64,000 nt of DNA from an uncultured Collinsella sp. (GCA_958403385.1 CATXXC010000003.1:51269-115268); one strand, 5' to 3'. Shown: positions 1-64,000, numbered from the stretch's first letter. Numbers and translations: made by a program. The notes: a model not told the origin generated them from the sequence alone.

Positions 1-438
1 CATAAAGATGACCGGGCGGTCGGGGTTGTGCTCGGCAATATCGAGCGCATTGAGTGGCGAGTAGACGATGTGGATGTCGCGTCCGGCTGCCTTTTGCGCG
101 GCAAGCGAGGTAGACGATCCGGGCACGCGCATCATGTCACCAAAGGTAGTGATGATGGCGCCGTCCATCTTGGCGAGTGCGATTGCGTGGTCGATGTCGC
201 GGTTCGCGGTAACGCAGACGGGGCAGCCCGGGCCGCTCAACAGTTTGAGCCCCGCCGGCATAATGGAGCGAAAACCATAGCGGCCAATGCTCACGGTATG
301 CGTGCCGCAGACTTCCATAAGGTTGATGCTGCGGTCGCCGACAAGCTCATGAATGCGGTCGATGAGCTCGCGAGCGAGCCGTGGGTCGCGGAATGCCGAA
401 AAGTCGATACCGGAGTGAACCGGTTGCGCCGCCGCCAC
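1..438 (-). CDS. hypD: Hydrogenase maturation protein HypD, N-terminal 146 codons (3' end lies beyond the left window edge)
   Basis: Minus-strand translation from GTG at 438 reads VAAAQPVHSGIDFSAFRDPRLARELIDRIHELVGDRSINLMEVCGTHTVSIGRYGFRSIMPAGLKLLSGPGCPVCVTANRDIDHAIALAK..., a HypD-type N-terminus with CGTH and GPGCPVC motifs. The GTG overlaps the hypC stop (TAGTG). It is absent from the ORF track because no stop lies in the window. Confidence 0.9.
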   Translation of the reverse strand, partial: MAAAQPVHSGIDFSAFRDPRLARELIDRIHELVGDRSINLMEVCGTHTVSIGRYGFRSIMPAGLKLLSGPGCPVCVTANRDIDHAIALAKMDGAIITTFGDMMRVPGSSTSLAAQKAAGRDIHIVYSPLNALDIAEHNPDRPVIFM

Positions 439-698
439 TAGTATGCCTCGGCCGGGTTGGTGGCGAGCTGGTCCTCTTCGACCAGCTCGGTCATGGCGTT
501 GACGAGTTCGAGCGTCTCCTTCGCTTCTTGCTCGTCGACAATCTGGATGCCAAAGCCGGCGTGTACGAGAACATAGTCACCTACTTGTGCCGTCGGCACA
601 AGTCGCAGCGACACGGGGCGCTCGATGCCCATCATGTCGACGGTCGCCTTTAGGCCGTCGTCGCGTTTGACCACTTTACCGGGAACGGCAAGGCACAT
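438..698 (-). CDS. hypC: Hydrogenase assembly chaperone HypC/HupF
   Basis: 86-aa ORF beginning MCLAVPGKV (N-terminal Cys2 typical of HypC). Size and position directly upstream of hypD fit. Confidence 0.92.
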   Translation of the reverse strand: MCLAVPGKVVKRDDGLKATVDMMGIERPVSLRLVPTAQVGDYVLVHAGFGIQIVDEQEAKETLELVNAMTELVEEDQLATNPAEAY

Positions 699-829
699 AA
701 TGTTCCCCTTTTATACGCTTTGCGCTGGATAGGCGCTTAATAATCCATCAGTTGATGGTAGCGCTCGCGGGGGTTGCGGGCAAACGCGTTACACCTGTGA
801 GACGGCGGCTTGCGGGCTGGCCGAACAGC

Positions 830-3301
830 CTATTGTGGCGCGACCTGTGCGAGGCGAGTGCGTGCGACTGCTGCCTGACCGTAGGCGATGCAGCCGTCAT
901 TGACGGGTACGGTGTGGGGGACAAGGACAGTAAAGCCTGCGCTTTTGAGCTCGCGGGTGAGAAGCTGAAGCAGAAGTCGGTTCATGAACACGCCGCCCGA
1001 GAGCGCGACGGTGTCGATGCCCTTGTGCACGCAGATATCGCTGGCGATGCGCGCCGAGGAGCGCGCGACGGCGACATGGAAATCGAGTGCGAGCCTGTCG
1101 GCGGGCGCTCCGGCTTCAATTCCTCCCAAAAGTGCCTCAAAGAGCGCTTTCTGGTCCAGAACATAGGGGCCGTCCAGCCACGATGGGCCAGATGCGAAAT
1201 AGCCGGCGTTGTCGTCGGGAAAATGGGCGATTTCGTTGTCGAGCGCGCGCCAGGCGGCGGCTTCGAGTTCTATGGCGGGTTCGCCCTCGTAGGTTGCCTT
1301 GTCGCAGATGCCCAGAATTGTTGCCGCGGCATCAAAGAGACGCCCCATGCTGCTGGTACGCGGGCTGTTGATGCCGCGCTCGATCATGATGGCTGTCACG
1401 CTGCGCGTTTGCTCGCCGAGGCTGTCCAAAAGCCGAGCGGTACCTGGGTGCTCGAGCAGGCCGAGCTCACTGAGCAGGGCAAAGGCGTTGCGGCGGGCGT
1501 CGCGCACGGAGGCCGCCCCACCGGGGAGCGCCCAGGTGTGCAAATGCGCGGCGCGCTCAAAGCCGCCAAGGCTGGCAACAAGAAACTCGCCGCCCCAAAT
1601 GGTCCCATCGGTGCCGGCGCCGGTGCCGTCAAAGGCGATGCCAAGGACGCGCGCGTCGGTTGTAAGCTGGCCAGCGGCGATGGCCTCGGCCATTACGCTC
1701 GCGATATGTGCATGATGGTGCTGCACCTCGACGAGCGGCAGATTGCATTTTCGCGTCTGCTCGCGCGCCCACTGGCTCGATAGATAGCTGGGGTGCACAT
1801 CGCAGGCCAAAGCGGCGGGCGCCAAGTCAAAGAGATCTTCCAAGCGCGTGCGCGCGGCGTTCCAGGCATCGAAGGTTTCGCCGTTTTCAACATCGCCGAT
1901 ATGCTGCGACACAAAACAGGTCGCTTCGCCGTTCGTCCCTTCACGCGTGAGCGCAATCGTGGCCTTTTGTTGCGGCCCGCAGGCGAGTACGCAGGACGGA
2001 GCGCCGTCGAGCGCCGGCAACGACAGCGGTTGCGGCGCATATCCGCGTGCACGACGTACGGGCATGACGTCGCCGTCGACCACGTGTACCACGGAGTCGT
2101 CGTAGCGCGACAGGATCGCGCGGTCGTTGCCGAGCAGCGCGTCGGCGATGCCGGCGGCAACGAGATGCTCCCATGCAAGGGCGTCGTCGGTCTCGATGGG
2201 CTCTTCGCTCAGGTTTCCGCTGGTCATGACGAGCGCGTGCATACCGTGTGACGCGGCAGCTGCAAGCAGAAGATGCTGAAGCGGGGTGTAGGGGAGCATA
2301 ACGCCAAGCTCGGGCAGGTCGCGCGCGACGGACGGTGCGAGTACGAGGGCGTCGGAAGAATCGCCGTCGTTCCCGCAAACAGCCCGCCGGCGCAGCAGCA
2401 CGATGGGGCGGATACTGCCGGCGAGCAGATCGCGTTCAGCATCGTCGATATGGCACAGGCGCCCGGCATCGGCAAGACTGCGCACCATGACGGCAAGCGG
2501 CTTATTGCTGCGACGCTTGCGACGGCGCAGCTCGGCCACCGCCTGCTCGTTGGCAGCGTCACAGGATAGATGGAATCCGCCCAGGCCCTTGATGGCGACG
2601 ATGCCACCGCTGGCCAGCAGCTCAACGCAGCGCTCGATGATAGCGTCGCTGGCCTCGCGTGTGGTGCCGACGGCCGGTGTCGCGGACGAATTCCCGCACG
2701 CATCGCCGTTCACAGCCTCGCGCCACGTAATATGCGGCCCGCAATCAAAGCAGGCATCGGGTTGCGCGTGAAAACGCCGGTCGAGTGGGTCGGCATACTC
2801 CGCGGCACACCTGGGACACATGGGAAAACAATCCATCGACGTGGCCGCTCGGTCATAAGGCAACGATCGGATGATGGTAAAGCGTGGCCCGCAGTTAGTG
2901 CAGTTGATAAAGGGGTAGTGATAGCGTCGGTCGGCGGGATCGAACAATTCGCGCAAGCAATCGTTGCAGGTGGCGATATCGGGCGAGACAAGCGTCGTGT
3001 GCGCGGTCTGGTCCTGCGATGCTACGATGCGAAAGCCCTGTTCGTTGGCGGCATCCCAACCGTTGGCTGCCAAGTCCACAACCTCGACATGCTCTACGCG
3101 GGCTGCCGCAGGCGCATGCTCAGAAAGCGCGGCAACAAAAGCATCGAGTGCATCGGCCGGAGCGTGCACCTCGATATGCACGCCGTCGCCCGCATTGAGC
3201 ACCCATCCGCAAATGCCATGCGCCATGGCCTCGCGATACACAAACGGTCGCATGCCAACGCCCTGTACAATGCCCGTCACATGAATATGCACATGCCGCA
3301 T
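830..3301 (-). CDS. hypF: [NiFe]-hydrogenase maturation carbamoyltransferase HypF
   Basis: Acylphosphatase-like N-terminus (VTGIVQGVGMRPFVYREA), two zinc-finger pairs (CNDC..CTNCGPRF; CPRC..CFDCGP), then YrdC-like and Kae1-like regions. Start set at ATG 3301 (GAGGGG 7 nt upstream) rather than the track start at 3328. Confidence 0.93.
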   Translation of the reverse strand: MRHVHIHVTGIVQGVGMRPFVYREAMAHGICGWVLNAGDGVHIEVHAPADALDAFVAALSEHAPAAARVEHVEVVDLAANGWDAANEQGFRIVASQDQTAHTTLVSPDIATCNDCLRELFDPADRRYHYPFINCTNCGPRFTIIRSLPYDRAATSMDCFPMCPRCAAEYADPLDRRFHAQPDACFDCGPHITWREAVNGDACGNSSATPAVGTTREASDAIIERCVELLASGGIVAIKGLGGFHLSCDAANEQAVAELRRRKRRSNKPLAVMVRSLADAGRLCHIDDAERDLLAGSIRPIVLLRRRAVCGNDGDSSDALVLAPSVARDLPELGVMLPYTPLQHLLLAAAASHGMHALVMTSGNLSEEPIETDDALAWEHLVAAGIADALLGNDRAILSRYDDSVVHVVDGDVMPVRRARGYAPQPLSLPALDGAPSCVLACGPQQKATIALTREGTNGEATCFVSQHIGDVENGETFDAWNAARTRLEDLFDLAPAALACDVHPSYLSSQWAREQTRKCNLPLVEVQHHHAHIASVMAEAIAAGQLTTDARVLGIAFDGTGAGTDGTIWGGEFLVASLGGFERAAHLHTWALPGGAASVRDARRNAFALLSELGLLEHPGTARLLDSLGEQTRSVTAIMIERGINSPRTSSMGRLFDAAATILGICDKATYEGEPAIELEAAAWRALDNEIAHFPDDNAGYFASGPSWLDGPYVLDQKALFEALLGGIEAGAPADRLALDFHVAVARSSARIASDICVHKGIDTVALSGGVFMNRLLLQLLTRELKSAGFTVLVPHTVPVNDGCIAYGQAAVARTRLAQVAPQ

Positions 3302-3324
3302 GCGACACCCCTCATCAAAACCGA

Positions 3325-3398
3325 CCAAAAAAGGACAGGTTTATTTTGGTAGGTAAAACGCTAAACCTGCCAAAACAAACCTGTCCCTTTTTGGCAGG
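3325..3398. repeat. Palindromic intergenic element: two inverted 29-nt units with a GGACAGGTTT core; probable nikR terminator
   Basis: ccaaaaaaggacaggtttattttggtagg (3325-3353) and cctgccaaaacaaacctgtccctttttgg (3366-3394) are reverse complements with 3 mismatches. The right unit alone forms a 10-bp stem (cctgccaaaa/ttttggcagg). The element lies between the nikR stop and the hypF start. Confidence 0.75.
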
Positions 3399-3417
3399 TG
3401 CGCTGCGGGAAATTCCG

Positions 3418-3930
3418 CTACAGCCCCAGGCTCTGCTTGGTGGCGGCGCACGTGAGCTCGCCGTGCTTAACGCCGCGCAGGCCCAGCAGACGGTCGGCTA
3501 GTTCGTAGACGCGCTCGCCGCGACCCTTGAGCGCCAGAATCTCCAAGCAGTTGTGGTGATCCAAATGCACGTGCATCGTCGATACGATCTCGTCGGTGTA
3601 GTCGTGCTGCACCTCGTCCAGGCGGCGCGTCAGATCGCCGGTGTGATGGTCGTAGATCATGGTGAGCGACCCGATAACATGCTCATCGGGCGTGCGCATC
3701 TGCTCCTTGGCGATCGAGGCGCGAATCAGGTCGCGCACGGCCTCGGAGCGGTTGGCCACATCGCCGCGGCGCGCGATCTGCTCGTCAAAACGGCGCAGCA
3801 GGTCGTCGGGTGCGGTAACCGAAAAACGGACCAGCTCGGAGCCGGAGCCACTACAGCGGCAGCCCGCGTCACCGTCCGCCCCGTGCGGATGCTCGTGCTC
3901 GTACCCGCAGCAGTGCTCGTGTTCGGCCAC
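3418..3930 (-). CDS. nikR: Nickel-responsive regulator NikR (ribbon-helix-helix + metal-binding C-domain) with a His/Cys-rich N-terminal extension
   Basis: CopG/RHH segment SELVRFSVTAPDDLLRRFDEQIARRGDVANRSEAVRDLIR, followed by a NikR-type C-domain (SLTMIYDHHTGDL.., STMHVHLDHHNCLEILALKG). GTG start. N-terminus reads MAEHEHCCGYEHEHPHGADGDAGCRC. Confidence 0.85.
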   Translation of the reverse strand: MAEHEHCCGYEHEHPHGADGDAGCRCSGSGSELVRFSVTAPDDLLRRFDEQIARRGDVANRSEAVRDLIRASIAKEQMRTPDEHVIGSLTMIYDHHTGDLTRRLDEVQHDYTDEIVSTMHVHLDHHNCLEILALKGRGERVYELADRLLGLRGVKHGELTCAATKQSLGL

Positions 3931-3931
3931 C

Positions 3932-4180
3932 TTACACCAGCTTCACGGAGCCGACGGAGTTGTGGTCGGCCTCGATGGCCTCTTCGTAGCCCTCGAGTGC
4001 GTCGTGGGCCTCGTGCAGCGCAGCCATGGCGGCCTCGAGCTTGGCGCCGATGCGCTCCATGTCAAAATTCTCGGTCGCATGCAGCAGCTGATGGCTCCAC
4101 TCGTGAGCGAGCTCGATGGTGTCGTCGACCTGCTTGACGCTCATGGCAAGCTGGCTCATGTTCATTCCAACATCATGCAT
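3932..4180 (-). CDS. Small acidic helical protein of unknown function, co-transcribed with nikR
   Basis: 82-aa ORF with AAGGAG 7 nt upstream of ATG 4180. Its stop lies 1 nt before the nikR start. No family recognised by eye. Confidence 0.55.
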   Translation of the reverse strand: MHDVGMNMSQLAMSVKQVDDTIELAHEWSHQLLHATENFDMERIGAKLEAAMAALHEAHDALEGYEEAIEADHNSVGSVKLV

Positions 4181-4401
4181 GGGAAATCTCCTTTTGTATG
4201 GGGCAGTTCAGTGGTTCAGATTTTACTACGCCCGCTCTGCGCGCAGCTGCATAAGAAAACGGGTACGAGTCTGTGCGACCCGCACCCGTTCACTGGGGGC
4301 TGTTTGTGACTACCATATTATCCGTGGTTGCACTCGGTGCATCCAGAAGTCCGGCGAGCGGTGCAAAAGCGCTCATAGACGGCGAGTAAGTAACAAGCGT
4401 A

Positions 4402-4722
4402 TTACAGATGCTTCTCCAGCAGCGCCTGCAGCCTCGCCTTGGGTAGAGCGCCAACCGAGCGGTCAATCTCCTCGCCGTTCTTAAACACAATCAGCGTGGG
4501 GATGCTCATGACGCCATACTTCATGGCCAGGTCCTGGTTGTCGTCGACGTTGCATTTGGCAACGGCAAGCTTGCCTGCCAGCTCATCGGCAACCTCGTCA
4601 ACGATGGGCGAGAGGGATCGACAGGGCCCGCACCACGGTGCCCAAAAATCGACCAGCACGGGCAGGCTGTCGTTAACGATGGAATCGAAGTTCTCGGGGG
4701 TAATCTGCTTAATGTCAGCCAT
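4402..4722 (-). CDS. trxA: Thioredoxin
   Basis: Active site VDFWAPWCGPCRSL. Start moved to ATG 4722 (MADIKQITPENF, GGAGG 6 nt upstream); the track ORF carries a spurious N-terminal extension. Confidence 0.93.
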   Translation of the reverse strand: MADIKQITPENFDSIVNDSLPVLVDFWAPWCGPCRSLSPIVDEVADELAGKLAVAKCNVDDNQDLAMKYGVMSIPTLIVFKNGEEIDRSVGALPKARLQALLEKHL

Positions 4723-4923
4723 GGTGACCTCCATAGTGTGACGCGGCTCGGCCGCGTAAAACTCAGTACGACCGTGCTTATACCCAGCGGCCCGCAAAGC
4801 AACCACTCGCGGGCGGCTCTTTTATCAAAAGCGCCGCAAAACCCCTTTCTTCAGATATGGGGATATAAGGCGCATCGGCGTCAGCCGATATACATATACG
4901 GCTGCAAGTGGTATACTGTTTTC

Positions 4924-5319
4924 ATGGATAGATACAGGAGCAACGACAACATAGTCTGGGACTGCGACTACCATGTGGTCTTCTGCCCGAAATACCGCAG
5001 GAAGGTGCTCGTGGACGGCATCGGCTCCCGCTTCGAGGAGATCGCGCACGAGGTCGCGGAGGAACTCGATTTCGAGATAAGGGAAATCAAGGTCATGCCC
5101 GACCGCGTGCACATGCTCGTCTCAGTCGACCCCCAGTTCGGCATCCACCGGGCCGTGAAGCGCATCAAGGGCAGGACCAGCCACGACCTGCGCGCCGAGT
5201 TCCCGCAGCTGAAGCGCAAGCTGCCGACGCTCTGGACGAACAGCTACTTCGTCTCGACCGTCGGCGGGGCGACGCCCGAGGCCGTCAGGCAGTATATCGA
5301 GGACCAGAGGAACGCGTGA
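4924..5319 (+). CDS. tnpA: IS200/IS605 Y1 (HUH) transposase TnpA
   Basis: MDRYRSNDNIVWDCDYHVVFCPKYRRKVL.. with the HUH motif (MPDRVHMLVSV) and a C-terminal Tyr region (LWTNSYFVSTVGG). Start at ATG 4924, preceded by an extended -10 (TGGTATACT). Confidence 0.92.
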   Translation: MDRYRSNDNIVWDCDYHVVFCPKYRRKVLVDGIGSRFEEIAHEVAEELDFEIREIKVMPDRVHMLVSVDPQFGIHRAVKRIKGRTSHDLRAEFPQLKRKLPTLWTNSYFVSTVGGATPEAVRQYIEDQRNA

Positions 5320-6506
5320 GGGCCATGGACAAGACCTTCGAGTACCGCATATACCCGAGCGCCGAGCAGGAGGCCCTCCTGCAGAAGACCTTCGGCTGCT
5401 GCCGCTGGGTCTACAACAGGGTGCTGGCGATGAGGCGGGACGAGTACGCGTGGACGGGCAAATCGAGGCACATCAACTCCTACATCACCCAGATCCCCGC
5501 CTGGAAGAGGGCGGACGCGCCGTGGCTCTCCGAGGTGGACTCCATGGCACTGCAGCAGTCCCTGCGCGACCTGGACAAGGCATTTAAGAACTTCTTCCGC
5601 GCACCAGGCAAGGTGGGCTTTCCGAAGTTCAAGTCCAAACGCGCGGGGAGGAAGAGCTACCGCACGAACGGCGTCGGGATAATCGACGCCAGGCACGTGA
5701 GGCTGCCAAAGCTGGGGACCGTCAGGGCGCGGGTGAGCCGTCCCGTGGAGGGGCGCGTCCTGTCCGCGACGGTCAAGCAGGTGCCGAGCGGCAAGTACTA
5801 CGTGGCGATATGCTGCGCGGACGTCCCCGCCACGGACGCGCCGGCCCCGACCGTCGGGTTCCTGGGAGTCGATGCGGGAATACACGACATAGCCACCTGC
5901 TCCACGGGGGAGCGCCTGCCCAACCCCAAAAACCTGCAAAGGAGCGAGAGGAGGCTGGCGCGGGAGCAGCGGCGGCTCTCGCGCAAGCGGAAGGGCTCCG
6001 CAAATCGCGCCAGGCAGCGTGTCAGGGTCGCGCGGGCGCACGAGAAGGTTGCCAACCGGCGGAAGGACGCCCTGCACAAGTTCACGACGCATGCGGTGGG
6101 AGAAAGCCAAAACATCGCGGTCGAGGACCTGAACGTCAGGGGCATGCAGAGGAACCGCCGCCTCGCCAAGGCCGTGGGCGATGCCGCCATGTCGGAGCTG
6201 GCGCGCCAGCTCGAGTACAAATGCGCATGGTCGGGGCGCGGCTTCGTAAGGGTGGGCAGGTTCTATCCGTCCAGCAAGACGTGTTCCGCATGCGGTTACG
6301 TCTACAGGGGACTGACGCTGGCCGAACGGGTATGGGACTGCCCCGCGTGCGGCATGCGTCACGACCGCGACCTGAACGCCGCCGTCAACATCGCCCGCGA
6401 GGGAAGGAGAATCCTGGAAGGTACCGCAGGGCATGCGGGAACCGCGGCAGACGCCGCAAACGCTTGTGGAGAGGGCGTAAGACCTACGGCTGCATGCGCA
6501 GTCTAG
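5316..6506 (+). CDS. tnpB: TnpB (IS605 OrfB) RuvC-like RNA-guided nuclease family
   Basis: MDKTFEYRIYPSAEQEALLQKTFGCCRWVYN.. N-terminus. RuvC residues present: LGVDAGIHD, IAVEDLNVRGM, RHDRDLNAAVNI. Zinc finger CSACG..CPACG. Start is GTG 5316 or ATG 5325. Confidence 0.9.
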   Translation: MRAMDKTFEYRIYPSAEQEALLQKTFGCCRWVYNRVLAMRRDEYAWTGKSRHINSYITQIPAWKRADAPWLSEVDSMALQQSLRDLDKAFKNFFRAPGKVGFPKFKSKRAGRKSYRTNGVGIIDARHVRLPKLGTVRARVSRPVEGRVLSATVKQVPSGKYYVAICCADVPATDAPAPTVGFLGVDAGIHDIATCSTGERLPNPKNLQRSERRLAREQRRLSRKRKGSANRARQRVRVARAHEKVANRRKDALHKFTTHAVGESQNIAVEDLNVRGMQRNRRLAKAVGDAAMSELARQLEYKCAWSGRGFVRVGRFYPSSKTCSACGYVYRGLTLAERVWDCPACGMRHDRDLNAAVNIAREGRRILEGTAGHAGTAADAANACGEGVRPTAACAV

Positions 6507-6597
6507 GCAATTCTCGGTGAAGCAAGAATCCCCTGGCTTTAGCCATGGGGAGTGTCAAATAATGGTGGGCACGCAAACGATTGGAGAGCGCATACCT

Positions 6598-7167
6598 ATG
6601 TCACAAAGCCAGAAAAAAGAAGCCATCGCCCAGGCGGCCGAGCAGGAGCTCGCATCGCTTGCGGGTCGTGGCGTGCGCATCGCAGGCAACGCGTGCTCGC
6701 CGATTGTGCTGGTAAAAGGCGATTTGGATGAGGCCGAGCGCTCGGGCGGCGAGCTTGCCGCAGGCGCGGATGGCGCGGCGCTGCGTAAGGCGCTCGGGGC
6801 CATCGGTTATGCGCCCGAGGATTTTTGCGTGCTGGCAAGCGTCGCCGGTGCGGGCGACGGAACGGTGGCGGTGGGCCATGCCCTGCCGTGCGAGCTGTTC
6901 CGCGAGGCGCTCGAGGCGCTGGACCCCGAGGCGGTGCTGTTGCTGGATGATCGTGCGGCCGATACCATGCGCGAGACCTATGCCGATATGCTCGTGGCGA
7001 TCGACGACTTCGACACCGCCATGCTCAAGCCCGGCCTGGTCGCCCATGTGCAAGGGCGCCGCGTGCTCGCGCTCGACGGCTTTGAGGCGGCGCTCACCGA
7101 CAAGGCCGCCAAGCAGCGCATGTGGGCCTACATTAAACAGCTGACTCCGGCCGCCGCGCCGCTGTAG
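6598..7167 (+). CDS. Uracil-DNA glycosylase-superfamily-like protein (degenerate motifs), function unknown
   Basis: Start set at ATG 6598 (GGAGAG upstream). The layout resembles family-4 UDGs (PIVLVKGD..., GAALRKALGAIGYAPEDFCV, PEAVLLLDD, RRVLALDGF), but the GEAPG-type motif is replaced by KGDLD. Call rests on pattern memory only. Confidence 0.4.
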   Translation: MSQSQKKEAIAQAAEQELASLAGRGVRIAGNACSPIVLVKGDLDEAERSGGELAAGADGAALRKALGAIGYAPEDFCVLASVAGAGDGTVAVGHALPCELFREALEALDPEAVLLLDDRAADTMRETYADMLVAIDDFDTAMLKPGLVAHVQGRRVLALDGFEAALTDKAAKQRMWAYIKQLTPAAAPL

Positions 7168-7227
7168 CGGACCGGCGCTGGCAAGGTGGCCCCGGCGGGC
7201 CGAGCATGCCGGCAGCTTGTCGCGTCC

Positions 7228-8505
7228 CTACATCACGGCACGCAGCTCAAATCGGTCGCCGTGAATGCGGAACTGGCAGTTGCCGTTCATGCGCTCGACG
7301 GCGAGCTTAATGCTCTTGGTGCCAAAGCCGTGGCCGGCGTGCTGGGCCACGGGCATGCCGTCAACCATACGCGGCGGGCGGTCAAACGTGTTAGAGACCA
7401 AAAGCAGCAGCTGCCCGTCTTCGTAGCGCAGGTCCAGATCGACGAATCGTTTGCCCTGGGGAGCGGCGCTCGCGGCGACGATGGCGTTGTCCAGGGCATT
7501 CGAGAGCACGCTAAACAGGTCGACATCGGCCACATGGACGTTCTCTGGCACGGCGGCGCGCAGGTCGGCGGTGATACCGTTTCGGTTGATATCGGAGCTA
7601 AATGACGAAAGCACGATGTTGACCGTTTCGTTGGCACAGTAGCGGCGCACGGCGGTGCGGTCGTTTGTCTCACAGAGTTCGTTGATGCGCCCGAGCGCCT
7701 CGTCGACGTGACCCTCTTCGATTAAAACCGCAAGGCCGCGCAGGAAGTGCCGCATGTCATGGCGCAGAACCGAAAGCTCGCGTCCAGATTGACGCCAGGC
7801 TTCGAGCTCTTTGATAGCTGCGCTATCGCGGGTCTCGAGCATCCAACGCTCGCGCTCGGCGGCCTCTTTAGCCTCGTATTCGCGCAGATACACAGCAAGA
7901 AACATAAGGTAGAAAGCGCAAAGCGCAAACGCCAAAAACTCAACGGTCACAACCGAGCCCGAGTGGAACAACGTGGTGTAGACGTTGGTGGCGTAGTCAA
8001 AGATGTAATAGACGAGCGGCAGGATGAGCAGAATCTCGAGCTCGGTAGGGCTTTTGACTGCCAAGCGCGGACCGATGTCGCCGGCCCAGTGCAGCAGGAG
8101 CACAAAGACGGCGACCGTGGTGATAATGCGTGTCGCGTAGTACGCGATTTGCGAGCCGCAGGCGGCGAGCGCGGCGATGCCCATCCAGTTGCTAAATTGG
8201 CAGCTCAGGTATGCGCTGGTGACGCCGAGCATAACGAGCAAAGGGCTCAGCCGATAGCGCGCGCACAGATAGATGACGAGCGGCAGATGCACGACGAGCG
8301 GATACACCTGTCGAGCGAAAAGTTCGCCGCCAAAGACATTGGCGAGCGCAAAGGCGGTACCGGTGAGCACGTCAACCGCGATCAGCTCAAGCGCATGACG
8401 GCGGTTGATCTCGACCCCGCACAGCGCTGCCGAGGCGAAAACGCCAAAGAGCAGGGTCGTTGCGTGGTGGATTGCCCAAAGCAGCATTTCGGCCGTGGGG
8501 AGCAT
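7228..8505 (-). CDS. Membrane sensor histidine kinase, AgrC/ComD-like (HPK10-type, GHKL ATPase)
   Basis: About 6 N-terminal TM helices, H-box LSVLRHDMRHFLRG, N-box VLSNALDNAIVAA, and G-box GHGFGTKSIK near the C-terminus. The ATG overlaps the regulator stop (ATGA). Confidence 0.85.
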   Translation of the reverse strand: MLPTAEMLLWAIHHATTLLFGVFASAALCGVEINRRHALELIAVDVLTGTAFALANVFGGELFARQVYPLVVHLPLVIYLCARYRLSPLLVMLGVTSAYLSCQFSNWMGIAALAACGSQIAYYATRIITTVAVFVLLLHWAGDIGPRLAVKSPTELEILLILPLVYYIFDYATNVYTTLFHSGSVVTVEFLAFALCAFYLMFLAVYLREYEAKEAAERERWMLETRDSAAIKELEAWRQSGRELSVLRHDMRHFLRGLAVLIEEGHVDEALGRINELCETNDRTAVRRYCANETVNIVLSSFSSDINRNGITADLRAAVPENVHVADVDLFSVLSNALDNAIVAASAAPQGKRFVDLDLRYEDGQLLLLVSNTFDRPPRMVDGMPVAQHAGHGFGTKSIKLAVERMNGNCQFRIHGDRFELRAVM

Positions 8506-9227
8506 CAGTGCCTCCCGCCCTCAAAGCGCGCCGCAAAGTAGGCATCTTGGAACCCCTGCTTGCAACTGCGTGCCAACGGGATACAGGCGCCCGATCTCAT
8601 GAAGATCTCCGTGCGATCGAAGTGGTCGATGTTGCGCAAGTTGACCTGGTAGCTACGGTGGCATTTAAAGAAGGTGGCATTTTGCGCCAAACGGTCCTCG
8701 ACGCTGCGGAACGACTCGAGTGCCTCGATATCGCGTCCGTCGCGCAGGTGGAAGACCACGTGCTTGTTGCGCGCCTCGGCATATTCGATGTCGGACAGGC
8801 GCAGGGCGTGGTAGCCAAAGGACGTTTTGATCACGAGCTCGTCGGTTGCCGCCGGGCGCATGCTCGAAAGCTCGTCGAGTAACTGTGCCAGGCGTTCGTA
8901 AGTCACGGGCTTGAGCAGATAGTCGAAGGCGCGGACCTCGTAGGACTCCAGTGCAAACTCGGGCGATGAGGTGAGAAACACCAGACGCACAGCGGTATCG
9001 GCCCGGCGCAATTCGCGCGCGGTGTCCATGCCGTTGACGAGCGGCATGATCATGTCGAGCAGGATGATGTCGGCGCGCGATGCGGCATGGCGGGCCAGCA
9101 GGTCCTCGCCACGCGTGACGAGCGCAACATCGACCGCCGTGCCCGTCTCGGTCGACCAACGGTCGATTATCCGGTGCAGTCTATCTAGAAAAGCGACGTC
9201 GTCGTCGCAGGCAATAATCTTGAGCAT
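8505..9227 (-). CDS. Response regulator with LytTR DNA-binding domain (AgrA/LytR family)
   Basis: Receiver domain (MLKIIACDDD.., DIILLDMIMPLVNGMD) plus a LytTR domain (..FFKCHRSYQVNLRNIDHF..). Start at ATG 9227 with AAGGGGG upstream. Confidence 0.88.
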   Translation of the reverse strand: MLKIIACDDDVAFLDRLHRIIDRWSTETGTAVDVALVTRGEDLLARHAASRADIILLDMIMPLVNGMDTARELRRADTAVRLVFLTSSPEFALESYEVRAFDYLLKPVTYERLAQLLDELSSMRPAATDELVIKTSFGYHALRLSDIEYAEARNKHVVFHLRDGRDIEALESFRSVEDRLAQNATFFKCHRSYQVNLRNIDHFDRTEIFMRSGACIPLARSCKQGFQDAYFAARFEGGRH

Positions 9228-9434
9228 TCTGAGCCCCCTTAGTAGTTCGATTTTGCCACATTGGGCGCGGACCACTCGCGGGGGAGCGCCCGTTCGTGCC
9301 TCATGGTGCGCAACTCGCGCCGAGCGGTATTGCGGTGGCGAAAGATGCCTCCTGCGCTATCGAGAGCTCGGCTATCCTCAGCTTGCCAGTTCGAAAATGG
9401 ACCTGCCGCATGATTGAATCTTTATTTCAACTTT

Positions 9435-9478
9435 ACACCTAGGTTTACAGCTGTCTTGTCAGCTGTAAACCTAGGTGT
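9435..9478. promoter_or_regulatory. Perfect 19-bp inverted repeat (6-nt spacer) upstream of nadA; candidate NiaR operator
   Basis: acacctaggtttacagctg-tcttgt-cagctgtaaacctaggtgt. It lies in the divergent promoter region about 40 nt before nadA, so it cannot terminate either flanking gene. niaR is the last gene of the operon. Confidence 0.6.
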
Positions 9479-9519
9479 CATACTAAAGCCCCAAGATTCG
9501 CCAAAAGAGAGGGGCCTTG

Positions 9520-10545
9520 ATGGCACAGAGCGCGAACATGGATGCGTCGGAGCTTGCACGCGATATCGCGGCCGGCCTGGCATCGGCAGCGACGGCAACG
9601 GAGCGCGCGGCACTGGTGCCCGCAGAGCTCGTCGAGGCCATTCAGCAACTAAAAACCCAACGTGACGCGGTGATTCTGGCTCACTATTACGTGGCGCCCG
9701 AGGTCCAGGCCGTTGCCGATTACGTCGGCGACAGCTTCTACCTGGCAAAGCTCGCCAAGAGCCTGCCGCAGCAGACCATCGTGCTGTGCGGCGTGGAGTT
9801 TATGGGCGAGAGCGCCAAGCTACTCAATCCCACCAAGACCGTGCTGCTGCCCGAGCCGGGTGCGGACTGCCCCATGGCGCACATGGTCAAACGCGAGACA
9901 GTCGACGCGGCCCGCGCCGAGTACGGCGACGACCTGGCCGTGGTCTGCTACGTCAACTCGACGGTCGAGATTAAGAGCTGGAGTGACGTGTGCGTCACCA
10001 GCTCCAACGCCGTCAAGATCGTGTCCGAGCTGCCGCAGCAGCACATTCTGTTTATTCCCGACCAGAACCTGGGCCGCTTTGTGGCCGAGCAAGTGCCGCA
10101 GAAGCACGTCATTCTCAACAAGGGCTACTGCCCGCGTCACCACATCATCACCGTCGAGCAAATCGTCGACGCGACGGAGGCCCATCCCGACGCGCTCGTG
10201 CTGGCGCACCCCGAGTGCAAGGCCGATGTCCTTGCCGAGGCCGACTACATCGGCTCCACCGCCGGCATCATCAAGTATGCCGAGGAGTCGGACGCGAGCG
10301 AGTTCATCATCGTGACGGTCCGCGGCGTGCTCTACGAGCTCGAGCGCCGCTGCCAGGGCACCGGCAAGAAGTTCTACTTCCCCGCGGTGCAGCCCACCTG
10401 CGTCAACATGGATCTCATCACGCTCGAAAAGCTTGTGCACTGTCTGGAGACGGGCGAGGGCGAGGTGCAGATCGGCGTCTCGGACGAGGCTGCCGACCAG
10501 GCCAAACTCACGCTCGACCGCATGCTCGAGTACGCGGCGCGCTAG
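9520..10545 (+). CDS. nadA: Quinolinate synthase
   Basis: NadA-type translation (..VILAHYYVAPEVQAVADYVGDSFYLAK.., CPMAHM, VCYVNST, AHPEC, TAGIIKYA). ATG 9520 follows GAGAGGGG. Confidence 0.93.
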   Translation: MAQSANMDASELARDIAAGLASAATATERAALVPAELVEAIQQLKTQRDAVILAHYYVAPEVQAVADYVGDSFYLAKLAKSLPQQTIVLCGVEFMGESAKLLNPTKTVLLPEPGADCPMAHMVKRETVDAARAEYGDDLAVVCYVNSTVEIKSWSDVCVTSSNAVKIVSELPQQHILFIPDQNLGRFVAEQVPQKHVILNKGYCPRHHIITVEQIVDATEAHPDALVLAHPECKADVLAEADYIGSTAGIIKYAEESDASEFIIVTVRGVLYELERRCQGTGKKFYFPAVQPTCVNMDLITLEKLVHCLETGEGEVQIGVSDEAADQAKLTLDRMLEYAAR

Positions 10546-10601
10546 AACAATGCGGCATGAGGGACTGTCCCGCATGCCACATTACAAGGGAGAGGATTCC
10601 T

Positions 10602-11978
10602 GTGGAAACCAAGCAATACCCCAACATGGAGTGCGACGTCGTCATTGCCGGCTGCGGCGTGGCGGGCCTGTATGCGGCCCTCAATCTGCCGACGAGCACG
10701 CGTGTGATCATGCTCTCCAAGGGCGCGGTCGACGAGTGCGATTCCATGCTCGCGCAGGGCGGCATTTGCGTGCTGCCCGAGGGCGCGGATTACGATGCCT
10801 TCTTTGAGGACACCATGCACGCCGGCCACTACGAGAACCGCCGCGAGAGCGTCGACATCATGATCCGCTCGAGCCGCTCGGTCATTAACGACCTGCTGGC
10901 CATGGGCGTGGACTTTGAGCGCAAGGCCGATGGCAGCCTCGACTTCACTCGCGAGGGCGCGCACAGCCGCCCGCGTATCGCCTTCCATGCCGACATTACG
11001 GGTAAGGAGATTACGACCAAGCTGCTCCAGGCCGTGCGCAAGCTGGACAACGTGCAGATTCTTGAGCACGTGGCCATGACCGACATTCTGACCGGCGAGT
11101 GCGACGGCGCCACGGTGTGCACCGGCGTCATCGCCGTTCCCGTGGACGAGGACGATTCGGCTCGTCCAGCCGACGAGCTGGTAAATGCCGCCGAGGGCGT
11201 GCATGCCGGCAAGCCGTTTGAGATTCACGCCTGCCATACGCTGTGGGCGACGGGCGGCATCGGTGGCGTATACGACCACTCGACCAACTACCCGCAGCTC
11301 ACGGGCGACGCCTGCTACATCGCCCAGGAGCACGGCATTACGATGGAGCACCTGGACTACGTGCAGATTCACCCCACGGGCCTGTTCTCGCCGCAGCCGG
11401 GCCGCACCTTCCTGATCAGCGAGAGCTGCCGCGGCGAAGGCGCGATTCTGCTCAATGCCGCCGGCGAGCGTTTTACCGACGAGCTGCAGCCGCGCGACGT
11501 GGTCGCCGCCGCCATCCGCGAGCAGATGAAGCAGGACGGCACCGAGCACGAGTGGCTGAGCTTTGCCCCGGTCGAGCGCGACGTGGTGACCGGGCACTTT
11601 GCCAACATCCGCGCGCGCTGTCTGGAGGACGGTCGCGACATCTTGGACGAGCCCATCCCCGTCACGCCCACGCAGCACTACTTTATGGGCGGCGTGTGGG
11701 TTGACAAGGACGGCCGCACCTCGATGCCCGAGCTCTACGCCGCCGGCGAGACGGCTTGCAACGGCGTGCACGGCAAGAACCGCCTGGCCTCCAACAGCCT
11801 GCTTGAGTCCCTCGTCTGGGGTCGTCGCGCCGCTTGGCGTATGCGCACCGGCGAGTCGCTTGCCGTGGAGCAGGCGGGCGAGCCCGCGCTCGACGGACGT
11901 CACCGCGCCCTGAGCGCCGACACCCTTGCAATCGATGATTTGGCCCGTGCCGCCGGCACGCAGGCCGCGGAGGAGTAG
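10602..11978 (+). CDS. nadB: L-aspartate oxidase
   Basis: FAD fold DVVIAGCGVAGLYAAL, plus ..GGICV.., HPTGL, NGVHGKNRLASNSLLE. Start set at GTG 10602 (GGGAGAGG upstream); the track ORF from 9990 overlaps nadA in another frame and is an artefactual extension. Confidence 0.92.
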   Translation: METKQYPNMECDVVIAGCGVAGLYAALNLPTSTRVIMLSKGAVDECDSMLAQGGICVLPEGADYDAFFEDTMHAGHYENRRESVDIMIRSSRSVINDLLAMGVDFERKADGSLDFTREGAHSRPRIAFHADITGKEITTKLLQAVRKLDNVQILEHVAMTDILTGECDGATVCTGVIAVPVDEDDSARPADELVNAAEGVHAGKPFEIHACHTLWATGGIGGVYDHSTNYPQLTGDACYIAQEHGITMEHLDYVQIHPTGLFSPQPGRTFLISESCRGEGAILLNAAGERFTDELQPRDVVAAAIREQMKQDGTEHEWLSFAPVERDVVTGHFANIRARCLEDGRDILDEPIPVTPTQHYFMGGVWVDKDGRTSMPELYAAGETACNGVHGKNRLASNSLLESLVWGRRAAWRMRTGESLAVEQAGEPALDGRHRALSADTLAIDDLARAAGTQAAEE

Positions 11979-11981
11979 ACC

Positions 11982-12842
11982 ATGAATCCCATTACCATGA
12001 AGCTCGTCGTCGATGATCTGATTTTGCAGGCCCTGCGCGAGGACATCACCTTTGAGGACGTGAGCACGGCGAGCGTGTGCCCCACGGCGCGCCCCGCCAC
12101 CGTTGAGCTCATCGCCAAGGCAGATGGCATCATCGCCGGCCTGGACGTGTTCGCCCGCACCTTTGAGCTGCTGGATCTGCAAAGCTCCGTGCTGTTTGAT
12201 GTCGCGGATGGCGACGAGGTGCACGCCGGCGACCATGTGGGCCAGGTGCGCGGCGACGCGCGCGTGCTGCTTTCGGGCGAGCGCGTGGCACTCAACTACC
12301 TGCAGCGCATGAGCGGCATCGCCACCTATACGCACCAGATGGCCGCGGCGCTCGAGGGCACCAAGACCGTGCTCGTCGACACGCGCAAGACCACGCCGGG
12401 CATGCGCGTCTTCGAGAAGGCGGCAGTCGAGATCGGCGGCGGCAGCAACCACCGCTACAACCTGTCGACGGCCGTCATGCTCAAGGACAACCACATCGAC
12501 GCCGCCGGTGGCGTGGCGCGTGCGATCGAGATGGCGCGCGCCCATGCGTCGTTTACCACGACGGTCGAGATTGAGTGCGAGAATCTGGATATGGTGCGCG
12601 AGGCCGTTGAGGCCGGTGCCGACATCATCATGCTCGACAACATGACGCACGACGACATGGCCGCCGCCATCGAGCTTATCGACGGCCGCGCCAAGACCGA
12701 GTGCTCGGGCAACGTGGATGCCGGCAATATTCGCGCCTTGGCCGACCTGGGCGTCGACTTTATTAGCTCGGGCGCCCTGACGCACTCCGCGCCGATCCTC
12801 GACTTCTCACTTAAGCACCTGCGTCTGCTGGACGGTAAATAA
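11982..12842 (+). CDS. nadC: Nicotinate-nucleotide pyrophosphorylase (quinolinate phosphoribosyltransferase)
   Basis: NadC-type sequence (..LSGERVALNYLQRMSGIAT.., DTRKTTPGMR, LKDNHI, IEIECENL, IMLDNM, SGALTHSA). Confidence 0.93.
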   Translation: MNPITMKLVVDDLILQALREDITFEDVSTASVCPTARPATVELIAKADGIIAGLDVFARTFELLDLQSSVLFDVADGDEVHAGDHVGQVRGDARVLLSGERVALNYLQRMSGIATYTHQMAAALEGTKTVLVDTRKTTPGMRVFEKAAVEIGGGSNHRYNLSTAVMLKDNHIDAAGGVARAIEMARAHASFTTTVEIECENLDMVREAVEAGADIIMLDNMTHDDMAAAIELIDGRAKTECSGNVDAGNIRALADLGVDFISSGALTHSAPILDFSLKHLRLLDGK

Positions 12843-13387
12843 TGAATGCTCGCGAGCGTCGCCGTGCCATCATGGCCGTGCTCGAGGGGGCCAAAGATCC
12901 CGTTTCGGGCAGCGCGCTTGCCCGCGAGGTGGGCGTGAGCCGTCAGGTCGTGGTGCAGGACATCGCCCTGCTGCGCGCCGACGGGCACGATATCGTCGCC
13001 ACCAACCGCGGCTACGTGCTGCAAGAAGCCGCGAGCAGTCCGGCTGTGCCCACGCGCCTGGTCAAGGTGCGCCACAGCGTGGAACAGGCGGGCGATGAGC
13101 TCACGAGCATCGTCGATGCGGGCGGCGCCGTGCTCAACGTGATCGTCAACCATCGCGTGTACGGCAAGATCACGGCCGACCTGGACATTCGCAACCGCCG
13201 CGATATCGAGCGCTACCTGCACGACATCGCCAGCGGCAAGAGCTTTCCGCTGCTGACGGTTACGAGCGGCTATCACTTCCACCGCATCGCGGCAGAAGAC
13301 GAACAAACCCTCGACGAGATCGAGGCCATGCTCAAGGAAAAGGGCTACTTGGCAGATCTGATGCCCTATGAGGACAACCTCGGCTAG
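12842..13387 (+). CDS. niaR: Niacin-responsive repressor NiaR (YrxA family: HTH + 3H domain)
   Basis: N-terminal HTH (RRRAIMAVLEGAKDPVSGSALAREVGVSRQVVVQDIALLR) and 3H-domain histidines (NHRVYG.., GYHFHRI). The start overlaps the nadC stop (TAATG). Confidence 0.85.
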   Translation: MNARERRRAIMAVLEGAKDPVSGSALAREVGVSRQVVVQDIALLRADGHDIVATNRGYVLQEAASSPAVPTRLVKVRHSVEQAGDELTSIVDAGGAVLNVIVNHRVYGKITADLDIRNRRDIERYLHDIASGKSFPLLTVTSGYHFHRIAAEDEQTLDEIEAMLKEKGYLADLMPYEDNLG

Positions 13388-13417
13388 ACCACCAATTTGG
13401 GGACAGGTTTCAAATTG
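13387..13417 (+). repeat. Left copy of a perfect 31-bp inverted repeat (GGACAGG hairpin family)
   Basis: gaccaccaatttggggacaggtttcaaattg begins at the last base of the niaR stop codon. Its exact reverse complement lies at 16612-16642. It contains its own 7-bp stem (caatttg/caaattg). Confidence 0.95.
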
Positions 13418-13518
13418 AGGGTTGCAAAAACGAGGGCTATCGCGCCGATGCGATTGCCCTCGTTTTATTAAATATGAAATGCTAAATCCGCAAGTAAAAA
13501 CGTGTTTAAGATGCGGTG

Positions 13519-14664
13519 CTACTGGTGGTCTCCGGAATATCGGACGTAGGCATCCGACATGCCTTGATTTTTTAAGGCAGAAACCGCTTGTTCCGCCTCA
13601 GTTCGACTTGAAAACCTGCCAGCGGAAACCGAATACCACGTCTCCTTGTTAAGGTTTGTCCAGTCTGTTGTGCACACGACAATTGCGTCTGGGAACCCGC
13701 TGTTTCTAAGATCATCTGCCTTTTTCTTCGATGTTGTATAGTCCTTACTGGCCATGACGAATGCGCCCCAAAATGGGCTTATTTCTGAAAGAGAAGACGT
13801 CGATGACTCATTCTGCTCGACGGCTTTCTTTGCATTTTCAGCCTCTTGCTCAGCGCGCTTTTGAGCGGCAGAAGCATCCTCGGCTTGTTTGGCGGAAACT
13901 GCTGCATCACGAGCTCCCCTTGCGGCTGCAGCTAGAGCTTTCGCTGAGCTCTTCGAATCGCAACCTCCCCGCTCGGCTAACTTTTCTGCCGCATTGATTT
14001 GCTCGTCGGTAACATCGGCTGGATCGATCTTGTCACCCAATGTCAGCTTTGCCATCTCGCGGAAATCAGCCTTTTCGCCATCTTTGAGAGCACGCTTCAC
14101 TTTAAATTTTACGCTCGAATCGGAAACGTTCCAGAGCGAGCCGTCCGCTCCAATCGGAGTACCCTCTATTGCGAGCCCATATGTTCCCGGAATGAGTTCA
14201 AGACCTTTTCCATCGGAATCGACAAATGCCGTTTCGTCGATTTTGCTTCCGTTGACATCGGTTCCTTTCACGCGGATCGGTAGCTTGGAAGCTCCTTCTG
14301 ATGTATTCCATCCATCTCCGGAAACACTGATAAGAACAGAATGCTTCGAGTATTCAGCTGCAGTGGTCTTCTGCTTCTTTGTCGTCTGTTTCGATTGCGG
14401 CATGTACACGCCAAAGTAATAGCTGGCACCTCCGCATGCGACTAACGCCGCAATCATCGCTGCTACAATGATTCGCGTACGCTTTTTGGGTTGTCTGCTC
14501 CGCCTGGTTGTAGAGACATTGCGCAGCCGATTGCCAAGCGCAGGCTGAGTTGGCTCAAGAGGTTGACTAGATAAATCAACCTGGGCTGAATCCAGTGGTG
14601 CCCCGCATTGAACGCAGAATTGCATTCCGTCTTCGTTTTTCGTGCCGCATTCTGTGCAGTACAT
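13519..14664 (-). CDS. Zinc-ribbon / single-TM / SPOR-domain envelope protein
   Basis: N-terminal double CxxC zinc ribbon (MYCTECG..CVQCG), TM helix (IIVAAMIAALVACGGASYYFGVY), a central domain paralogous to the 30485-31987 protein, a coiled/charged linker, and a C-terminal SPOR-like segment (FWGAFVMASKDY..WYSVSAGRFSSRTEAEQAVSALK). Confidence 0.8.
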   Translation of the reverse strand: MYCTECGTKNEDGMQFCVQCGAPLDSAQVDLSSQPLEPTQPALGNRLRNVSTTRRSRQPKKRTRIIVAAMIAALVACGGASYYFGVYMPQSKQTTKKQKTTAAEYSKHSVLISVSGDGWNTSEGASKLPIRVKGTDVNGSKIDETAFVDSDGKGLELIPGTYGLAIEGTPIGADGSLWNVSDSSVKFKVKRALKDGEKADFREMAKLTLGDKIDPADVTDEQINAAEKLAERGGCDSKSSAKALAAAARGARDAAVSAKQAEDASAAQKRAEQEAENAKKAVEQNESSTSSLSEISPFWGAFVMASKDYTTSKKKADDLRNSGFPDAIVVCTTDWTNLNKETWYSVSAGRFSSRTEAEQAVSALKNQGMSDAYVRYSGDHQ

Positions 14665-14697
14665 ATGAGTCTCCTCGGTTTGATTTACAGAGACCTT

Positions 14698-15627
14698 CTA
14701 TTCAAAACGATGGCCACATTTGCCACAGAATTTTGCAGACTCATCCTGCATGGCGCCACAATCGGGACACCATTTCTTTCCAGCTTCGTTGCCTGCCGTT
14801 TCGTTACTCGTTATCGGACTGCCGTCGCCTTGCTTCTGCGCAGTATCTTGGTAGGTATTGGACATACTTCCGACCACCTGCTCGGCAGCTTGCTTTATAT
14901 TTTTCAATTCAGAATCAGAAAAGAGGTCTTTCCCGTTGCGGCCCAATACCGCGCGAAGATGAAATACGACCATCATGGCCGTTCCCGCTACAAGCAATAC
15001 CGCACCGACGCCAACGCTGAAACCAAATCCTGCATCTCTGATAAGGCTGTTCAATATAACAACTAAAGAAATGCCGCCTGTTGCGACGCCAATCAAAGGA
15101 AGGCCACAGCAGCCCAAGACGGTTGCAATAATCCAAATAGGCTGAAACCACCAATAGCCCATGGCAACATAGCTGCCGCCCAAATAGGATGTGGAGGTCA
15201 GTTCTTTGGAAGAAAAACCGAGAAATGATGCGACGATGGCAATTAAGGTGGCTAGCACCATCATTTTCTGGTTAAACCCAAAGGAAAAAGAAAGGCCTAT
15301 TTTCTGCTGCTTCGTGTTAAATGCGGTCTGTTGCACTTGATTTCCGAGGTTCGAAATGACGGCCCTGGCGCTATCGACTGCTTCGTGTGCTGTCTGAATA
15401 TTGTCCGCTGCTTCGCTCCTATCCGCCGGATGAGATGTACGCTCGCTGCTTCTATTCGGTTCCGTTTGTTTTGCGGCCGCTCTTTTGCTTTCGTCGGTTT
15501 GCGCGTTCGCTCTCGTCTCTTTATATGAGCTATTAGGCTCACAAAGAGACGCTCCGCATTTCTCGCAATACACTGCTATTTCAGAATTCTTGTGGCCACA
15601 TTTCCAGCAGTACATTTTTGTCCCCAT
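14698..15627 (-). CDS. Polytopic membrane protein with zinc ribbons at both termini
   Basis: N-terminal YCWKCG..YCEKCG and C-terminal WCPDCG..FCGKCG zinc ribbons flank about 4 TM helices. Codon usage is AT-richer. Start at 15627 or 15615. Confidence 0.75.
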   Translation of the reverse strand: MGTKMYCWKCGHKNSEIAVYCEKCGASLCEPNSSYKETRANAQTDESKRAAAKQTEPNRSSERTSHPADRSEAADNIQTAHEAVDSARAVISNLGNQVQQTAFNTKQQKIGLSFSFGFNQKMMVLATLIAIVASFLGFSSKELTSTSYLGGSYVAMGYWWFQPIWIIATVLGCCGLPLIGVATGGISLVVILNSLIRDAGFGFSVGVGAVLLVAGTAMMVVFHLRAVLGRNGKDLFSDSELKNIKQAAEQVVGSMSNTYQDTAQKQGDGSPITSNETAGNEAGKKWCPDCGAMQDESAKFCGKCGHRFE

Positions 15628-15640
15628 TTCCTATCTAAAG

Positions 15641-16054
15641 CTAGAGCTCCTGCATGCTGCAGGGTTCATTTTTGTCATTGGAAAACGCCTCTCGATACTT
15701 CACGGAAGCCTTTGAGACCCTGGTTCTTTCGAACTCGACTACGTCATGCCGCCAGTCTTCGTTCTCGAAATAATGGTTTGCGTATGATTCGAAGAATCCT
15801 TCTCCGGGGATATGGTTCGAATCATTCTTTCTTCCTACCAGCGCGGGCAAGCTTGGCAGGCCTGCGCTTTCGCACCATTCCTGGACGGCATCTAAAAGAA
15901 AAGCAACCTCTCTGCTATGAGGATTTCCCATATCCATCCTCTGAGCGAACTCCGAGTAACTAATCGGGTCCTGTCCCTCATGAGACGCTTGCCATATCAC
16001 CATGGCGGCCTTTTGGATCTTAGTTTCGGCGAATCGATGGTTTTGCTTATCCAT
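15641..16054 (-). CDS. Small cytoplasmic protein, possible winged-helix fold, unknown function
   Basis: 137-aa ORF, first gene of a three-gene minus-strand operon (13-nt and 33-nt gaps). The segment ISYSEFAQRMDMGNPHSREVAFLLDAVQEWCESAGLPSLPALVGRKNDSNHIPGEGFF resembles MGMT/ATL-type wHTH modules by eye only. Confidence 0.6.
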   Translation of the reverse strand: MDKQNHRFAETKIQKAAMVIWQASHEGQDPISYSEFAQRMDMGNPHSREVAFLLDAVQEWCESAGLPSLPALVGRKNDSNHIPGEGFFESYANHYFENEDWRHDVVEFERTRVSKASVKYREAFSNDKNEPCSMQEL

Positions 16055-16077
16055 AGAACCACTCCTTTGCTAACGCC

Positions 16078-16170
16078 TTGTTTGCATATTAAGCTGGGAA
16101 AAGTCGGTTTGCAAACTCTCTGTTTGTTGTTCAACAAATCCGTATGTCATAGCGTTGATTTATGCAAACA
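16078..16170. promoter_or_regulatory. Divergent promoter region with three TGTTTGCA-type half-site motifs (candidate XRE operators)
   Basis: ttgtttgcata (16078-16088), the perfect palindrome gtttgcaaac (16107-16116), and tatgcaaaca (16161-16170, overlapping the XRE ATG). The outer two are reverse complements. Confidence 0.5.
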
Positions 16171-16389
16171 GAGGGTTTTCAAAACTTCAACAAGCAGCTG
16201 GGCCACCATCTGCAACTTCTTCGAAAGAGCCAAGGGTTGTCCCAAGAGGCTGTCGGAGAAGCGCTCGGCATGGACCGGGTTTCGATTGGATATATCGAGC
16301 AAGGAAAGCGAGCTCCTCGGCTTCAGACCCTCTACGCGTTGGCACTTCTCTACAGAGTTCCCGTTGCAAAGCTGTTTGATTTTGAATAG
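16162..16389 (+). CDS. XRE/Cro-CI family helix-turn-helix regulator
   Basis: 75 aa with HTH_3 signature LLRKSQGLSQEAVGEALGMDRVSIGYIEQGKRAPRLQTLYALALLY. Confidence 0.85.
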   Translation: MQTEGFQNFNKQLGHHLQLLRKSQGLSQEAVGEALGMDRVSIGYIEQGKRAPRLQTLYALALLYRVPVAKLFDFE

Positions 16390-16611
16390 GGCGCTCGGTG
16401 TTGTAAACGAAATGCTTTTCTATCGCTACGTCTAACTTTAAATAGCTGCTTCCTATTAGTAAAAAGATGCAGAACATTTTTGCCAGCGTCTGTTCAGTCT
16501 GACTTCTTCGGCTGTCGTTGGTTTGTCTCGGCTGCTGCAGATTTAGTTGTTAATGCGGGTGATTTTGTCCACATTCCCATTTTGGGCGAACTCGTGGCGG
16601 GACAAAACCGC

Positions 16612-16642
16612 CAATTTGAAACCTGTCCCCAAATTGGTGGTC
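16612..16642 (-). repeat. Right copy of the perfect 31-bp inverted repeat
   Basis: caatttgaaacctgtccccaaattggtggtc is the exact reverse complement of 13387-13417. Confidence 0.95.
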
Positions 16643-16684
16643 AACCTGCGGCGTTGCTATAGTGGCTGCCCGCGCTGCGTAAGC

Positions 16685-16724
16685 AAAAGGAGGCCTCCGC
16701 GGCGATGCGGAGGCCTCCTTTTTT
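16685..16724. terminator. Bidirectional intrinsic terminator
   Basis: 12-bp GC-rich stem ggaggcctccgc/gcggaggcctcc with loop ggcgat, flanked by an A-run upstream and a T-run downstream. Lies downstream of the ferredoxin gene. Confidence 0.8.
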
Positions 16725-16763
16725 GTGCACGGTGTACTTGTGAGTGTGCAAGTGGGGGAGTTG

Positions 16764-16949
16764 TTACTCCTCGACGATCTCGGTGATCGCGCCGGCGGGG
16801 CAAGCGTCCTGGCAAGCGCCACAGGCGACGCAGGAATCCTCGTCAGCGACGGTAGCGACGTCCTGGAGCTCCAGAACGCCAGCGGGGCAGGAGTCGACGC
16901 AAACGCCACAAGCGATGCACTCGTCGGCATCAATTACGGGATGAGCCAT
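16764..16949 (-). CDS. fdx: 2x[4Fe-4S] ferredoxin
   Basis: MAHPVIDADECIACGVCVDSCP....CVACGACQDACP. Start moved to ATG 16949 (AGAGGAAAC upstream). Confidence 0.9.
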   Translation of the reverse strand: MAHPVIDADECIACGVCVDSCPAGVLELQDVATVADEDSCVACGACQDACPAGAITEIVEE

Positions 16950-17170
16950 GGTAGTTTCCTCTCTGTTGACCGACGCTACAGGCGATGCGCGTCGGTTTGA
17001 TTCGGGCAAAAACATACCACGGGAGCGACCGTTTGCAATACCCTCTGACCGGCATCTTCATACCGTTCGCCGAGTATGCCAAGGTTTACTAAAAAATGCG
17101 CAGGTGGGGCCGTTGAGCTGCGCAAATGTTAGCTAAAGGTGACTTGAAATATTGAGCTATTGAGCGCGCC

Positions 17171-17350
17171 TGCGGAAAGGGCATCCCGTTATTTGGCCGA
17201 AAACCGGGTTGCAGTTTCCGGTTAGGCCCGCTAGCGGAAAATGCGAGCCGGTATCAGCTCTCAAAACGGGATACGGTTTCCGGTTGAGTCTTCAGACGGA
17301 AACTGCGACCCGGAATCCACGCTCAAACCGGGACGAGCTTTCCGCAAGGC
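17171..17350. repeat. Degenerate tandem repeat, period 62-63 bp, about 3 units
   Basis: Units start at 17200, 17263 and 17325 (AAAACCGGG..GTTTCCGGTT..CGGAAA..TGCGA.CCGG.ATC..GCTC). Each holds a gtttccg/cggaaac-type hairpin. A half unit precedes at about 17171. Confidence 0.7.
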
Positions 17351-17470
17351 AGCCCCAGGCACCCTCGGACCCAAGCCTCAGCCATCTCTACATAGATCTC
17401 GATAGATTTGCCTAGAACTCAAACAGCGCATCTACCTGCGCATTTAAGAACCTAAACTCTTGGCAATAAG

Positions 17471-17497
17471 AAATCTTATATGAATTGACTTAGATTT
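17471..17497. promoter_or_regulatory. 27-nt motif AAATCTTATAT-N5-GACTTAGATTT shared with the clpB upstream region; candidate HspR operator
   Basis: 22 of 27 positions are identical to 25667-25693, forming an imperfect dyad AAATCTTA-N11-TTAGATTT. A TATATT -10-like hexamer follows. Confidence 0.6.
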
Positions 17498-17606
17498 TGT
17501 ATATTCCGGCCCATAAGGGGATACACTACATCCTGAAAGACAAGCCGAAACACCGCGCGGCAGACCGCCGAGTCGGTGCAAACGCACAAGAGAGAGGGAA
17601 TTTCTA

Positions 17607-19499
<1,893 letters not shown>

Positions 19500-19501
19500 T
19501 C

Positions 19502-20344
19502 ATGTCCGCCCGTAAAGCTCGCACGGAGGCGGCTGCCACTGGCGCCGCCCCCGTTGACTCTGAGGAGAAGGACGTGAAGATTCCCGTAGAGGCCGTCGAC
19601 GATACCGAGGCCAACGAGGCCGCGGCCGCCGAGGCTGCCGAGAACCAGGTAGAGGATTCCAACAAGGAGGCGACGATGACCGAGGACGAGATGGTGGAAG
19701 CCGCTATCCGCGCCGGTGAGGAAGCCGCCGACAACGACTTTAAGCTCAAGTTCGAGCAGGCCCAAAAGGAGCTCGCCGACGTGCGTAGCGAGCTCGATGC
19801 TGCGGCAGAGGCCCAGAAGGCCGCCGAGGACAAGGCAAAGGACGCCACTGAGCGTACCGCCCGTCTTCAGGCCGACTGGGAGAACTTCCGTCGCCGCACC
19901 GCCAATGAGCGTATCGCCGAGCGCGAGCGCGCGACCGAGAAGCTCGTCACTGCGCTGCTGCCGGTGGTCGACGATATCGAGCGTGCGATCGACCATGCCC
20001 GCAGCCAGGAGCTTGCCGACGACTTTAAGCAGTTCGTCGACGGTGTCGACGCGGTGCATGCCAAGCTGCTCGATGTGTTTGCGCACGAGGGCGTTGAGCC
20101 CATCGACCCCAAGGGCGAGGCGTTCGATCCGCTCGAGCATCAGGCCGTGGGTCGCGTCGAGGACGCATCGCAGTACGACGAGACCGTCAACGATGTATAC
20201 CAGAAGGGCTACCGCATGGCGGATCGCATCCTGCGTTCCGCGATGGTGACGGTGACCTACGGTGGCGAGAAGCGCCCCGCACCGGAGCCCGAAGCGGCGC
20301 CCGAGGATGCTGCGGCCGATACGGCCGAGAGCACCGAGGAGTAA
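19502..20344 (+). CDS. grpE: Nucleotide exchange factor GrpE (long acidic N-terminal extension)
   Basis: GrpE core ..RLQADWENFRRRTANE.., VVDDIERA, GVEPIDPKGEAFDPLEHQAV, YQKGYRMADRILRSAMVTV. Starts 3 nt after dnaK. Confidence 0.95.
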   Translation: MSARKARTEAAATGAAPVDSEEKDVKIPVEAVDDTEANEAAAAEAAENQVEDSNKEATMTEDEMVEAAIRAGEEAADNDFKLKFEQAQKELADVRSELDAAAEAQKAAEDKAKDATERTARLQADWENFRRRTANERIAERERATEKLVTALLPVVDDIERAIDHARSQELADDFKQFVDGVDAVHAKLLDVFAHEGVEPIDPKGEAFDPLEHQAVGRVEDASQYDETVNDVYQKGYRMADRILRSAMVTVTYGGEKRPAPEPEAAPEDAAADTAESTEE

Positions 20345-20349
20345 TTGAG

Positions 20350-20380
20350 AAGGGCCCCGGGGCAACACCCGGGGCCCTTT
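20350..20380 (+). terminator. GC-rich hairpin between grpE and dnaJ (attenuator or partial terminator)
   Basis: aagggccccgggg-caaca-ccccggggccctt, followed by only a short T stretch. Confidence 0.5.
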
Positions 20381-20451
20381 CTGGCCTAGTGCCATATGAA
20401 AGCATGAGCCGCCGCCCGCTGGGCGGCGGATGAAACAGGAGAGGAGCTACG

Positions 20452-21417
20452 ATGGCTGCAGGCAAAACCTTCTATGACATCCTGGGCGTATCCAAGAGCG
20501 CCTCCGACAAAGAGATCAAGAGCGCGTTTCGCAAGCTCGCGCAAAAATATCACCCCGATGCCGGCGGCGACGAGGCTAAGTTCAAGGAGATCAGCGAGGC
20601 CTACGAGACGCTTTCGGACGAGAAGAAGCGCAAAGAGTACGACCAGATGCTCATGTTTGGCGGCATGCCGGGCGCGGGCGGCGCGTATGGCGGCGGCTAC
20701 GGTGCCGGCGCGGGTGCCAGCGGCTGGGGCGACATCTTCGACAGCATCTTTAGCGGCAACGGCGCCTGGGGCAGCGATTGGGGCTCGGGCTTTGCCGGGG
20801 CTGCGGGCGCTGCCGGTGCCGGCGCGGGTCGCAGCCGTGCTCGCAAGGGCGGCGACCTGTCGCTGACCGTCGATGTGACGGCCGAGGACGCGTTTCGCGG
20901 CGTGACGCACAAGGTCACCTATCGCATTCCCTCGACAGGCGAGCAGCAGACCATTACGGTCTCGGTGCCCGCGGGCGCGGTCGACGGCGGCAAGCTACGC
21001 TACAAGCGTCGCGGCGAGTATGGCGTTGCCGGCGGCGAGCGCGGCGACCTGGTCGTGACCACGCATGTGGAGGAGCACCCGCTGTTTAAGCGTAAAGGTG
21101 CCGACGTGACCATGGAGGTACCGGTCTCGGTCTATGAGGCGGCGCTCGGCTGCACGGTGGACGTGCCGACGCCCGGCGGTGCGACGGTTCGTCTGAAGGT
21201 GCCCGCGGGTACCCAGACGGGCAAGAAGTTTCGCTTTAAGGAGATGGGTGCGCCTGACGTTAAGCATCGCGGCCGCACGGGTGCGCTGCTCGTCGAGATT
21301 AAGGTGCAGGTCCCCACGAACCTGTCCGACGATGAGCGCGATGCCATGACCAAGCTGCGCGAGGCCGACACGCGCGATTATCGCGAGAAGGTCAACCGTT
21401 ACAAGGCGACGTACTAG
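20452..21417 (+). CDS. dnaJ: J-domain co-chaperone, CbpA-like (no zinc-finger domain)
   Basis: J domain with HPD (KYHPDAGGD), a G/F-rich linker and C-terminal substrate-binding domains. No CxxCxGxG repeats anywhere in the 321 aa. Confidence 0.9.
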
Positions 21418-21489
21418 GGCGGTCGTGGCGCACGCCCGCGCCCGCGGGCTTATGATGGACGATAACGAGACGGAAAGGGATCAGGTAGC

Positions 21490-21906
21490 ATGGCCGAGGA
21501 CAATAGGAACAAACCGCTGTACATGATCAGCGTGGCGGCCGAGCTGACCGGCATGCATCCGCAGACTCTGCGCGTCTACGAGTCCAAGGGCCTGGTGAAC
21601 CCCCAGCGCTCGGGCGGCAACACGCGTCTGTATTCGCGTGCCGATATCGAGCGTCTGGAGCTCATCAACCAGCTGACCGACGAGGGCATCAACCTTGCCG
21701 GCGTGGTGCGCATCCTCGATATGAAGGAGCGTGCCGAGGAGCGCGAACGCGAGAACGAGAAGCTCCGCGCCCGCGTACGCCAGCTCGAGGACGAGCTGCA
21801 CGAGTACAAGATGCAAAAGAAGATCACCGCCCTGGCCCCGCGCGACGGCTCAGTTAACCCCGAGCAAGTCATGCGCAAGCTGCTGGGCGCCGGCGGGGAT
21901 TTGTAG
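21490..21906 (+). CDS. hspR: Heat-shock repressor HspR (MerR family)
   Basis: MerR-type HTH (YMISVAAELTGMHPQTLRVYESKGLVNPQRSGGNTRLYSRADIERL). Last gene of the dnaK operon, as in other Actinomycetota. Confidence 0.9.
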   Translation: MAEDNRNKPLYMISVAAELTGMHPQTLRVYESKGLVNPQRSGGNTRLYSRADIERLELINQLTDEGINLAGVVRILDMKERAEERERENEKLRARVRQLEDELHEYKMQKKITALAPRDGSVNPEQVMRKLLGAGGDL

Positions 21907-21933
21907 TTACGCGGTTTTACCAAACCGCGTAAC
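21906..21933 (+). terminator. Hairpin immediately after hspR
   Basis: gttacgcggttt-tacc-aaaccgcgtaac (12-bp stem). Confidence 0.6.
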
Positions 21934-21976
21934 GGGCCGACGCTGCGCGCCGCCCAGAGCGACAATTTGTCATTCA

Positions 21977-22017
21977 AAAGGCAAGGCATGACCAGAAGGT
22001 CTATGCCTTGCCTTTTT
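21977..22017 (+). terminator. Intrinsic terminator of the dnaK operon
   Basis: aaaggcaaggcat...atgccttgcc stem followed by TTTTT. Confidence 0.75.
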
Positions 22018-22311
22018 CATGCCAACCTGTTCGCTCTGGACGTCGCTCGCTGTCCGTCCTCTACCTGCGGCGTTGCCTTGCTCCGGATGCGGTAGTCATT
22101 GGTAGTCATTGGTCATTGGGGACGTTCTTAAATGACTAGTCGAAAGGGACACTCTTGCACTAAATCTGCCGGCCCTCGCCGGGTTCATCCTTTACTTTAC
22201 CGAGATAAAGTGAACGTGTAGATTCGTAACCCACTTGCAACCGTTCTATGGCACGATATTGAACGAATGTATGCTAGGCGCCCGAGCCTTTCGGGCAGAG
22301 TGGGAGACAGT

Positions 22312-24612
22312 ATGGTTAAGCTGTACGAGGACGGCATCTACCTGCGCGGCGGCAGCGAGGTCGTGCCTGTGGCCGAGGCTGCCGAGCGCGGCATTACGCA
22401 GACGCCCGAGGACGCCAAGCGCGGCACCATCGCGTATTCGATCCTCCAGGCACACAATACGTCCGGAGACCCCGAGGCTCTCAAGATCCGCTTCGACGCC
22501 ATGGCGAGCCACGACATCACCTTCGTCGGCATTATCCAGACGGCGCGCGCTTCGGGCATGGAGCAGTTCCCGCTGCCCTACGTGCTCACCAACTGCCACA
22601 ACTCGCTGTGCGCCGTGGGCGGCACCATCAACGAGGACGACCACGTCTTTGGCCTCTCGGCTGCCAAAAAGTACGGCGGCATTTTCGTCCCGCCGCACAT
22701 CGCGGTCATCCACTCCTTTATGCGTGAGAACTTCGCCGGCTGCGGCAAGATGATCCTGGGTTCCGACTCGCACACCCGCTACGGCGCCCTGGGCACCATG
22801 GCCGTGGGCGAGGGCGGCGGCGAACTGGCAAAGCAGTTGCTGCGCGATACCTACGACGTTGCCTATCCCGGCGTCGTGGCCATCTACCTCACGGGTGCCC
22901 CGCGCCCCGGCGTCGGCCCGCACGACGTGGCGCTCGCCATCATCCGCGCCGTCTTTGCCAAGGGTTACGTCAAGAACAAGGTCATGGAGTTCGTGGGCCC
23001 CGGCATCGCGAGCATGACGACCGACTACCGCAACGGCGTCGACGTCATGACCACCGAGACCACCTGCCTGTCGAGCATCTGGGCCACCGACGAGGACACG
23101 CACGCGTTTTTGACCATGCACGGCCGCGGCGAGGACTACCGCGAGCTCAAGCCCGCCGATGTTGCCTACTACGACGGCTGCGTCGAAGTCGATCTGTCGA
23201 GCATCAAGCCCATGATCGCGCTGCCGTTCCATCCTTCCAACGGCTTTGAGATTGACGAGCTCAACGAGAACCTCGAGGACATCCTGCATGAGGTGGAGCT
23301 CGAGGCCGCCAAGATCGGCGAGGGCAAGACGCACTTTAGCCTGCTCGACAAGATCGTCGACGGCAAGCTACACGTGCAGCAGGGCGTTATCGCCGGCTGC
23401 TCGGGCGGCAACTACGACTCCGTGGTCCAGGCTGCCCGCGTGCTCAAGGGCGCCAACACCGGCTGCGGCGAGTTCTCGCTGTCGGTCTATCCCACGAGCC
23501 AGCCCGTGGCGCTCGAGCTTACACGCCGCGGCTATATCTACGACCTTATGGAGGCCGGCGCGATTGTGCGCACGGCATTCTGCGGCCCGTGCTTTGGCGC
23601 CGGCGACACGCCTGCCAACAACGGCCTTTCGATCCGCCACACTACGCGCAACTTCCCCAATCGCGAGGGTTCCAAGCCGGGTAATGGCCAGCTGAGCGCC
23701 GTGGCCCTGATGGACGCCCGCTCCATTGCGGCGACGGCGGCCAACGGCGGCGTCCTGACGCCGGCGACCGACCTGCCCGAGGAGACTTGGGACGAGGCCT
23801 GCGAGTACAACTTTGACGACGCGCCGTACAAAAAGCGCGTGTACTGGGGCTTTGGCAAGGCGGAGCCTGCCGACGAACTGGTCGAGGGTCCCAACATCAA
23901 GCCGTGGCCCGCGATGGAGCCCCTCGGCGACGATATCCTGCTCAAGGTGTGCTCTAAAATCATGGACCCGGTCACCACGACTGACGAGCTCATTCCTTCG
24001 GGCGAGACGAGCTCCTTCCGCTCCAACCCGCTGGGCCTGGCAGAGTTTACGCTGAGCCGCCGCGACCCGGCCTACGTGGGCCGTTCCAAGGAGGTCGACG
24101 CCGTGGAGAAGCGCCGCGTTGCCGGCGAGGCAGCAGGCGACTTGGCCGCGCTCGATGCCGAGCTTGCCGGCGTGTTTGAGGCGCTGGCCGGCGCGGGTGT
24201 CGCTGCCGACGCCAAGGCGACCGAGTACGGCTCCATGCTCTATGCCAAGAAGCCCGGTGACGGTTCTGCCCGCGAGCAGGCCGCGAGCTGCCAGCGCGTA
24301 ATTGGCGGCCTGGCCAACATCGTCCACGAGTACGCCACCAAGCGCTATCGCTCCAACGTGATGAACTGGGGTATGGTGCCCTTCCAGATGGAGGCCGAGC
24401 CCAACTTTGAGGTGGGCGATTACGTCTTTGTGCCGGGTATCCGCGCCGCGCTCGATGGCGACCTGAAGGGCATCGTCGCCTACGTGGTGCGCGCCGATGG
24501 TGCGGTCGAGCAGATTGAGCTCTACATTGCCGATATGACGGCAGAGGAGCGTGCCATCGTCAAGGCTGGCTGCCTGATCAACTACAACAAGTTCAAGGCC
24601 GCTGCCGAGTAA
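22312..24612 (+). CDS. Aconitase-family hydratase (aconitate hydratase-like)
   Basis: Fe-S ligand regions [14 protein letters not shown] and [19 protein letters not shown], and a C-terminal swivel domain. Start at ATG 22312 (GGGAGA upstream). Confidence 0.85.
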
Positions 24613-24623
24613 CGTTGCTGTAC

Positions 24624-24695
24624 GCCCCGGACACACCTTTCCCTCGTGCTCACGCGCTTCGCGAGGGTCGCCCGAGGGAAAGGTGTGTCCGGGGC
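24624..24695. repeat. Perfect 23-bp inverted repeat (26-nt loop) downstream of the aconitase gene
   Basis: gccccggacacacctttccctcg / cgagggaaaggtgtgtccggggc. No T-tract follows. Confidence 0.85.
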
Positions 24696-24775
24696 TACCG
24701 CGACGTTCTCGTTGGGTCTTGAGGGGCGCTAATAATTGACCGGGACCACCACAAAGTTGCCTGCCCGGCGGGTTC

Positions 24776-25432
24776 TTATTTCGATGGGGTCCAGGTTATT
24801 TCATCGTCAAATAGCCAAGTGCGTGCTGAGCCACTGTCGCGCGCTGTCTGTGGATCGGGCTCGCAAGTTTGTTCGTAGGCATCCTCGGTACACCGATCCA
24901 TAAAATCGACGACTGCCGTCTGGTCGCCTTCCATGACGTAGATCACGTTGCCATCCGAGATATAGACTCCCGGCCCTTCGTTGTCCACGTAGCCGGGGTC
25001 GTATGAAACGTTGCATAGTCTGCTCCCGTTTGCCGCATCGAGTTCAAGGGTCGAATAATACCCGCCATTCATTTGGCCTTTCTTGGCTCGATATATTGCG
25101 GCGCCGTACCATCGCTTAAACGTCTTGCCTTTGAGTAAACTGGTCGCCTTGCCGATAAGCTGCTCATCTTGGGTATAGCGCGTGGCTCCAAGTTCGATTC
25201 GGGGATAGTTGCTGACCCCAAGCGTTGCGGGCGTACCGTCGAAATCGACGGTGATTGAATCGGGTTTGACGATATCGGTGAGGATTTCGATGGGATAGCT
25301 TATGGTTTCAACCGCCGCCTGCGTCGCCGAGGCAGGGAGAAATGCGAGATAGATAATGCCTACGCCGACTGCGGTAATTGCAAACGCTAAGACGAGCAGG
25401 CCGATATAGGTGGAGCGTTTCACGGTGGGCAC
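24776..25432 (-). CDS. Membrane-anchored extracytoplasmic protein, unknown function
   Basis: Single N-terminal TM helix (YIGLLVLAFAITAVGVGIIYLAF) then a roughly 180-aa domain. Start at GTG 25432 or GTG 25423. Confidence 0.65.
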   Translation of the reverse strand: MPTVKRSTYIGLLVLAFAITAVGVGIIYLAFLPASATQAAVETISYPIEILTDIVKPDSITVDFDGTPATLGVSNYPRIELGATRYTQDEQLIGKATSLLKGKTFKRWYGAAIYRAKKGQMNGGYYSTLELDAANGSRLCNVSYDPGYVDNEGPGVYISDGNVIYVMEGDQTAVVDFMDRCTEDAYEQTCEPDPQTARDSGSARTWLFDDEITWTPSK

Positions 25433-25608
25433 CTCTCATGTAATATGCAATCATTAAGATAAATGATACAAGCTTACGACAATATTCAAAAGAAAGCGAT
25501 CGTTCGAAATGGGGGGCTAAAAGGCCCTATTGGGCTTCGATTTGGGATCGCCAAACGTAGACTGGGCTTGATACCGCCTCTTTTAATCGGGGCTGATTCT
25601 TCTCTGGA

Positions 25609-25641
25609 CCACCACAAAGGGGACAGGCACCTTTGTGGTGG
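25609..25641 (+). repeat. GGACAGG-loop hairpin (12-bp stem), same family as 3325-3398 and 13387/16612
   Basis: ccaccacaaagg-ggacaggca-cctttgtggtgg, preceded by GA as in the 13387 copy (GACCACCA...). Confidence 0.8.
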
Positions 25642-25666
25642 TTTGCATGTCATGAGAGCACTCAGA

Positions 25667-25693
25667 AAATCTTATATATAGAGACTTAGATTT
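25667..25693. promoter_or_regulatory. Second copy of the AAATCTTATAT-N5-GACTTAGATTT motif (candidate HspR operator) upstream of clpB
   Basis: See 17471-17497. Lies about 90 nt before the clpB ATG and is followed by a TATAAG -10-like hexamer. Confidence 0.6.
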
Positions 25694-25782
25694 GTGTATA
25701 AGATCGCGCAAAGTTGGCAACAATACTTCTCGAACAACGTGAAGCCGCCCCGTAGGGCGGCCGCCCCAAGAGAGGTGATTCC

Positions 25783-28410
25783 ATGAGAATCGATAAGCTA
25801 GCAATGACGTCGCGCGAGGCGTTGCAGACCGCCATGAGCACGGCTGCCGACGCGCAGGCCGGCGCGGTTGAGCCGATTCACCTGCTGTCTGCCCTGCTCG
25901 GTGCCGGCGAGCGCAATATCTCCGTGATCATCGAGCGCATCGGCGCCGACCCGGCCCAGCTCGCACGCTCCACACAAGATGCCATCGACCACGCGCCCAA
26001 GGTTTCGGGCGAGGGTCAGCAGATGGGCCTGTCCAACGAGCTCGTCCGCGTCATCGAAAAGGCCGAGAAGAAGGCCACCAAGATGGGCGACAGCTTTGTG
26101 GTGACCGAGCATCTGCTGATGGCACTTGCCGAGGACAAGGGCGAGGCTGGCCGCGTTCTGCGTGACGCCGGCGTGACCAAGGAGCGCATCGAGCAGGTCT
26201 ACGAGGAGTTGCGCGGCGATGACCGCGTGACGTCTGCCGAGGACAAGACGCAGTTTGAGGCGCTGGAGCAGTACGGTCGCAACATCTGCGACCTGGCCCG
26301 CGCCGGTAAGCTTGACCCGGTCATCGGCCGTACCGACGAGATCCGTCGTACCATCCAGGTCCTGTCCCGCCGCACCAAGAACAACCCCGTGCTCATCGGC
26401 GAGCCGGGCGTCGGCAAGACGGCCATCGTCGAGGGTATCGCCCAGCGTATCGTGGCCGGCGACGTGCCGAGCACGCTGCGCGACCGCGACCTCATCGAGC
26501 TCGACATGAGCGCGCTGGTCGCCGGCGCCAAGTACCGCGGCGAGTTCGAGGACCGCTTAAAGGCCGTGCTCAAGGAGGTGCAGAAGTCCGAAGGCAAGGT
26601 CATCCTGTTCATCGATGAGCTCCATACCATCGTGGGCGCGGGTGCCACCGAGGGCTCCATGGACGCCGGCAACATCCTCAAGCCGGCGCTCGCCCGTGGC
26701 GACTTACACGCAATCGGCGCGACTACGCTCGACGAGTATCGCAAGTACATCGAGAAGGACGCGGCACTCGCCCGTCGTTTCCAGACCGTGATGGTCTCCG
26801 AGCCCACCGTCGAGGACACCATCTCGATCCTGCGTGGCCTCAAGGAGAAGTACGAGATCTTCCACGGCGTGCATATCACCGATAGCGCGCTCGTGGCAGC
26901 TGCCGACCTCTCCGATCGCTACATCGCCGACCGCTTCCTGCCCGACAAGGCCATCGACCTGGTCGATGAGGCGGCAAGCCGCCTGCGCATGGAGCTCGAC
27001 AGCATGCCGGTCGAGATCGATGCCACCACGCGTCAGCTCACCCAGCTGCAGATCGAGGAGCAGGCGCTCATGAAGGAGACCGACGACGCCTCCAAGGAGC
27101 GTCTGGAGGCCCTGCGCCAAGAGATTGCCGAGGTCCAAGAAAAGCTCAACGTGCAAAAGGCCGGCTGGCTCAACCAGAAGAACGCCATCGACCACGTGCA
27201 GGAGCTCAAGGGACAGCTCGACGAGGCCAAGAGCGAAGAGGAGCGTGCGACGCGCAACGGCGACCTGGGCCGTGCGTCCGAGCTGCGCTACTCCGTGATT
27301 CCGGGCCTGCAGCAGCAGATTCAGGATTCCGAGGCTGCGCTCGAGGCGCAAAAGCAGCAGGACGGCGAGGGCCTCAACGAGCAGGTGACCTCCGATGAGA
27401 TCGCTGAGGTCGTGAGCGCTTGGACCGGCGTGCCCGTCTCTAAGATGATGCAGGGCGAGCTCGACAAGCTGAAGGGCTTGGAGGGCGAGCTGCATAAGCG
27501 CGTCATCGGCCAGGACGAGGCGGTCTCCGCTGTCGCCGCGGCCGTGCGTCGCAGCCGTGCGGGCCTCTCCGATCCGGACAAGCCCATCGGCAGCTTCTTC
27601 TTCCTGGGCCCCACCGGCGTGGGCAAGACCGAGCTCGCCAAGGCGCTTGCCGAGTGCCTGTTCGATGACGAGCGTGCGCTCGTGCGTATCGACATGTCCG
27701 AGTACATGGAGAAGTTCAGCGTCCAACGTCTGATCGGTGCGCCTCCGGGATACGTTGGCTACGACGAGGGCGGCCAGCTCACCGAGGCCGTGCGCCGTCG
27801 TCCGTACTCCGTGATTTTGCTCGACGAGATGGAGAAGGCTCATCCGGATGTCTTTAACGTGCTGCTGCAGGTGCTTGATGACGGCCGTCTGACCGATGGC
27901 CAGGGTCGCCAGGTGTCCTTCAAGAACACGATCATCATCATGACGTCTAACGTGGGCTCCAAGGCTATCGCCGAGCTTTCCGGCAAGGACGAGGAGGGGA
28001 TGCGCCATCAGGTCGACGCGGCCATGGCTCAGACCTTCCGCCCCGAGTTCCTCAACCGTATCGACGATATCGTGGTGTTCCATCCGCTCGGCATGGCGCA
28101 GATCGAGAAGATTGTCGACATCCAGCTTGCCGACGTCCGTGCACGTCTGGCCAAGGAGCGCATGACGCTTGCCATTACCCCGGCGGCCAAGCAGATGCTC
28201 GCCGTGGGCGGCCTGGATCCGGTCTTTGGTGCCCGTCCGCTCAAGCGTCTGGTTCAACGCGAGGTCGTGGATGCCATCGCCGCCGCTATCATCGACGGCA
28301 CGGTGCGCGAGGGCGATCAGGTGACGGTCGATGTCGACAAGGACGGTGGCTTTACCGTCGTGTGCGACAACACGCCGGCGGCCACCTACGAGGTCCCCGA
28401 CGCCGAGTAG
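25783..28410 (+). CDS. clpB: ATP-dependent disaggregase ClpB
   Basis: Clp N-domain, two AAA+ modules (GEPGVGKT; GPTGVGKT) and a long coiled-coil middle domain; 875 aa. Confidence 0.97.
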
Positions 28411-28455
28411 GCTTTTGGGGCATGCCTTAAAATCTGCCAGCCGTCTCTAAACGCC

Positions 28456-28492
28456 AAGGGCGGCGGATCCAATTGGGTCCGCCGCCCTTTTT
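28456..28492 (+). terminator. clpB intrinsic terminator
   Basis: gggcggcggatcc-aatt-gggtccgccgccc followed by TTTTT. Confidence 0.85.
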
Positions 28493-28542
28493 CGTGCGAC
28501 AATCGATGATGTTGAGCGGATGCGATGCAAGGAGCTATGCAG

Positions 28543-28737
28543 ATGAAAGACGAGAACAAGACGAACGCACCGGCGGCTGAGATAGCGTCCGCCGCACCAA
28601 GGCCCGCGCCGAAACCGGCGCCCAAGCCGCGCGACCCCTACATCCGTGCCGAGAACGAGGACGATGACGGTTACGACCCCTACAGCGACCGACGCCCCGA
28701 GCGTGAGCCGATGTTCGAAGCTGACCCGTGGCGCTAA
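28543..28737 (+). CDS. Small Pro-rich/acidic protein (64 aa), hypothetical
   Basis: AAGGAG 8 nt before ATG 28543. G+C-rich codon third positions like host genes. Has its own position between the clpB terminator and a 68-bp repeat. No family recognised. Confidence 0.4.
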   Translation: MKDENKTNAPAAEIASAAPRPAPKPAPKPRDPYIRAENEDDDGYDPYSDRRPEREPMFEADPWR

Positions 28738-28760
28738 TTGCCACTCAAAAGGCCACCAAT

Positions 28761-28828
28761 AAGTTGCGGTGAAATAGGGATTGTTTTGCGGTTTGACCAG
28801 CAAAAACAGTCCCTATTTCACCGCAACT
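28761..28828. repeat. 68-bp palindromic intergenic element, copy 1 (AAGTTGCGGTGAAATAG...CTATTTCACCGCAACT)
   Basis: The terminal 16-17-nt arms are reverse complements. Same length and termini as 37403-37470 and 41089-41156. Confidence 0.9.
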
Positions 28829-28990
28829 GCGTTAGGGATTTTTCTACAGGGGAAGGGTAGTCAAAAAAGTCCCGTCCCAAATCGACTGTCTAGGGAGTCG
28901 CATTCGAGCTTGGTTGTCCTCTCAGCCACTCGGCATCCTTCGAGCAGTAATAGTGAAAAAACTTGCTTAAGTGCTAATCAAGTCAGACAT

Positions 28991-29050
28991 AATCTTGCTC
29001 TCTAATTAATCAAGAATCGCTATAATTTTGATTAGCTAGAGAGCAAGATT
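28991..29050. promoter_or_regulatory. 23-bp imperfect inverted repeat bracketing a TATAAT box upstream of the AAA+ ATPase gene
   Basis: aatcttgctctctaattaatcaa (28991-29013) / ttgattagctagagagcaagatt (29028-29050), 21 of 23 positions complementary. TATAAT lies at 29021-29026 in the spacer. GGAGA RBS and the ATG follow. Confidence 0.6.
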
Positions 29051-29058
29051 GGAGAATC

Positions 29059-30411
29059 ATGGCATTCAACGACTTGATCGCCCGGAAAATAAAGGACTTT
29101 GAACAGCAGGGGGTTCCGCGGGTCTTTGAGCGAGACCTTGATCTAGGAAATCCACAGGAGCCAAAGCGCGACAACATCGTAAATGTGATTGTGGGGGCCC
29201 GCCGTTGTGGAAAGACGTATCGCCTGTATCAGGAGATGCGGCGGCTTCAGAGCCGGGGCGTCGAGCTTGACCGGATGCTTTACTTCAATTTTGAGGATGA
29301 GCGCTTGCGCCCGTATGAGCCATCGCTGCTGGCGGACGTGCTCGACACGTTCTATGCGCTGTATCCTGCTGCTCGAACCGAGGGCGCTTATATTTTCTTT
29401 GACGAGATCCAGGAAATTCCCGAATGGGGTGCGTTTCTGCGGCGTGTAGTCGATACGGAGAAAGCGACCGTCTATGTGACGGGATCTTCTTCTAAGATGC
29501 TGTCCTCAGAACTTAAGAGCGAGTTCAGGGGTCGTTCTCTTGTGCGAGAGCTTTTTCCATTGAGCTTTTCGGAATACGTTCGATATAAGACGGGGAACGT
29601 TCCCGAGCCAGATGTGACCTTTTCCCCGAGCGATGCGGCGCTGCTTCGACATCATCTGATCGGATATCTTGAACGAGGGGGATTCATCGCGACACTTGGG
29701 CAGACGCCCGCAGACGCGATTCAGCTGCTACAGGAATATGCTTCGCGAACGGTCGCCATGGACGTCGTTGAACGCTACGACGTCAAGAACCCTCGCCTGG
29801 CATCGCTGTTCCTGACGCGGTGTATGGCATCTTCGGGACGAGAGCTGTCGGTGAACAAAGTGTATAACGAGTTCAAGAGCAGGCAGATACCCGTCAGTCG
29901 TAATTCGCTCAGCGACTTACTTGAGTATTATGAGGACGCCTACCTGTTGTTTTCTGTGCCGGAGTTCACGCGTTCACTGGCAAATAACATGCGGTCTGCG
30001 TCTAAGGTCTACGCTGTCGATCCTGCGATGTTTGGAGCATTCTCTCCCGCATCGGCATTGGACCAGGGCCAGAGGCTCGAGACCGCAGTGTTCAATGCGC
30101 TAAGAAGAAGGACTCCCGCGGTGAGGACCGGCTCGGTCTGCCGTCTGCTGATCAAAGAGAAGAGTAAAAGCCATGAGGTGGACTTTGTTGCTGGGGACGC
30201 ACTTCTCATGCGGGCTTATAGCCTGATTCAGGTGAGCGCGGATATGGCAAGTGAGAAAACGCGCGAGCGCGAAATTGCCGCGCTTGATGCCTCGATGGCC
30301 CAGTTCGATCTTGGCGAGTCGGCAATCGTTACCATGGATGAACAGACCGATATTCCATGCGAGCACGGTGTGGTACACGTTATGCCCGCATGGAAGTGGC
30401 TCCTTGCCTAA
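29059..30411 (+). CDS. AAA+ ATPase of the AAA_14/DUF4143 type (COG1373-like), function unknown
   Basis: Walker A GARRCGKTY, Walker B IFFDEIQ, and a C-terminal region typical of DUF4143-type proteins (by memory). Visibly AT-richer than flanking genes. Confidence 0.7.
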   Translation: MAFNDLIARKIKDFEQQGVPRVFERDLDLGNPQEPKRDNIVNVIVGARRCGKTYRLYQEMRRLQSRGVELDRMLYFNFEDERLRPYEPSLLADVLDTFYALYPAARTEGAYIFFDEIQEIPEWGAFLRRVVDTEKATVYVTGSSSKMLSSELKSEFRGRSLVRELFPLSFSEYVRYKTGNVPEPDVTFSPSDAALLRHHLIGYLERGGFIATLGQTPADAIQLLQEYASRTVAMDVVERYDVKNPRLASLFLTRCMASSGRELSVNKVYNEFKSRQIPVSRNSLSDLLEYYEDAYLLFSVPEFTRSLANNMRSASKVYAVDPAMFGAFSPASALDQGQRLETAVFNALRRRTPAVRTGSVCRLLIKEKSKSHEVDFVAGDALLMRAYSLIQVSADMASEKTREREIAALDASMAQFDLGESAIVTMDEQTDIPCEHGVVHVMPAWKWLLA

Positions 30412-30484
30412 TCATCTATGGGCCTGTGGGGTCAGGACCTCCTGGCTCCTTCATCACGGTTGGGGAGCACCTTGCTGTGCCAGG

Positions 30485-31987
30485 CTAGTCCTGGGCTTTG
30501 ATGCTCGGCAGGAGAATCTGGGCGAGGTAGTCGGTCTCGAGTTTGGTCGCGGCGCCGGCTTTGCCGTCTTTGCCGACCAGCACTTTTTTGATCTGGCTAT
30601 AGGTATAGCGGTTGCCGGTCGTAAGTTCGACAAGCTCAACTGCAGTGTCCATGGGGTAGGTCGACACGGGGTCTTGCGTGCGTCCGTTGATGGTCTGGGG
30701 CACCACATACGGATAAACGGGGCCGCTGGCGTAGACGGTGTAGCCGTTGCCGAGGTTTGCCGCACCCAAAACCGCGTCGCCCTCATCGGGCGTAAAGCTC
30801 TCGCCGTCGCGCACCGTGACAAGCGTCACAAGCGGCGTGTTCGTGTCGCCGGCAAGATATATGCACAGCGTGCTGCCGTTTTGCCAAGTCGCGACTTTGC
30901 CGTACCACTCAACGGGAATATCGAGCTGATACAGGTCCGTTGCCTTATGTCGAGCATCGGCGTCGCGGGCCGCCTGCGCCTTGCGGGAGCTCACGGCGTT
31001 GGTCGCGGCGTCGCGTCGCGCGGTTGCCGCCTGCTGGAGTACCTTTGCGACCGCGGCGGAATTCACCCCGCCTTCCTCGGCATACTTGGCGGCGGCATCG
31101 ATCTGGTCGTCGGTCACCGTGTCGGCCGAAGGCACCTCGAGCTTAAAGGTGGCCTGGGCACTCAAATCCTGCCCATCGCTCTTAATGGCGACCTGCGCCT
31201 TGGTGGTCGGGACGGTGTAGATGGTGCCGTCGGCCGCGATGGGGGAGGCGGCAATGGAGAGCGTGTAATCGCCGGGCAGCAGCTTAACGCCGCGACCGTG
31301 CTCGTCAACATAGAGCGTTTCGCTCACGGAAGAACCGTCGGAATCCTGCCCGCTCACCTGCACGGGAATCTTGGAGCCAGTTGAGCAGTCGAGGCCCGCG
31401 GCATGCACGCCAATCTGCACCGACATCATCGTGTGGGCATTGGCGGCGACAGCGGCAGCCTGCTCTTGTTGATATCCGTTCCAGGCAGCATAGCCTGCAC
31501 CGCCGGCGACAAGCGCGACGGCCACGACGCCGGCGACCATCAGATTGCGGCGCTTTGGCGACATCTTGCGATGGCGGACCTCGGCTTCGCGTGCCGAGGG
31601 AACGGACGGCAGGGGAATATCGCCCATGGCGATGGTCTCATCGACGACAGGAGCAGAGCCTAGGCCGGGGAGCTCGCGGGTCAGCGAATCCTCGGCCGGC
31701 AAGCTGTCGAGCAAGATGGTTTCCTCGCTCGTATCGGATTCGGTCTGGTCGTCGGCCTCACATTCGGATTCCTCGTGCCCCGCCTCGTCTTCGGTGGGCG
31801 CGGCGCCATCGTCTTTTGCATCCTGATCATCGGGCTGCGCCTCGATTTCCGGCTCATCCTGCGCATCGACGCTCGAATCGTCAAACGCAATCTCGGCCAG
31901 CGCGATCTGGTCTAGGCTCTCCAGGGCCTCGGCGCACGCTTCTGCATCTTGGGCCGCATCCTCTTGGTCCATCGTCTCATCTTTCAT
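30485..31987 (-). CDS. Membrane-anchored protein: acidic cytoplasmic N-terminus, single TM, extracytoplasmic domains (paralogous domain shared with 13519-14664)
   Basis: Start set at ATG 31987 (MKDETMDQED.., GGGGGA upstream). TM helix NLMVAGVVAVALVAGGAGYAAW. The segment SKIPVQVSGQDSDGSSVSETLYVDEHGRGVKLLPGDYTLSIAASPIAADGTIY aligns with the island protein. Confidence 0.75.
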   Translation of the reverse strand: MKDETMDQEDAAQDAEACAEALESLDQIALAEIAFDDSSVDAQDEPEIEAQPDDQDAKDDGAAPTEDEAGHEESECEADDQTESDTSEETILLDSLPAEDSLTRELPGLGSAPVVDETIAMGDIPLPSVPSAREAEVRHRKMSPKRRNLMVAGVVAVALVAGGAGYAAWNGYQQEQAAAVAANAHTMMSVQIGVHAAGLDCSTGSKIPVQVSGQDSDGSSVSETLYVDEHGRGVKLLPGDYTLSIAASPIAADGTIYTVPTTKAQVAIKSDGQDLSAQATFKLEVPSADTVTDDQIDAAAKYAEEGGVNSAAVAKVLQQAATARRDAATNAVSSRKAQAARDADARHKATDLYQLDIPVEWYGKVATWQNGSTLCIYLAGDTNTPLVTLVTVRDGESFTPDEGDAVLGAANLGNGYTVYASGPVYPYVVPQTINGRTQDPVSTYPMDTAVELVELTTGNRYTYSQIKKVLVGKDGKAGAATKLETDYLAQILLPSIKAQD

Positions 31988-32234
31988 ATATCCCCCAAGC
32001 TCAATATCGGGACAACACTGTACCCAAAAACGGGACCCCATAGAGCCGCCGCATGATTTGAAATCCGATTTTAAATATGCGCATGTTTTTGAATAGATGA
32101 ATAGAGGCGCGACGACAAAAGCCCCCGAAAAGCGAGCGAAACGCTTTCCGGGGGCTCTGCGAGACATTGGATTGAAAATCCTGGCGGGCGGGCCTATGCC
32201 CAAGTGCCAACAGCGACCAACATGTTACTCGGTG

Positions 32235-33242
32235 TTACTCGGCGTGCGCGTAATCAACCTTGGCGCGGCGAGCGGTAGCCTTCTCCCAATCGCTGGTGCC
32301 CTCAAAGACATCCTGCTTGTAGGGGTTGCGGCTGAGCTTTTTGGCACGGTAGGCGATGTAGATGATTGCGGCGACATTGGCGACCAGTGCGGCGATCGAG
32401 ACCGCGGTGGCGGCGCCGGGGTCGAGCGTGGAGTGGGTCACAAAGATGGACTCCTCCTGGAAGTACGGGAACACCTGGGCAAACATGCACCAAATGGCCA
32501 GCGTAAAGGCGCGGTTCTGGATCCAGCCGCCCTTGTTCCAGATAAAGGCGGCGACGGTGGGCGCCAGCAGCAGCGCAAAGCCGCAGAACCAGGAGTGGGT
32601 GGGCAGGCAGTTGTAGGTGTAGCAGAAGTTCCAGATATCGTAGGCGATGATGTAGACCCAGGTCATGTCGGGCCACAGCATATCGGTCTGATCCTCGGAG
32701 GCGTAGACGCTCCACCAACCGGTCATGCAGAAGATGTTGATGATACCGGCGATGCCGTTGAACACGTTGTTCCAGCCGGCCAGCTGCGTAGCACCTTCGG
32801 AGGTGACCCAGGTGGACTCGCCCAGGACAAAGAAGTGATAGGCGCTCTCGAAGTCGGACACGACGGCGATCATGATGTTGATGGCGACGATCACAAACGG
32901 CCATGCGCGGAACCAATGCGCCTTGCCGATCTTGCCCCACTGATACTTAATGGCAATGAAGCCCCAGCAGCCGGCCAGCGCCGCGTATACCTTGGCGTAG
33001 TGGAACCAGCTGTTCTGGTACACATGGGTGGGGTTGGTGAGCGCCCACTCGGCGCCCTGCGAAACGCCGATGGCGATGGCGACGCAGTAGATGGTCATGG
33101 CCAGCGGAGCCACGCCAAAGATGATTGCCGCGCCCAGCTTAGTGCGGCGGCCGACCTCGTTGAGCACGATGAGGCCAATAAAGACCATGGCCCAGCCGGC
33201 CCAGTGGATAAGGGTATCGCTACCCCAAACATCGAACAGCAT
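32235..33242 (-). CDS. Polytopic Trp-rich membrane protein, unknown function
   Basis: 335 aa with about 9-10 hydrophobic helices. Lies downstream of, and on the same strand as, the TetR gene. Confidence 0.7.
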   Translation of the reverse strand: MLFDVWGSDTLIHWAGWAMVFIGLIVLNEVGRRTKLGAAIIFGVAPLAMTIYCVAIAIGVSQGAEWALTNPTHVYQNSWFHYAKVYAALAGCWGFIAIKYQWGKIGKAHWFRAWPFVIVAINIMIAVVSDFESAYHFFVLGESTWVTSEGATQLAGWNNVFNGIAGIINIFCMTGWWSVYASEDQTDMLWPDMTWVYIIAYDIWNFCYTYNCLPTHSWFCGFALLLAPTVAAFIWNKGGWIQNRAFTLAIWCMFAQVFPYFQEESIFVTHSTLDPGAATAVSIAALVANVAAIIYIAYRAKKLSRNPYKQDVFEGTSDWEKATARRAKVDYAHAE

Positions 33243-33305
33243 GCTGCTCTCCTTTCACACGCCCGCGGCCCCTCTTCCGATCGCGGGCAGTTTGGCCAAA
33301 TGTCG

Positions 33306-33968
33306 TCAGTTCTGGGGCTTGCGCTCCGGATACTTGGCGGTATAGCCCTCGATGTGGAGTGTCGAGGCGATGATTTCCTTGACCGTCTCGTCGGGCACAT
33401 CGGGGTGCGTGCGGATATACATCAACAACCCCATGATGAGGGTGTAGAACGTCTCGTAGACATGGTCGATGCGTAGCTCATGATGGGCGACAAAATCCAC
33501 CACGGTGGTGTCGCAGATATACTGCGCCACGCGCTGGACCACGTTGTGCAAAAAGCCGCCGTAGAGCGCGCCGCTGCTTGAGGTGAGCGTACTCGGCAGC
33601 TCGTGGCCGCTGACGACCAGGCGCTTGAAGAGCGGGGCGACGGTGTCGAGTGCGCCCTCGATATCACCGGCGATGCGGCTGGCATTCCACTGCTCGAGCT
33701 CGGCGATAAAACCGTCGATTGCCTCGTCCATGACAGCGGTGACGGCGGCGTCCATATCGGCAAAGTAGTGGTAGAACAATGAGCGCGTGCAGCCGGCGCG
33801 TTTGGTCACGGCCGAGACAGATAGATGCGACACACCCAGCTCGGAACTCACGGTGCGCACGGCGGCGAGGATCTCGCGACGGCGTTCGTCGCCCGTCAGA
33901 CGTTTGGCCGTGCTGTCGGGCGCGGGGACGGCATCGGCCACAGAGGTATCTGCTGTGTTGTTGCCCAT
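33306..33968 (-). CDS. TetR/AcrR family transcriptional regulator
   Basis: HTH RREILAAVRTVSSELGVSHLSVSAVTKRAGCTRSLFYHYFADMD. Start at ATG 33968 (GAAAGG upstream). Confidence 0.88.
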   Translation of the reverse strand: MGNNTADTSVADAVPAPDSTAKRLTGDERRREILAAVRTVSSELGVSHLSVSAVTKRAGCTRSLFYHYFADMDAAVTAVMDEAIDGFIAELEQWNASRIAGDIEGALDTVAPLFKRLVVSGHELPSTLTSSSGALYGGFLHNVVQRVAQYICDTTVVDFVAHHELRIDHVYETFYTLIMGLLMYIRTHPDVPDETVKEIIASTLHIEGYTAKYPERKPQN

Positions 33969-34030
33969 GTTTTGCCGCCTTTCATCCTCTTTTGCCTGAC
34001 CGTTCACCTAACAGTCTTGAATATTGTTGA

Positions 34031-34078
34031 CGGTTCGTCAATACTGTTTTTGACACAATGTCAACAATAACGGGTGAA
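34031..34078. promoter_or_regulatory. Inverted repeats in the TetR / flavoprotein divergent region (candidate TetR operators)
   Basis: tattgttgac (34031-34040) / gtcaacaata (34069-34078), and the palindrome ttgacg-gtt-cgtcaa (34036-34050). Confidence 0.5.
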
Positions 34079-34155
34079 CGGCGTGGGGGCATGTCGAGCC
34101 CGTAAAAAGAGGGGCGCTGCGTGCCTGCCAGGTTGCGGCAAGAGAAGGGACGACT

Positions 34156-36933
34156 ATGATTCTCAACGGACCGGGGATTAGCTACACCGAGCCCGATATC
34201 GGTGCGGAGTTTGTGCCGCCGCTGCCGGAGCATCCGCGCGAGGCCATCGTCAAACTGTGCGAGCACTGCACTAACCGCCTGCTGCATCGCGACGAGCTGC
34301 TGGGCTACGAGTACTGGTCGTTTGCCGAGGCCGCGACTGACGAGCAGGCCGAGGTACTCTGCAAGATGAAGATGCGCCGTCCCTACACGCTGCCCGAGAT
34401 GGTCAAGCTCACCGGCATGCCCGAGGCCCAGATCGAGAAGATGCTCGACGATATGAGCTACACGGGCCTGCTCGAGTACAACTGGGAAAATCCCGAGCGC
34501 GCCAAGCAATGGGTGTTGCCCATGCTGGTGCCGGGTTCCGCCGAGTTTCTCAACATGCGCGTGAGCCAGCTCGAGGAGCACCCGGTCTACGCCAAGTTCT
34601 TTGAACAGGCATCCAAGGGCCCGCTGTCCAAGGCCACGCCGATGGTGCCGCCCGGAGGTGCCGGTATCGGCATGCACGTCATTCCGGTCGAGAAGGCCAT
34701 CGATGCCGCAAGCACCTCGGTGCCGATTGAGCATATTGAGCACTGGCTCGACAAATACGAGGGTAAGTATGCCGCCAGCACCTGCAGCTGTCGCGCGAGC
34801 CGTCGCGTGATGGGTGAGGGCTGCGCCGACGACCCGGCCGATTGGTGCATCGCCGTGGGCGATATGGCCGACTACGTGGTCGAGACCGATCGTGGCCATT
34901 ACGTGACCCGCGACGAGGTTTACGACATCCTGCGCCAGGCCGAGGACAACGGCTTTGTGCACCAGATCACCAACATCGACGGCGAGAACAAGATCTTCGC
35001 CATCTGCAACTGTAACGTCAACGTGTGCTACGCCCTGCGCACCTCGCAGCTATTCAACACGCCCAACCTGTCGCGCTCGGCCTATGTCGCCAAGGTCGAG
35101 AAGGACAAGTGCGTTGCCTGCGGTCGCTGCGTTGAGGTGTGTCCGGCCGGCGCCGCCAAGCTGGGCCAGAAGCTCTGCAGCAAAAAGGCGGGCGGACGGG
35201 TCCCCGAGTATCCGCGCCAGGAGCTGCCCGATGCCACCAAGTGGGACCACACCAAGTGGTCGCCCAACTACCGCAACGACAACCGCATCGAGACGCACAA
35301 GTCCGGCACCGCGCCCTGCAAGACGGCCTGCCCCGCGCATGTTGCCGTTCAGGGTTATTTGAAGCTCGCGGCGCAGGGTCGCTATGACGAGGCCCTAGCA
35401 CTCATTAAGCGCGAGAACCCGCTGCCCGCTATCTGCGGCCGTGTGTGCAACCGCCGCTGTGAGGATGCCTGCACCCGCGGCCGTGTGGACGCCGCCGTGG
35501 CCATCGACGAGGTCAAGAAGTTTATCGCCCAGCGCGATCTGGACGCCGCGACCCGCTATGTCCCGCCCGTGGTGACGCCGACGCGTGCCGGCGGCTTCGA
35601 CCAGAAGATCGCCATCATCGGTGCCGGCCCGGCCGGTCTGTCCTGCGCTTTTTATCTGGCCGAGAAGGGCTATAAGCCCGTCGTGTTCGAGAAGAACGAG
35701 CGTCCGGGCGGCATGCTCACCTACGGTATTCCCAGCTTTAAGCTGGAGAAGGACGTTATCGAGGCCGAGGTCGAGATCATTCGCCTGATGGGTGCCGAGT
35801 TCCGCTATGGCGTGGAGGTCGGTCGCGATGTGACGCTCGATGAGCTGCGCGAGCAGGGTTTTAAGGCCTTTTATGTTGCCATCGGCTGCCAGGGCGGCCG
35901 CCTTGCCGGTATTCCGGGCGAGGATGCCGAGGACGTGACCGTGGCCGTCGACTTCTTGCGCGAGGTCAACAGCGGCAAGATCGACGCGCTACCCGGCCGC
36001 ACCATCGTAGTGGGCGGCGGCAACGTGGCTATCGACGTGACCCGCAACGCCTGCCGTCTGGGCTCCGAGCATGTTGAGATGTTCTGCCTGGAGAGCGAGG
36101 CCCAGATGCCCGCCAGCGAGGAAGAGCGTCGCGAGGCCGTTGAGGACGGCGCTCACATCAGCTGCGGCTGGGGTCCCAAGGAGGTTCACCTGGACGAGTC
36201 CGGCCGTGTGTGCGGTATCACCTTCAAGCGCTGCACGCGTGTCTTTGACGACGAGGGCCGTTTTGCGCCCGAGTACGACGAGAACGATCTGCGCCGTGTC
36301 GATGCCGATCGTGTGGTCATGTCGATTGGCCAGTCCATTGTGTGGGGCGACCTGCTGGCTGGCTCCAAGGTGGAGCTTGGCCGCGGCCAGGGTGCCCTTG
36401 CCGACCCCCAGACCTATCAGACCGCTGAGCCCGACATCTTTGTGGGCGGCGATGTCTATACTGGCCCCAGCTTCGCCATCGATGCCATCGCCGCCGGCCA
36501 CGAGGCCGCCGTGTCCATCCATCGCTTTGTGCAGCCGGGCTCCACGCTCACCATCGGCCGCAACCAGCGCCGCTACACCGCGCTCGACCGCGACGATGTC
36601 GTGATCGAGAGCTATGACAACGCGAGCCGCGAGGTGGCGCATGTTAACCGCGACCGCGAGAAGGCTGCGCCCTTTAGCGAGTACGTCGAGACCTTTACCG
36701 AAGAGCAGGTGCGCGCCGAGACCGCCCGTTGCCTGGGTTGCGGTGCCTCGATCGTCGACCCCAACAAGTGCATCGGCTGCGGCCTGTGCACCACCAAGTG
36801 CGCGTTCGACGCCATCCATCTGGATCGCGACCGCCCCGAGTGCTCCACGATGGTCAAATACGAGCAAAAGCTCCCAAGCCTGGGCAAGTACGCGCTCAAG
36901 CGCGCCATCAAGATTAAGTTCGGTCGCAAGTAA
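34156..36933 (+). CDS. Multidomain Fe-S flavoprotein: Cys-rich N-domain + 4Fe-4S ferredoxin motifs + GltD-like NAD(P)H/FAD oxidoreductase + C-terminal ferredoxin domain
   Basis: CVACGRCVEVCPAGA; Cys cluster CGRVCNRRCEDAC; dinucleotide folds KIAIIGAGPAGLSCAFYLAEKG and RTIVVGGGNVAIDV; C-terminal CLGCG..CIGCGLCTTKC. Confidence 0.8.
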   Translation: MILNGPGISYTEPDIGAEFVPPLPEHPREAIVKLCEHCTNRLLHRDELLGYEYWSFAEAATDEQAEVLCKMKMRRPYTLPEMVKLTGMPEAQIEKMLDDMSYTGLLEYNWENPERAKQWVLPMLVPGSAEFLNMRVSQLEEHPVYAKFFEQASKGPLSKATPMVPPGGAGIGMHVIPVEKAIDAASTSVPIEHIEHWLDKYEGKYAASTCSCRASRRVMGEGCADDPADWCIAVGDMADYVVETDRGHYVTRDEVYDILRQAEDNGFVHQITNIDGENKIFAICNCNVNVCYALRTSQLFNTPNLSRSAYVAKVEKDKCVACGRCVEVCPAGAAKLGQKLCSKKAGGRVPEYPRQELPDATKWDHTKWSPNYRNDNRIETHKSGTAPCKTACPAHVAVQGYLKLAAQGRYDEALALIKRENPLPAICGRVCNRRCEDACTRGRVDAAVAIDEVKKFIAQRDLDAATRYVPPVVTPTRAGGFDQKIAIIGAGPAGLSCAFYLAEKGYKPVVFEKNERPGGMLTYGIPSFKLEKDVIEAEVEIIRLMGAEFRYGVEVGRDVTLDELREQGFKAFYVAIGCQGGRLAGIPGEDAEDVTVAVDFLREVNSGKIDALPGRTIVVGGGNVAIDVTRNACRLGSEHVEMFCLESEAQMPASEEERREAVEDGAHISCGWGPKEVHLDESGRVCGITFKRCTRVFDDEGRFAPEYDENDLRRVDADRVVMSIGQSIVWGDLLAGSKVELGRGQGALADPQTYQTAEPDIFVGGDVYTGPSFAIDAIAAGHEAAVSIHRFVQPGSTLTIGRNQRRYTALDRDDVVIESYDNASREVAHVNRDREKAAPFSEYVETFTEEQVRAETARCLGCGASIVDPNKCIGCGLCTTKCAFDAIHLDRDRPECSTMVKYEQKLPSLGKYALKRAIKIKFGRK

Positions 36934-36963
36934 GTAGCCATAACGGGAACGGCGGAAGAAAAA

Positions 36964-37392
36964 GTGCATGAATTGGGGATCGTTTACCACATCATTCGCG
37001 ATGTCGAGAATGTAGCGCGCGCTCATGGCGTGCGTCGCGTTTCGAGCGTAACGTTGCTGTTGGGCGAGGTCTCGGGCGTCGTTCCCGACTTGCTGCTCGA
37101 CGCTTGGCGCTGGGCAGCAGATAAAAAGCCTATCGCGCAGGGCGCGGAGCTTGTTGTGGAGCCCGTCGAGGCTGTGACGCATTGCGAGGCATGTGGCCGC
37201 GACTACGCGACGGTCGAGCACGGCAAGACCTGTCCCCATTGCGGTAGCGGCGAGACATACCTGCTGCAGGGCCAAGAGGTCATGATCAAACAGATCGAGA
37301 CCCCCGAAGAGGATCCGGCAGACGCTGCTCCTGACGGCTTCTCCGACGCCCCCGATGCCGTCGACGCCGCCAACCCACTCCACATCGCCTAG
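36964..37392 (+). CDS. hypA: Hydrogenase nickel-insertion protein HypA, with an acidic C-terminal tail
   Basis: (V)HELGIVYHII.. N-terminus (MHE motif, GTG start) and zinc site CEACG...CPHCGS. Confidence 0.88.
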   Translation: MHELGIVYHIIRDVENVARAHGVRRVSSVTLLLGEVSGVVPDLLLDAWRWAADKKPIAQGAELVVEPVEAVTHCEACGRDYATVEHGKTCPHCGSGETYLLQGQEVMIKQIETPEEDPADAAPDGFSDAPDAVDAANPLHIA

Positions 37393-37402
37393 GATTCCCT
37401 AT

Positions 37403-37470
37403 AAGTTGCGGTGAAATAGTTCCTAAATCCAGCCTTCTGGCTCTTAAACAAGAACTATTCCACCGCAACT
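37403..37470. repeat. 68-bp palindromic intergenic element, copy 2
   Basis: aagttgcggtgaaatag...ctattccaccgcaact, starting 11 nt after the hypA stop. Confidence 0.9.
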
Positions 37471-37797
37471 ATTTTGAGTGGTTTCATAGACCATAAGTCA
37501 CGAAAATAGTCAAGCCATGTCTGTTTAAACAAAATAGCGGCAGTACAAGCGCATTCGCGCTTGCCTAAAATCGATATTAATGAACAGCCTGCTTGTATCT
37601 GTAAAATGCTTGGCTTGATGAGCGACGCCTTGTCGTGTAATGAGTCAAAAAGCAGTAACGTAATCAACTTGTAACAAACCTAGACGTTTAAACAAATAAT
37701 CCAACCTTTTGCGGATTTAGCTATAATTCCACAAACCAAACAGCTATACTCCTTTCATGTCGTGTAGGAAATACGTAGACAAAAAGGAGGTTATGTG

Positions 37798-38787
37798 ATG
37801 GTAAGTATTGTTCTTGCTAGCCACGGGGACTTGGCAGCTGGAATCAAGCAGACGGGCTCGATGGTCTTTGGCGATCAGCCGTCTGTTGCCGTGGTCTCGC
37901 TCGAGCCGAGCATGGGCCCCGACGATTTCCGTGCCAAGGTCGAGGAAGCAGTCGCTTCCTTCGAGGACCAGGAGCAGGTGCTCTTCCTCGTTGATCTGTG
38001 GGGCGGCACGCCGTTCAACCAGATCAGCGGGCTCATCGAGGGCCATGATTCCTGGGCTATCGTCACCGGTGTCAACCTGCCTATGCTCATCGAGGCATAT
38101 TCGCAGCGCTTTGACGCAAAGAACACTGCACATGCGATCGCAAAACATCTCGTGACTGAGGCTAAGGCTGGCGTGCGCGTCAAGCCCGAGTCTCTGGAGC
38201 CCGAGGAGAAGAAGCCGGCTGCGGCCGCCGCTGCTCCTGCAGGCGCCATCCCTCCGGGAACGGTCATCGGCGATGGGCACATCAAGATCGCCCACGTCCG
38301 TATCGACACCCGTCTGCTTCATGGTCAGGTGGCCACCACGTGGACCAAGCAGATCAACCCCAACCGCATCATCGTGGTTTCCGACGGCGTTGCTCACGAC
38401 GAGCTCCGCAAGACCATGATCGAGCAGGCTGCCCCTCCGGGAGTCCATGCCAACGTCGTGCCCATCAAGAAGATGGCCGAGGTCGTCAAGGACACGCGCT
38501 TTGGTGACACCAAGGCCATGCTGCTCTTTGAGAACCCGCAGGATCTGCTCAAGGCCATCGAGGCCGGTGTCGACATCAAGGAAGTCAACATCGGTTCCAT
38601 GGCTCACTCCAAGGGCAAGGTCGTCGTCACCAACGCCGTCGCTATGGGCGATGATGACGTTAAGACTCTCGAGGCCCTCAAGGCCAAGGGCGTCAAGTTC
38701 GAGGTCCGCAAGGTTCCTTCGGATTCCTCCGAGGATCTCGACGCCATGTTGAAGAAAGCTAAGGCCGAACTGGCCGCTCAAGCATAG
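37798..38787 (+). CDS. manX: PTS mannose-family EIIAB (fused)
   Basis: IIA domain MVSIVLASHGDLAAG.., an Ala/Pro linker, and IIB domain IAHVRIDTRLLHGQVATTW. AAAGGAGG RBS. Confidence 0.93.
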   Translation: MVSIVLASHGDLAAGIKQTGSMVFGDQPSVAVVSLEPSMGPDDFRAKVEEAVASFEDQEQVLFLVDLWGGTPFNQISGLIEGHDSWAIVTGVNLPMLIEAYSQRFDAKNTAHAIAKHLVTEAKAGVRVKPESLEPEEKKPAAAAAAPAGAIPPGTVIGDGHIKIAHVRIDTRLLHGQVATTWTKQINPNRIIVVSDGVAHDELRKTMIEQAAPPGVHANVVPIKKMAEVVKDTRFGDTKAMLLFENPQDLLKAIEAGVDIKEVNIGSMAHSKGKVVVTNAVAMGDDDVKTLEALKAKGVKFEVRKVPSDSSEDLDAMLKKAKAELAAQA

Positions 38788-38805
38788 TAAAGGAGGGTCC
38801 GATAC

Positions 38806-39624
38806 ATGTCTGCAATCACTATTCTGCTTGTTGCGATTGTCGCGTTGCTTGCCGGTATGGAAGGCATTCTGGATGAGTTCCAGTTCCATCAGCCGCTCGT
38901 GGCATGCACGCTTATCGGTCTCGTAACCGGTCACCTTCAGGAGGGCATCCTCCTGGGCGGTTCGCTCCAGATGATGGCCCTTGGCTGGGCTAACGTCGGC
39001 GCCGCTGTCGCGCCTGACGCCGCTCTGGCCTCGGTCGCTTCTTCGATCATCATGGTGCTCGCCCTCAACGGTGGCGCCACCGATTCGGCCAAGGCCGTTA
39101 CCACCGCTATCGCCGTCGCCGTCCCACTGTCGGTCGCTGGTCTGTTCCTGACCATGATCTGCCGTACCATTGCTACCGCTATCGCTCACGCCATGGACGG
39201 TTGCGCCGAGAAGGGCGACTTCTCCGGCATCGAGCGCTGGCAGTATGCTGCCATCCTCATGCAGGGCCTTCGTATCGCCATCCCGGCAGTGCTTCTGTGC
39301 GTCATCCCGGCCGAGGCCGTTACCAACGCGCTTAACGCTATGCCCGACTGGCTGTCCGGCGGCATGGCTGTCGGCGGCGGCATGGTCGCTTCCGTCGGTT
39401 ACGCCATGGTCATCAACATGATGGCCACCAAGGAGACCTGGCCGTTCTTCGTCCTCGGCTTTGTCCTTGCTGCCATCCCTCAGCTCACGCTGATAGCCCT
39501 TGGTCTCATCGGCATCTCCCTTGCCCTCATCTACCTTGGCCTTAAGGATCTGGCCAAGCAGGGTGGCGGCATGGGCGGTGGCTCCGGCGACCCGCTCGGC
39601 GACATTCTGAACGATTACGAGTAG
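38806..39624 (+). CDS. manY: PTS mannose-family EIIC
   Basis: Hydrophobic 272-aa ManY/PTS_EIIC(Sor)-type sequence with a good RBS. Confidence 0.9.
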   Translation: MSAITILLVAIVALLAGMEGILDEFQFHQPLVACTLIGLVTGHLQEGILLGGSLQMMALGWANVGAAVAPDAALASVASSIIMVLALNGGATDSAKAVTTAIAVAVPLSVAGLFLTMICRTIATAIAHAMDGCAEKGDFSGIERWQYAAILMQGLRIAIPAVLLCVIPAEAVTNALNAMPDWLSGGMAVGGGMVASVGYAMVINMMATKETWPFFVLGFVLAAIPQLTLIALGLIGISLALIYLGLKDLAKQGGGMGGGSGDPLGDILNDYE

Positions 39625-39640
39625 GAGGGGAGTGATACAT

Positions 39641-40561
39641 ATGGCAGAGAACAAGATTCAGCTCACCAAGGCTGACCGCAAGAAGGTTTGCTTCCGTCAT
39701 CAGTTCCTTCAGGGCTCGTGGAACTACGAGCGCATGCAGAACGGCGGCTGGTGTTTCGCAATGATCCCTGCGATCAAGAAGCTCTACACCAGCAAGGATG
39801 ACCAGATTGCCGCTCTTAAGCGCCACCTGGAGTTCTATAACACCCACCCCTATGTTTCCGCCCCCGTCATTGGCGTTACCCTCGCCCTCGAGGAGGAGCG
39901 CGCCAACGGTGCTCCGATCGATGATGTCGCCATCCAGGGCGTCAAGGTCGGTATGATGGGCCCGCTCGCCGGCGTCGGTGACCCCGTCTTCTGGTTCACC
40001 CTTCGCCCGATTCTGGGCGCTCTGGGCGCTTCCCTGGCCATGTCCGGCAGCATCGTCGGTCCGCTGCTGTTCTTCTTCGCGTGGAACATCATCCGTTACG
40101 CTTTCCTGTGGTACACGCAGGAGTTTGGCTACAAGGTCGGCTCCTCCATCGCCAAGGACCTCTCCGGTGGTCTGATGGGCAAGGTCACCGAGGGCGCTTC
40201 CATCCTGGGTATGTTCATCATCGGCGCCCTGGTCGAGCGCTGGGTGTCCATTTCCTTCACCCCGATCGTCTCCACGGTCAAGCAGTCTGCTGGCGCCTTT
40301 ATCGACTGGGCTAACCTGCCCTCCGGTTCCGAGGGTATCAAGGAAGCGCTGACGATGTACAACTCCGTCGGTGCTACCGCCCTTGATCAGATGAAGGTCA
40401 CCACGCTCCAGGGTAACCTCGATCAGCTCATCCCCGGCCTTGCCGCCGTGTGCCTGACCCTGCTGGTCTGCAAGCTCCTCAAGAAGAAGGTTAGCCCGAT
40501 CGTCATCATCCTGGCTCTCTTCGCCGTCGGCATCATCGGTCGCTTCTGCGGCTTCATGTAA
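39641..40561 (+). CDS. manZ: PTS mannose-family EIID
   Basis: MAENKIQLTKADRKKVCFRHQFLQGSWNYERMQNGGW.. is a characteristic EIID N-terminus. Confidence 0.92.
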   Translation: MAENKIQLTKADRKKVCFRHQFLQGSWNYERMQNGGWCFAMIPAIKKLYTSKDDQIAALKRHLEFYNTHPYVSAPVIGVTLALEEERANGAPIDDVAIQGVKVGMMGPLAGVGDPVFWFTLRPILGALGASLAMSGSIVGPLLFFFAWNIIRYAFLWYTQEFGYKVGSSIAKDLSGGLMGKVTEGASILGMFIIGALVERWVSISFTPIVSTVKQSAGAFIDWANLPSGSEGIKEALTMYNSVGATALDQMKVTTLQGNLDQLIPGLAAVCLTLLVCKLLKKKVSPIVIILALFAVGIIGRFCGFM

Positions 40562-40681
40562 GCACGCTTCGGCTTAAGACCGAGAGTTGCTAGGTAAGGG
40601 CTTTTGAGCCATTGAAACGGACCGCACCCGGTGGGTACACTGGATGCGGTCCGATTGTTTTTATTGGAGGGCGAGGCGCGT

Positions 40682-41080
40682 ATGGCGCAATCTCAGAACA
40701 GCACGGTCGATCTGGCAACGCCGGCAACCTGCCTGATGGGGCTTACCAGCCACGGTAACGTGATGGTGGGCAATAAGGCGTTCGAGTACTATAACGAGCG
40801 CAATCCCGAGGATTATATTCAAATCCCGTGGGACGAGGTCGACTATATTGCCGCCGAGGTTTTGCGCGGCACCAAGAAGATTACGCGTTTTGCCATCTTC
40901 ACCAAGGACAACGGTCACTTTACGTTTTCGACGCGCGACGACAAAGAGACGCTTCGCGCGGTCCGCAAGTACGTCGACGAGGATAAGCTCGTGCGTTCGC
41001 CCGACTTTATCGATGTGACCGCCAAGGGCGCCAAGAGCATCCCCTCCGTCATCAAAAGCCTCTTCCACAAAGGCAACTAG
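40682..41080 (+). CDS. manO: DUF956-family protein (ManO-like, commonly follows manXYZ)
   Basis: MAQSQNSTVDL...GNKAFEYYNERNPEDYIQIPWDEVDYIAAEV. Call rests on position and pattern memory. Confidence 0.65.
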   Translation: MAQSQNSTVDLATPATCLMGLTSHGNVMVGNKAFEYYNERNPEDYIQIPWDEVDYIAAEVLRGTKKITRFAIFTKDNGHFTFSTRDDKETLRAVRKYVDEDKLVRSPDFIDVTAKGAKSIPSVIKSLFHKGN

Positions 41081-41088
41081 CTCCTCAT

Positions 41089-41156
41089 AAGTTGCAGTGA
41101 AATAGTTTCTAAATACGGCTTTAGATGCTTCAGACAGGAACTATTCCACCGCAACT
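41089..41156. repeat. 68-bp palindromic intergenic element, copy 3
   Basis: aagttgcagtgaaatag...ctattccaccgcaact, starting 9 nt after the manO stop. Its interior resembles copy 2. Confidence 0.9.
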
Positions 41157-41215
41157 TCGAAGTCTAGTCATGCGACGTATGGCGATGCAGTAAATCTGCT
41201 ACACTAGTACAACAT

Positions 41216-41291
41216 GCCTCCGTAGCTCAGGGGATAGAGCACCGCTCTCCTAAAGCGGGTGTCGACGGTTCGAATCCGCCCGGGGGCACCA
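41216..41291 (+). tRNA. tRNA-Arg (anticodon CCT)
   Basis: GCCTCCG acceptor stem pairing with CGGGGGC, D-arm GCTCAGGGGATAGAGC, anticodon stem-loop CCGCT-CTCCTAA-AGCGG, TTCGAAT T-loop, and encoded CCA. One A-C mismatch in the T stem. Confidence 0.9.
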
Positions 41292-41380
41292 AGGAATATG
41301 ACGGCGTCGCGGGAGCGGCGCCGTTTCTGGTTTGCGGGGGCCGCCGTGCTGCTCGCCCGTGGGGGACTGGCATCTGTTTC

Positions 41381-42581
41381 CTAGAGTGCGCTGCGGTAAA
41401 TCTTTCTCGCGTTGTCCAGCGTGAGCTTCCTGAAGCTGCCGAAGAGCTCTCCGCGGTTGATCTTGAGGCCCGGAATCATCTTTTCGATATCGTCCTCGGT
41501 GACTCCGAACTCCGATAGCGCGCGCGGCATTCCCAGCGAGACGAAGAAATCCTGCAGCTCGTCGATGGTCGCTTCGACCGCGTACTCGATTGCCTGCTCG
41601 GGGGTTACCTCCACATCGAGCTCGTCCGCGTCCGAATCGATGGGTTCGATGCCAAGGGCCTGGGCGCTGAACTCCAGGAAGCGCTCAGGGTGCTCTCGCC
41701 ATACGTAGCGCATCCAGGCGGGGAAGATGACGGCGAGGCCGGCGCCGTGCGTGATCTTGGTGTCCAGTGCGGATAGCTCGTGCTCAAGGCCGCGGCAGGT
41801 CCAATCGCCGTCGCGCAGGGCGTTATGGGCGAGCGTACCCACCCACATGATCTCGGCGCGGGCGTCGTAGTCATCGGGGTTCTCCATCACCTTGGGCGCC
41901 GCCTCCCTCGCGGCGCGCACTAGCCCGCAGGCGATGTTGTCGGTTACGCCCACGGCGGGCTCGCCGGAGAAGAGTCGCTCCATGATATGGGCGATCATGT
42001 CGGTCACTCCCGCGGCGGTCTGGCAGGCGGGCAGGCTGAAGGTCAGCTCCGGGTCGAGGAAGGCGATGGCCGGGCGGTTGAGGTCCGTGTTAATGCTGCA
42101 TTTGAGGTGCTCCTCGTCGTTGCTGATAACGCAGGAGTTAGAGGCCTCGGAACCGGATGCGGGGATGGTCACCACGCAGGCGACGTCGATGCGGTCGGCG
42201 GGAACGGCGCGCTTGCGGAAGAAGTCCCATACGTCGCCGTCGTATACCGCCCCAGTGCGATGGCCTTCGCGCAGTCCATGACGGAGCCGCCGCCCACGGG
42301 CAGGATGATGTCGGCGTCGTTTGCCCGTGCGAGCTCGACGCCTTCTCGTGCCAAGCCTATTTCGGGGTTTGGACGCACCCCTCCAAGCCCGATGTGCTCC
42401 ACGCCCGCGGCATCGAGCGATGCCCTCACGCGGACGAGCGTTCCGCAGCGAACTGCGGAACCCCTGCCGTAGACAATGAGCGCTCAGCGGTAGCCGGAGG
42501 CGGACAGAGTCCCCCAACCTTGTCGGTCGCTTTTCGCCCAAAGACAAAGCGGGTGGGGGAGTAGAAGGAGAAATCGTTCAT
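41381..42581 (-). pseudogene. Iron-containing alcohol dehydrogenase (butanol dehydrogenase/YqhD-like), frameshifted
   Basis: Three frames are needed: MNDFSFYSPTRFVFGRKATDKVGG (from 42581); LDAAGVEHIGLGGVRPNPEIGLAREGVELARANDADIILPVGGGSVMDCAKAIALG; then AVYDGDVWDFF..TIPASGSEASN..THGAGLAVIFPAW.. to the stop at 41381. The 1201-nt span is not a multiple of 3. Confidence 0.8.
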
Positions 42582-43057
42582 GGAGCTCCAATCTGGCGTT
42601 TCGCCCTACATGCGCGGAGGAGTTTTTCGGGCGCATCGCCTGCGTTCGCGTCGCAATCTCGGCGGCGCGGTGCGGTCCGTGGATTCCATCGTATCGCCCG
42701 CGGCACCCCTTACCGACGATTGAGGCGAGTCTGCATTTCGCGGCGCGACGTCCACCTGGCGGACGATATCCGTTCGCGACACGTGGCCGTCCCGGTCGCA
42801 ATAGCGTATGCGCACCGGGTTGCCGAGATGGGCCTGCGACCCCTTCTCCTGATGCGAGCGCGCGAGACGGGCGAGCAGCGGCGCGAGCACCTGCTCGACC
42901 GTCTCCTCCCGATACCACGCCGCCACGGGCAACCCGTTCACGTCAAACCCGTACGTTCGCCATGCCATTCGCCTCGCCGCCTTCGCCGAACGAAACCGCG
43001 TATCCAGACCGCCGGTCCCCCACCCAGCACTTCGACGAGCCTTCGCGCTCACTTCTG

Positions 43058-43283
43058 CGGTCGGGATGCGCCCGCGAGGCGCTCGGCAGGCAGCGCCATT
43101 TCCGCTCGCTGTGTCGAGCGCGAGTGTCGAGAAGTCGCCATATGCCACTCAGATGTAGCATGGAGTGCCGAAGTGCACGCGCCCGTGACGAAACACTGGC
43201 GCCAACCCGTTCCGCGCACCACCCCGCCCGTAAGGTGTGTGGCGAAAGGAGGACCAGCCGCATGAACATCCCCGAGACACAGA
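43058..43283 (+). repeat. Direct repeat A, copy 1 (regulator upstream region + first 8 codons); partner at 47896-48120
   Basis: Aligned by eye, roughly nine in ten positions match, including the GAAAGGAGGA RBS and ATGAACATCCCCGAGACACAGA. Confidence 0.85.
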
Positions 43284-43452
43284 GCCTACCTCGATCGCAT
43301 TCCGCACGAGCTTCTCTGACATTTCCGCCCATTACCACGTGGAGGTCCCCGTCGCGGAGATCGCCTACGCATACGACTACATCAATTCCCGGCATGCCCC
43401 GCGCAGGCAGGCCACGCTGAACGACGGGTCCGCGGCCCGGCAGGACGAATGA
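43262..43452 (+). pseudogene. Remnant of a LevR-like regulator gene (internal ~2.5-kb deletion, out of frame)
   Basis: MNIPETQ (identical to the 48099 gene) joins to the last ~50 codons (AFRTSFSDISAHYHVEVPVAEIAYAYDYINSRHAPRRQA..) in a different frame. The junction gatcGCAT|tccgcacgag shows GCAT microhomology. There is also an 11-nt deletion relative to the intact copy. Confidence 0.85.
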
Positions 43453-43528
43453 CGCGCTTCGGCACAGGCCATGCCGAAACGCGTCACGCAAGCAAAGGAA
43501 GGAAGCCAACATCACATGAGCATCATCG
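43301..43528 (+). repeat. Direct repeat B, copy 1 (regulator 3' end + intergenic + first codons of EIIB); partner at 50701-50900
   Basis: 43301-43417 is identical to 50701-50817 (117 nt), then mismatches are scattered. Copy 2 lacks the ~28-nt hairpin and has ACG in place of the EIIB ATG. Confidence 0.9.
43451..43485 (+). promoter_or_regulatory. 14-bp-stem hairpin containing a GGCAC-N5-aTGC (-24/-12-like) string, ahead of the lev-like PTS operon
   Basis: gacgcgcttcggca-caggcca-tgccgaaacgcgtc; GG at 43461-62 and GC at 43473-74. It could be a terminator or attenuator rather than a promoter. Confidence 0.35.
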
Positions 43529-44004
43529 CAGCACGCATCGACAACCGCCTGCTACACGGCATAGTGGCAACCCAGTGGGTACCCGAGTTCCGTCCGCAGC
43601 GTCTCATGGTCATCGATGACATCGTCGCCAACGACCCGACCAAGAAGGCCGCCATGCGGATGGCAAAGCCCTCGGGAGTCGCCCTCTCCATTATCAACAA
43701 GGAGACGGCTCTCACGAACTATCGGGCGGGCAAGTACGACGACCACACGGTCTTCATCGTGGCGCGAGACCCCCAGACCATCCTCGACGTCATACAGACG
43801 GGCCAGGTTGTTCCCACACTCGTGGTCGGAGGCACAGTCTTTCCCGAAGAGGGGTCAGACGCCGTCCAGGTGAGCAGTCGCGCCTACGTCACCAAAGACG
43901 AGCTGCCCGCATATCGAGCGATTGCTGGCACCGGCTGCGACATCACCGTTCGCTATGTGCCGGCCGACAAGCCCGTAGAGCTCTCCAGCATCATCACGCT
44001 TTAG
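43516..44004 (+). CDS. levE: PTS mannose/fructose/sorbose-family EIIB
   Basis: MSIIAARIDNRLLHGIVATQW.. (phospho-His motif); AAGGAAGG RBS. Confidence 0.9.
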   Translation: MSIIAARIDNRLLHGIVATQWVPEFRPQRLMVIDDIVANDPTKKAAMRMAKPSGVALSIINKETALTNYRAGKYDDHTVFIVARDPQTILDVIQTGQVVPTLVVGGTVFPEEGSDAVQVSSRAYVTKDELPAYRAIAGTGCDITVRYVPADKPVELSSIITL

Positions 44005-44019
44005 CAAGGGAGTGAACTT

Positions 44020-44793
44020 ATGACACCATCCATCATCCAGATAGCCGTCGTTACACTCATCGCCTTCATCTACGGAGCCGAGAAGAACGCGGGACAAATT
44101 CTCACGAACATGTCCGTCACGCCAGCATGGTTCGTCGGACTTGCGCTCGGCGACCCCGTAACCGGCCTCGCCGTCGGCGCCATCGTCCAACTCATGAGCC
44201 TGGGCGTGGCGGCCATGGGAGGAGCCTCCGTCCCCGACTATCCCACTGCCGCCATCATTGGCGCCGTCGTTGCCATCACCTCGGGTCAGGAGGCGAGCGT
44301 CGGCGTTGCCGCCGGAATCGCAGTCGGCATGCTCGGCCTTCAGCTCGACGTCATCGCCAAGACGGCAAACGGCTTCCTCGGGCGTACCTCGCAGCGCTTT
44401 GCCGAAGAGGGCAAGTACTCGCAGATGAAGAGCGTACTTTTCCTCGGTCCGGTCTTCTATGGCCTTACGGCGGCCATCCCCACGTTTGCCGTACTGCTCT
44501 TTGGCGCCGATGCCGTCAACGCTTTCCTCTCCGTCATGCCCTCCTGGTTCACGACCGGCCTCTCCATCGCCGCCGGTATCCTCCCCGTCGTCGGCCTTGC
44601 GATGCTTCTGTCCTTCATGCCAATGAAGAAATTCATCGCCTACGCCATCGTTGGCTTCGTTCTGGCCGCCTACCTGCAGATAAGCATTCTCCCCATTGCC
44701 CTGCTCGGTGCCGCCGCGGCCATCGAGTACTACAAGTCGCACAGCAATCCGTCCGTAAACGCCCTCGACGCTGGAGGTCTGGAAGATGAGTAA
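44020..44793 (+). CDS. levF: PTS mannose/fructose/sorbose-family EIIC
   Basis: 257-aa hydrophobic EIIC(Sor)-type sequence. Confidence 0.88.
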   Translation: MTPSIIQIAVVTLIAFIYGAEKNAGQILTNMSVTPAWFVGLALGDPVTGLAVGAIVQLMSLGVAAMGGASVPDYPTAAIIGAVVAITSGQEASVGVAAGIAVGMLGLQLDVIAKTANGFLGRTSQRFAEEGKYSQMKSVLFLGPVFYGLTAAIPTFAVLLFGADAVNAFLSVMPSWFTTGLSIAAGILPVVGLAMLLSFMPMKKFIAYAIVGFVLAAYLQISILPIALLGAAAAIEYYKSHSNPSVNALDAGGLEDE

Positions 44794-45646
44794 CGAAGTT
44801 AACGCCACCAAGGCAAACGAAGCGCCAACCCGCCTGGCAGACGGAACGTACCAGCCAGTCCTCACCGTTTCCGATCTCGACCGTTGCGGCCGCCGCTGGA
44901 TGCTCGGCGCGTCCATCTATAACTATGAGTCCCAGTGTGCCCCGGCGGTCATGTTCGCAACCGAACCCGCCCTGCGCAAGATCTATGCAGGAGACGAGGA
45001 GGGCTACCGCAGGTCACTTCTGAGCACCTATCGCTATTACAATGCGACTCCCCAGGTAAGCGGCCTGCTCCTCGGCGCCGGCCTAGCCTTGGAGGACAAG
45101 GGGCACAATGACGCCATCGACGCGGTCCAAGACCTTAAGATTGGCCTCATGGGCTCCCTCTCAGGAGTCGGCGATACGATCTTCGCCATCCTCATTCCCA
45201 CCATCTTCGGCTCCATCGCCGCCTACATGGGACAGGCGGGAAACCCCGTCGGCGTGCTTCTCTGGCTCGCCGTCGCCATCGCCATCTTCGTATGGAAGCT
45301 CTTTGACTGGCGCATAGGCTATAAGTTCGGCGACAAGCTCTTCACGACCCTTGCCGAGAAGATGTCCGTTTTCACCGAGTCGACGTCGGCACTTGGCATG
45401 ATGGTCGTCGGTGCGCTCATCCCCACCGTCATCAAGGTCTCGTGTGGTCTCACGTTCACCATGGGTGACGTCACGCTCGACGTCCAGACGGGCATCCTCG
45501 ACCAAATCATGGTCGGCATGCTGCCCGTAATAGCCACAGCCATCGTCTACGCCCTCGTCAAGCGCAAGGTCAGCATCAACAAGATTGTCCTCGGCATCCT
45601 CATCATCTCGTGGGTGTGCGCGGCTTTCGGCATTCTTGCTGCCTAG
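44786..45646 (+). CDS. levG: PTS mannose/fructose/sorbose-family EIID
   Basis: EIID-type sequence (..RRWMLGASIYNYESQCAPAVMFA..). Overlaps the EIIC stop. Confidence 0.88.
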   Translation: MSNEVNATKANEAPTRLADGTYQPVLTVSDLDRCGRRWMLGASIYNYESQCAPAVMFATEPALRKIYAGDEEGYRRSLLSTYRYYNATPQVSGLLLGAGLALEDKGHNDAIDAVQDLKIGLMGSLSGVGDTIFAILIPTIFGSIAAYMGQAGNPVGVLLWLAVAIAIFVWKLFDWRIGYKFGDKLFTTLAEKMSVFTESTSALGMMVVGALIPTVIKVSCGLTFTMGDVTLDVQTGILDQIMVGMLPVIATAIVYALVKRKVSINKIVLGILIISWVCAAFGILAA

Positions 45647-45679
45647 CCTAGGGCTAGACCAACCCACAAAGGACGCATT

Positions 45680-46084
45680 ATGAGGCACATCATCATTGCA
45701 TCGCACTACGGCCTGGCAGCCGGACTCGGAGACACGCTCAAGGCCATCATAGGACCGGGGCACGACATCAGGGTTGTCTGCGCGTTTACAGACGAAACCC
45801 CGCTCGAGGAGAAGCTCGCCAGCGCATTCGAGGGCATCGCCGAAGATGACGAGACCCTCGTTCTCACCGACATCCTTCAGGGCAGCGTAAACCAGCTCGT
45901 AGCCTGCTCGGCTCCGCGAGGCGCGTTCATAGTGACCGGCGTAAACCTTCCCGTGGCCCTCGAGCTCTCGCTCCACGCCGGACAGCTTACTCCCGATGTG
46001 GTGAGGCATGTCGTCACCCAAGCCAAAGAGCAGCTCGTCTACCTCGGAGATCTTACTCCGGACGTTGACGAAGAAGACGAATAG
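45680..46084 (+). CDS. levD: PTS mannose-family EIIA
   Basis: MRHIIIASHYGLAAGLGDTLKAIIG.. (EIIA-Man His motif). Confidence 0.85.
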   Translation: MRHIIIASHYGLAAGLGDTLKAIIGPGHDIRVVCAFTDETPLEEKLASAFEGIAEDDETLVLTDILQGSVNQLVACSAPRGAFIVTGVNLPVALELSLHAGQLTPDVVRHVVTQAKEQLVYLGDLTPDVDEEDE

Positions 46085-46113
46085 GAAAGACGCGACAGTA
46101 AGGAGGACGAGAC

Positions 46114-47550
46114 ATGCGCAAAGTCCCGACCAATAACCAGCACCTGTTCTACCAACCGAAGGACGTGTGGGTGGGAGACGTCATGCCCTTCGGCAAGGAC
46201 GGCACGTTCTATCTATACCACCAGCGTGACACGCGCGACCCCGCTCCGCTTGCCGAAGGACAGCCCTTTGGGTGGTCGCTCGCGACCACCCAGGACTTCG
46301 TGACGTACCAGGAACACGGAACGGCGATCCCCCACGGCGGAGAAGACGACCAAGACCAGTTCATCTACGCCGGAACCGTTTACGAGGCAAAAGGGGAGGT
46401 ACGCGCTTTCTATACCGGGTTCAACCGCAACTACCTGCGAGAAGGCAAAACGTCCCAGGTGCTCATGCAGGCGAAGGCCTGCTCGGATGATTATGCGACG
46501 TGGAAAAAGACGGGCGTTGCAGTAGAGCTCACGCCTCAGCCAGGATACGATGGGCGCAACTGGCGCGACCCTTTCGTAATATGGGATGACGACCGGAAGG
46601 AATACCTCCTCGTACTGGGCACGCGTAAGGGAGACGACCCCTCCAAAACCCTCCAAACTGGCAGGCTCGTTCACTTTACGTCGAAGGACCTCGAGCACTG
46701 GCAGTTCAAGGGCGACTTCTGGGCCCCCGGCCTCTACACCATGTTCGAAATGCCAGACATTTTTAAAATTGGCGATTGGTGGTACCTGGTCTACTCTGAG
46801 TACAGCGACGAGAACAAGATCGTCTACCGCATGAGCCGCGATCTCTACGGTCCGTGGGAGAAGCCGAGAGATGACGCCTTCGACGGGAGGGCGTATTACG
46901 CCGGACGGACCGCCTTCGACGGATCGCGCAGGATTCTGTCCGGCTGGGTCCCCACGCGCGAGAACGACGATGACCGGGCCAACTGGCTTTGGGGTGGCTC
47001 GTTTATGCCCCATGAGGTGTACCAGCGCCCCAATGGCACCCTCGGCGTTCGCCCTCCCCAAAGCATAAAGGATGCGTTCGAGTGCCCTGATGCCGTCCCG
47101 GATATCGAGCTTCGCGGAGACCACGAACGAACGGAGTGCGTAATCACCGAAAACGCAGGCGAGATCTTCTGCTTCGAGGCAGACGTGACGTTCAGGGACG
47201 CTTGCGACTTCTCAATTCGAGCCTACAAGAATCTCGAGACCGACGAGTCGTACGAATACCGCTTCGACCTCGACGCGAATCGGCTCTCGTTCGACAAGAG
47301 CCCCTGTTACAAGTGGTTCCGCGTAATGGATAAGGGGCTTTGGAGGCCAGTCTGGCTCGAGTCCGGGCGTTCTTACCACCTGCAGCTCATCGTTGACGAC
47401 AACATCCTCGTCCTCTACCTCGACGGTACCGCACTCACGACACGCGTCTGCGAGAAGTTCGGCCACTCGCTTGCTGTTACGGTAACGAATGGCGAACTCA
47501 AACTGTCCAACATAGCCTTGGCGAAGGGGCTGCGCGAACAGGAAAAGTAA
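46114..47550 (+). CDS. Glycoside hydrolase family 32 beta-fructosidase (sacC/levanase-like, cytoplasmic)
   Basis: GH32-type blocks: WVGDVMPF (nucleophile Asp region), WRDPFV (RDP motif), FEMPD (acid/base Glu), plus a C-terminal beta-sandwich. No signal peptide seen. Confidence 0.78.
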   Translation: MRKVPTNNQHLFYQPKDVWVGDVMPFGKDGTFYLYHQRDTRDPAPLAEGQPFGWSLATTQDFVTYQEHGTAIPHGGEDDQDQFIYAGTVYEAKGEVRAFYTGFNRNYLREGKTSQVLMQAKACSDDYATWKKTGVAVELTPQPGYDGRNWRDPFVIWDDDRKEYLLVLGTRKGDDPSKTLQTGRLVHFTSKDLEHWQFKGDFWAPGLYTMFEMPDIFKIGDWWYLVYSEYSDENKIVYRMSRDLYGPWEKPRDDAFDGRAYYAGRTAFDGSRRILSGWVPTRENDDDRANWLWGGSFMPHEVYQRPNGTLGVRPPQSIKDAFECPDAVPDIELRGDHERTECVITENAGEIFCFEADVTFRDACDFSIRAYKNLETDESYEYRFDLDANRLSFDKSPCYKWFRVMDKGLWRPVWLESGRSYHLQLIVDDNILVLYLDGTALTTRVCEKFGHSLAVTVTNGELKLSNIALAKGLREQEK

Positions 47551-47895
47551 GCCAGTGAACCTCGTCGCCACAGCGACTCCCCCAGCAAAACACGCGAACA
47601 ACGGGTCCGGCCGCATTCCGGCGACCGGACTCGTCCTGTGCCCTGATGGCACATGGCCCCGGGCTGCCGACAGCGAGGCGGCCTTAGGGGCCTCGCCTAC
47701 AGATTCCTGAGTGCGTCGACGAGGGAGACCTTGCCCGCGGTGACCTCGTCGGCCTGCTTGATGACCTTTGCGGGCACGACGGCCACCACAGCGCCGGCGG
47801 CAGAGTCGATTCGAGCGATGTGGTCAGAGACGGAGCGAACGGCGAGCCGCTTGCCGACAGGGAGGCAGTCAAAGGTGGCAAAGCGCACTCCTACG

Positions 47896-48120
47896 GTTGG
47901 GATACGCCCGTGAGGCGCTCGGCGGACAGCGCTGTTGCCGCTCGCTGTGTCGAGCGCAGGTGTCGAGAAGTCGCCATATGCCACTACAGATGTATCATGG
48001 AGTGCCGAAGTTCACGTGCCCGTGACAAAACGCGGGCGCCAACCCGTCCCGAGCACCACCCCGCCCGTAAGGTGTGGGACGAAAGGAGGACCAGCCGCAT
48101 GAACATCCCCGAGACACAGA
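47896..48120 (+). repeat. Direct repeat A, copy 2
   Basis: See 43058-43283. Confidence 0.85.
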
Positions 48121-50852
48121 AAGACCTGCTTGCCTACCTCGATCGCATCACGCGCGAGCTTGGCAGCACGCGGGGCGGGCGCATCCAGAACCGTCTCGAC
48201 CACTTCACCACGGCATCTATAACCGACTCGCTCGCCATCTCGCGCAGCCTGGCAAGTCAGTATCTCAACGAGCTCGTGCGCGCTGGCCTCGTGGTGAAAG
48301 CAGGGGCACGACCGGTGTGCTACTTCCACCGCCGCTCCCTCGAACGCTTCTTCCAGTCTCGCATTGAGCGTAGCACCTACCCTTCGGTCGAGCAGCTCTT
48401 CGCCACGCTCGGAAACGGCGAGCGACTCGACTTCGACCGCGCAATCGGTCACGAGCTGAGCCTTGCGCCCTGCATCAGCCAGCTCTGCGCCGCGCTCAAG
48501 TACCCGCCAGCTGGCCTGCCCATCCTGCTCTGTGGCGCCTCGGGAACCGGCAAGGGTCTACTCGCCGAACTTGCCCTCGAATACGGCAAGAACGTCGGCG
48601 TCCTGCAGCAGGAAGCCAAGCTTGTGAGCATCGACTGCTCGCATTACGCAGACGATGCCCGCGCGCTCACTCACGACCTGTGCGCAGATGGCGGGCCTGC
48701 AGATCGGGCGAGCGGCGGCATCGTTTATCTCAAGGACGTCGACGCCCTCTCACCCGCTGCCCAGGACGCGCTCTTGGAGTGGGCCTCCGCACAGGCGGGC
48801 GCCATTGTGCCAGCCCCTGCTGTGCGCCTTATCTTTGCCACCTCAAACGAGGCAGACAGTACCGAGTGCCGCAGCCTCACGCGTCGCATCCCCATGTCCG
48901 CCCAGGTGCCGTCTCTGCGCGAGCGCACCCAGGAGGAGCGTGAGGAACTGACTCTCCACTTCCTCAAGGAGGAGGGCCGACGCATAGGACGCGACATCCT
49001 CATAAGTCGCGGAGCCTTCCGAGCCCTCGCCGGCACCAACTTCGAGGAGAACGTACGCGGCCTGCGCGACTGCATCACCAACTGTTGCGCCGAGGCCTAT
49101 CTAGACACGAAGGGTGACAGCCTGGAGATTCGCACCTACCAGCTTCCCTCCGCAATCCTTGCCGGCTCCGCACTCGAGCGCAGCGAGAACGACATGCAGC
49201 TCATCGACACCACCCGGAGCATCCAAAGCCAGGCGGACGACCGCGCACGGCATGTACTCGACGCCATGCTGGAGCCATACGAGAGCTATCGCGAAGGCAC
49301 GCTTGATGGGGGCGCGTGCAGCGCTCAGCTGGTGGAGCGAGCCCGCGACCTCGAGGACTACCTGGCGTTCGGGCAAAACCCGGGCCGCTCGAAGTCCGAC
49401 GCATACGAGCAGATCGCCGACAGCGTCGTCACTTCCGTGAACGAACTCTACTCGATCGATTTGTCCCGAAAGAGCTCGCATCTAATCGCCCAGGGCATCT
49501 GCCTCCAGCTGTGGCCGCCCGCAAGCCTCTCGCGTTGGAAGAGCTCCCATGCAAGCGAGCTTTCCGGCATGCGCGGCGTCGTGGCCCAGCGCAACCGCTT
49601 TGCCGTTACTGTCTGCGCCTGCATCGCTGATGAACTCAAGGCCACGCTCGGCATCGCACTCGACGATCTCACGTGTCTGCTCGTCCTTGCGCATGCGGCA
49701 CTCGCACTCGACCCGTCTAAGCGTCGTCGGAGCGTCGGTATCGTCCTCAGTCATGGCTACTCGACCGCCACGAGCATCGCCGACGCCGCCAATCGGATTC
49801 TTGACACGAGGGTCTTCGAGGCCATCGACATGCCCTACGACCAGAAGGTTACGGACGTCGCTGTTCCTCTTCAGCAAATCATCGACCGCTTCTCCTACGC
49901 AGACGAGGTCGTCATCCTCGTGGACATGGGATCGCTCCAGGATATTTATAAGAGTCTGGAATCCACCTCCGGCATGACGCTCGGCATCATAAACAACGCC
50001 TCTACCGGCCTTGCGGTGGAGGTTGGCGCCGGACTTATCGCGGGTCGCTCCGTGCGAGAGGTTCTCGACGATGTTGCGGCAGCTTGCACCTGTAATTATC
50101 ACATCGTGGCGCGCAACGCCCGACCGGACGCGATTGTCTTCTGCTCCGAAGGCGGACTTGACGCAGCTGCGCGGATCCGCGATCTCGTGGCGCAGAGCCT
50201 GCCTGGCGAGTCCCCCGCGCGGCTTGTCGCCGTTGACTGGCGGCAGCTCGCCAATAACGGATCTGAGGATGCCGCCTTCTCCCAGTACAACGTGCGCTCG
50301 GTCATCGGCACGGACAATCCGCACGCCGACGGAGTCCCGTTCATTTCGCTCGAGGAACTCATCGCCGGCGAAGGAACGGCCCAGATAGACCGCGCCTTCG
50401 CACGCTTGCTCGACGCTGACAGCTTGCGCACGTTCCACCAGAATCTCGTCAAGAACATGACCCTCAGGAACGTGGTCGAGTCCATCACAATCCTTAACCC
50501 CAACAAGCTCTTCGGCGAAATCGAGAGTGCCGCAGAGCGGCTCCAGCAGCTCACCGGAGACGTGATTGGCGCTCGTGTGAGCATGGGGCTCTACGTGCAC
50601 CTGTGTTGTCTCGTGGAGCGCCTCGTGACCAGAAGCCCCATCGAGAACTACGCAGACGAGCAGCGCTTCGCCAATGAACACAACGATTTCGTCGAGGCAT
50701 TCCGCACGAGCTTCTCTGACATTTCCGCCCATTACCACGTGGAGGTCCCCGTCGCGGAGATCGCCTACGCATACGACTACATCAATTCCCGGCATGCCCC
50801 GCGCAGGCAGGCCACGCCGAACGATGGGCCCGCGGCTCAGCAGGACGAGTGA
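48099..50852 (+). CDS. LevR-like PTS regulator: wHTH + AAA+ (EBP-like, GAFTGA loop missing) + PRD + EIIA(Man)-like + PRD
   Basis: Walker A LLCGASGTGKGLLAE, Walker B GGIVYLKDVD, and EBP blocks VPSLRERTQEEREELTLHFL and ENVRGLRDCI. EIIA-Man-like segment SVGIVLSHGYSTATSIADAAN. ATG 48099 has a GAAAGGAGGA RBS; the track ORF start at 47820 is an upstream extension. Confidence 0.82.
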   Translation: MNIPETQKDLLAYLDRITRELGSTRGGRIQNRLDHFTTASITDSLAISRSLASQYLNELVRAGLVVKAGARPVCYFHRRSLERFFQSRIERSTYPSVEQLFATLGNGERLDFDRAIGHELSLAPCISQLCAALKYPPAGLPILLCGASGTGKGLLAELALEYGKNVGVLQQEAKLVSIDCSHYADDARALTHDLCADGGPADRASGGIVYLKDVDALSPAAQDALLEWASAQAGAIVPAPAVRLIFATSNEADSTECRSLTRRIPMSAQVPSLRERTQEEREELTLHFLKEEGRRIGRDILISRGAFRALAGTNFEENVRGLRDCITNCCAEAYLDTKGDSLEIRTYQLPSAILAGSALERSENDMQLIDTTRSIQSQADDRARHVLDAMLEPYESYREGTLDGGACSAQLVERARDLEDYLAFGQNPGRSKSDAYEQIADSVVTSVNELYSIDLSRKSSHLIAQGICLQLWPPASLSRWKSSHASELSGMRGVVAQRNRFAVTVCACIADELKATLGIALDDLTCLLVLAHAALALDPSKRRRSVGIVLSHGYSTATSIADAANRILDTRVFEAIDMPYDQKVTDVAVPLQQIIDRFSYADEVVILVDMGSLQDIYKSLESTSGMTLGIINNASTGLAVEVGAGLIAGRSVREVLDDVAAACTCNYHIVARNARPDAIVFCSEGGLDAAARIRDLVAQSLPGESPARLVAVDWRQLANNGSEDAAFSQYNVRSVIGTDNPHADGVPFISLEELIAGEGTAQIDRAFARLLDADSLRTFHQNLVKNMTLRNVVESITILNPNKLFGEIESAAERLQQLTGDVIGARVSMGLYVHLCCLVERLVTRSPIENYADEQRFANEHNDFVEAFRTSFSDISAHYHVEVPVAEIAYAYDYINSRHAPRRQATPNDGPAAQQDE

Positions 50853-50900
50853 CGCGCCTCGCAAGCAAAGGAAGGAAGCCAACATCACACGAGCATCATC
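50701..50900 (+). repeat. Direct repeat B, copy 2 (includes a dead EIIB start: ACG AGC ATC ATC G)
   Basis: See 43301-43528. Confidence 0.9.
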
Positions 50901-51106
50901 GATCGCTGCGTGCAAGGCGGCGGGCCTCACCGTGTTCGCCAAGCGCGAGGAGCGTTTTGGTTTTTCGCAAGCAAATGCGGACGAAATCAGCGACCAGATT
51001 CCCGATACGCTCAAACATGCAGGGCCCCTATGTGTTTAACCTCATTTTTCCGTGTGCGGTAGAATGGAGTCGTTGAGATCGCGAACGCCTTAAAGGGAGA
51101 GTTTTT

Positions 51107-51841
51107 GTGGATGCGCATCTGGATGGGGGCTCTTCCGCCCCGCTGTATCAACAGGTGCTCGATTTGCTTAAGAGCGATATCGAACAGGGGACATATCCCG
51201 TTGACTCGCAGATTCCAACGGAACTTGAGCTTTCTAAGATGTACGGCGTGGGAAGGGTCACGGTTCGCCGCGCAATAGAGGAGCTTGTGGGCGAGGGGTA
51301 TCTCACCAAGCGGCAGGGGCGTGGTACGTTTGTGACCGCGACAAAGATAATTCGCAAGGTGCATCAGAAGGACGATGTTCAGAGTTTTACCCAAGCATGC
51401 GCTGAAAACGGCATGAAGGCGGGCGCTCGCGTCGTTGCCCGCAAGACCGTTGCCGCCGATCGCGACCTCGCTTCTTTCTTTGGCTTGGATGAAGGCTCTG
51501 ACCTCATCTTGGTCTCACGCGTGCGTACCGCAGACGGCGTGCCGGTCCTGTTCGAGAACAACTACTATCCTGTCGATGGATTCGAATTTCTCAAAGATAT
51601 CGGTCTCTCCAATTGTTCGATATTCGAGGCCGTGGGGGAGCGTACGGGTAGGTATCCCTGCTCGTCCGATCCCTGCAGGCTGGAGATCGCCCGTGCGGGA
51701 ATTGATGCCGCCCGCGAGCTCAAGGTCCCAGTAGGGGAGCCGCTGTTCTTCATGAACGCGGGCTTTCTCGATTCCAACGGAGAGCGCTTCTGCTATGGCA
51801 GACAGTACTACGTGGGTTCGCGCTACAGCTTCGATATCTAG
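51107..51841 (+). CDS. GntR-family (HutC/UTRA subfamily) regulator, FrlR/FraR-like
   Basis: wHTH LYQQVLDLLKSDIEQGTYPVDSQIPTELELSKMYGVGRVTVRRAIEELVGEGYLTKRQGRGTFV, plus a UTRA-type C-domain. Confidence 0.88.
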   Translation: MDAHLDGGSSAPLYQQVLDLLKSDIEQGTYPVDSQIPTELELSKMYGVGRVTVRRAIEELVGEGYLTKRQGRGTFVTATKIIRKVHQKDDVQSFTQACAENGMKAGARVVARKTVAADRDLASFFGLDEGSDLILVSRVRTADGVPVLFENNYYPVDGFEFLKDIGLSNCSIFEAVGERTGRYPCSSDPCRLEIARAGIDAARELKVPVGEPLFFMNAGFLDSNGERFCYGRQYYVGSRYSFDI

Positions 51842-51913
51842 CGGCTCTGTCTCACACAGCGCTGTTCTCGTATTGCCGCGGCAGGTCCGTTTAGCGCGTA
51901 AAAGTTACCACTT

Positions 51914-51984
51914 ATAGAACAACCTAATATGTTTCTTGACCGACGCCTTCATGCAGGTTATACATAGAACAACCTAAGATGTTT
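51914..51984. promoter_or_regulatory. Two 21-nt direct repeats (ATAGAACAACCTAA[T/G]ATGTTT), 50 bp apart, upstream of the transporter gene
   Basis: 51914-51934 and 51964-51984 differ at one position. They lie in the AT-richer promoter region between the GntR gene and the YfcC-like gene. Confidence 0.6.
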
Positions 51985-52038
51985 GCCTATACGTGAAGGA
52001 TTTTTGGCAAGCATCGTTGCTCTGGCAGGAGGTTAAGA

Positions 52039-53502
52039 ATGCCGGATGCCAAACAGGAGAAGCCCAAGCGCAGATTCCATCTCCAGCTTCCCCATGTGTA
52101 CACCATCGCGTTCATGCTGATCGTGTTCTTCGCGGTGCTCACATGGATCGTCCCATCGGGTCAGTTCGACCGCCAGACCATTCAGACGGCCGCGGGCGAG
52201 CGAGAAGTCGCCGTAGCCGGAACGTACCAAGAGGTCGACAAGGTCTACACCGATTCGGAGACGGGGGAGACCGTCGATCTGCGACAGGGCATCGATGCCG
52301 TCCTGCAGGCTCCCGCCAAGGGCATTCAGGCTGCGGCCGATGTCGTCGCGTTCGTCCTGCTGATCGGCGGATCGTTCGCCATCGTCACCAAGACCAACGC
52401 CCTAAACGCCGGCATGAGCCGCGTGATCAAGAAGCTGAAGAACAAGGACATCTTGATCATCCCCATCTCCATGATCCTGCTCTCGATCTGCGGCACCACG
52501 TTCGGCATGTCCGAGGAGGCGCTGCCGTTCTACGCGATCTTCATCCCCATCATGCTGAGCATCGGGTATGACTCCATGACCGCGTTCATCATCTGCTTCC
52601 TCGGCCCCAACCTTGGTTACTGCGCATCCACTATTGATCCTTTCAACGTGCTGATCGCCCAGGGCGTTATCGGCATCGAGGGAAATCCCCAGCTTTGGCT
52701 CCGCGCCATCCTGTGGGTCATCTTCACCGCCGCGGGCATTTTCTGGGCCATGCGCTACGCGCGCCGCGTCAAGCTCGATCCCAAGTCCTCCATCACCTAT
52801 GAGGACGATAAGCAGAAGCGCATCGAGTTCTCTGTCACCGATGCCTCTATCGAAGAGGAGTTCACGCTTCGCCACAAGCTCGTCCTCATTGATTTCGCGG
52901 TCGGCATGGGCGTTATCGTGTGGGGCCTCGTTACCCAGGGCTGGTATATGGACGAGATCTCCATGGTGTTCCTGGCCATGGGCCTTCTTGCCGGCATACT
53001 CGGCGGCCTGGACGAGAAGACCATTGCGGAGGAGTTCGTCCGCGGAATCGCCGACTTCGCCTACGCAGCCTGCATCATCGGCATCGCCCGCGGCATCCTG
53101 GTCGTCGCAGAGGGCGGAATGATCATCGACTCTATTCTTAACTGGCTCGTCGGACTCCTTGCGGGCGCTCCGTCCTTCATCTATACCACCTTCATGTACA
53201 TCGTCCTCGGCCTGCTTTCGCTGCTGGTTCCTTCCAGCTCCGGCCTCGCTGCACTCACCATGCCCGTCATGGGCCCGCTGACCGAGCTTATGGGCCTCAA
53301 TCCCGGGGCTGCCGTCACCGCTCTGCAGTTCGCGAACCAGACCGTCAACACCATCAGCCCCGTTGCGGGCATGACCGTCGCGGGTCTTGCCGTGGCGAAG
53401 ATCTCCTTCGGGCAATGGTGGAAGACCATCTGGAAGTTCTTTATCTTCATGGTTCTGTTCGGATTGGTCGCGACTGTGATCTCCGGCCTACTGCCGATGT
53501 AG
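52039..53502 (+). CDS. YfcC/DcuC-superfamily anaerobic carrier-type transporter
   Basis: MPDAKQEKPKRRFHLQLPHVYTIAFMLIVFFAVLTWIVPSGQFDRQ.. is a typical YfcC N-terminus; about 12 TM helices. Confidence 0.78.
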   Translation: MPDAKQEKPKRRFHLQLPHVYTIAFMLIVFFAVLTWIVPSGQFDRQTIQTAAGEREVAVAGTYQEVDKVYTDSETGETVDLRQGIDAVLQAPAKGIQAAADVVAFVLLIGGSFAIVTKTNALNAGMSRVIKKLKNKDILIIPISMILLSICGTTFGMSEEALPFYAIFIPIMLSIGYDSMTAFIICFLGPNLGYCASTIDPFNVLIAQGVIGIEGNPQLWLRAILWVIFTAAGIFWAMRYARRVKLDPKSSITYEDDKQKRIEFSVTDASIEEEFTLRHKLVLIDFAVGMGVIVWGLVTQGWYMDEISMVFLAMGLLAGILGGLDEKTIAEEFVRGIADFAYAACIIGIARGILVVAEGGMIIDSILNWLVGLLAGAPSFIYTTFMYIVLGLLSLLVPSSSGLAALTMPVMGPLTELMGLNPGAAVTALQFANQTVNTISPVAGMTVAGLAVAKISFGQWWKTIWKFFIFMVLFGLVATVISGLLPM

Positions 53503-53512
53503 GAGGTGCCCG

Positions 53513-55075
53513 GTGTTTGATCGTTCGCTAGTATTGCTGTCCCGCAGCATCTTTACCGGCCTTTCCGATGAACCGATCGACGGATATGTTTCGATTCGCG
53601 GTAATCGCATCGAATCCGTGGGCGCCTCTGATCGGGCTGCCGAATATACTGCGCATGCGGACGAGGTTCGCGACCTTGGCTCCAGAACCGTCATGGCAGG
53701 CCTTGTCGACGTGCACACGTTCTTTACCGGCTGGGTGCTCCGTCGCATCGGCGCCGATCTTATCGATGCGACCTCGGCAGATGATGTTTTCACCGCGATG
53801 TCGAATTGGAAGGAGGAGCGGCCCCAGGCCCCTATGGCGTTGGGCATGAACCTTCCGGAGACCCTTATGGGTGACGACTTGGTTGATATGTTGGACGAGA
53901 AGTTCTCATCCACGCCTGCCGTCGCCTTTACTGCCGGCGCGGAGACCTGCGTGCTCAACTCCGCCGCATCTGCGCGCTATGGTTTTACGCCCGAGGCTTG
54001 CTATGCCGAGATGATTTGGCACCTTATGCGCGATTATCTACCTCTTCAGGAAGTCCGCGATGCGTATGGCGACTACATGACCATGCTTAACTCCCGTGGC
54101 GTCACCGCCATCAAGGAGATGTGCTTTGACGATTATTACGGATTTGCGGACGAGATGTATCGCCGCGAGCAGGAAGGCGAACTTACGGTTAGGGTCGACA
54201 TGATGAGCCAGCCCGTCGGGCATGGAGCCGACCTTGATTACGCCTGCTCGGCGCGCGACCGCTTCCAAGGAGACTTCGTCAGGTTCTCCGGCTTCAATCG
54301 CATGACCGATCGCGGCGTGTGGTGCGGCCTGGCCGAGATGATCGATCCCTACGAGGAGGGGGCCGATGCGGGTGCCGGCGGAAAGACCGTGGTCGAGGAG
54401 CCCGAATGGGACCTCATCTCTCGCGAGCTGTCCGAGATCGATGCCCAGGGATTCCGCTACTCCCTGCATTGCCAGGGGGATGGGGCCGTTCGCAAGACGA
54501 TCGACCTGTATGAGCGGCTACCGCGTGATGAGTCGGGAAGGCTCGCTCGCAGGCATTCGATTACGGACCTTGAGAACTCCGATCCAGCTGACCTGGCGCG
54601 CATGGGCGCCATCGGCGGTATCTGCGAGGTCTATCCCCAGATCCTTACTCTTGATAAGCGCGAGGATTGCCTTTCGACCATGCGTCGCCAGATAGGAGAG
54701 AAGAGGCTCTCCCGCAGCTGGAACCGTCGCGCCATGGTGGATGGCGGATGTGTGCTGTGCTGCGGAACCGATCTTCCCCTCCTTATCCCGCATCTAGGAG
54801 ATTCGATCTACAGCGCCTGCGGAGGGTACTTCGCCGACGGTTTGGACGTCAACCCGCAGAATACCGTTAGCGTTGCCGAGCTGCTGCGGGCATGGACTGC
54901 CGGGGGTTCCTACGATCTGGTTCGCGAGAACGATTTCGGCACCCTCGAGGCGGGCAAGCTCGCGGACATCTGCGTTTTGGACCGCGATATGTTTGCGGTG
55001 GACCCCAAAGATGCCAGAGACATCCAGGTCTCGCTCACGCTGAGCGATGGTCGGGTCGTGTACGAAGATTGCTAG
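53513..55075 (+). CDS. Metal-dependent amidohydrolase (Amidohydro_3 / YtcJ-like)
   Basis: GTG start after AGGAGG. Motifs ..GLVDVHTFF.., SLHCQGDGAV, ITDLEN, GTDLP, and a C-terminal DRDMF...V...DGRVVYE pattern. Confidence 0.75.
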   Translation: MFDRSLVLLSRSIFTGLSDEPIDGYVSIRGNRIESVGASDRAAEYTAHADEVRDLGSRTVMAGLVDVHTFFTGWVLRRIGADLIDATSADDVFTAMSNWKEERPQAPMALGMNLPETLMGDDLVDMLDEKFSSTPAVAFTAGAETCVLNSAASARYGFTPEACYAEMIWHLMRDYLPLQEVRDAYGDYMTMLNSRGVTAIKEMCFDDYYGFADEMYRREQEGELTVRVDMMSQPVGHGADLDYACSARDRFQGDFVRFSGFNRMTDRGVWCGLAEMIDPYEEGADAGAGGKTVVEEPEWDLISRELSEIDAQGFRYSLHCQGDGAVRKTIDLYERLPRDESGRLARRHSITDLENSDPADLARMGAIGGICEVYPQILTLDKREDCLSTMRRQIGEKRLSRSWNRRAMVDGGCVLCCGTDLPLLIPHLGDSIYSACGGYFADGLDVNPQNTVSVAELLRAWTAGGSYDLVRENDFGTLEAGKLADICVLDRDMFAVDPKDARDIQVSLTLSDGRVVYEDC

Positions 55076-55083
55076 GAGAGGAG

Positions 55084-55950
55084 ATGCCCAGCATGGATTT
55101 AAACGCTTCCGCGCCCCGCCTGCGTCGCGAGCAGGTCGCCGGCATGAACATTCACTACATCATGTGGTCGCTCGATTATTTCCTTGATGTTCAGCAGCGC
55201 CTTGGCTTCAAAACCATCGAGCTTTGGGCGGCCGAGCCGCACGTGACGCTGGACCACACGGGGTATTTCGAGGCCGACAAGCTTCGCCGCAAGATCGAGT
55301 CCCGCGGACTCTCCGGGAGCTCCCTGTGCCCGGAGAACGTGGTGTATCCGTGGCAGTACGCTGCCAGAAAGCCCCTCCACGCGCAGCGGAGCCTCGCTTA
55401 CTTCAAGCACGGCATCGAGCTCGCCGAGGTGCTCGGCGCCCCGTATATGTCCATCAACTCCGGTTGGGGCGATTGGGACGAGGACCGCGAGGAAGCTTGG
55501 AAGCGCTCTGCCGAGCACTTGGCGATTCTTGCGGACTATGCCGGCGAGCACGGCGTGACCCTCTGCATGGAGAGCCTGAGGCCGGAAGAGAGCAACTTGG
55601 TGGTTACACTCGCGGATGCCAGGCGCATGCTTGACCAAGTAGCCAACCCGCACCTTACTCCAATGGTGGACACTACTGCTATGGGAGTCGCCGGCGAGAG
55701 CCTTGAAGAGTGGTTTGCCGAGTTTGGCGATGGTGCCATAAGGAACATGCACTTCATTGATGGCGACCCATACGGCCATCTGGTTTGGGGCGATGGAAAG
55801 CACAGCATGGACGATTTCGTGCGTGTCCTCAACGCGCATGGGTTCGAGGGCTATCTTGGCCAGGAGATCACCGATGGAAGGTATTTCGATGATCCCGCAG
55901 CAGCGGACCGGCGCAACATGGACGCCTTCGAGAGGTATTTTGTCGACTAG
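55084..55950 (+). CDS. Xylose-isomerase-like TIM-barrel sugar isomerase/epimerase (FrlC-like)
   Basis: AP-endonuclease-2/xylose-isomerase-like TIM pattern (FKTIELWA.., LCMESL.., MVDTTAM, NMHFIDGDPYGHLVWGDG). Start at ATG 55084. Confidence 0.72.
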   Translation: MPSMDLNASAPRLRREQVAGMNIHYIMWSLDYFLDVQQRLGFKTIELWAAEPHVTLDHTGYFEADKLRRKIESRGLSGSSLCPENVVYPWQYAARKPLHAQRSLAYFKHGIELAEVLGAPYMSINSGWGDWDEDREEAWKRSAEHLAILADYAGEHGVTLCMESLRPEESNLVVTLADARRMLDQVANPHLTPMVDTTAMGVAGESLEEWFAEFGDGAIRNMHFIDGDPYGHLVWGDGKHSMDDFVRVLNAHGFEGYLGQEITDGRYFDDPAAADRRNMDAFERYFVD

Positions 55951-56050
55951 CGCGTAGCTCCCATTCGCGTGGGGCAGTCAACACGCTTGACGAGAAGACT
56001 TGCAGTAAACGTTGGCGGATTCGTCCGCCGTATCGAAAGGAAGAATAACA

Positions 56051-57019
56051 ATGAACGCACATGATCTCATCGCCGACGCAATCGCCGAAAAGGGCGGTTT
56101 CGATAGCGTCTTCTGGGTTGCCTGCGGCGGCTCCCTCATCGACCTGCTGCCCGCCCATGAGCTGCTTAAGCGCGAGGCGACTACGTTTGCCAGTGAGGCG
56201 TATACCGCCCGCGAGTTCGATATCATGCGTCCCAAGCGCCTGGGCGAAAAGTCCCTTGTTATCGCTTGCAGCCACTCCGGCAACACTCCCGAGGTAATCG
56301 ATGCGTGCTCGATCGCCAAGGCGGCGGGCGCAACCGTTATCGCACAGACCGACAACGCCGGCTCCGGCATCGATAACGGTGAGTGGACGTGCTGGGTATA
56401 TCCGTGGGGCGAGGGAGTTCCGCAGGCGGAGGTACCCGCCGGCATCTCTTTGGCTCTCGCTGCCGAGCTCTTGGATCAGCAGGAAGGTTATGCTGACCTT
56501 GCCGATATGTACGAAGGCATCGCCAAGATGGACCGGATCCTGCCTGCGGCTCGCGAGAAGGTCAACGCCGAACTTTGCGACCGTTTCGCTGCCCTGTGCC
56601 AGGACCACAAGTTCCTGTATATCTTGGGATCCGGTCCCGTGTTTAGCCAGACCTATGGCTTCGCTATCTGCTCGCTTATGGAGATGCAGTGGCAGAGCTG
56701 CGCCTATATCCACTCCGGCGAGTACTTCCACGGCCCCTTCGAGGTGACCGAGCCCGGAGTCTTCTACTTCCTGCAGATGTCTTCCAGTGAGTGCCGAGCC
56801 ATGGATGAGCGCGCCCTCGCATTCCTCGAGACCCATACCGACACTCTTATGGTGCTCGACGCCATGGAGTACGGCATGGACCAAGTACCGGCAAGCGTTC
56901 GCGCGTTCCTTGATCCAATCCTGTTCTACGCGATGAACTGTGAGCTGCGCTCCGCTCGCGGCAAGGTGTTCGACCATCACCCGGACGTGCGTCGTTACAT
57001 GGGCATCGAGAAGTACTAG
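56051..57019 (+). CDS. SIS-domain fructosamine-6-phosphate deglycase (FrlB/FraB-like)
   Basis: Two SIS modules (VFWVACGGSLIDL.., VIACSHSGNTPE, FLYILGSGP), of FrlB-like length. Start at ATG 56051. Confidence 0.75.
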   Translation: MNAHDLIADAIAEKGGFDSVFWVACGGSLIDLLPAHELLKREATTFASEAYTAREFDIMRPKRLGEKSLVIACSHSGNTPEVIDACSIAKAAGATVIAQTDNAGSGIDNGEWTCWVYPWGEGVPQAEVPAGISLALAAELLDQQEGYADLADMYEGIAKMDRILPAAREKVNAELCDRFAALCQDHKFLYILGSGPVFSQTYGFAICSLMEMQWQSCAYIHSGEYFHGPFEVTEPGVFYFLQMSSSECRAMDERALAFLETHTDTLMVLDAMEYGMDQVPASVRAFLDPILFYAMNCELRSARGKVFDHHPDVRRYMGIEKY

Positions 57020-57117
57020 CGATTTTAGAACGGGGCGCGAAGCGCGTTGAGACGTGCGAATCCTCGCGCCTCTTCTGCTCGCCGTAGCCACGGCGGTTTA
57101 CCTGAATGGAGATAACC

Positions 57118-57990
57118 ATGGCAGCCTATCCTATAAGCGTGCTCGGCTTTGGAGACAACGTTGTCGATAAGTACGAGCATATCAAGACTATGTATCCCGG
57201 CGGCAACGCAGTCAACTTCGCCGTCTTCGCCAAGAAGCTCGGTGTCGATCGCAGCGCCTACATGGGAATCTTCGGATCAGATGAGGAGGCCGAGCACGTT
57301 ATAGCATCGCTTGAGGACGAGGGCGTCGAGCTTCTTCGCTGCCAGCAGGTCCTGGGCGTCAACGGCGCCGCTCGCGTGACCGTTGACAAGACCGGGGACC
57401 GTATCTTCCTGGGCTCCAATGAAGGCGGCATACGTGGCGACATGCGCTACGTGATAGACCGCTTCGCCGCCGAGTACGTCAGCGGCTTCGATTTGGTGCA
57501 CAGCGGCAACTACTGCTTCACCGAGCGCGAGCTCCCCAAGATCAAGGCTGCCGGTGTGCCTATCAGCTTCGACTTCTCCGATGACTCCACCGACGAGTAC
57601 TTCGAGCAGATTGCGCCATTTGTGACGTACGCCTTTATGTCCATGGGCGACGCTTCCCTGGAGGATATCAAGGCGAAGCTCGAGTGGGTGAAGGCCCTTG
57701 GCCCTCAAATCGTATGCGCGTCGCGCGGGAGCAAGGGTTCCGTCGCCTATGACGGCGAAAACTTCTACGAGCAGGGCATCAAGCCCGTGGCGCCCGAGGA
57801 GCTCAAAGACGCTATGGCGGCCGGCGATTCACTGCTGACGGCGTTTTTGGTCACCTATCTTTCCAAGAAGAAGGCCGGCGAGTGCGGCGAGGCCGCAATT
57901 CGCGAGAGCTTGGACTTCGCTGCCGGTTTTGCGGCGCAGACCTGCAAGATCGAGGGCAGTTGGGGCCACCCGCTGGTCTACGAGAACTAG
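57118..57990 (+). CDS. PfkB-family sugar kinase (fructosamine/fructoselysine kinase FrlD/FraD-like)
   Basis: GDNVVDKY...YPGGNAVNFAV N-terminal motif and a C-terminal DAMAAGDSLLTAF (PfkB DTxGAGD-type) motif. Confidence 0.78.
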   Translation: MAAYPISVLGFGDNVVDKYEHIKTMYPGGNAVNFAVFAKKLGVDRSAYMGIFGSDEEAEHVIASLEDEGVELLRCQQVLGVNGAARVTVDKTGDRIFLGSNEGGIRGDMRYVIDRFAAEYVSGFDLVHSGNYCFTERELPKIKAAGVPISFDFSDDSTDEYFEQIAPFVTYAFMSMGDASLEDIKAKLEWVKALGPQIVCASRGSKGSVAYDGENFYEQGIKPVAPEELKDAMAAGDSLLTAFLVTYLSKKKAGECGEAAIRESLDFAAGFAAQTCKIEGSWGHPLVYEN

Positions 57991-58401
57991 TTTTTTGTCG
58001 TGGCGGGGTGTCTTGGGGCGCCCCGCATTGCGTTGGGAGTCAAGATGTCCGTTCGTGCCTGCGCGGCAGGATTTTGCTGTGCCGATGTCTACCAGAATCT
58101 GGATCCCCTGGGTTGCATCCAAGGGGGCCTCTCAGGAGCGCTTCGAGGGGTGCTTCTTGAGTATATGAAGGCAAAAGGGATATGCAATCTTCATATACGG
58201 CCTTCTTTTAGAGGGCGTTGTCCTTACTCTTTCATCTCCTTGCTTCTGGACATTTTGTCTATAGGCAAGAGTCCATGGTCGAGACCATGGTGAAGTTCTG
58301 CGGCTAGTAATTACTGCATCACATATCTGTTGTTACCTGAGAGGCTCGCTTTTGCGGGCCTCTTTGCGTTGCTATGGAGCCCTGGCCTGTCGATAAATAA
58401 C

Positions 58402-58431
58402 GCGCCCGCTTGCTGGGGAGCAAGCGGGCGC
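58402..58431 (-). terminator. Hairpin downstream of pknB
   Basis: gcgcccgcttgct-gggg-agcaagcgggcgc (13-bp stem). Confidence 0.6.
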
Positions 58432-58483
58432 CGTTGAGCGAATATGTTTGCGGCCATAGCCGCTGCAGGTGATGGGTTGTCGA

Positions 58484-60430
58484 CTAGTTAGTCGTCGTGT
58501 CGGAATCGTCACCCGAGGCAGAGCCAGAAAGCGAAACCGTCAGCGTGATCGTGCTGTCGGTGGACTGCTTGCCGGTGGGGGAGACGCCCGTAACGGTGGC
58601 GTTTTCGTTGCCGCTCACGGGGTTGCCGTTCTGATCGCAGAATGCGATGTTGTAGAAACCGGCGTTGTTGAGCGCGGTGACGGCGGCGGAGATGCTCTTG
58701 CCGTACAGGTTACCCGGGACGCTGGCCTTGCCGGACTTCTTGGCGATGACGACGGTGATCGTGGCACCGGGCTTCTGCTTGCCGCTAGGGTTCCAGCTAA
58801 TTACGGTGCCCTCGGTAACCGAGTCGTTTTCCTGGTAGCTCACGTCGACGCCAAAGCCAGCCATGTCGAGAGCGTTGCGTGCCTGGGCCTCGGTCATGTC
58901 GGTCAGATCGGGGACGGAGGTGGTGTCAGGACCGCTGGAGACCTTATACGAGATGGTCGTGCCCTTCTCGACTTCCTTGCCGGCATCAGTGCCCTGCTCA
59001 AAGACCTGGCCTTCGTCGGCCTCGTTGGCCTCCTCGGTTGCGTTGCCCTTCAGGCCCACGCTTGCCAGCGCGGCCTCGGCCTGGTCCTTGGTTAGGCCGA
59101 CGAGCTGCGGAACCTCAACTTTCTCGGAGGGCTTGGGGCCCTTGGAGATCACCAGGTTCACCTTGGAGCCCTTGGGCTTCTTAGTGTTGCCGTTGGGGGT
59201 CTGCTCGGCAACCTTGCCCTCGTCGACATCGTCGTTATAGCTCTGGTCGACAGTTCCGACCTCAAGGCCGGCCTCCTTGATCAGCTCGATAGCGGTCTGC
59301 TGGTCCTTGTTAAGCACATCGGGCACCGTAACCTGCTCGCCCCCAAAGAGCCCGGTGGCGAAGGCCACCACAACGCCAACCACGGCGATTGCGGCGACTA
59401 CGGCGGCGATAATCTTGTTCTTGTTGGACTTGGGCTGATCGACCTCGTAGGAACCGGTGGAACCCGAGACGGCGCTGCGGGGGTTGGTCTGTCCGCTTAC
59501 GCCCGATACGGGGCGAACCATAGCGCGCGTGGAGTCAGACAGCTCACGGGTCTTGGTAGCGCCCAGGTCGCCCGCGGCGCCAATGATGCGCGTGGGCTCC
59601 GAGACGTTGACGGCACGGCCGGACAGGTAGCTGTTGAGCACCTGGCGCAGCTCGTCGGCCGTCTGGAAGCGGTTTGCCGGGTCCTTCTCCATGCACTTGA
59701 GGATGATGCGCTCCAGGTCGGCGTCGACGCCGGAGTTGATCTGGCTCGGCGGGATGGGGAGCTCGTTGACCTGCTTGAGCGCGACCGAGATGGCGTCGTC
59801 GCCGTCAAAGGGTACGCGGCCGGTGGCACACTCGTACATGACGACACCCAGCGAGTAGATATCCGAGGTGGGGCCGAGGTCCTGGCCGCGGGTCTGCTCG
59901 GGGCTGACGTAGTGGGCGGTGCCCAGCACGTTGTTATCCTGCGTGAGGTGGCTGTTCTTGGCGCGTGCGATGCCAAAATCCATGACCTTGATGTTGCCGT
60001 CGGGCAGCACCATGATGTTTTGCGGCTTAATGTCGCGGTGGATGATCTCGTGCTTGTGTGCGACCGAAAGCGCGGAGCTGATCTGCGAGCCGATCTGCGC
60101 GACCTTCTTGGGATCGAGGGCGCCGTGGCTCTTGATGCCGCTCTTAAGGTCGGTACCGCGCAGGTACTCCATGACGATGTAATAGGTGTCGCCGTCCTTG
60201 CCCCAATCGTAGACGCCCACGATATAGGGGGAGGAGAGGCCGGCTGCTGCCTGGGCCTCCTGCTTAAAGCGTGCGGCGAAGGTTGCGTCGCCAGCATACT
60301 GCGGCAGCATGATCTTGACGGCTACCGTGCGGTCGAGGACCTGGTCCTGTGCACGGTAGACGGTCGCCATGCCGCCTGTCCCCACCTTATCCTTGAGGAG
60401 GTATCTTCCCCCGAGGACCCTCTGTTCCAT
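58484..60430 (-). CDS. pknB: Ser/Thr protein kinase PknB with four PASTA repeats
   Basis: Hanks kinase motifs (GTGGMATVYRA, HRDIKPQNIM, DFGIARA, SPEQ), a TM helix and 4 PASTA-like repeats. Start at ATG 60430 (AGGAG 5 nt upstream) or ATG 60445. Confidence 0.93.
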   Translation of the reverse strand: MEQRVLGGRYLLKDKVGTGGMATVYRAQDQVLDRTVAVKIMLPQYAGDATFAARFKQEAQAAAGLSSPYIVGVYDWGKDGDTYYIVMEYLRGTDLKSGIKSHGALDPKKVAQIGSQISSALSVAHKHEIIHRDIKPQNIMVLPDGNIKVMDFGIARAKNSHLTQDNNVLGTAHYVSPEQTRGQDLGPTSDIYSLGVVMYECATGRVPFDGDDAISVALKQVNELPIPPSQINSGVDADLERIILKCMEKDPANRFQTADELRQVLNSYLSGRAVNVSEPTRIIGAAGDLGATKTRELSDSTRAMVRPVSGVSGQTNPRSAVSGSTGSYEVDQPKSNKNKIIAAVVAAIAVVGVVVAFATGLFGGEQVTVPDVLNKDQQTAIELIKEAGLEVGTVDQSYNDDVDEGKVAEQTPNGNTKKPKGSKVNLVISKGPKPSEKVEVPQLVGLTKDQAEAALASVGLKGNATEEANEADEGQVFEQGTDAGKEVEKGTTISYKVSSGPDTTSVPDLTDMTEAQARNALDMAGFGVDVSYQENDSVTEGTVISWNPSGKQKPGATITVVIAKKSGKASVPGNLYGKSISAAVTALNNAGFYNIAFCDQNGNPVSGNENATVTGVSPTGKQSTDSTITLTVSLSGSASGDDSDTTTN

Positions 60431-60562
60431 TCCTGCTCCTAACATAACTATTCGCTCAACGATGTGTGTAGTACCTACGATGTGGCCGCTGGGGCCGTGT
60501 GGCGCGTTGCCGCTAACTCTTCGGCCGCGGCGCGCCTCGGGTGTCCGATTCGATCATGGGCA

Positions 60563-63433
60563 TCACGCTCCCTGTGCGGCAAGCGCCGCGGTCAGGACGA
60601 TGCCGGCGATCTTAGCGGCCTCGACGTCATGCTTGTCGAAATCCTCCAAGGCCACCGAGATGGCGACCGTGGGTGAATCGTAAGGTGCAAAGCCAACGAA
60701 CATCGAGTTGACGTTGGTGCCGCCAGTCTCGGCCGAGCCGGTCTTGCCGGCAACCTTGACGCCGGGGATTTGGGCATCGGTGCCGGTGCCGGACTGGACG
60801 ACGGCAAGCATGGCCTGCTTGACCTGGTCGGCCGTGGCGGAGCTGACGGCCTGACCCAGCGAGCGGGACTGCGTGGTCTTGACCACGGTTCCGTCCGGGG
60901 CGAGTACCTGGGCTACAAAGTACGGGTCCATGATCACGCCGCTGTTAGCGATGGCGGCGGCAATCACGGCGTTTTGCATGACGGTGGTCTGCGGGCCGGG
61001 CGTGTGGTCCATGCCGACAGGCTGGCCGGCGCCGGCCCAGGCGGTCTCCCACTCGGTCATGAGCGACGGGTCGGCCATGATGGAGGCCGCGGAGGTCAGG
61101 TCCTGGCCGAGCTTTTGGCCGTAGCCAAAGGCGTTGGCAAACTGCACGAGCGTGTTTGCGCCAACTTCGTTTGCCACCTGGCCAAAGACGACGTTGGAGG
61201 ACACGGCAAAGGCCTGCTGCAGGCTGATGGTGCCGTAGCTCTCGTTGGCAGAGTTGGTGACCTGTGCGTTGCCGATGTCCATGGAGCCGGGCGCCTGGTA
61301 GGTGCTGGTAAGGCTGGCGGTACCGGTCTCGAGTGCCGCGGAAAGCGTAACGACCTTAAACGTTGAGCCCGGCGTGTACAGCGCGTCCATGGCGCGATTG
61401 TACATGGAGCCGTCCTCGCCGCCGCCCGTCTGCAGCAGGGCATCGATGTTGGTGTTGTCGTAGGTGGGCGAGCTGGCACATGCGAGCACCGCGCCGGTAC
61501 GCGGGTCGATGACCACCACAGCGCCCTTAAAGCCCTTGAGCGCCTGCTCGGCCGCCGTCTGGATGCGCGAGTCGATGGTGAGCTTGGCGGTGTTGCCCGG
61601 CTGGGTCTGGCCCGCGAGCGACGCGATGGCGTTGTTCCAGCTGGAGTAATCCTTAGAGCCGGTGAGCGTGTCGTTCATGACGCTCTCGATGGCGGTGGTG
61701 CCATACTGCTGGCTCACGTAGCCAACCACGTGCGCTGCCAGGTTACCGTTGGGGTAGGAGCGTACGTAGGTGCCGTCCTCCTGCTGCAGCGACTCGGCCA
61801 GCGTCACGCCGTCGGACGTGATGATGGAGCCGCGCTGGATGTACTTGGAGCGGGCGATGGTGTGGTTGTTGGTCGGCATGTCCTGATAGTCCTTGGCCTT
61901 AATGACCTGGACATAGGTGAGGTTGCCGATAAGGATGGCGAACAGCGCCGTAAAGGCGAGCACCGCGCGGGTTAGACGGTTGGCGAGCGCAACGCGGCCG
62001 AGCACACCGGATTCAGGCGTGTCGAGCAGGCGACGTCGCATGCGCGAGCCGACGGAATGGCTGCCGCTGCCGTAGGAAGACGAGGTGGCAAAGCGCGTGC
62101 CCGTCGGGGCGGCGGCAGATGCGACCTGATCATCGGTGATGGCGGCCATGGTGCCGGTGCCGGTAAGCTCGGCCTCGCGTCCGGTAGCCTCGTCACCGGC
62201 GCGCAGCAGGAGCGCGACGATGATAAAGCTCGCCAGCAGCGAGGAGCCGCCCTGGCTCATAAAGGGCAGGGTGACGCCGGTCAGCGGGATCAGGCGGGTG
62301 ACGCCGCCCACGATCAAAAAGGCCTGGAAGCTGATGGCTGCCGTAAGACCCGTGGCGCTAAAGGCGGCGAGGTCGGATTTAGCGCGGGCAGCTGTGGTGA
62401 GGCCACGCACGGCAAAGAGCATAAACAGGATGAGCACGGCGCCGCCGCCCAAAAGGCCCATCTCCTCGCCGATAGCCGAGAAGATAAAGTCGGACTCGAC
62501 GACAGGGATGTTGTTGGCCATGCCGTTGCCGATGCCAACACCGACCAGACCGCCATCGGCAAGCGAGAAGAGCGACTGGACGATCTGGTAGCCCTGGCCC
62601 TGGGCGTCCTTAAACGGATCGACCCAAACCTGGAAACGCACCTGAACGTGCGATAGGAACTTGTAGGCGCCCACGGCTCCGACAGCTAAGAGCGCAAGGC
62701 CGATAACGACATACGAAAAGCGCCCCGTGGCAACGTAGAGCATCAGCAAGAAGATGGTGTAGAACAGCACGGCCGAGCCCAGGTCGCGTTCGAAGACGAC
62801 GACGAGCAGGCACACACCCCACACGGCAAACAGCGGCAGCAGCAGTCGCAGACGAGGGATCTTAAAGCCCAGGATCTTGCGGTTGGAGATGGAGAGCAGC
62901 TCGCGGTTCTCGGCCAAGTAGCCGGCCAGGAACAGCACGATAAAGACCTTGGCGAACTCGCCAGGCTGGATGGTAAAGCCCGCGATGCGAATCCACAGCT
63001 TGGAGCCCGAGATCGTGGTGCCGATAAAGATGGGCAGCATCAGCAGGATGATGCCGATAATGCCAAAGGTGTACTTGTAGCGCATGACCACGTCGAGGTT
63101 TTTGACCAGTGCAAGCGTTCCCACCATCAGGGCCACCGAGACAAACAGGATGATGAGCTGTGAGATGGCGAGAGCGGGGGCGAGACGCGTCACGAACGTG
63201 ATGCCGATGCCCGAAAGTATAAATACGATGGGTAGGATGGCGGGGTCGGCGCCGGGCGCCAAGATGCGCACGGCGATATGTGCCGCGGCGAAGGCGGCAA
63301 AGAGGCCGATCGGTACGGCGAGCGTCTCAAAGGAGATGGCAGCGCCCGCGGTGAGGACGTACATCGCATACAGCAGGATGACGGGGAACGCCGAGGCGAT
63401 GAGCAAGAGCAGCTCGGTGTTGCGGCGACTCAT
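60563..63433 (-). CDS. Single ORF fusing a SEDS glycosyltransferase (RodA/FtsW) to a class B penicillin-binding protein (PbpA-type transpeptidase)
   Basis: The N-terminal ~420 aa are polytopic SEDS-like (..GFTIQPGEFAKVF.., PFMSQGGSS). After a ~60-aa linker comes a TM helix (AVLAFTALFAILIGNLTYVQV) and a transpeptidase domain (STFKVVT SxxK, SSN, KTGS). No stop between the two parts. ATG 63433 has AAAGGGAG upstream. Confidence 0.85.
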   Translation of the reverse strand: MSRRNTELLLLIASAFPVILLYAMYVLTAGAAISFETLAVPIGLFAAFAAAHIAVRILAPGADPAILPIVFILSGIGITFVTRLAPALAISQLIILFVSVALMVGTLALVKNLDVVMRYKYTFGIIGIILLMLPIFIGTTISGSKLWIRIAGFTIQPGEFAKVFIVLFLAGYLAENRELLSISNRKILGFKIPRLRLLLPLFAVWGVCLLVVVFERDLGSAVLFYTIFLLMLYVATGRFSYVVIGLALLAVGAVGAYKFLSHVQVRFQVWVDPFKDAQGQGYQIVQSLFSLADGGLVGVGIGNGMANNIPVVESDFIFSAIGEEMGLLGGGAVLILFMLFAVRGLTTAARAKSDLAAFSATGLTAAISFQAFLIVGGVTRLIPLTGVTLPFMSQGGSSLLASFIIVALLLRAGDEATGREAELTGTGTMAAITDDQVASAAAPTGTRFATSSSYGSGSHSVGSRMRRRLLDTPESGVLGRVALANRLTRAVLAFTALFAILIGNLTYVQVIKAKDYQDMPTNNHTIARSKYIQRGSIITSDGVTLAESLQQEDGTYVRSYPNGNLAAHVVGYVSQQYGTTAIESVMNDTLTGSKDYSSWNNAIASLAGQTQPGNTAKLTIDSRIQTAAEQALKGFKGAVVVIDPRTGAVLACASSPTYDNTNIDALLQTGGGEDGSMYNRAMDALYTPGSTFKVVTLSAALETGTASLTSTYQAPGSMDIGNAQVTNSANESYGTISLQQAFAVSSNVVFGQVANEVGANTLVQFANAFGYGQKLGQDLTSAASIMADPSLMTEWETAWAGAGQPVGMDHTPGPQTTVMQNAVIAAAIANSGVIMDPYFVAQVLAPDGTVVKTTQSRSLGQAVSSATADQVKQAMLAVVQSGTGTDAQIPGVKVAGKTGSAETGGTNVNSMFVGFAPYDSPTVAISVALEDFDKHDVEAAKIAGIVLTAALAAQGA

Positions 63434-63449
63434 AAGCGGCACTCCCTTT

Positions 63450-64000
63450 CTAATTCTTATCGGAGGCTTCGGCCTCGGCGGACTGTTCGGCGGTTTTCTC
63501 GGAATCTGATTCGGAGGTCGATCCCTGATTGGTGTTGTCGCGAATCGTTTGCGCGTCGATCACCTGGCGGGTCTGCTCCTCGTCGATCTGGTGGCGGTAC
63601 TTGGATATCGTGTCCTGCGCATCGTCGACACTTGTTTGCGGAATGCCCGCCTTGAGGCGGTTTTGCGTGTCTTCGGGCAGGTCGGATAGCTTGATGCTGG
63701 TTTCGCTTTCGAGCCAGTGGAGCTTGAGTCCGAGCGGCTTGCCGGGCAGGCCGCGCCAGACGGCGACATTGCCCTGGTAGGTACCCAGGTAGTACGAGCC
63801 GGTGACACCCGTGTAGGCCCAGATGCCAGCTGCCAGCACAAAGACGAGGGCCAGAATGGCGGCGATAGTAACGTTGCGGCGACGCACGCGCTGCGCCTCG
63901 CGCATAACGCCATCGTCAACCAGGTCAACGACTACTACGGTCACGTTGTCGTGGCCGCCGGCAGCAAGCGCCGCGTCCACTAGGTTGTCGACGCAGATTT
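63450..64000 (-). CDS. pstP: PP2C-family Ser/Thr phosphatase PstP, C-terminal part (5' end beyond the right window edge)
   Basis: ..GGHDNVTVVVVDL (PP2C C-terminal motif), a TM helix (VTIAAILALVFVLAAGIWAY) and an extracellular tail. Lies upstream of rodA/pbpA/pknB, as in the conserved actinobacterial cluster. Confidence 0.85.
   Translation of the reverse strand, partial: ICVDNLVDAALAAGGHDNVTVVVVDLVDDGVMREAQRVRRRNVTIAAILALVFVLAAGIWAYTGVTGSYYLGTYQGNVAVWRGLPGKPLGLKLHWLESETSIKLSDLPEDTQNRLKAGIPQTSVDDAQDTISKYRHQIDEEQTRQVIDAQTIRDNTNQGSTSESDSEKTAEQSAEAEASDKN

Follow-up and report, generated by a model that had tools for sequence, protein, structure and literature searches.

REP and other palindromic units serve as targets for insertion sequences, as in IS1397-type insertion into REP loops, and in the pdif modules of Acinetobacter plasmids, cargo lacking a recombinase lies between inverted XerC/D sites. 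REPINs are inverted REP doublets with a short spacer that form a hairpin in single-stranded DNA or mRNA (PMC3116915, PMC3337134). Mobile insertion cassettes (MICs), for example MIC231 of Bacillus cereus, carry one or more passenger genes between two terminal inverted repeats and encode no transposase. This organization recurs in a 64-kb window (the whole stretch of DNA analyzed here) from an uncultured Collinsella, in which two terminal inverted repeats enclose four transposase-free coding sequences between niaR and the ferredoxin gene fdx (Table 1). With modest confidence, we favor the view that 13387–16642 is a horizontally acquired cassette, inserted via its hairpin ends by an activity acting in trans, that later became sessile and was flipped once.

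Table 1 Features of the niaR–fdx cassette and related hairpins in the window.
Feature	Position	Strand	Description
Inverted doublet (unit D +, unit E −)	3320..3399		nikR–hypF spacer; same hairpin family
Unit A	13387..13423	+	Left cassette end; 37-nt hairpin GACCACCAATTTGGGG-ACAGG-TTTCAAATTGAGGGTT; loop 13403–13407
Terminator-like palindrome	13425..13469		AAAAACGAGGGC...GCCCTCGTTTTATT; between unit A and 3′ end of SPOR gene; read from sequence
Cargo gene 1	13519..14664	−	381 aa; zinc ribbon at N terminus, single hydrophobic segment, SPOR (peptidoglycan-binding) domain at C terminus
Cargo gene 2	14698..15627	−	309 aa; zinc ribbon at each terminus, hydrophobic core
Cargo gene 3	15641..16054	−	137 aa; no assigned family
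Divergent intergenic region	16055..16161		Between three-gene operon and regulator gene; from gene arrangement
Cargo gene 4	16162..16389	+	75 aa; XRE-family helix-turn-helix regulator
Unit B	16606..16642	−	Right cassette end; GACCACCAATTTGGGG-ACAGG-TTTCAAATTGGCGGTT; loop 16622–16626
Solo unit C	25608..25643	+	ACCACCACAAAGGGG-ACAGG-CACCTTTGTGGTGGT; same hairpin family

The cassette stands out by its borders and its composition. The 31-bp sequence GACCACCAATTTGGGGACAGGTTTCAAATTG lies at 13387–13417 on the plus strand and its exact reverse complement at 16612–16642 (two matches in the window versus none in 100 shuffles), and base 13387 is both the final base of the niaR stop codon (ORF 12842..13387; Pfam HTH_11 and 3H) and the first base of unit A, much as the original prediction had described. 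The abruptness it claimed for both ends of the match holds at the outer ends but not inward, where similarity continues imperfectly (GAGGGTT versus GGCGGTT) and, with mismatches allowed, gives arms of 46 nt at 87% identity. Perfect 31/31 identity is confined to this strain; in most related strains the right arm differs at one loop position. The right repeat, which had been placed just inside the fdx terminator, instead lies ~43 nt beyond it; this strong terminator, a hairpin at ~16685–16725, belongs to fdx itself and sits between the fdx stop codon and unit B. The four genes are indeed AT-richer than their surroundings: G+C content is 0.489 across 13424–16605 and 0.635 and 0.627 in the 5-kb flanks, the lowest-G+C 3.18-kb segment of the entire 64 kb coincides with the cassette (minimum at 13401), and G+C at third codon positions (GC3) is 0.49–0.57 in the cargo genes versus 0.83–0.87 in nadB, nadC, niaR and dnaK.

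Within the cassette, the XRE-family regulator gene diverges from an operon for three products, the 137-aa protein and two putative membrane proteins with zinc ribbons, of which one also has a SPOR domain; the cargo probably has a role tied to the cell envelope. Pfam assigns Zn_Ribbon_1 (4.6e-09) and SPOR (8.7e-08) to cargo gene 1 (GC3 0.49), two stretches of Zn_Ribbon_1 (1.8e-13) to cargo gene 2, whose product we judge by eye to be a putative membrane protein, and HTH_31 (2.4e-14) and HTH_3 (5e-14) to cargo gene 4. Cargo gene 3 has no match in Pfam, PHROGs or PADLOC, nor in the PDB by sequence or fold (model pLDDT 71); its close relatives are confined to the cassette, and a small remote family comprises proteins of 120–140 aa. 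Relatives of cargo gene 1 (48–58% identity) are stand-alone chromosomal genes elsewhere, and the cargo gene 2 protein occurs only in the cassette among 5.8 billion proteins searched. The region between operon and regulator presumably holds the cassette's own promoters, given the gene arrangement; a consensus scan there returned no convincing sigma-70 site. The terminator-like palindrome beside unit A, kept in every cassette-bearing strain, could terminate transcripts from both sides. As anticipated, none of the four proteins has a transposase, integrase or invertase domain (Pfam, PHROGs, PADLOC), and no recombinase appears in the flanking gene tables either.

Each cassette arm is a whole ~37-nt hairpin, with a covarying stem and an invariant ACAGG loop, from a REP-like intergenic family, and not one half of a palindrome as had been supposed. 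Five units of this family occur in the window versus none in shuffles: the two cassette ends, the solo unit downstream of aconitase (sense strand) and upstream of clpB, and the doublet, whose approximate place (3325–3398) had been correctly predicted and whose 35-nt arms are 86% complementary, lie 10 nt apart and have the core GGACAGGTTT in common. Across the family, 91% of cells are paired versus 67% in shuffles, none of 500 shuffles attained the score, both-sided changes occur at 11 of 15 pairs and GGACAGG is invariant. Folding energies are −12.9 kcal/mol for unit A as RNA (−8.9 for the opposite strand), whose basal stem is imperfect (ACCACC versus GAGGGT), −15.6 for unit B as RNA, −15.8 as DNA and −25 as RNA for unit C (z about −5.4) and −26 for the doublet (z −7.7). 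The doublet is also found in four other loci (L009, L013, L015 and L055) and is reduced to half a unit in L002; unit C keeps its position across strains in partly decayed form. Family members also occur in unrelated low-GC contigs, and inverted doublets in other organisms (L056, L062 and L063). Rfam at gathering thresholds matched only a tRNA, leaving the hairpin family without a curated model, and in E-value mode its sole matches, to generic long-hairpin (miRNA) models, fell far short of threshold.

Such hairpins could have a function unrelated to mobility. In this alternative, which we consider rather unlikely, the units would be REP- or terminator-like 3′-end hairpins lying between convergent genes. 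They would have arisen by local duplication or secondary colonization, with gene conversion keeping them alike, around a cassette brought in by illegitimate or homologous recombination, and the flip described below would stem from an accidental recombination of one with the other. Single units do lie 3′ of genes on the sense strand, the ACAGG strand folds better as RNA because of its G•U pairs, and unit B, followed by TTTT on the minus strand, is scored as terminator-like by scan. Units elsewhere are old, stable in position and adjoin housekeeping genes; lineage-specific variants, TTT/TTT in the window versus TTC/TTC in both units of the diverged lineage L039, point to concerted evolution; and the window has no target duplication. 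However, this explanation requires two copies of a subfamily absent elsewhere in the genome to sit exactly at both borders, and in every junction variant the breakpoint is the outer edge of a unit. Moreover, fdx already had its strong terminator, and unit A is a weak hairpin as DNA (−5.6 kcal/mol, z −2.2).

The niaR–fdx gap is an insertion hotspot, which also harbors an IS3-family IS in the center of a different palindromic mini-element (L019), another IS (L059) and two other palindromic mini-elements. All cassette copies occupy this one gap, and in flank trees cassette-bearing and empty strains are interleaved, i.e. presence is patchy. In the eight empty genomes (L011, L013–L018 and L020), niaR and fdx lie 91–242 bp apart in four gap types, and none of the eight sites contains a single hairpin or a doublet. 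Scans for the exact unit across 185,579 species genomes and JGI metagenome contigs found it in ~9 Collinsella species representatives and in gut metagenome contigs, always at this locus and always with the cassette. The left junction invariably reads GCTA(C)G/ACCACC (slashes mark junctions) and was seen at ~37 loci; in L028, a canonical niaR end (...EDDLS-stop) and 12 nt of ordinary gap precede it. There are three left and four right junction variants, every break falls at a unit's outer edge, and all three right-junction types begin directly after GGTGGTC. The type-1 form, GGTGGTC/CTAG/TAACGAATGC, matches CCTAG/TAACGACGAATGC at the empty sites of L017 and L018. CTAG flanks both sides in type-1 strains only, and neither the window (type 3) nor type-2 strains have it. 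The hairpins mark the ends of inserted DNA.

These junctions bear directly on the explanation preferred by the original prediction, that the ancestral gap held a hairpin doublet of host sequence whose center received foreign DNA. Comparable doublets exist, both in the nikR–hypF spacer and in other organisms, and an IS3-family element did enter the center of a mini-element in this very gap. The basal stem ACCACC/GGTGGT, common to the cassette units and unit C, is a Collinsella-endemic type, so host-derived hairpins would fit too, and the units face niaR and fdx in sense orientation whichever way the cassette lies. Nevertheless, the proposal is unsupported because the empty sites contain neither hairpin nor doublet, and it thereby fails by the measure it had set itself, an empty site with adjacent repeat halves. 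The scans likewise found the unit here only with the cassette, and type-1 strains have the niaR-end sequence CTAG+TAACGA beyond the right unit, which would place the units inside a duplicated target. We therefore regard a split doublet as improbable.

A third possibility, programmed inversion, would make the 31-bp repeats the sites of an invertase encoded elsewhere and the flip a form of phase variation. The segment is discrete and bounded by inverted repeats, and both orientations exist in nature: in L039, a lineage ~25–30% diverged, the cassette is inverted between the same flanks. There, the coding sequence for the NiaR C terminus and, next to the fdx terminator, the non-palindromic tail GCTAACGGTGT fix the orientation, the evidence being one 3.1-kb metagenomic contig, with one further contig listed as similar. 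Between window and L039, the units (84–92% identity) are far better conserved than the cargo genes (69–72%) or flanks, the regulator being the most conserved cargo gene (92% amino-acid identity); L039 cargo overall has 69–79% nucleotide identity. By contrast, close relatives are represented by ~30 independent contigs drawn from many samples, and every one has the window's orientation, giving no sign of frequent inversion, and the sole flipped copy belongs to the diverged lineage. No invertase is encoded in or near the cassette, and family members differ in arm sequence, unlike the sites of a sequence-specific invertase. Because the cassette genes are convergent with both flanks either way and the promoter region is internal, a flip would not rewire expression. 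For these reasons, we find programmed inversion highly improbable and reject classification as an inverton.

Two observations count against a single flip after insertion. If the inversion came from one simple crossover, a hybrid unit would be expected next to fdx, but none was seen. Moreover, cassette G+C content is near 0.49 in window and L039 alike despite ~30% divergence, and two acquisitions in opposite orientations account for this shared low value no less well than a single insertion that later inverted. The second suggestion of the original prediction, a non-autonomous mobile or invertible cassette, nonetheless fits better than its split palindrome, in that the segment is foreign, strain-variable, sharp at its outer edges and flipped in L039, although the single locus gives no hint of continuing transposition, nor the uniform orientation among close relatives of frequent inversion.

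We propose that a unit, four genes and a second unit were inserted whole, in one event, by a trans-acting enzyme that would have recognized the hairpin ends, either in the manner of a mobile insertion cassette or as a REPIN whose spacer had grown to 3.2 kb. In type-1 strains, the CTAG flanking each side could be a 4-bp target duplication. After insertion, the cassette would have become sessile and could have been spread or lost through homologous recombination of its flanks, while small deletions adjoining the hairpins reshaped the junctions; one such deletion may have joined niaR to CTAG and produced the odd ...NLG-stop terminus. Recombination between the inverted ends could account for a single flip. 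We identified no partner transposase or HUH enzyme and know of no autonomous element with these ends. The single locus gives no sign of ongoing transposition, and with one copy at one site, mobility can be inferred only for the cassette's past.

Several known systems share parts of this design. Like MICs, the cassette is ~3 kb long and strain-variable, and the CTAG of type-1 strains could be a short target duplication. It differs in having one copy at one locus, no target duplication in the window itself and no cognate IS bearing these ends, the exact unit never lying beside a transposase in the genome and metagenome scans, which could have overlooked an IS with more divergent repeats; its ends are complete hairpins of a dispersed REP-like family and not ordinary IS ends. 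With pdif modules it shares recombinase-free cargo, two short, internally palindromic inverted sites and the possibility of either orientation. However, it is chromosomal and at a single locus, its hairpin arms vary yet stay paired, unlike sequence-specific Xer sites, and its center is a 5-nt loop flanked by G•T-pairing positions instead of a 6-bp spacer. Targeting of REP sequences by insertion sequences has a parallel in the IS3-family insertion of L019, but the empty niaR–fdx sites offer no hairpin target and each cassette arm is a whole unit. Two further classes were rejected. An IS200/IS605-type transposon or PATE has subterminal hairpins on one strand at its two ends and lacks both terminal inverted repeats and target duplication, whereas the two hairpins here lie on different strands and form an inverted repeat; the ends of the resident IS200/IS605 element are also unrelated. 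Integron gene cassettes have directly oriented attC sites, whose R′/R″ core is GTTRRRY, together with an IntI integrase; the units here are inverted, their conserved core is GGACAGG and no integrase is encoded.

REP sequences and REPINs provide a further comparison. The units are extragenic hairpins that occur as singlets and inverted doublets, with an invariant core, structure-preserving variation and stable positions. Characterized REPINs are associated with a single-copy RAYT (Y1/HUH) transposase gene, which the repeats typically flank. Here, no associated RAYT/Y1 gene was found in the ~64 kb and the fragments of Collinsella genomes covered, where the sole PF01797 match in the gene tables is the IS200/IS605 TnpA, whose element has ends unrelated to those of the cassette; the hosts (Coriobacteriia, plus the low-GC contigs) also fall outside the groups with characterized REPINs. 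The replicative unit of REPINs, an inverted doublet around a short spacer, has counterparts in the nikR–hypF doublet and in those of L056, L062 and L063. The cassette, whose spacer is 3,182 nt with four genes as against tens of bases, is nevertheless arranged like a REPIN, with a spacer enclosed by two inverted units.

The cassette between niaR and fdx (13387-16642) is real, well delimited and variable among strains, ends in unusual hairpins and is flipped in one documented lineage; the mechanism of insertion and flipping is unproven. Its arms hold the exact 31-bp inverted repeat of the original prediction. The 31-mer GACCACCAATTTGGGGACAGGTTTCAAATTG occupies 13387-13417 on the plus strand, beginning, as predicted, on the final base of the niaR stop codon, and its exact reverse complement lies at 16612-16642; there are no further copies in the window at three or fewer mismatches, and none in 100 shuffles. 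The match, thought to stop abruptly, does so at its outer ends and not inward, and the arms with mismatches allowed are 46 nt long (87% match). The right arm had been placed inside the fdx terminator, and actually lies ~43 nt beyond the terminator hairpin (about 16685-16725). On the other side, niaR follows nadA, nadB and nadC and encodes a 181-aa HTH_11+3H protein. The interior proved AT-richer, as claimed, with a GC of 0.489 between the arms versus 0.635 and 0.627 over the 5 kb to either side; it is the lowest-GC 3.18-kb window in the 64 kb (minimum at 13401), and GC3 is 0.49-0.57 in the four cassette genes versus 0.83-0.87 in nadB, nadC, niaR and dnaK. The predicted lack of a recombination enzyme was also confirmed, as the four cassette proteins lack transposase, integrase and invertase domains.

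Hairpin units, cassette genes and forms of the niaR-fdx gap (positions are those of the window)
Feature	Position or loci	Strand	Description
Unit A	13387-13423	plus	Cassette left arm
Unit B	16606-16642	minus	Cassette right arm
Units D and E	3320-3399		Inverted doublet of ACAGG units, 10-nt spacing, nikR-hypF spacer
Unit C	25608-25643		Solo ACAGG unit; lies downstream of aconitase, upstream of clpB
XRE-type HTH regulator	16162-16389	plus	Divergent from the three-gene operon
Three-gene operon		minus	137-aa, 309-aa and 381-aa proteins
Empty gap, minimal	L017, L018		TAG-TAACGACGAATGC-terminator
Empty gap, ~69-bp palindromic mini-element	L011, L014, L016		AAGTTGCGGTGAAATAG...
Empty gap, another palindrome	L013, L015		AAACGCCCCTAAGCG...
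Empty gap, shorter form of that palindrome	L020		AAACGCCCCTAAGCG...
Right junction type 1			CTAGTAACGAATGC-terminator
Right junction type 2			AC-terminator
Right junction type 3	Window		42 nt homologous to the distal portion of a gap like that of L020

Each arm is a complete hairpin, ACCACCAATTTGGGG-ACAGG-TTTCAAATTGG(C/T)GGT, with a 5-nt ACAGG loop, rather than half a palindrome. The window carries five such units at three sites, and shuffled sequence carries none. In a loop-anchored alignment of 20 distinct units, taken from the window and from further loci, 91% of cells pair versus 67% in shuffles, 11 of 15 stem pairs show double-sided change, and the covariation score was reached by 0 of 500 shuffles; sliding the stem partners by one column lowers pairing to about 50%. 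The motif GGACAGG does not vary in any of the 20 units. Because the search pattern for the metagenome units kept some stem positions constant, the informative variation is limited to the basal stem and the native Collinsella units. In these native units G.T/G.U pairs make up the top three positions of the stem, and the ACAGG strand consequently folds better as RNA: unit A folds at -12.9 kcal/mol on this strand versus -8.9 kcal/mol on the other, and with DNA parameters it is a weak hairpin (z -2.2). Rfam contained no matching family at gathering thresholds and nothing specific in E-value mode, and the motif string, searched as text, matched nothing in the literature beyond primer or eukaryotic entries unrelated to it. 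Unit C keeps its position across Collinsella strains and has decayed in some. The stretch between it and aconitase varies by strain, with unrelated sequence in two relatives (L014 and L020); in the window it holds a lower-GC gene (24776-25432, minus strand) for a 218-aa membrane-anchored protein. In another relative (L002, ~280-320), the nikR-hypF doublet is cut to a half unit, ACCGACCAAATAGGGACAGGT/GCGCT (here and below, a slash marks a breakpoint); the missing piece appears to have been deleted between two short direct repeats, GGACAGGT and GGCAGGT.

The original prediction preferred an ancestral niaR/fdx palindrome split by a central insertion. Exact protein matches assign the locus to Collinsella, with the complete, empty-site genome CP048433 among them. 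When searched with the fdx protein, 8 of 10 genomes had niaR and fdx adjacent across a 91-242 bp gap; of the other two, L012 carries the cassette and L019 an rve-family IS. Every contig found with the window's NiaR allele bears the cassette; carriers include the isolate Collinsella sp. wc0529 (JBJXBO01). The empty gaps fall into four kinds, and none (L011, L013-L018, L020) contains an ACAGG hairpin. A scan for CAATTTGRGGACAGGTTTCAAATTG across one genome for each of 185,579 species found 12 stretches, all from Collinsella and all at niaR-fdx with the cassette; a looser pattern on JGI metagenome contigs recovered cassette loci again, together with unrelated contigs. Neither collection yielded a cargo-free solo unit or doublet at this gap. 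The split palindrome is thus unsupported, and we favor a discrete insert with the hairpins as its ends. In close relatives the cassette has diverged about as much as its flanks (93-97% in one collinear alignment). Cassette-bearing and empty strains interleave in neighbor-joining trees of flanking genes, which indicates gain or loss, or else recombination of the whole region.

The gap also receives other elements. In L019, an IS3-family IS (8400-9740; TIR GGGGGTGCGGAC, AAT duplication) sits at the center of a ~69-bp mini-element, and in one metagenome strain (L059) a 1,351-bp IS (7216-8567) is inserted ~20 bp beyond the right arm of the cassette; it has a 25-bp TIR GGCTTATAGGACAAAATGTGTGTCC, duplicated CTATAGTGG and a 398-aa ORF whose product carries a zinc-ribbon-like motif at its N-terminus. 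These insertions mark the niaR-fdx gap as an insertion hotspot. The ~69-bp palindromic mini-elements (AAGTTGCGGTGAAATAGTTCCT...AGGAACTATTCCACCGCAACTT) are a second family, found in the window at 28761-28829, 37403-37471 and 41089-41157; two of them bracket a mannose-PTS operon next to a tRNA, and the same element occupies the niaR-fdx gap of L011, L014 and L016. The inverted-repeat pair 37403/41136 was considered as a parallel split cassette and rejected, as it consists of two complete mini-elements of this kind. Elsewhere in the window, a strain-variable IS200/IS605-type element (Y1 transposase and TnpB, ~4826-6558) is shared with L001, L004 and L007 and precisely absent from L055; we rejected it as the source of the hairpins because its ends are unrelated. 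Upstream of dnaK, 17171-17346 contains a 50-nt imperfect inverted repeat, and an 82-nt piece (17263-17344) appears duplicated in several related strains; the region may be heat-shock operator or leader sequence.

The junctions delimit the insert. In ~37 loci the left junction reads ...GAGGACAACCTCGGCTAG/ACCACC and NiaR ends in ...EDNLG*, versus ...EDDLS* in all empty strains. One cassette strain, L028, departs from this pattern: it keeps the canonical ...EDDLS* stop, followed by 12 nt of normal gap start (CCCGATGCCCGC) and then TTGGCTAG/ACCACC, showing that YGGCTAG travels with the left unit. We infer that the common junction is an L028-like state minus ~20 nt, the deletion having presumably fused niaR to the TAG of the CTAG beside the cassette. 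Judging from L028, this suggests that the insert altered the last residues of the NiaR repressor. Right junctions are of three types, each starting directly past GGTGGTC, and type 1 equals what comes after the stop codon of niaR in two empty strains, L017 and L018 (CCTAG-TAACGACGAATGC). In type 1, CTAG flanks the unit-bounded block on both sides, possibly as a 4-bp target duplication enclosing the units; none is visible in the window. We rejected a longer duplication taking in the gap start, as its two copies differ too much. The predicted pre-insertion allele would be TAG-CCCGATGCCCGC-TTGG-CTAG-TAACGAATGC-terminator. Breakpoints fall on the outer unit edges in all junction variants. A sober rival reading regards the hairpins as bystander 3'-end structures, which would make the cassette a small genomic islet of the ordinary kind.

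One diverged lineage carries the cassette in the opposite orientation. This 3,129-bp ENA contig (L039), reached via a 74%-identical homolog of the 137-aa protein, is 69-72% identical to the window in nucleotide sequence over the three operon genes and 82% over the regulator. One end encodes the NiaR C-terminus (...KGYLAEIMPYEDDLLG*) and the opposite end has the fdx terminator and the non-palindromic fdx-side tail GCTAACGGTGT, as in L030, so that the regulator lies on the niaR side and the SPOR gene on the fdx side, opposite to the window. An assembly mis-join is unlikely, we judge, because the exact core shared by the two units (25 nt) is shorter than usual final assembly k-mers. Here too GCTA(C)G stands before the niaR-side unit. 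On the fdx side the junction reads GAG/CCAC/AAAAAAGAGG, similar to type 2 (GGTGGT/CAC/AAAAAGGAGG). The half-units beside the cargo do not differ between the lineages, with GAGGGTT bordering the SPOR gene and ACCACC bordering the regulator. On this sequence comparison, the half-units and junction pattern fit a putative in-situ inversion with crossover inside the units, which would also account for unit A of the window as a mismatched hybrid (ACCACC versus GAGGGT). Two independent insertions in opposite orientation are possible instead: the perfect unit B is not predicted by a single-crossover model, and both cassettes have a GC near 0.49 at ~30% divergence. Units of the two lineages are 84-92% identical (core 24/25), well above cargo and flanks, and a TTC variant is common to both L039 units where both window units have TTT, which suggests that the units are under constraint and that paired units evolve in concert.

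The original alternative, a non-autonomous mobile or invertible cassette, fits better, in so far as it describes a discrete hairpin-ended insert. A programmed inversion switch is unlikely: all junction-spanning contigs from close relatives (about 30 independent contigs) have the window orientation, no invertase is encoded in the cassette or nearby, and a flip would not rewire expression. Short-read assemblies often break exactly at the units, leaving cassette-sized contigs (L036, L038 and many 2-5 kb cargo contigs); such breaks are expected of an inverted repeat as long as the assembler k-mer and are not evidence of inversion.

The 309-aa protein has a hydrophobic core with a zinc ribbon at each end, and the 381-aa protein combines a zinc ribbon, a single hydrophobic segment and a SPOR domain, from which a role in envelope or division is a guess. 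Among 5.8 billion proteins, the 309-aa protein and close relatives of the 137-aa protein are confined to the cassette. Exhaustive HMMER searching placed the latter in a small unannotated remote family with no Pfam match and no PDB relative by sequence; its AlphaFold model (pLDDT 71) had no significant fold match, and the faint hits to winged-helix regulators (best E 1.5) leave only an impression of such a fold. PADLOC defense models gave a generic HTH match only. Paralogs of the SPOR protein (48-58% identity), traced as a possible lead to a donor operon, are stand-alone chromosomal genes in unrelated contexts, and no donor taxon was identified for the cargo. A native paralog of the protein's central domain lies at ~31061-31435 (minus strand) of the window (tblastn, 40% over 133 aa).

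The hairpin extends beyond Collinsella. The top of the stem and the loop, TTTGGGG-ACAGG-CCCCAAA (or CACC), recur in unrelated metagenome contigs with GC 0.39-0.48 and 0.63 (L049-L051, L053, L056 and L060-L068), where they occur singly, in doublets that are either inverted or direct, and clustered in the spacers between ordinary or housekeeping genes. Neighbors include a histidine kinase, a radical-SAM enzyme, a metallophosphatase and PolC, whose contig we take to be from Firmicutes. Basal stems vary and covary (GTG/CAC, CCTC/GAGG, TTC/GAA, GGCT/AGCC). No enzyme gene recurs beside the hairpins among the neighbor genes scanned in these contigs, which are housekeeping only; annotated plasmids and phages matched neither hairpin nor cassette, and viral contigs gave no match to two hairpin patterns. 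Recombined flanks at identical hairpins (L050, L053, L061, L066) were considered as site-specific recombination, and multiple copies of a dispersed repeat are the simpler explanation. In behavior the ACAGG family is REP-like, being stable, extragenic and conserved in structure, and it is an undescribed cross-phylum family without an Rfam entry, spanning Collinsella and unrelated low-GC gut bacteria.

There are several implications. First, niaR-fdx in Collinsella, a common human gut genus, is a strain-variable islet and insertion hotspot that provides a clean marker of presence, absence and orientation. Second, if the hairpins are working ends, this is a small recombinase-less cassette ending in REP-like hairpins rather than IS ends; the possible link of REP-type hairpins to cargo capture, together with the undescribed family, is the main, moderate interest of the locus. 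Finally, because the cassette has no enzyme of its own, insertion would have occurred in trans, on the model of a mobile insertion cassette (MIC; PMC6199540) or of a REPIN (PMC3116915) with a much longer spacer. It departs from each class in a defining feature: from a MIC in having no cognate IS found and only a single site, and from a REPIN in its 3.2-kb spacer, with no RAYT found in the window and the fragments of Collinsella genomes read. In a speculative and improbable extension, the stem-ACAGG hairpin would be the recognition structure of a structure-specific DNA enzyme (RAYT/HUH-like or other) common to Coriobacteriia and low-GC gut bacteria, inverted pairs would capture, move and flip multi-gene cargo, and the cassette would be the first 'cargo-carrying REPIN'. 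Such an element would give REP-type repeats a route to building accessory gene islets, and working hairpin ends would link REP/REPIN repeats to passenger-carrying non-autonomous transposons, classes usually kept apart.
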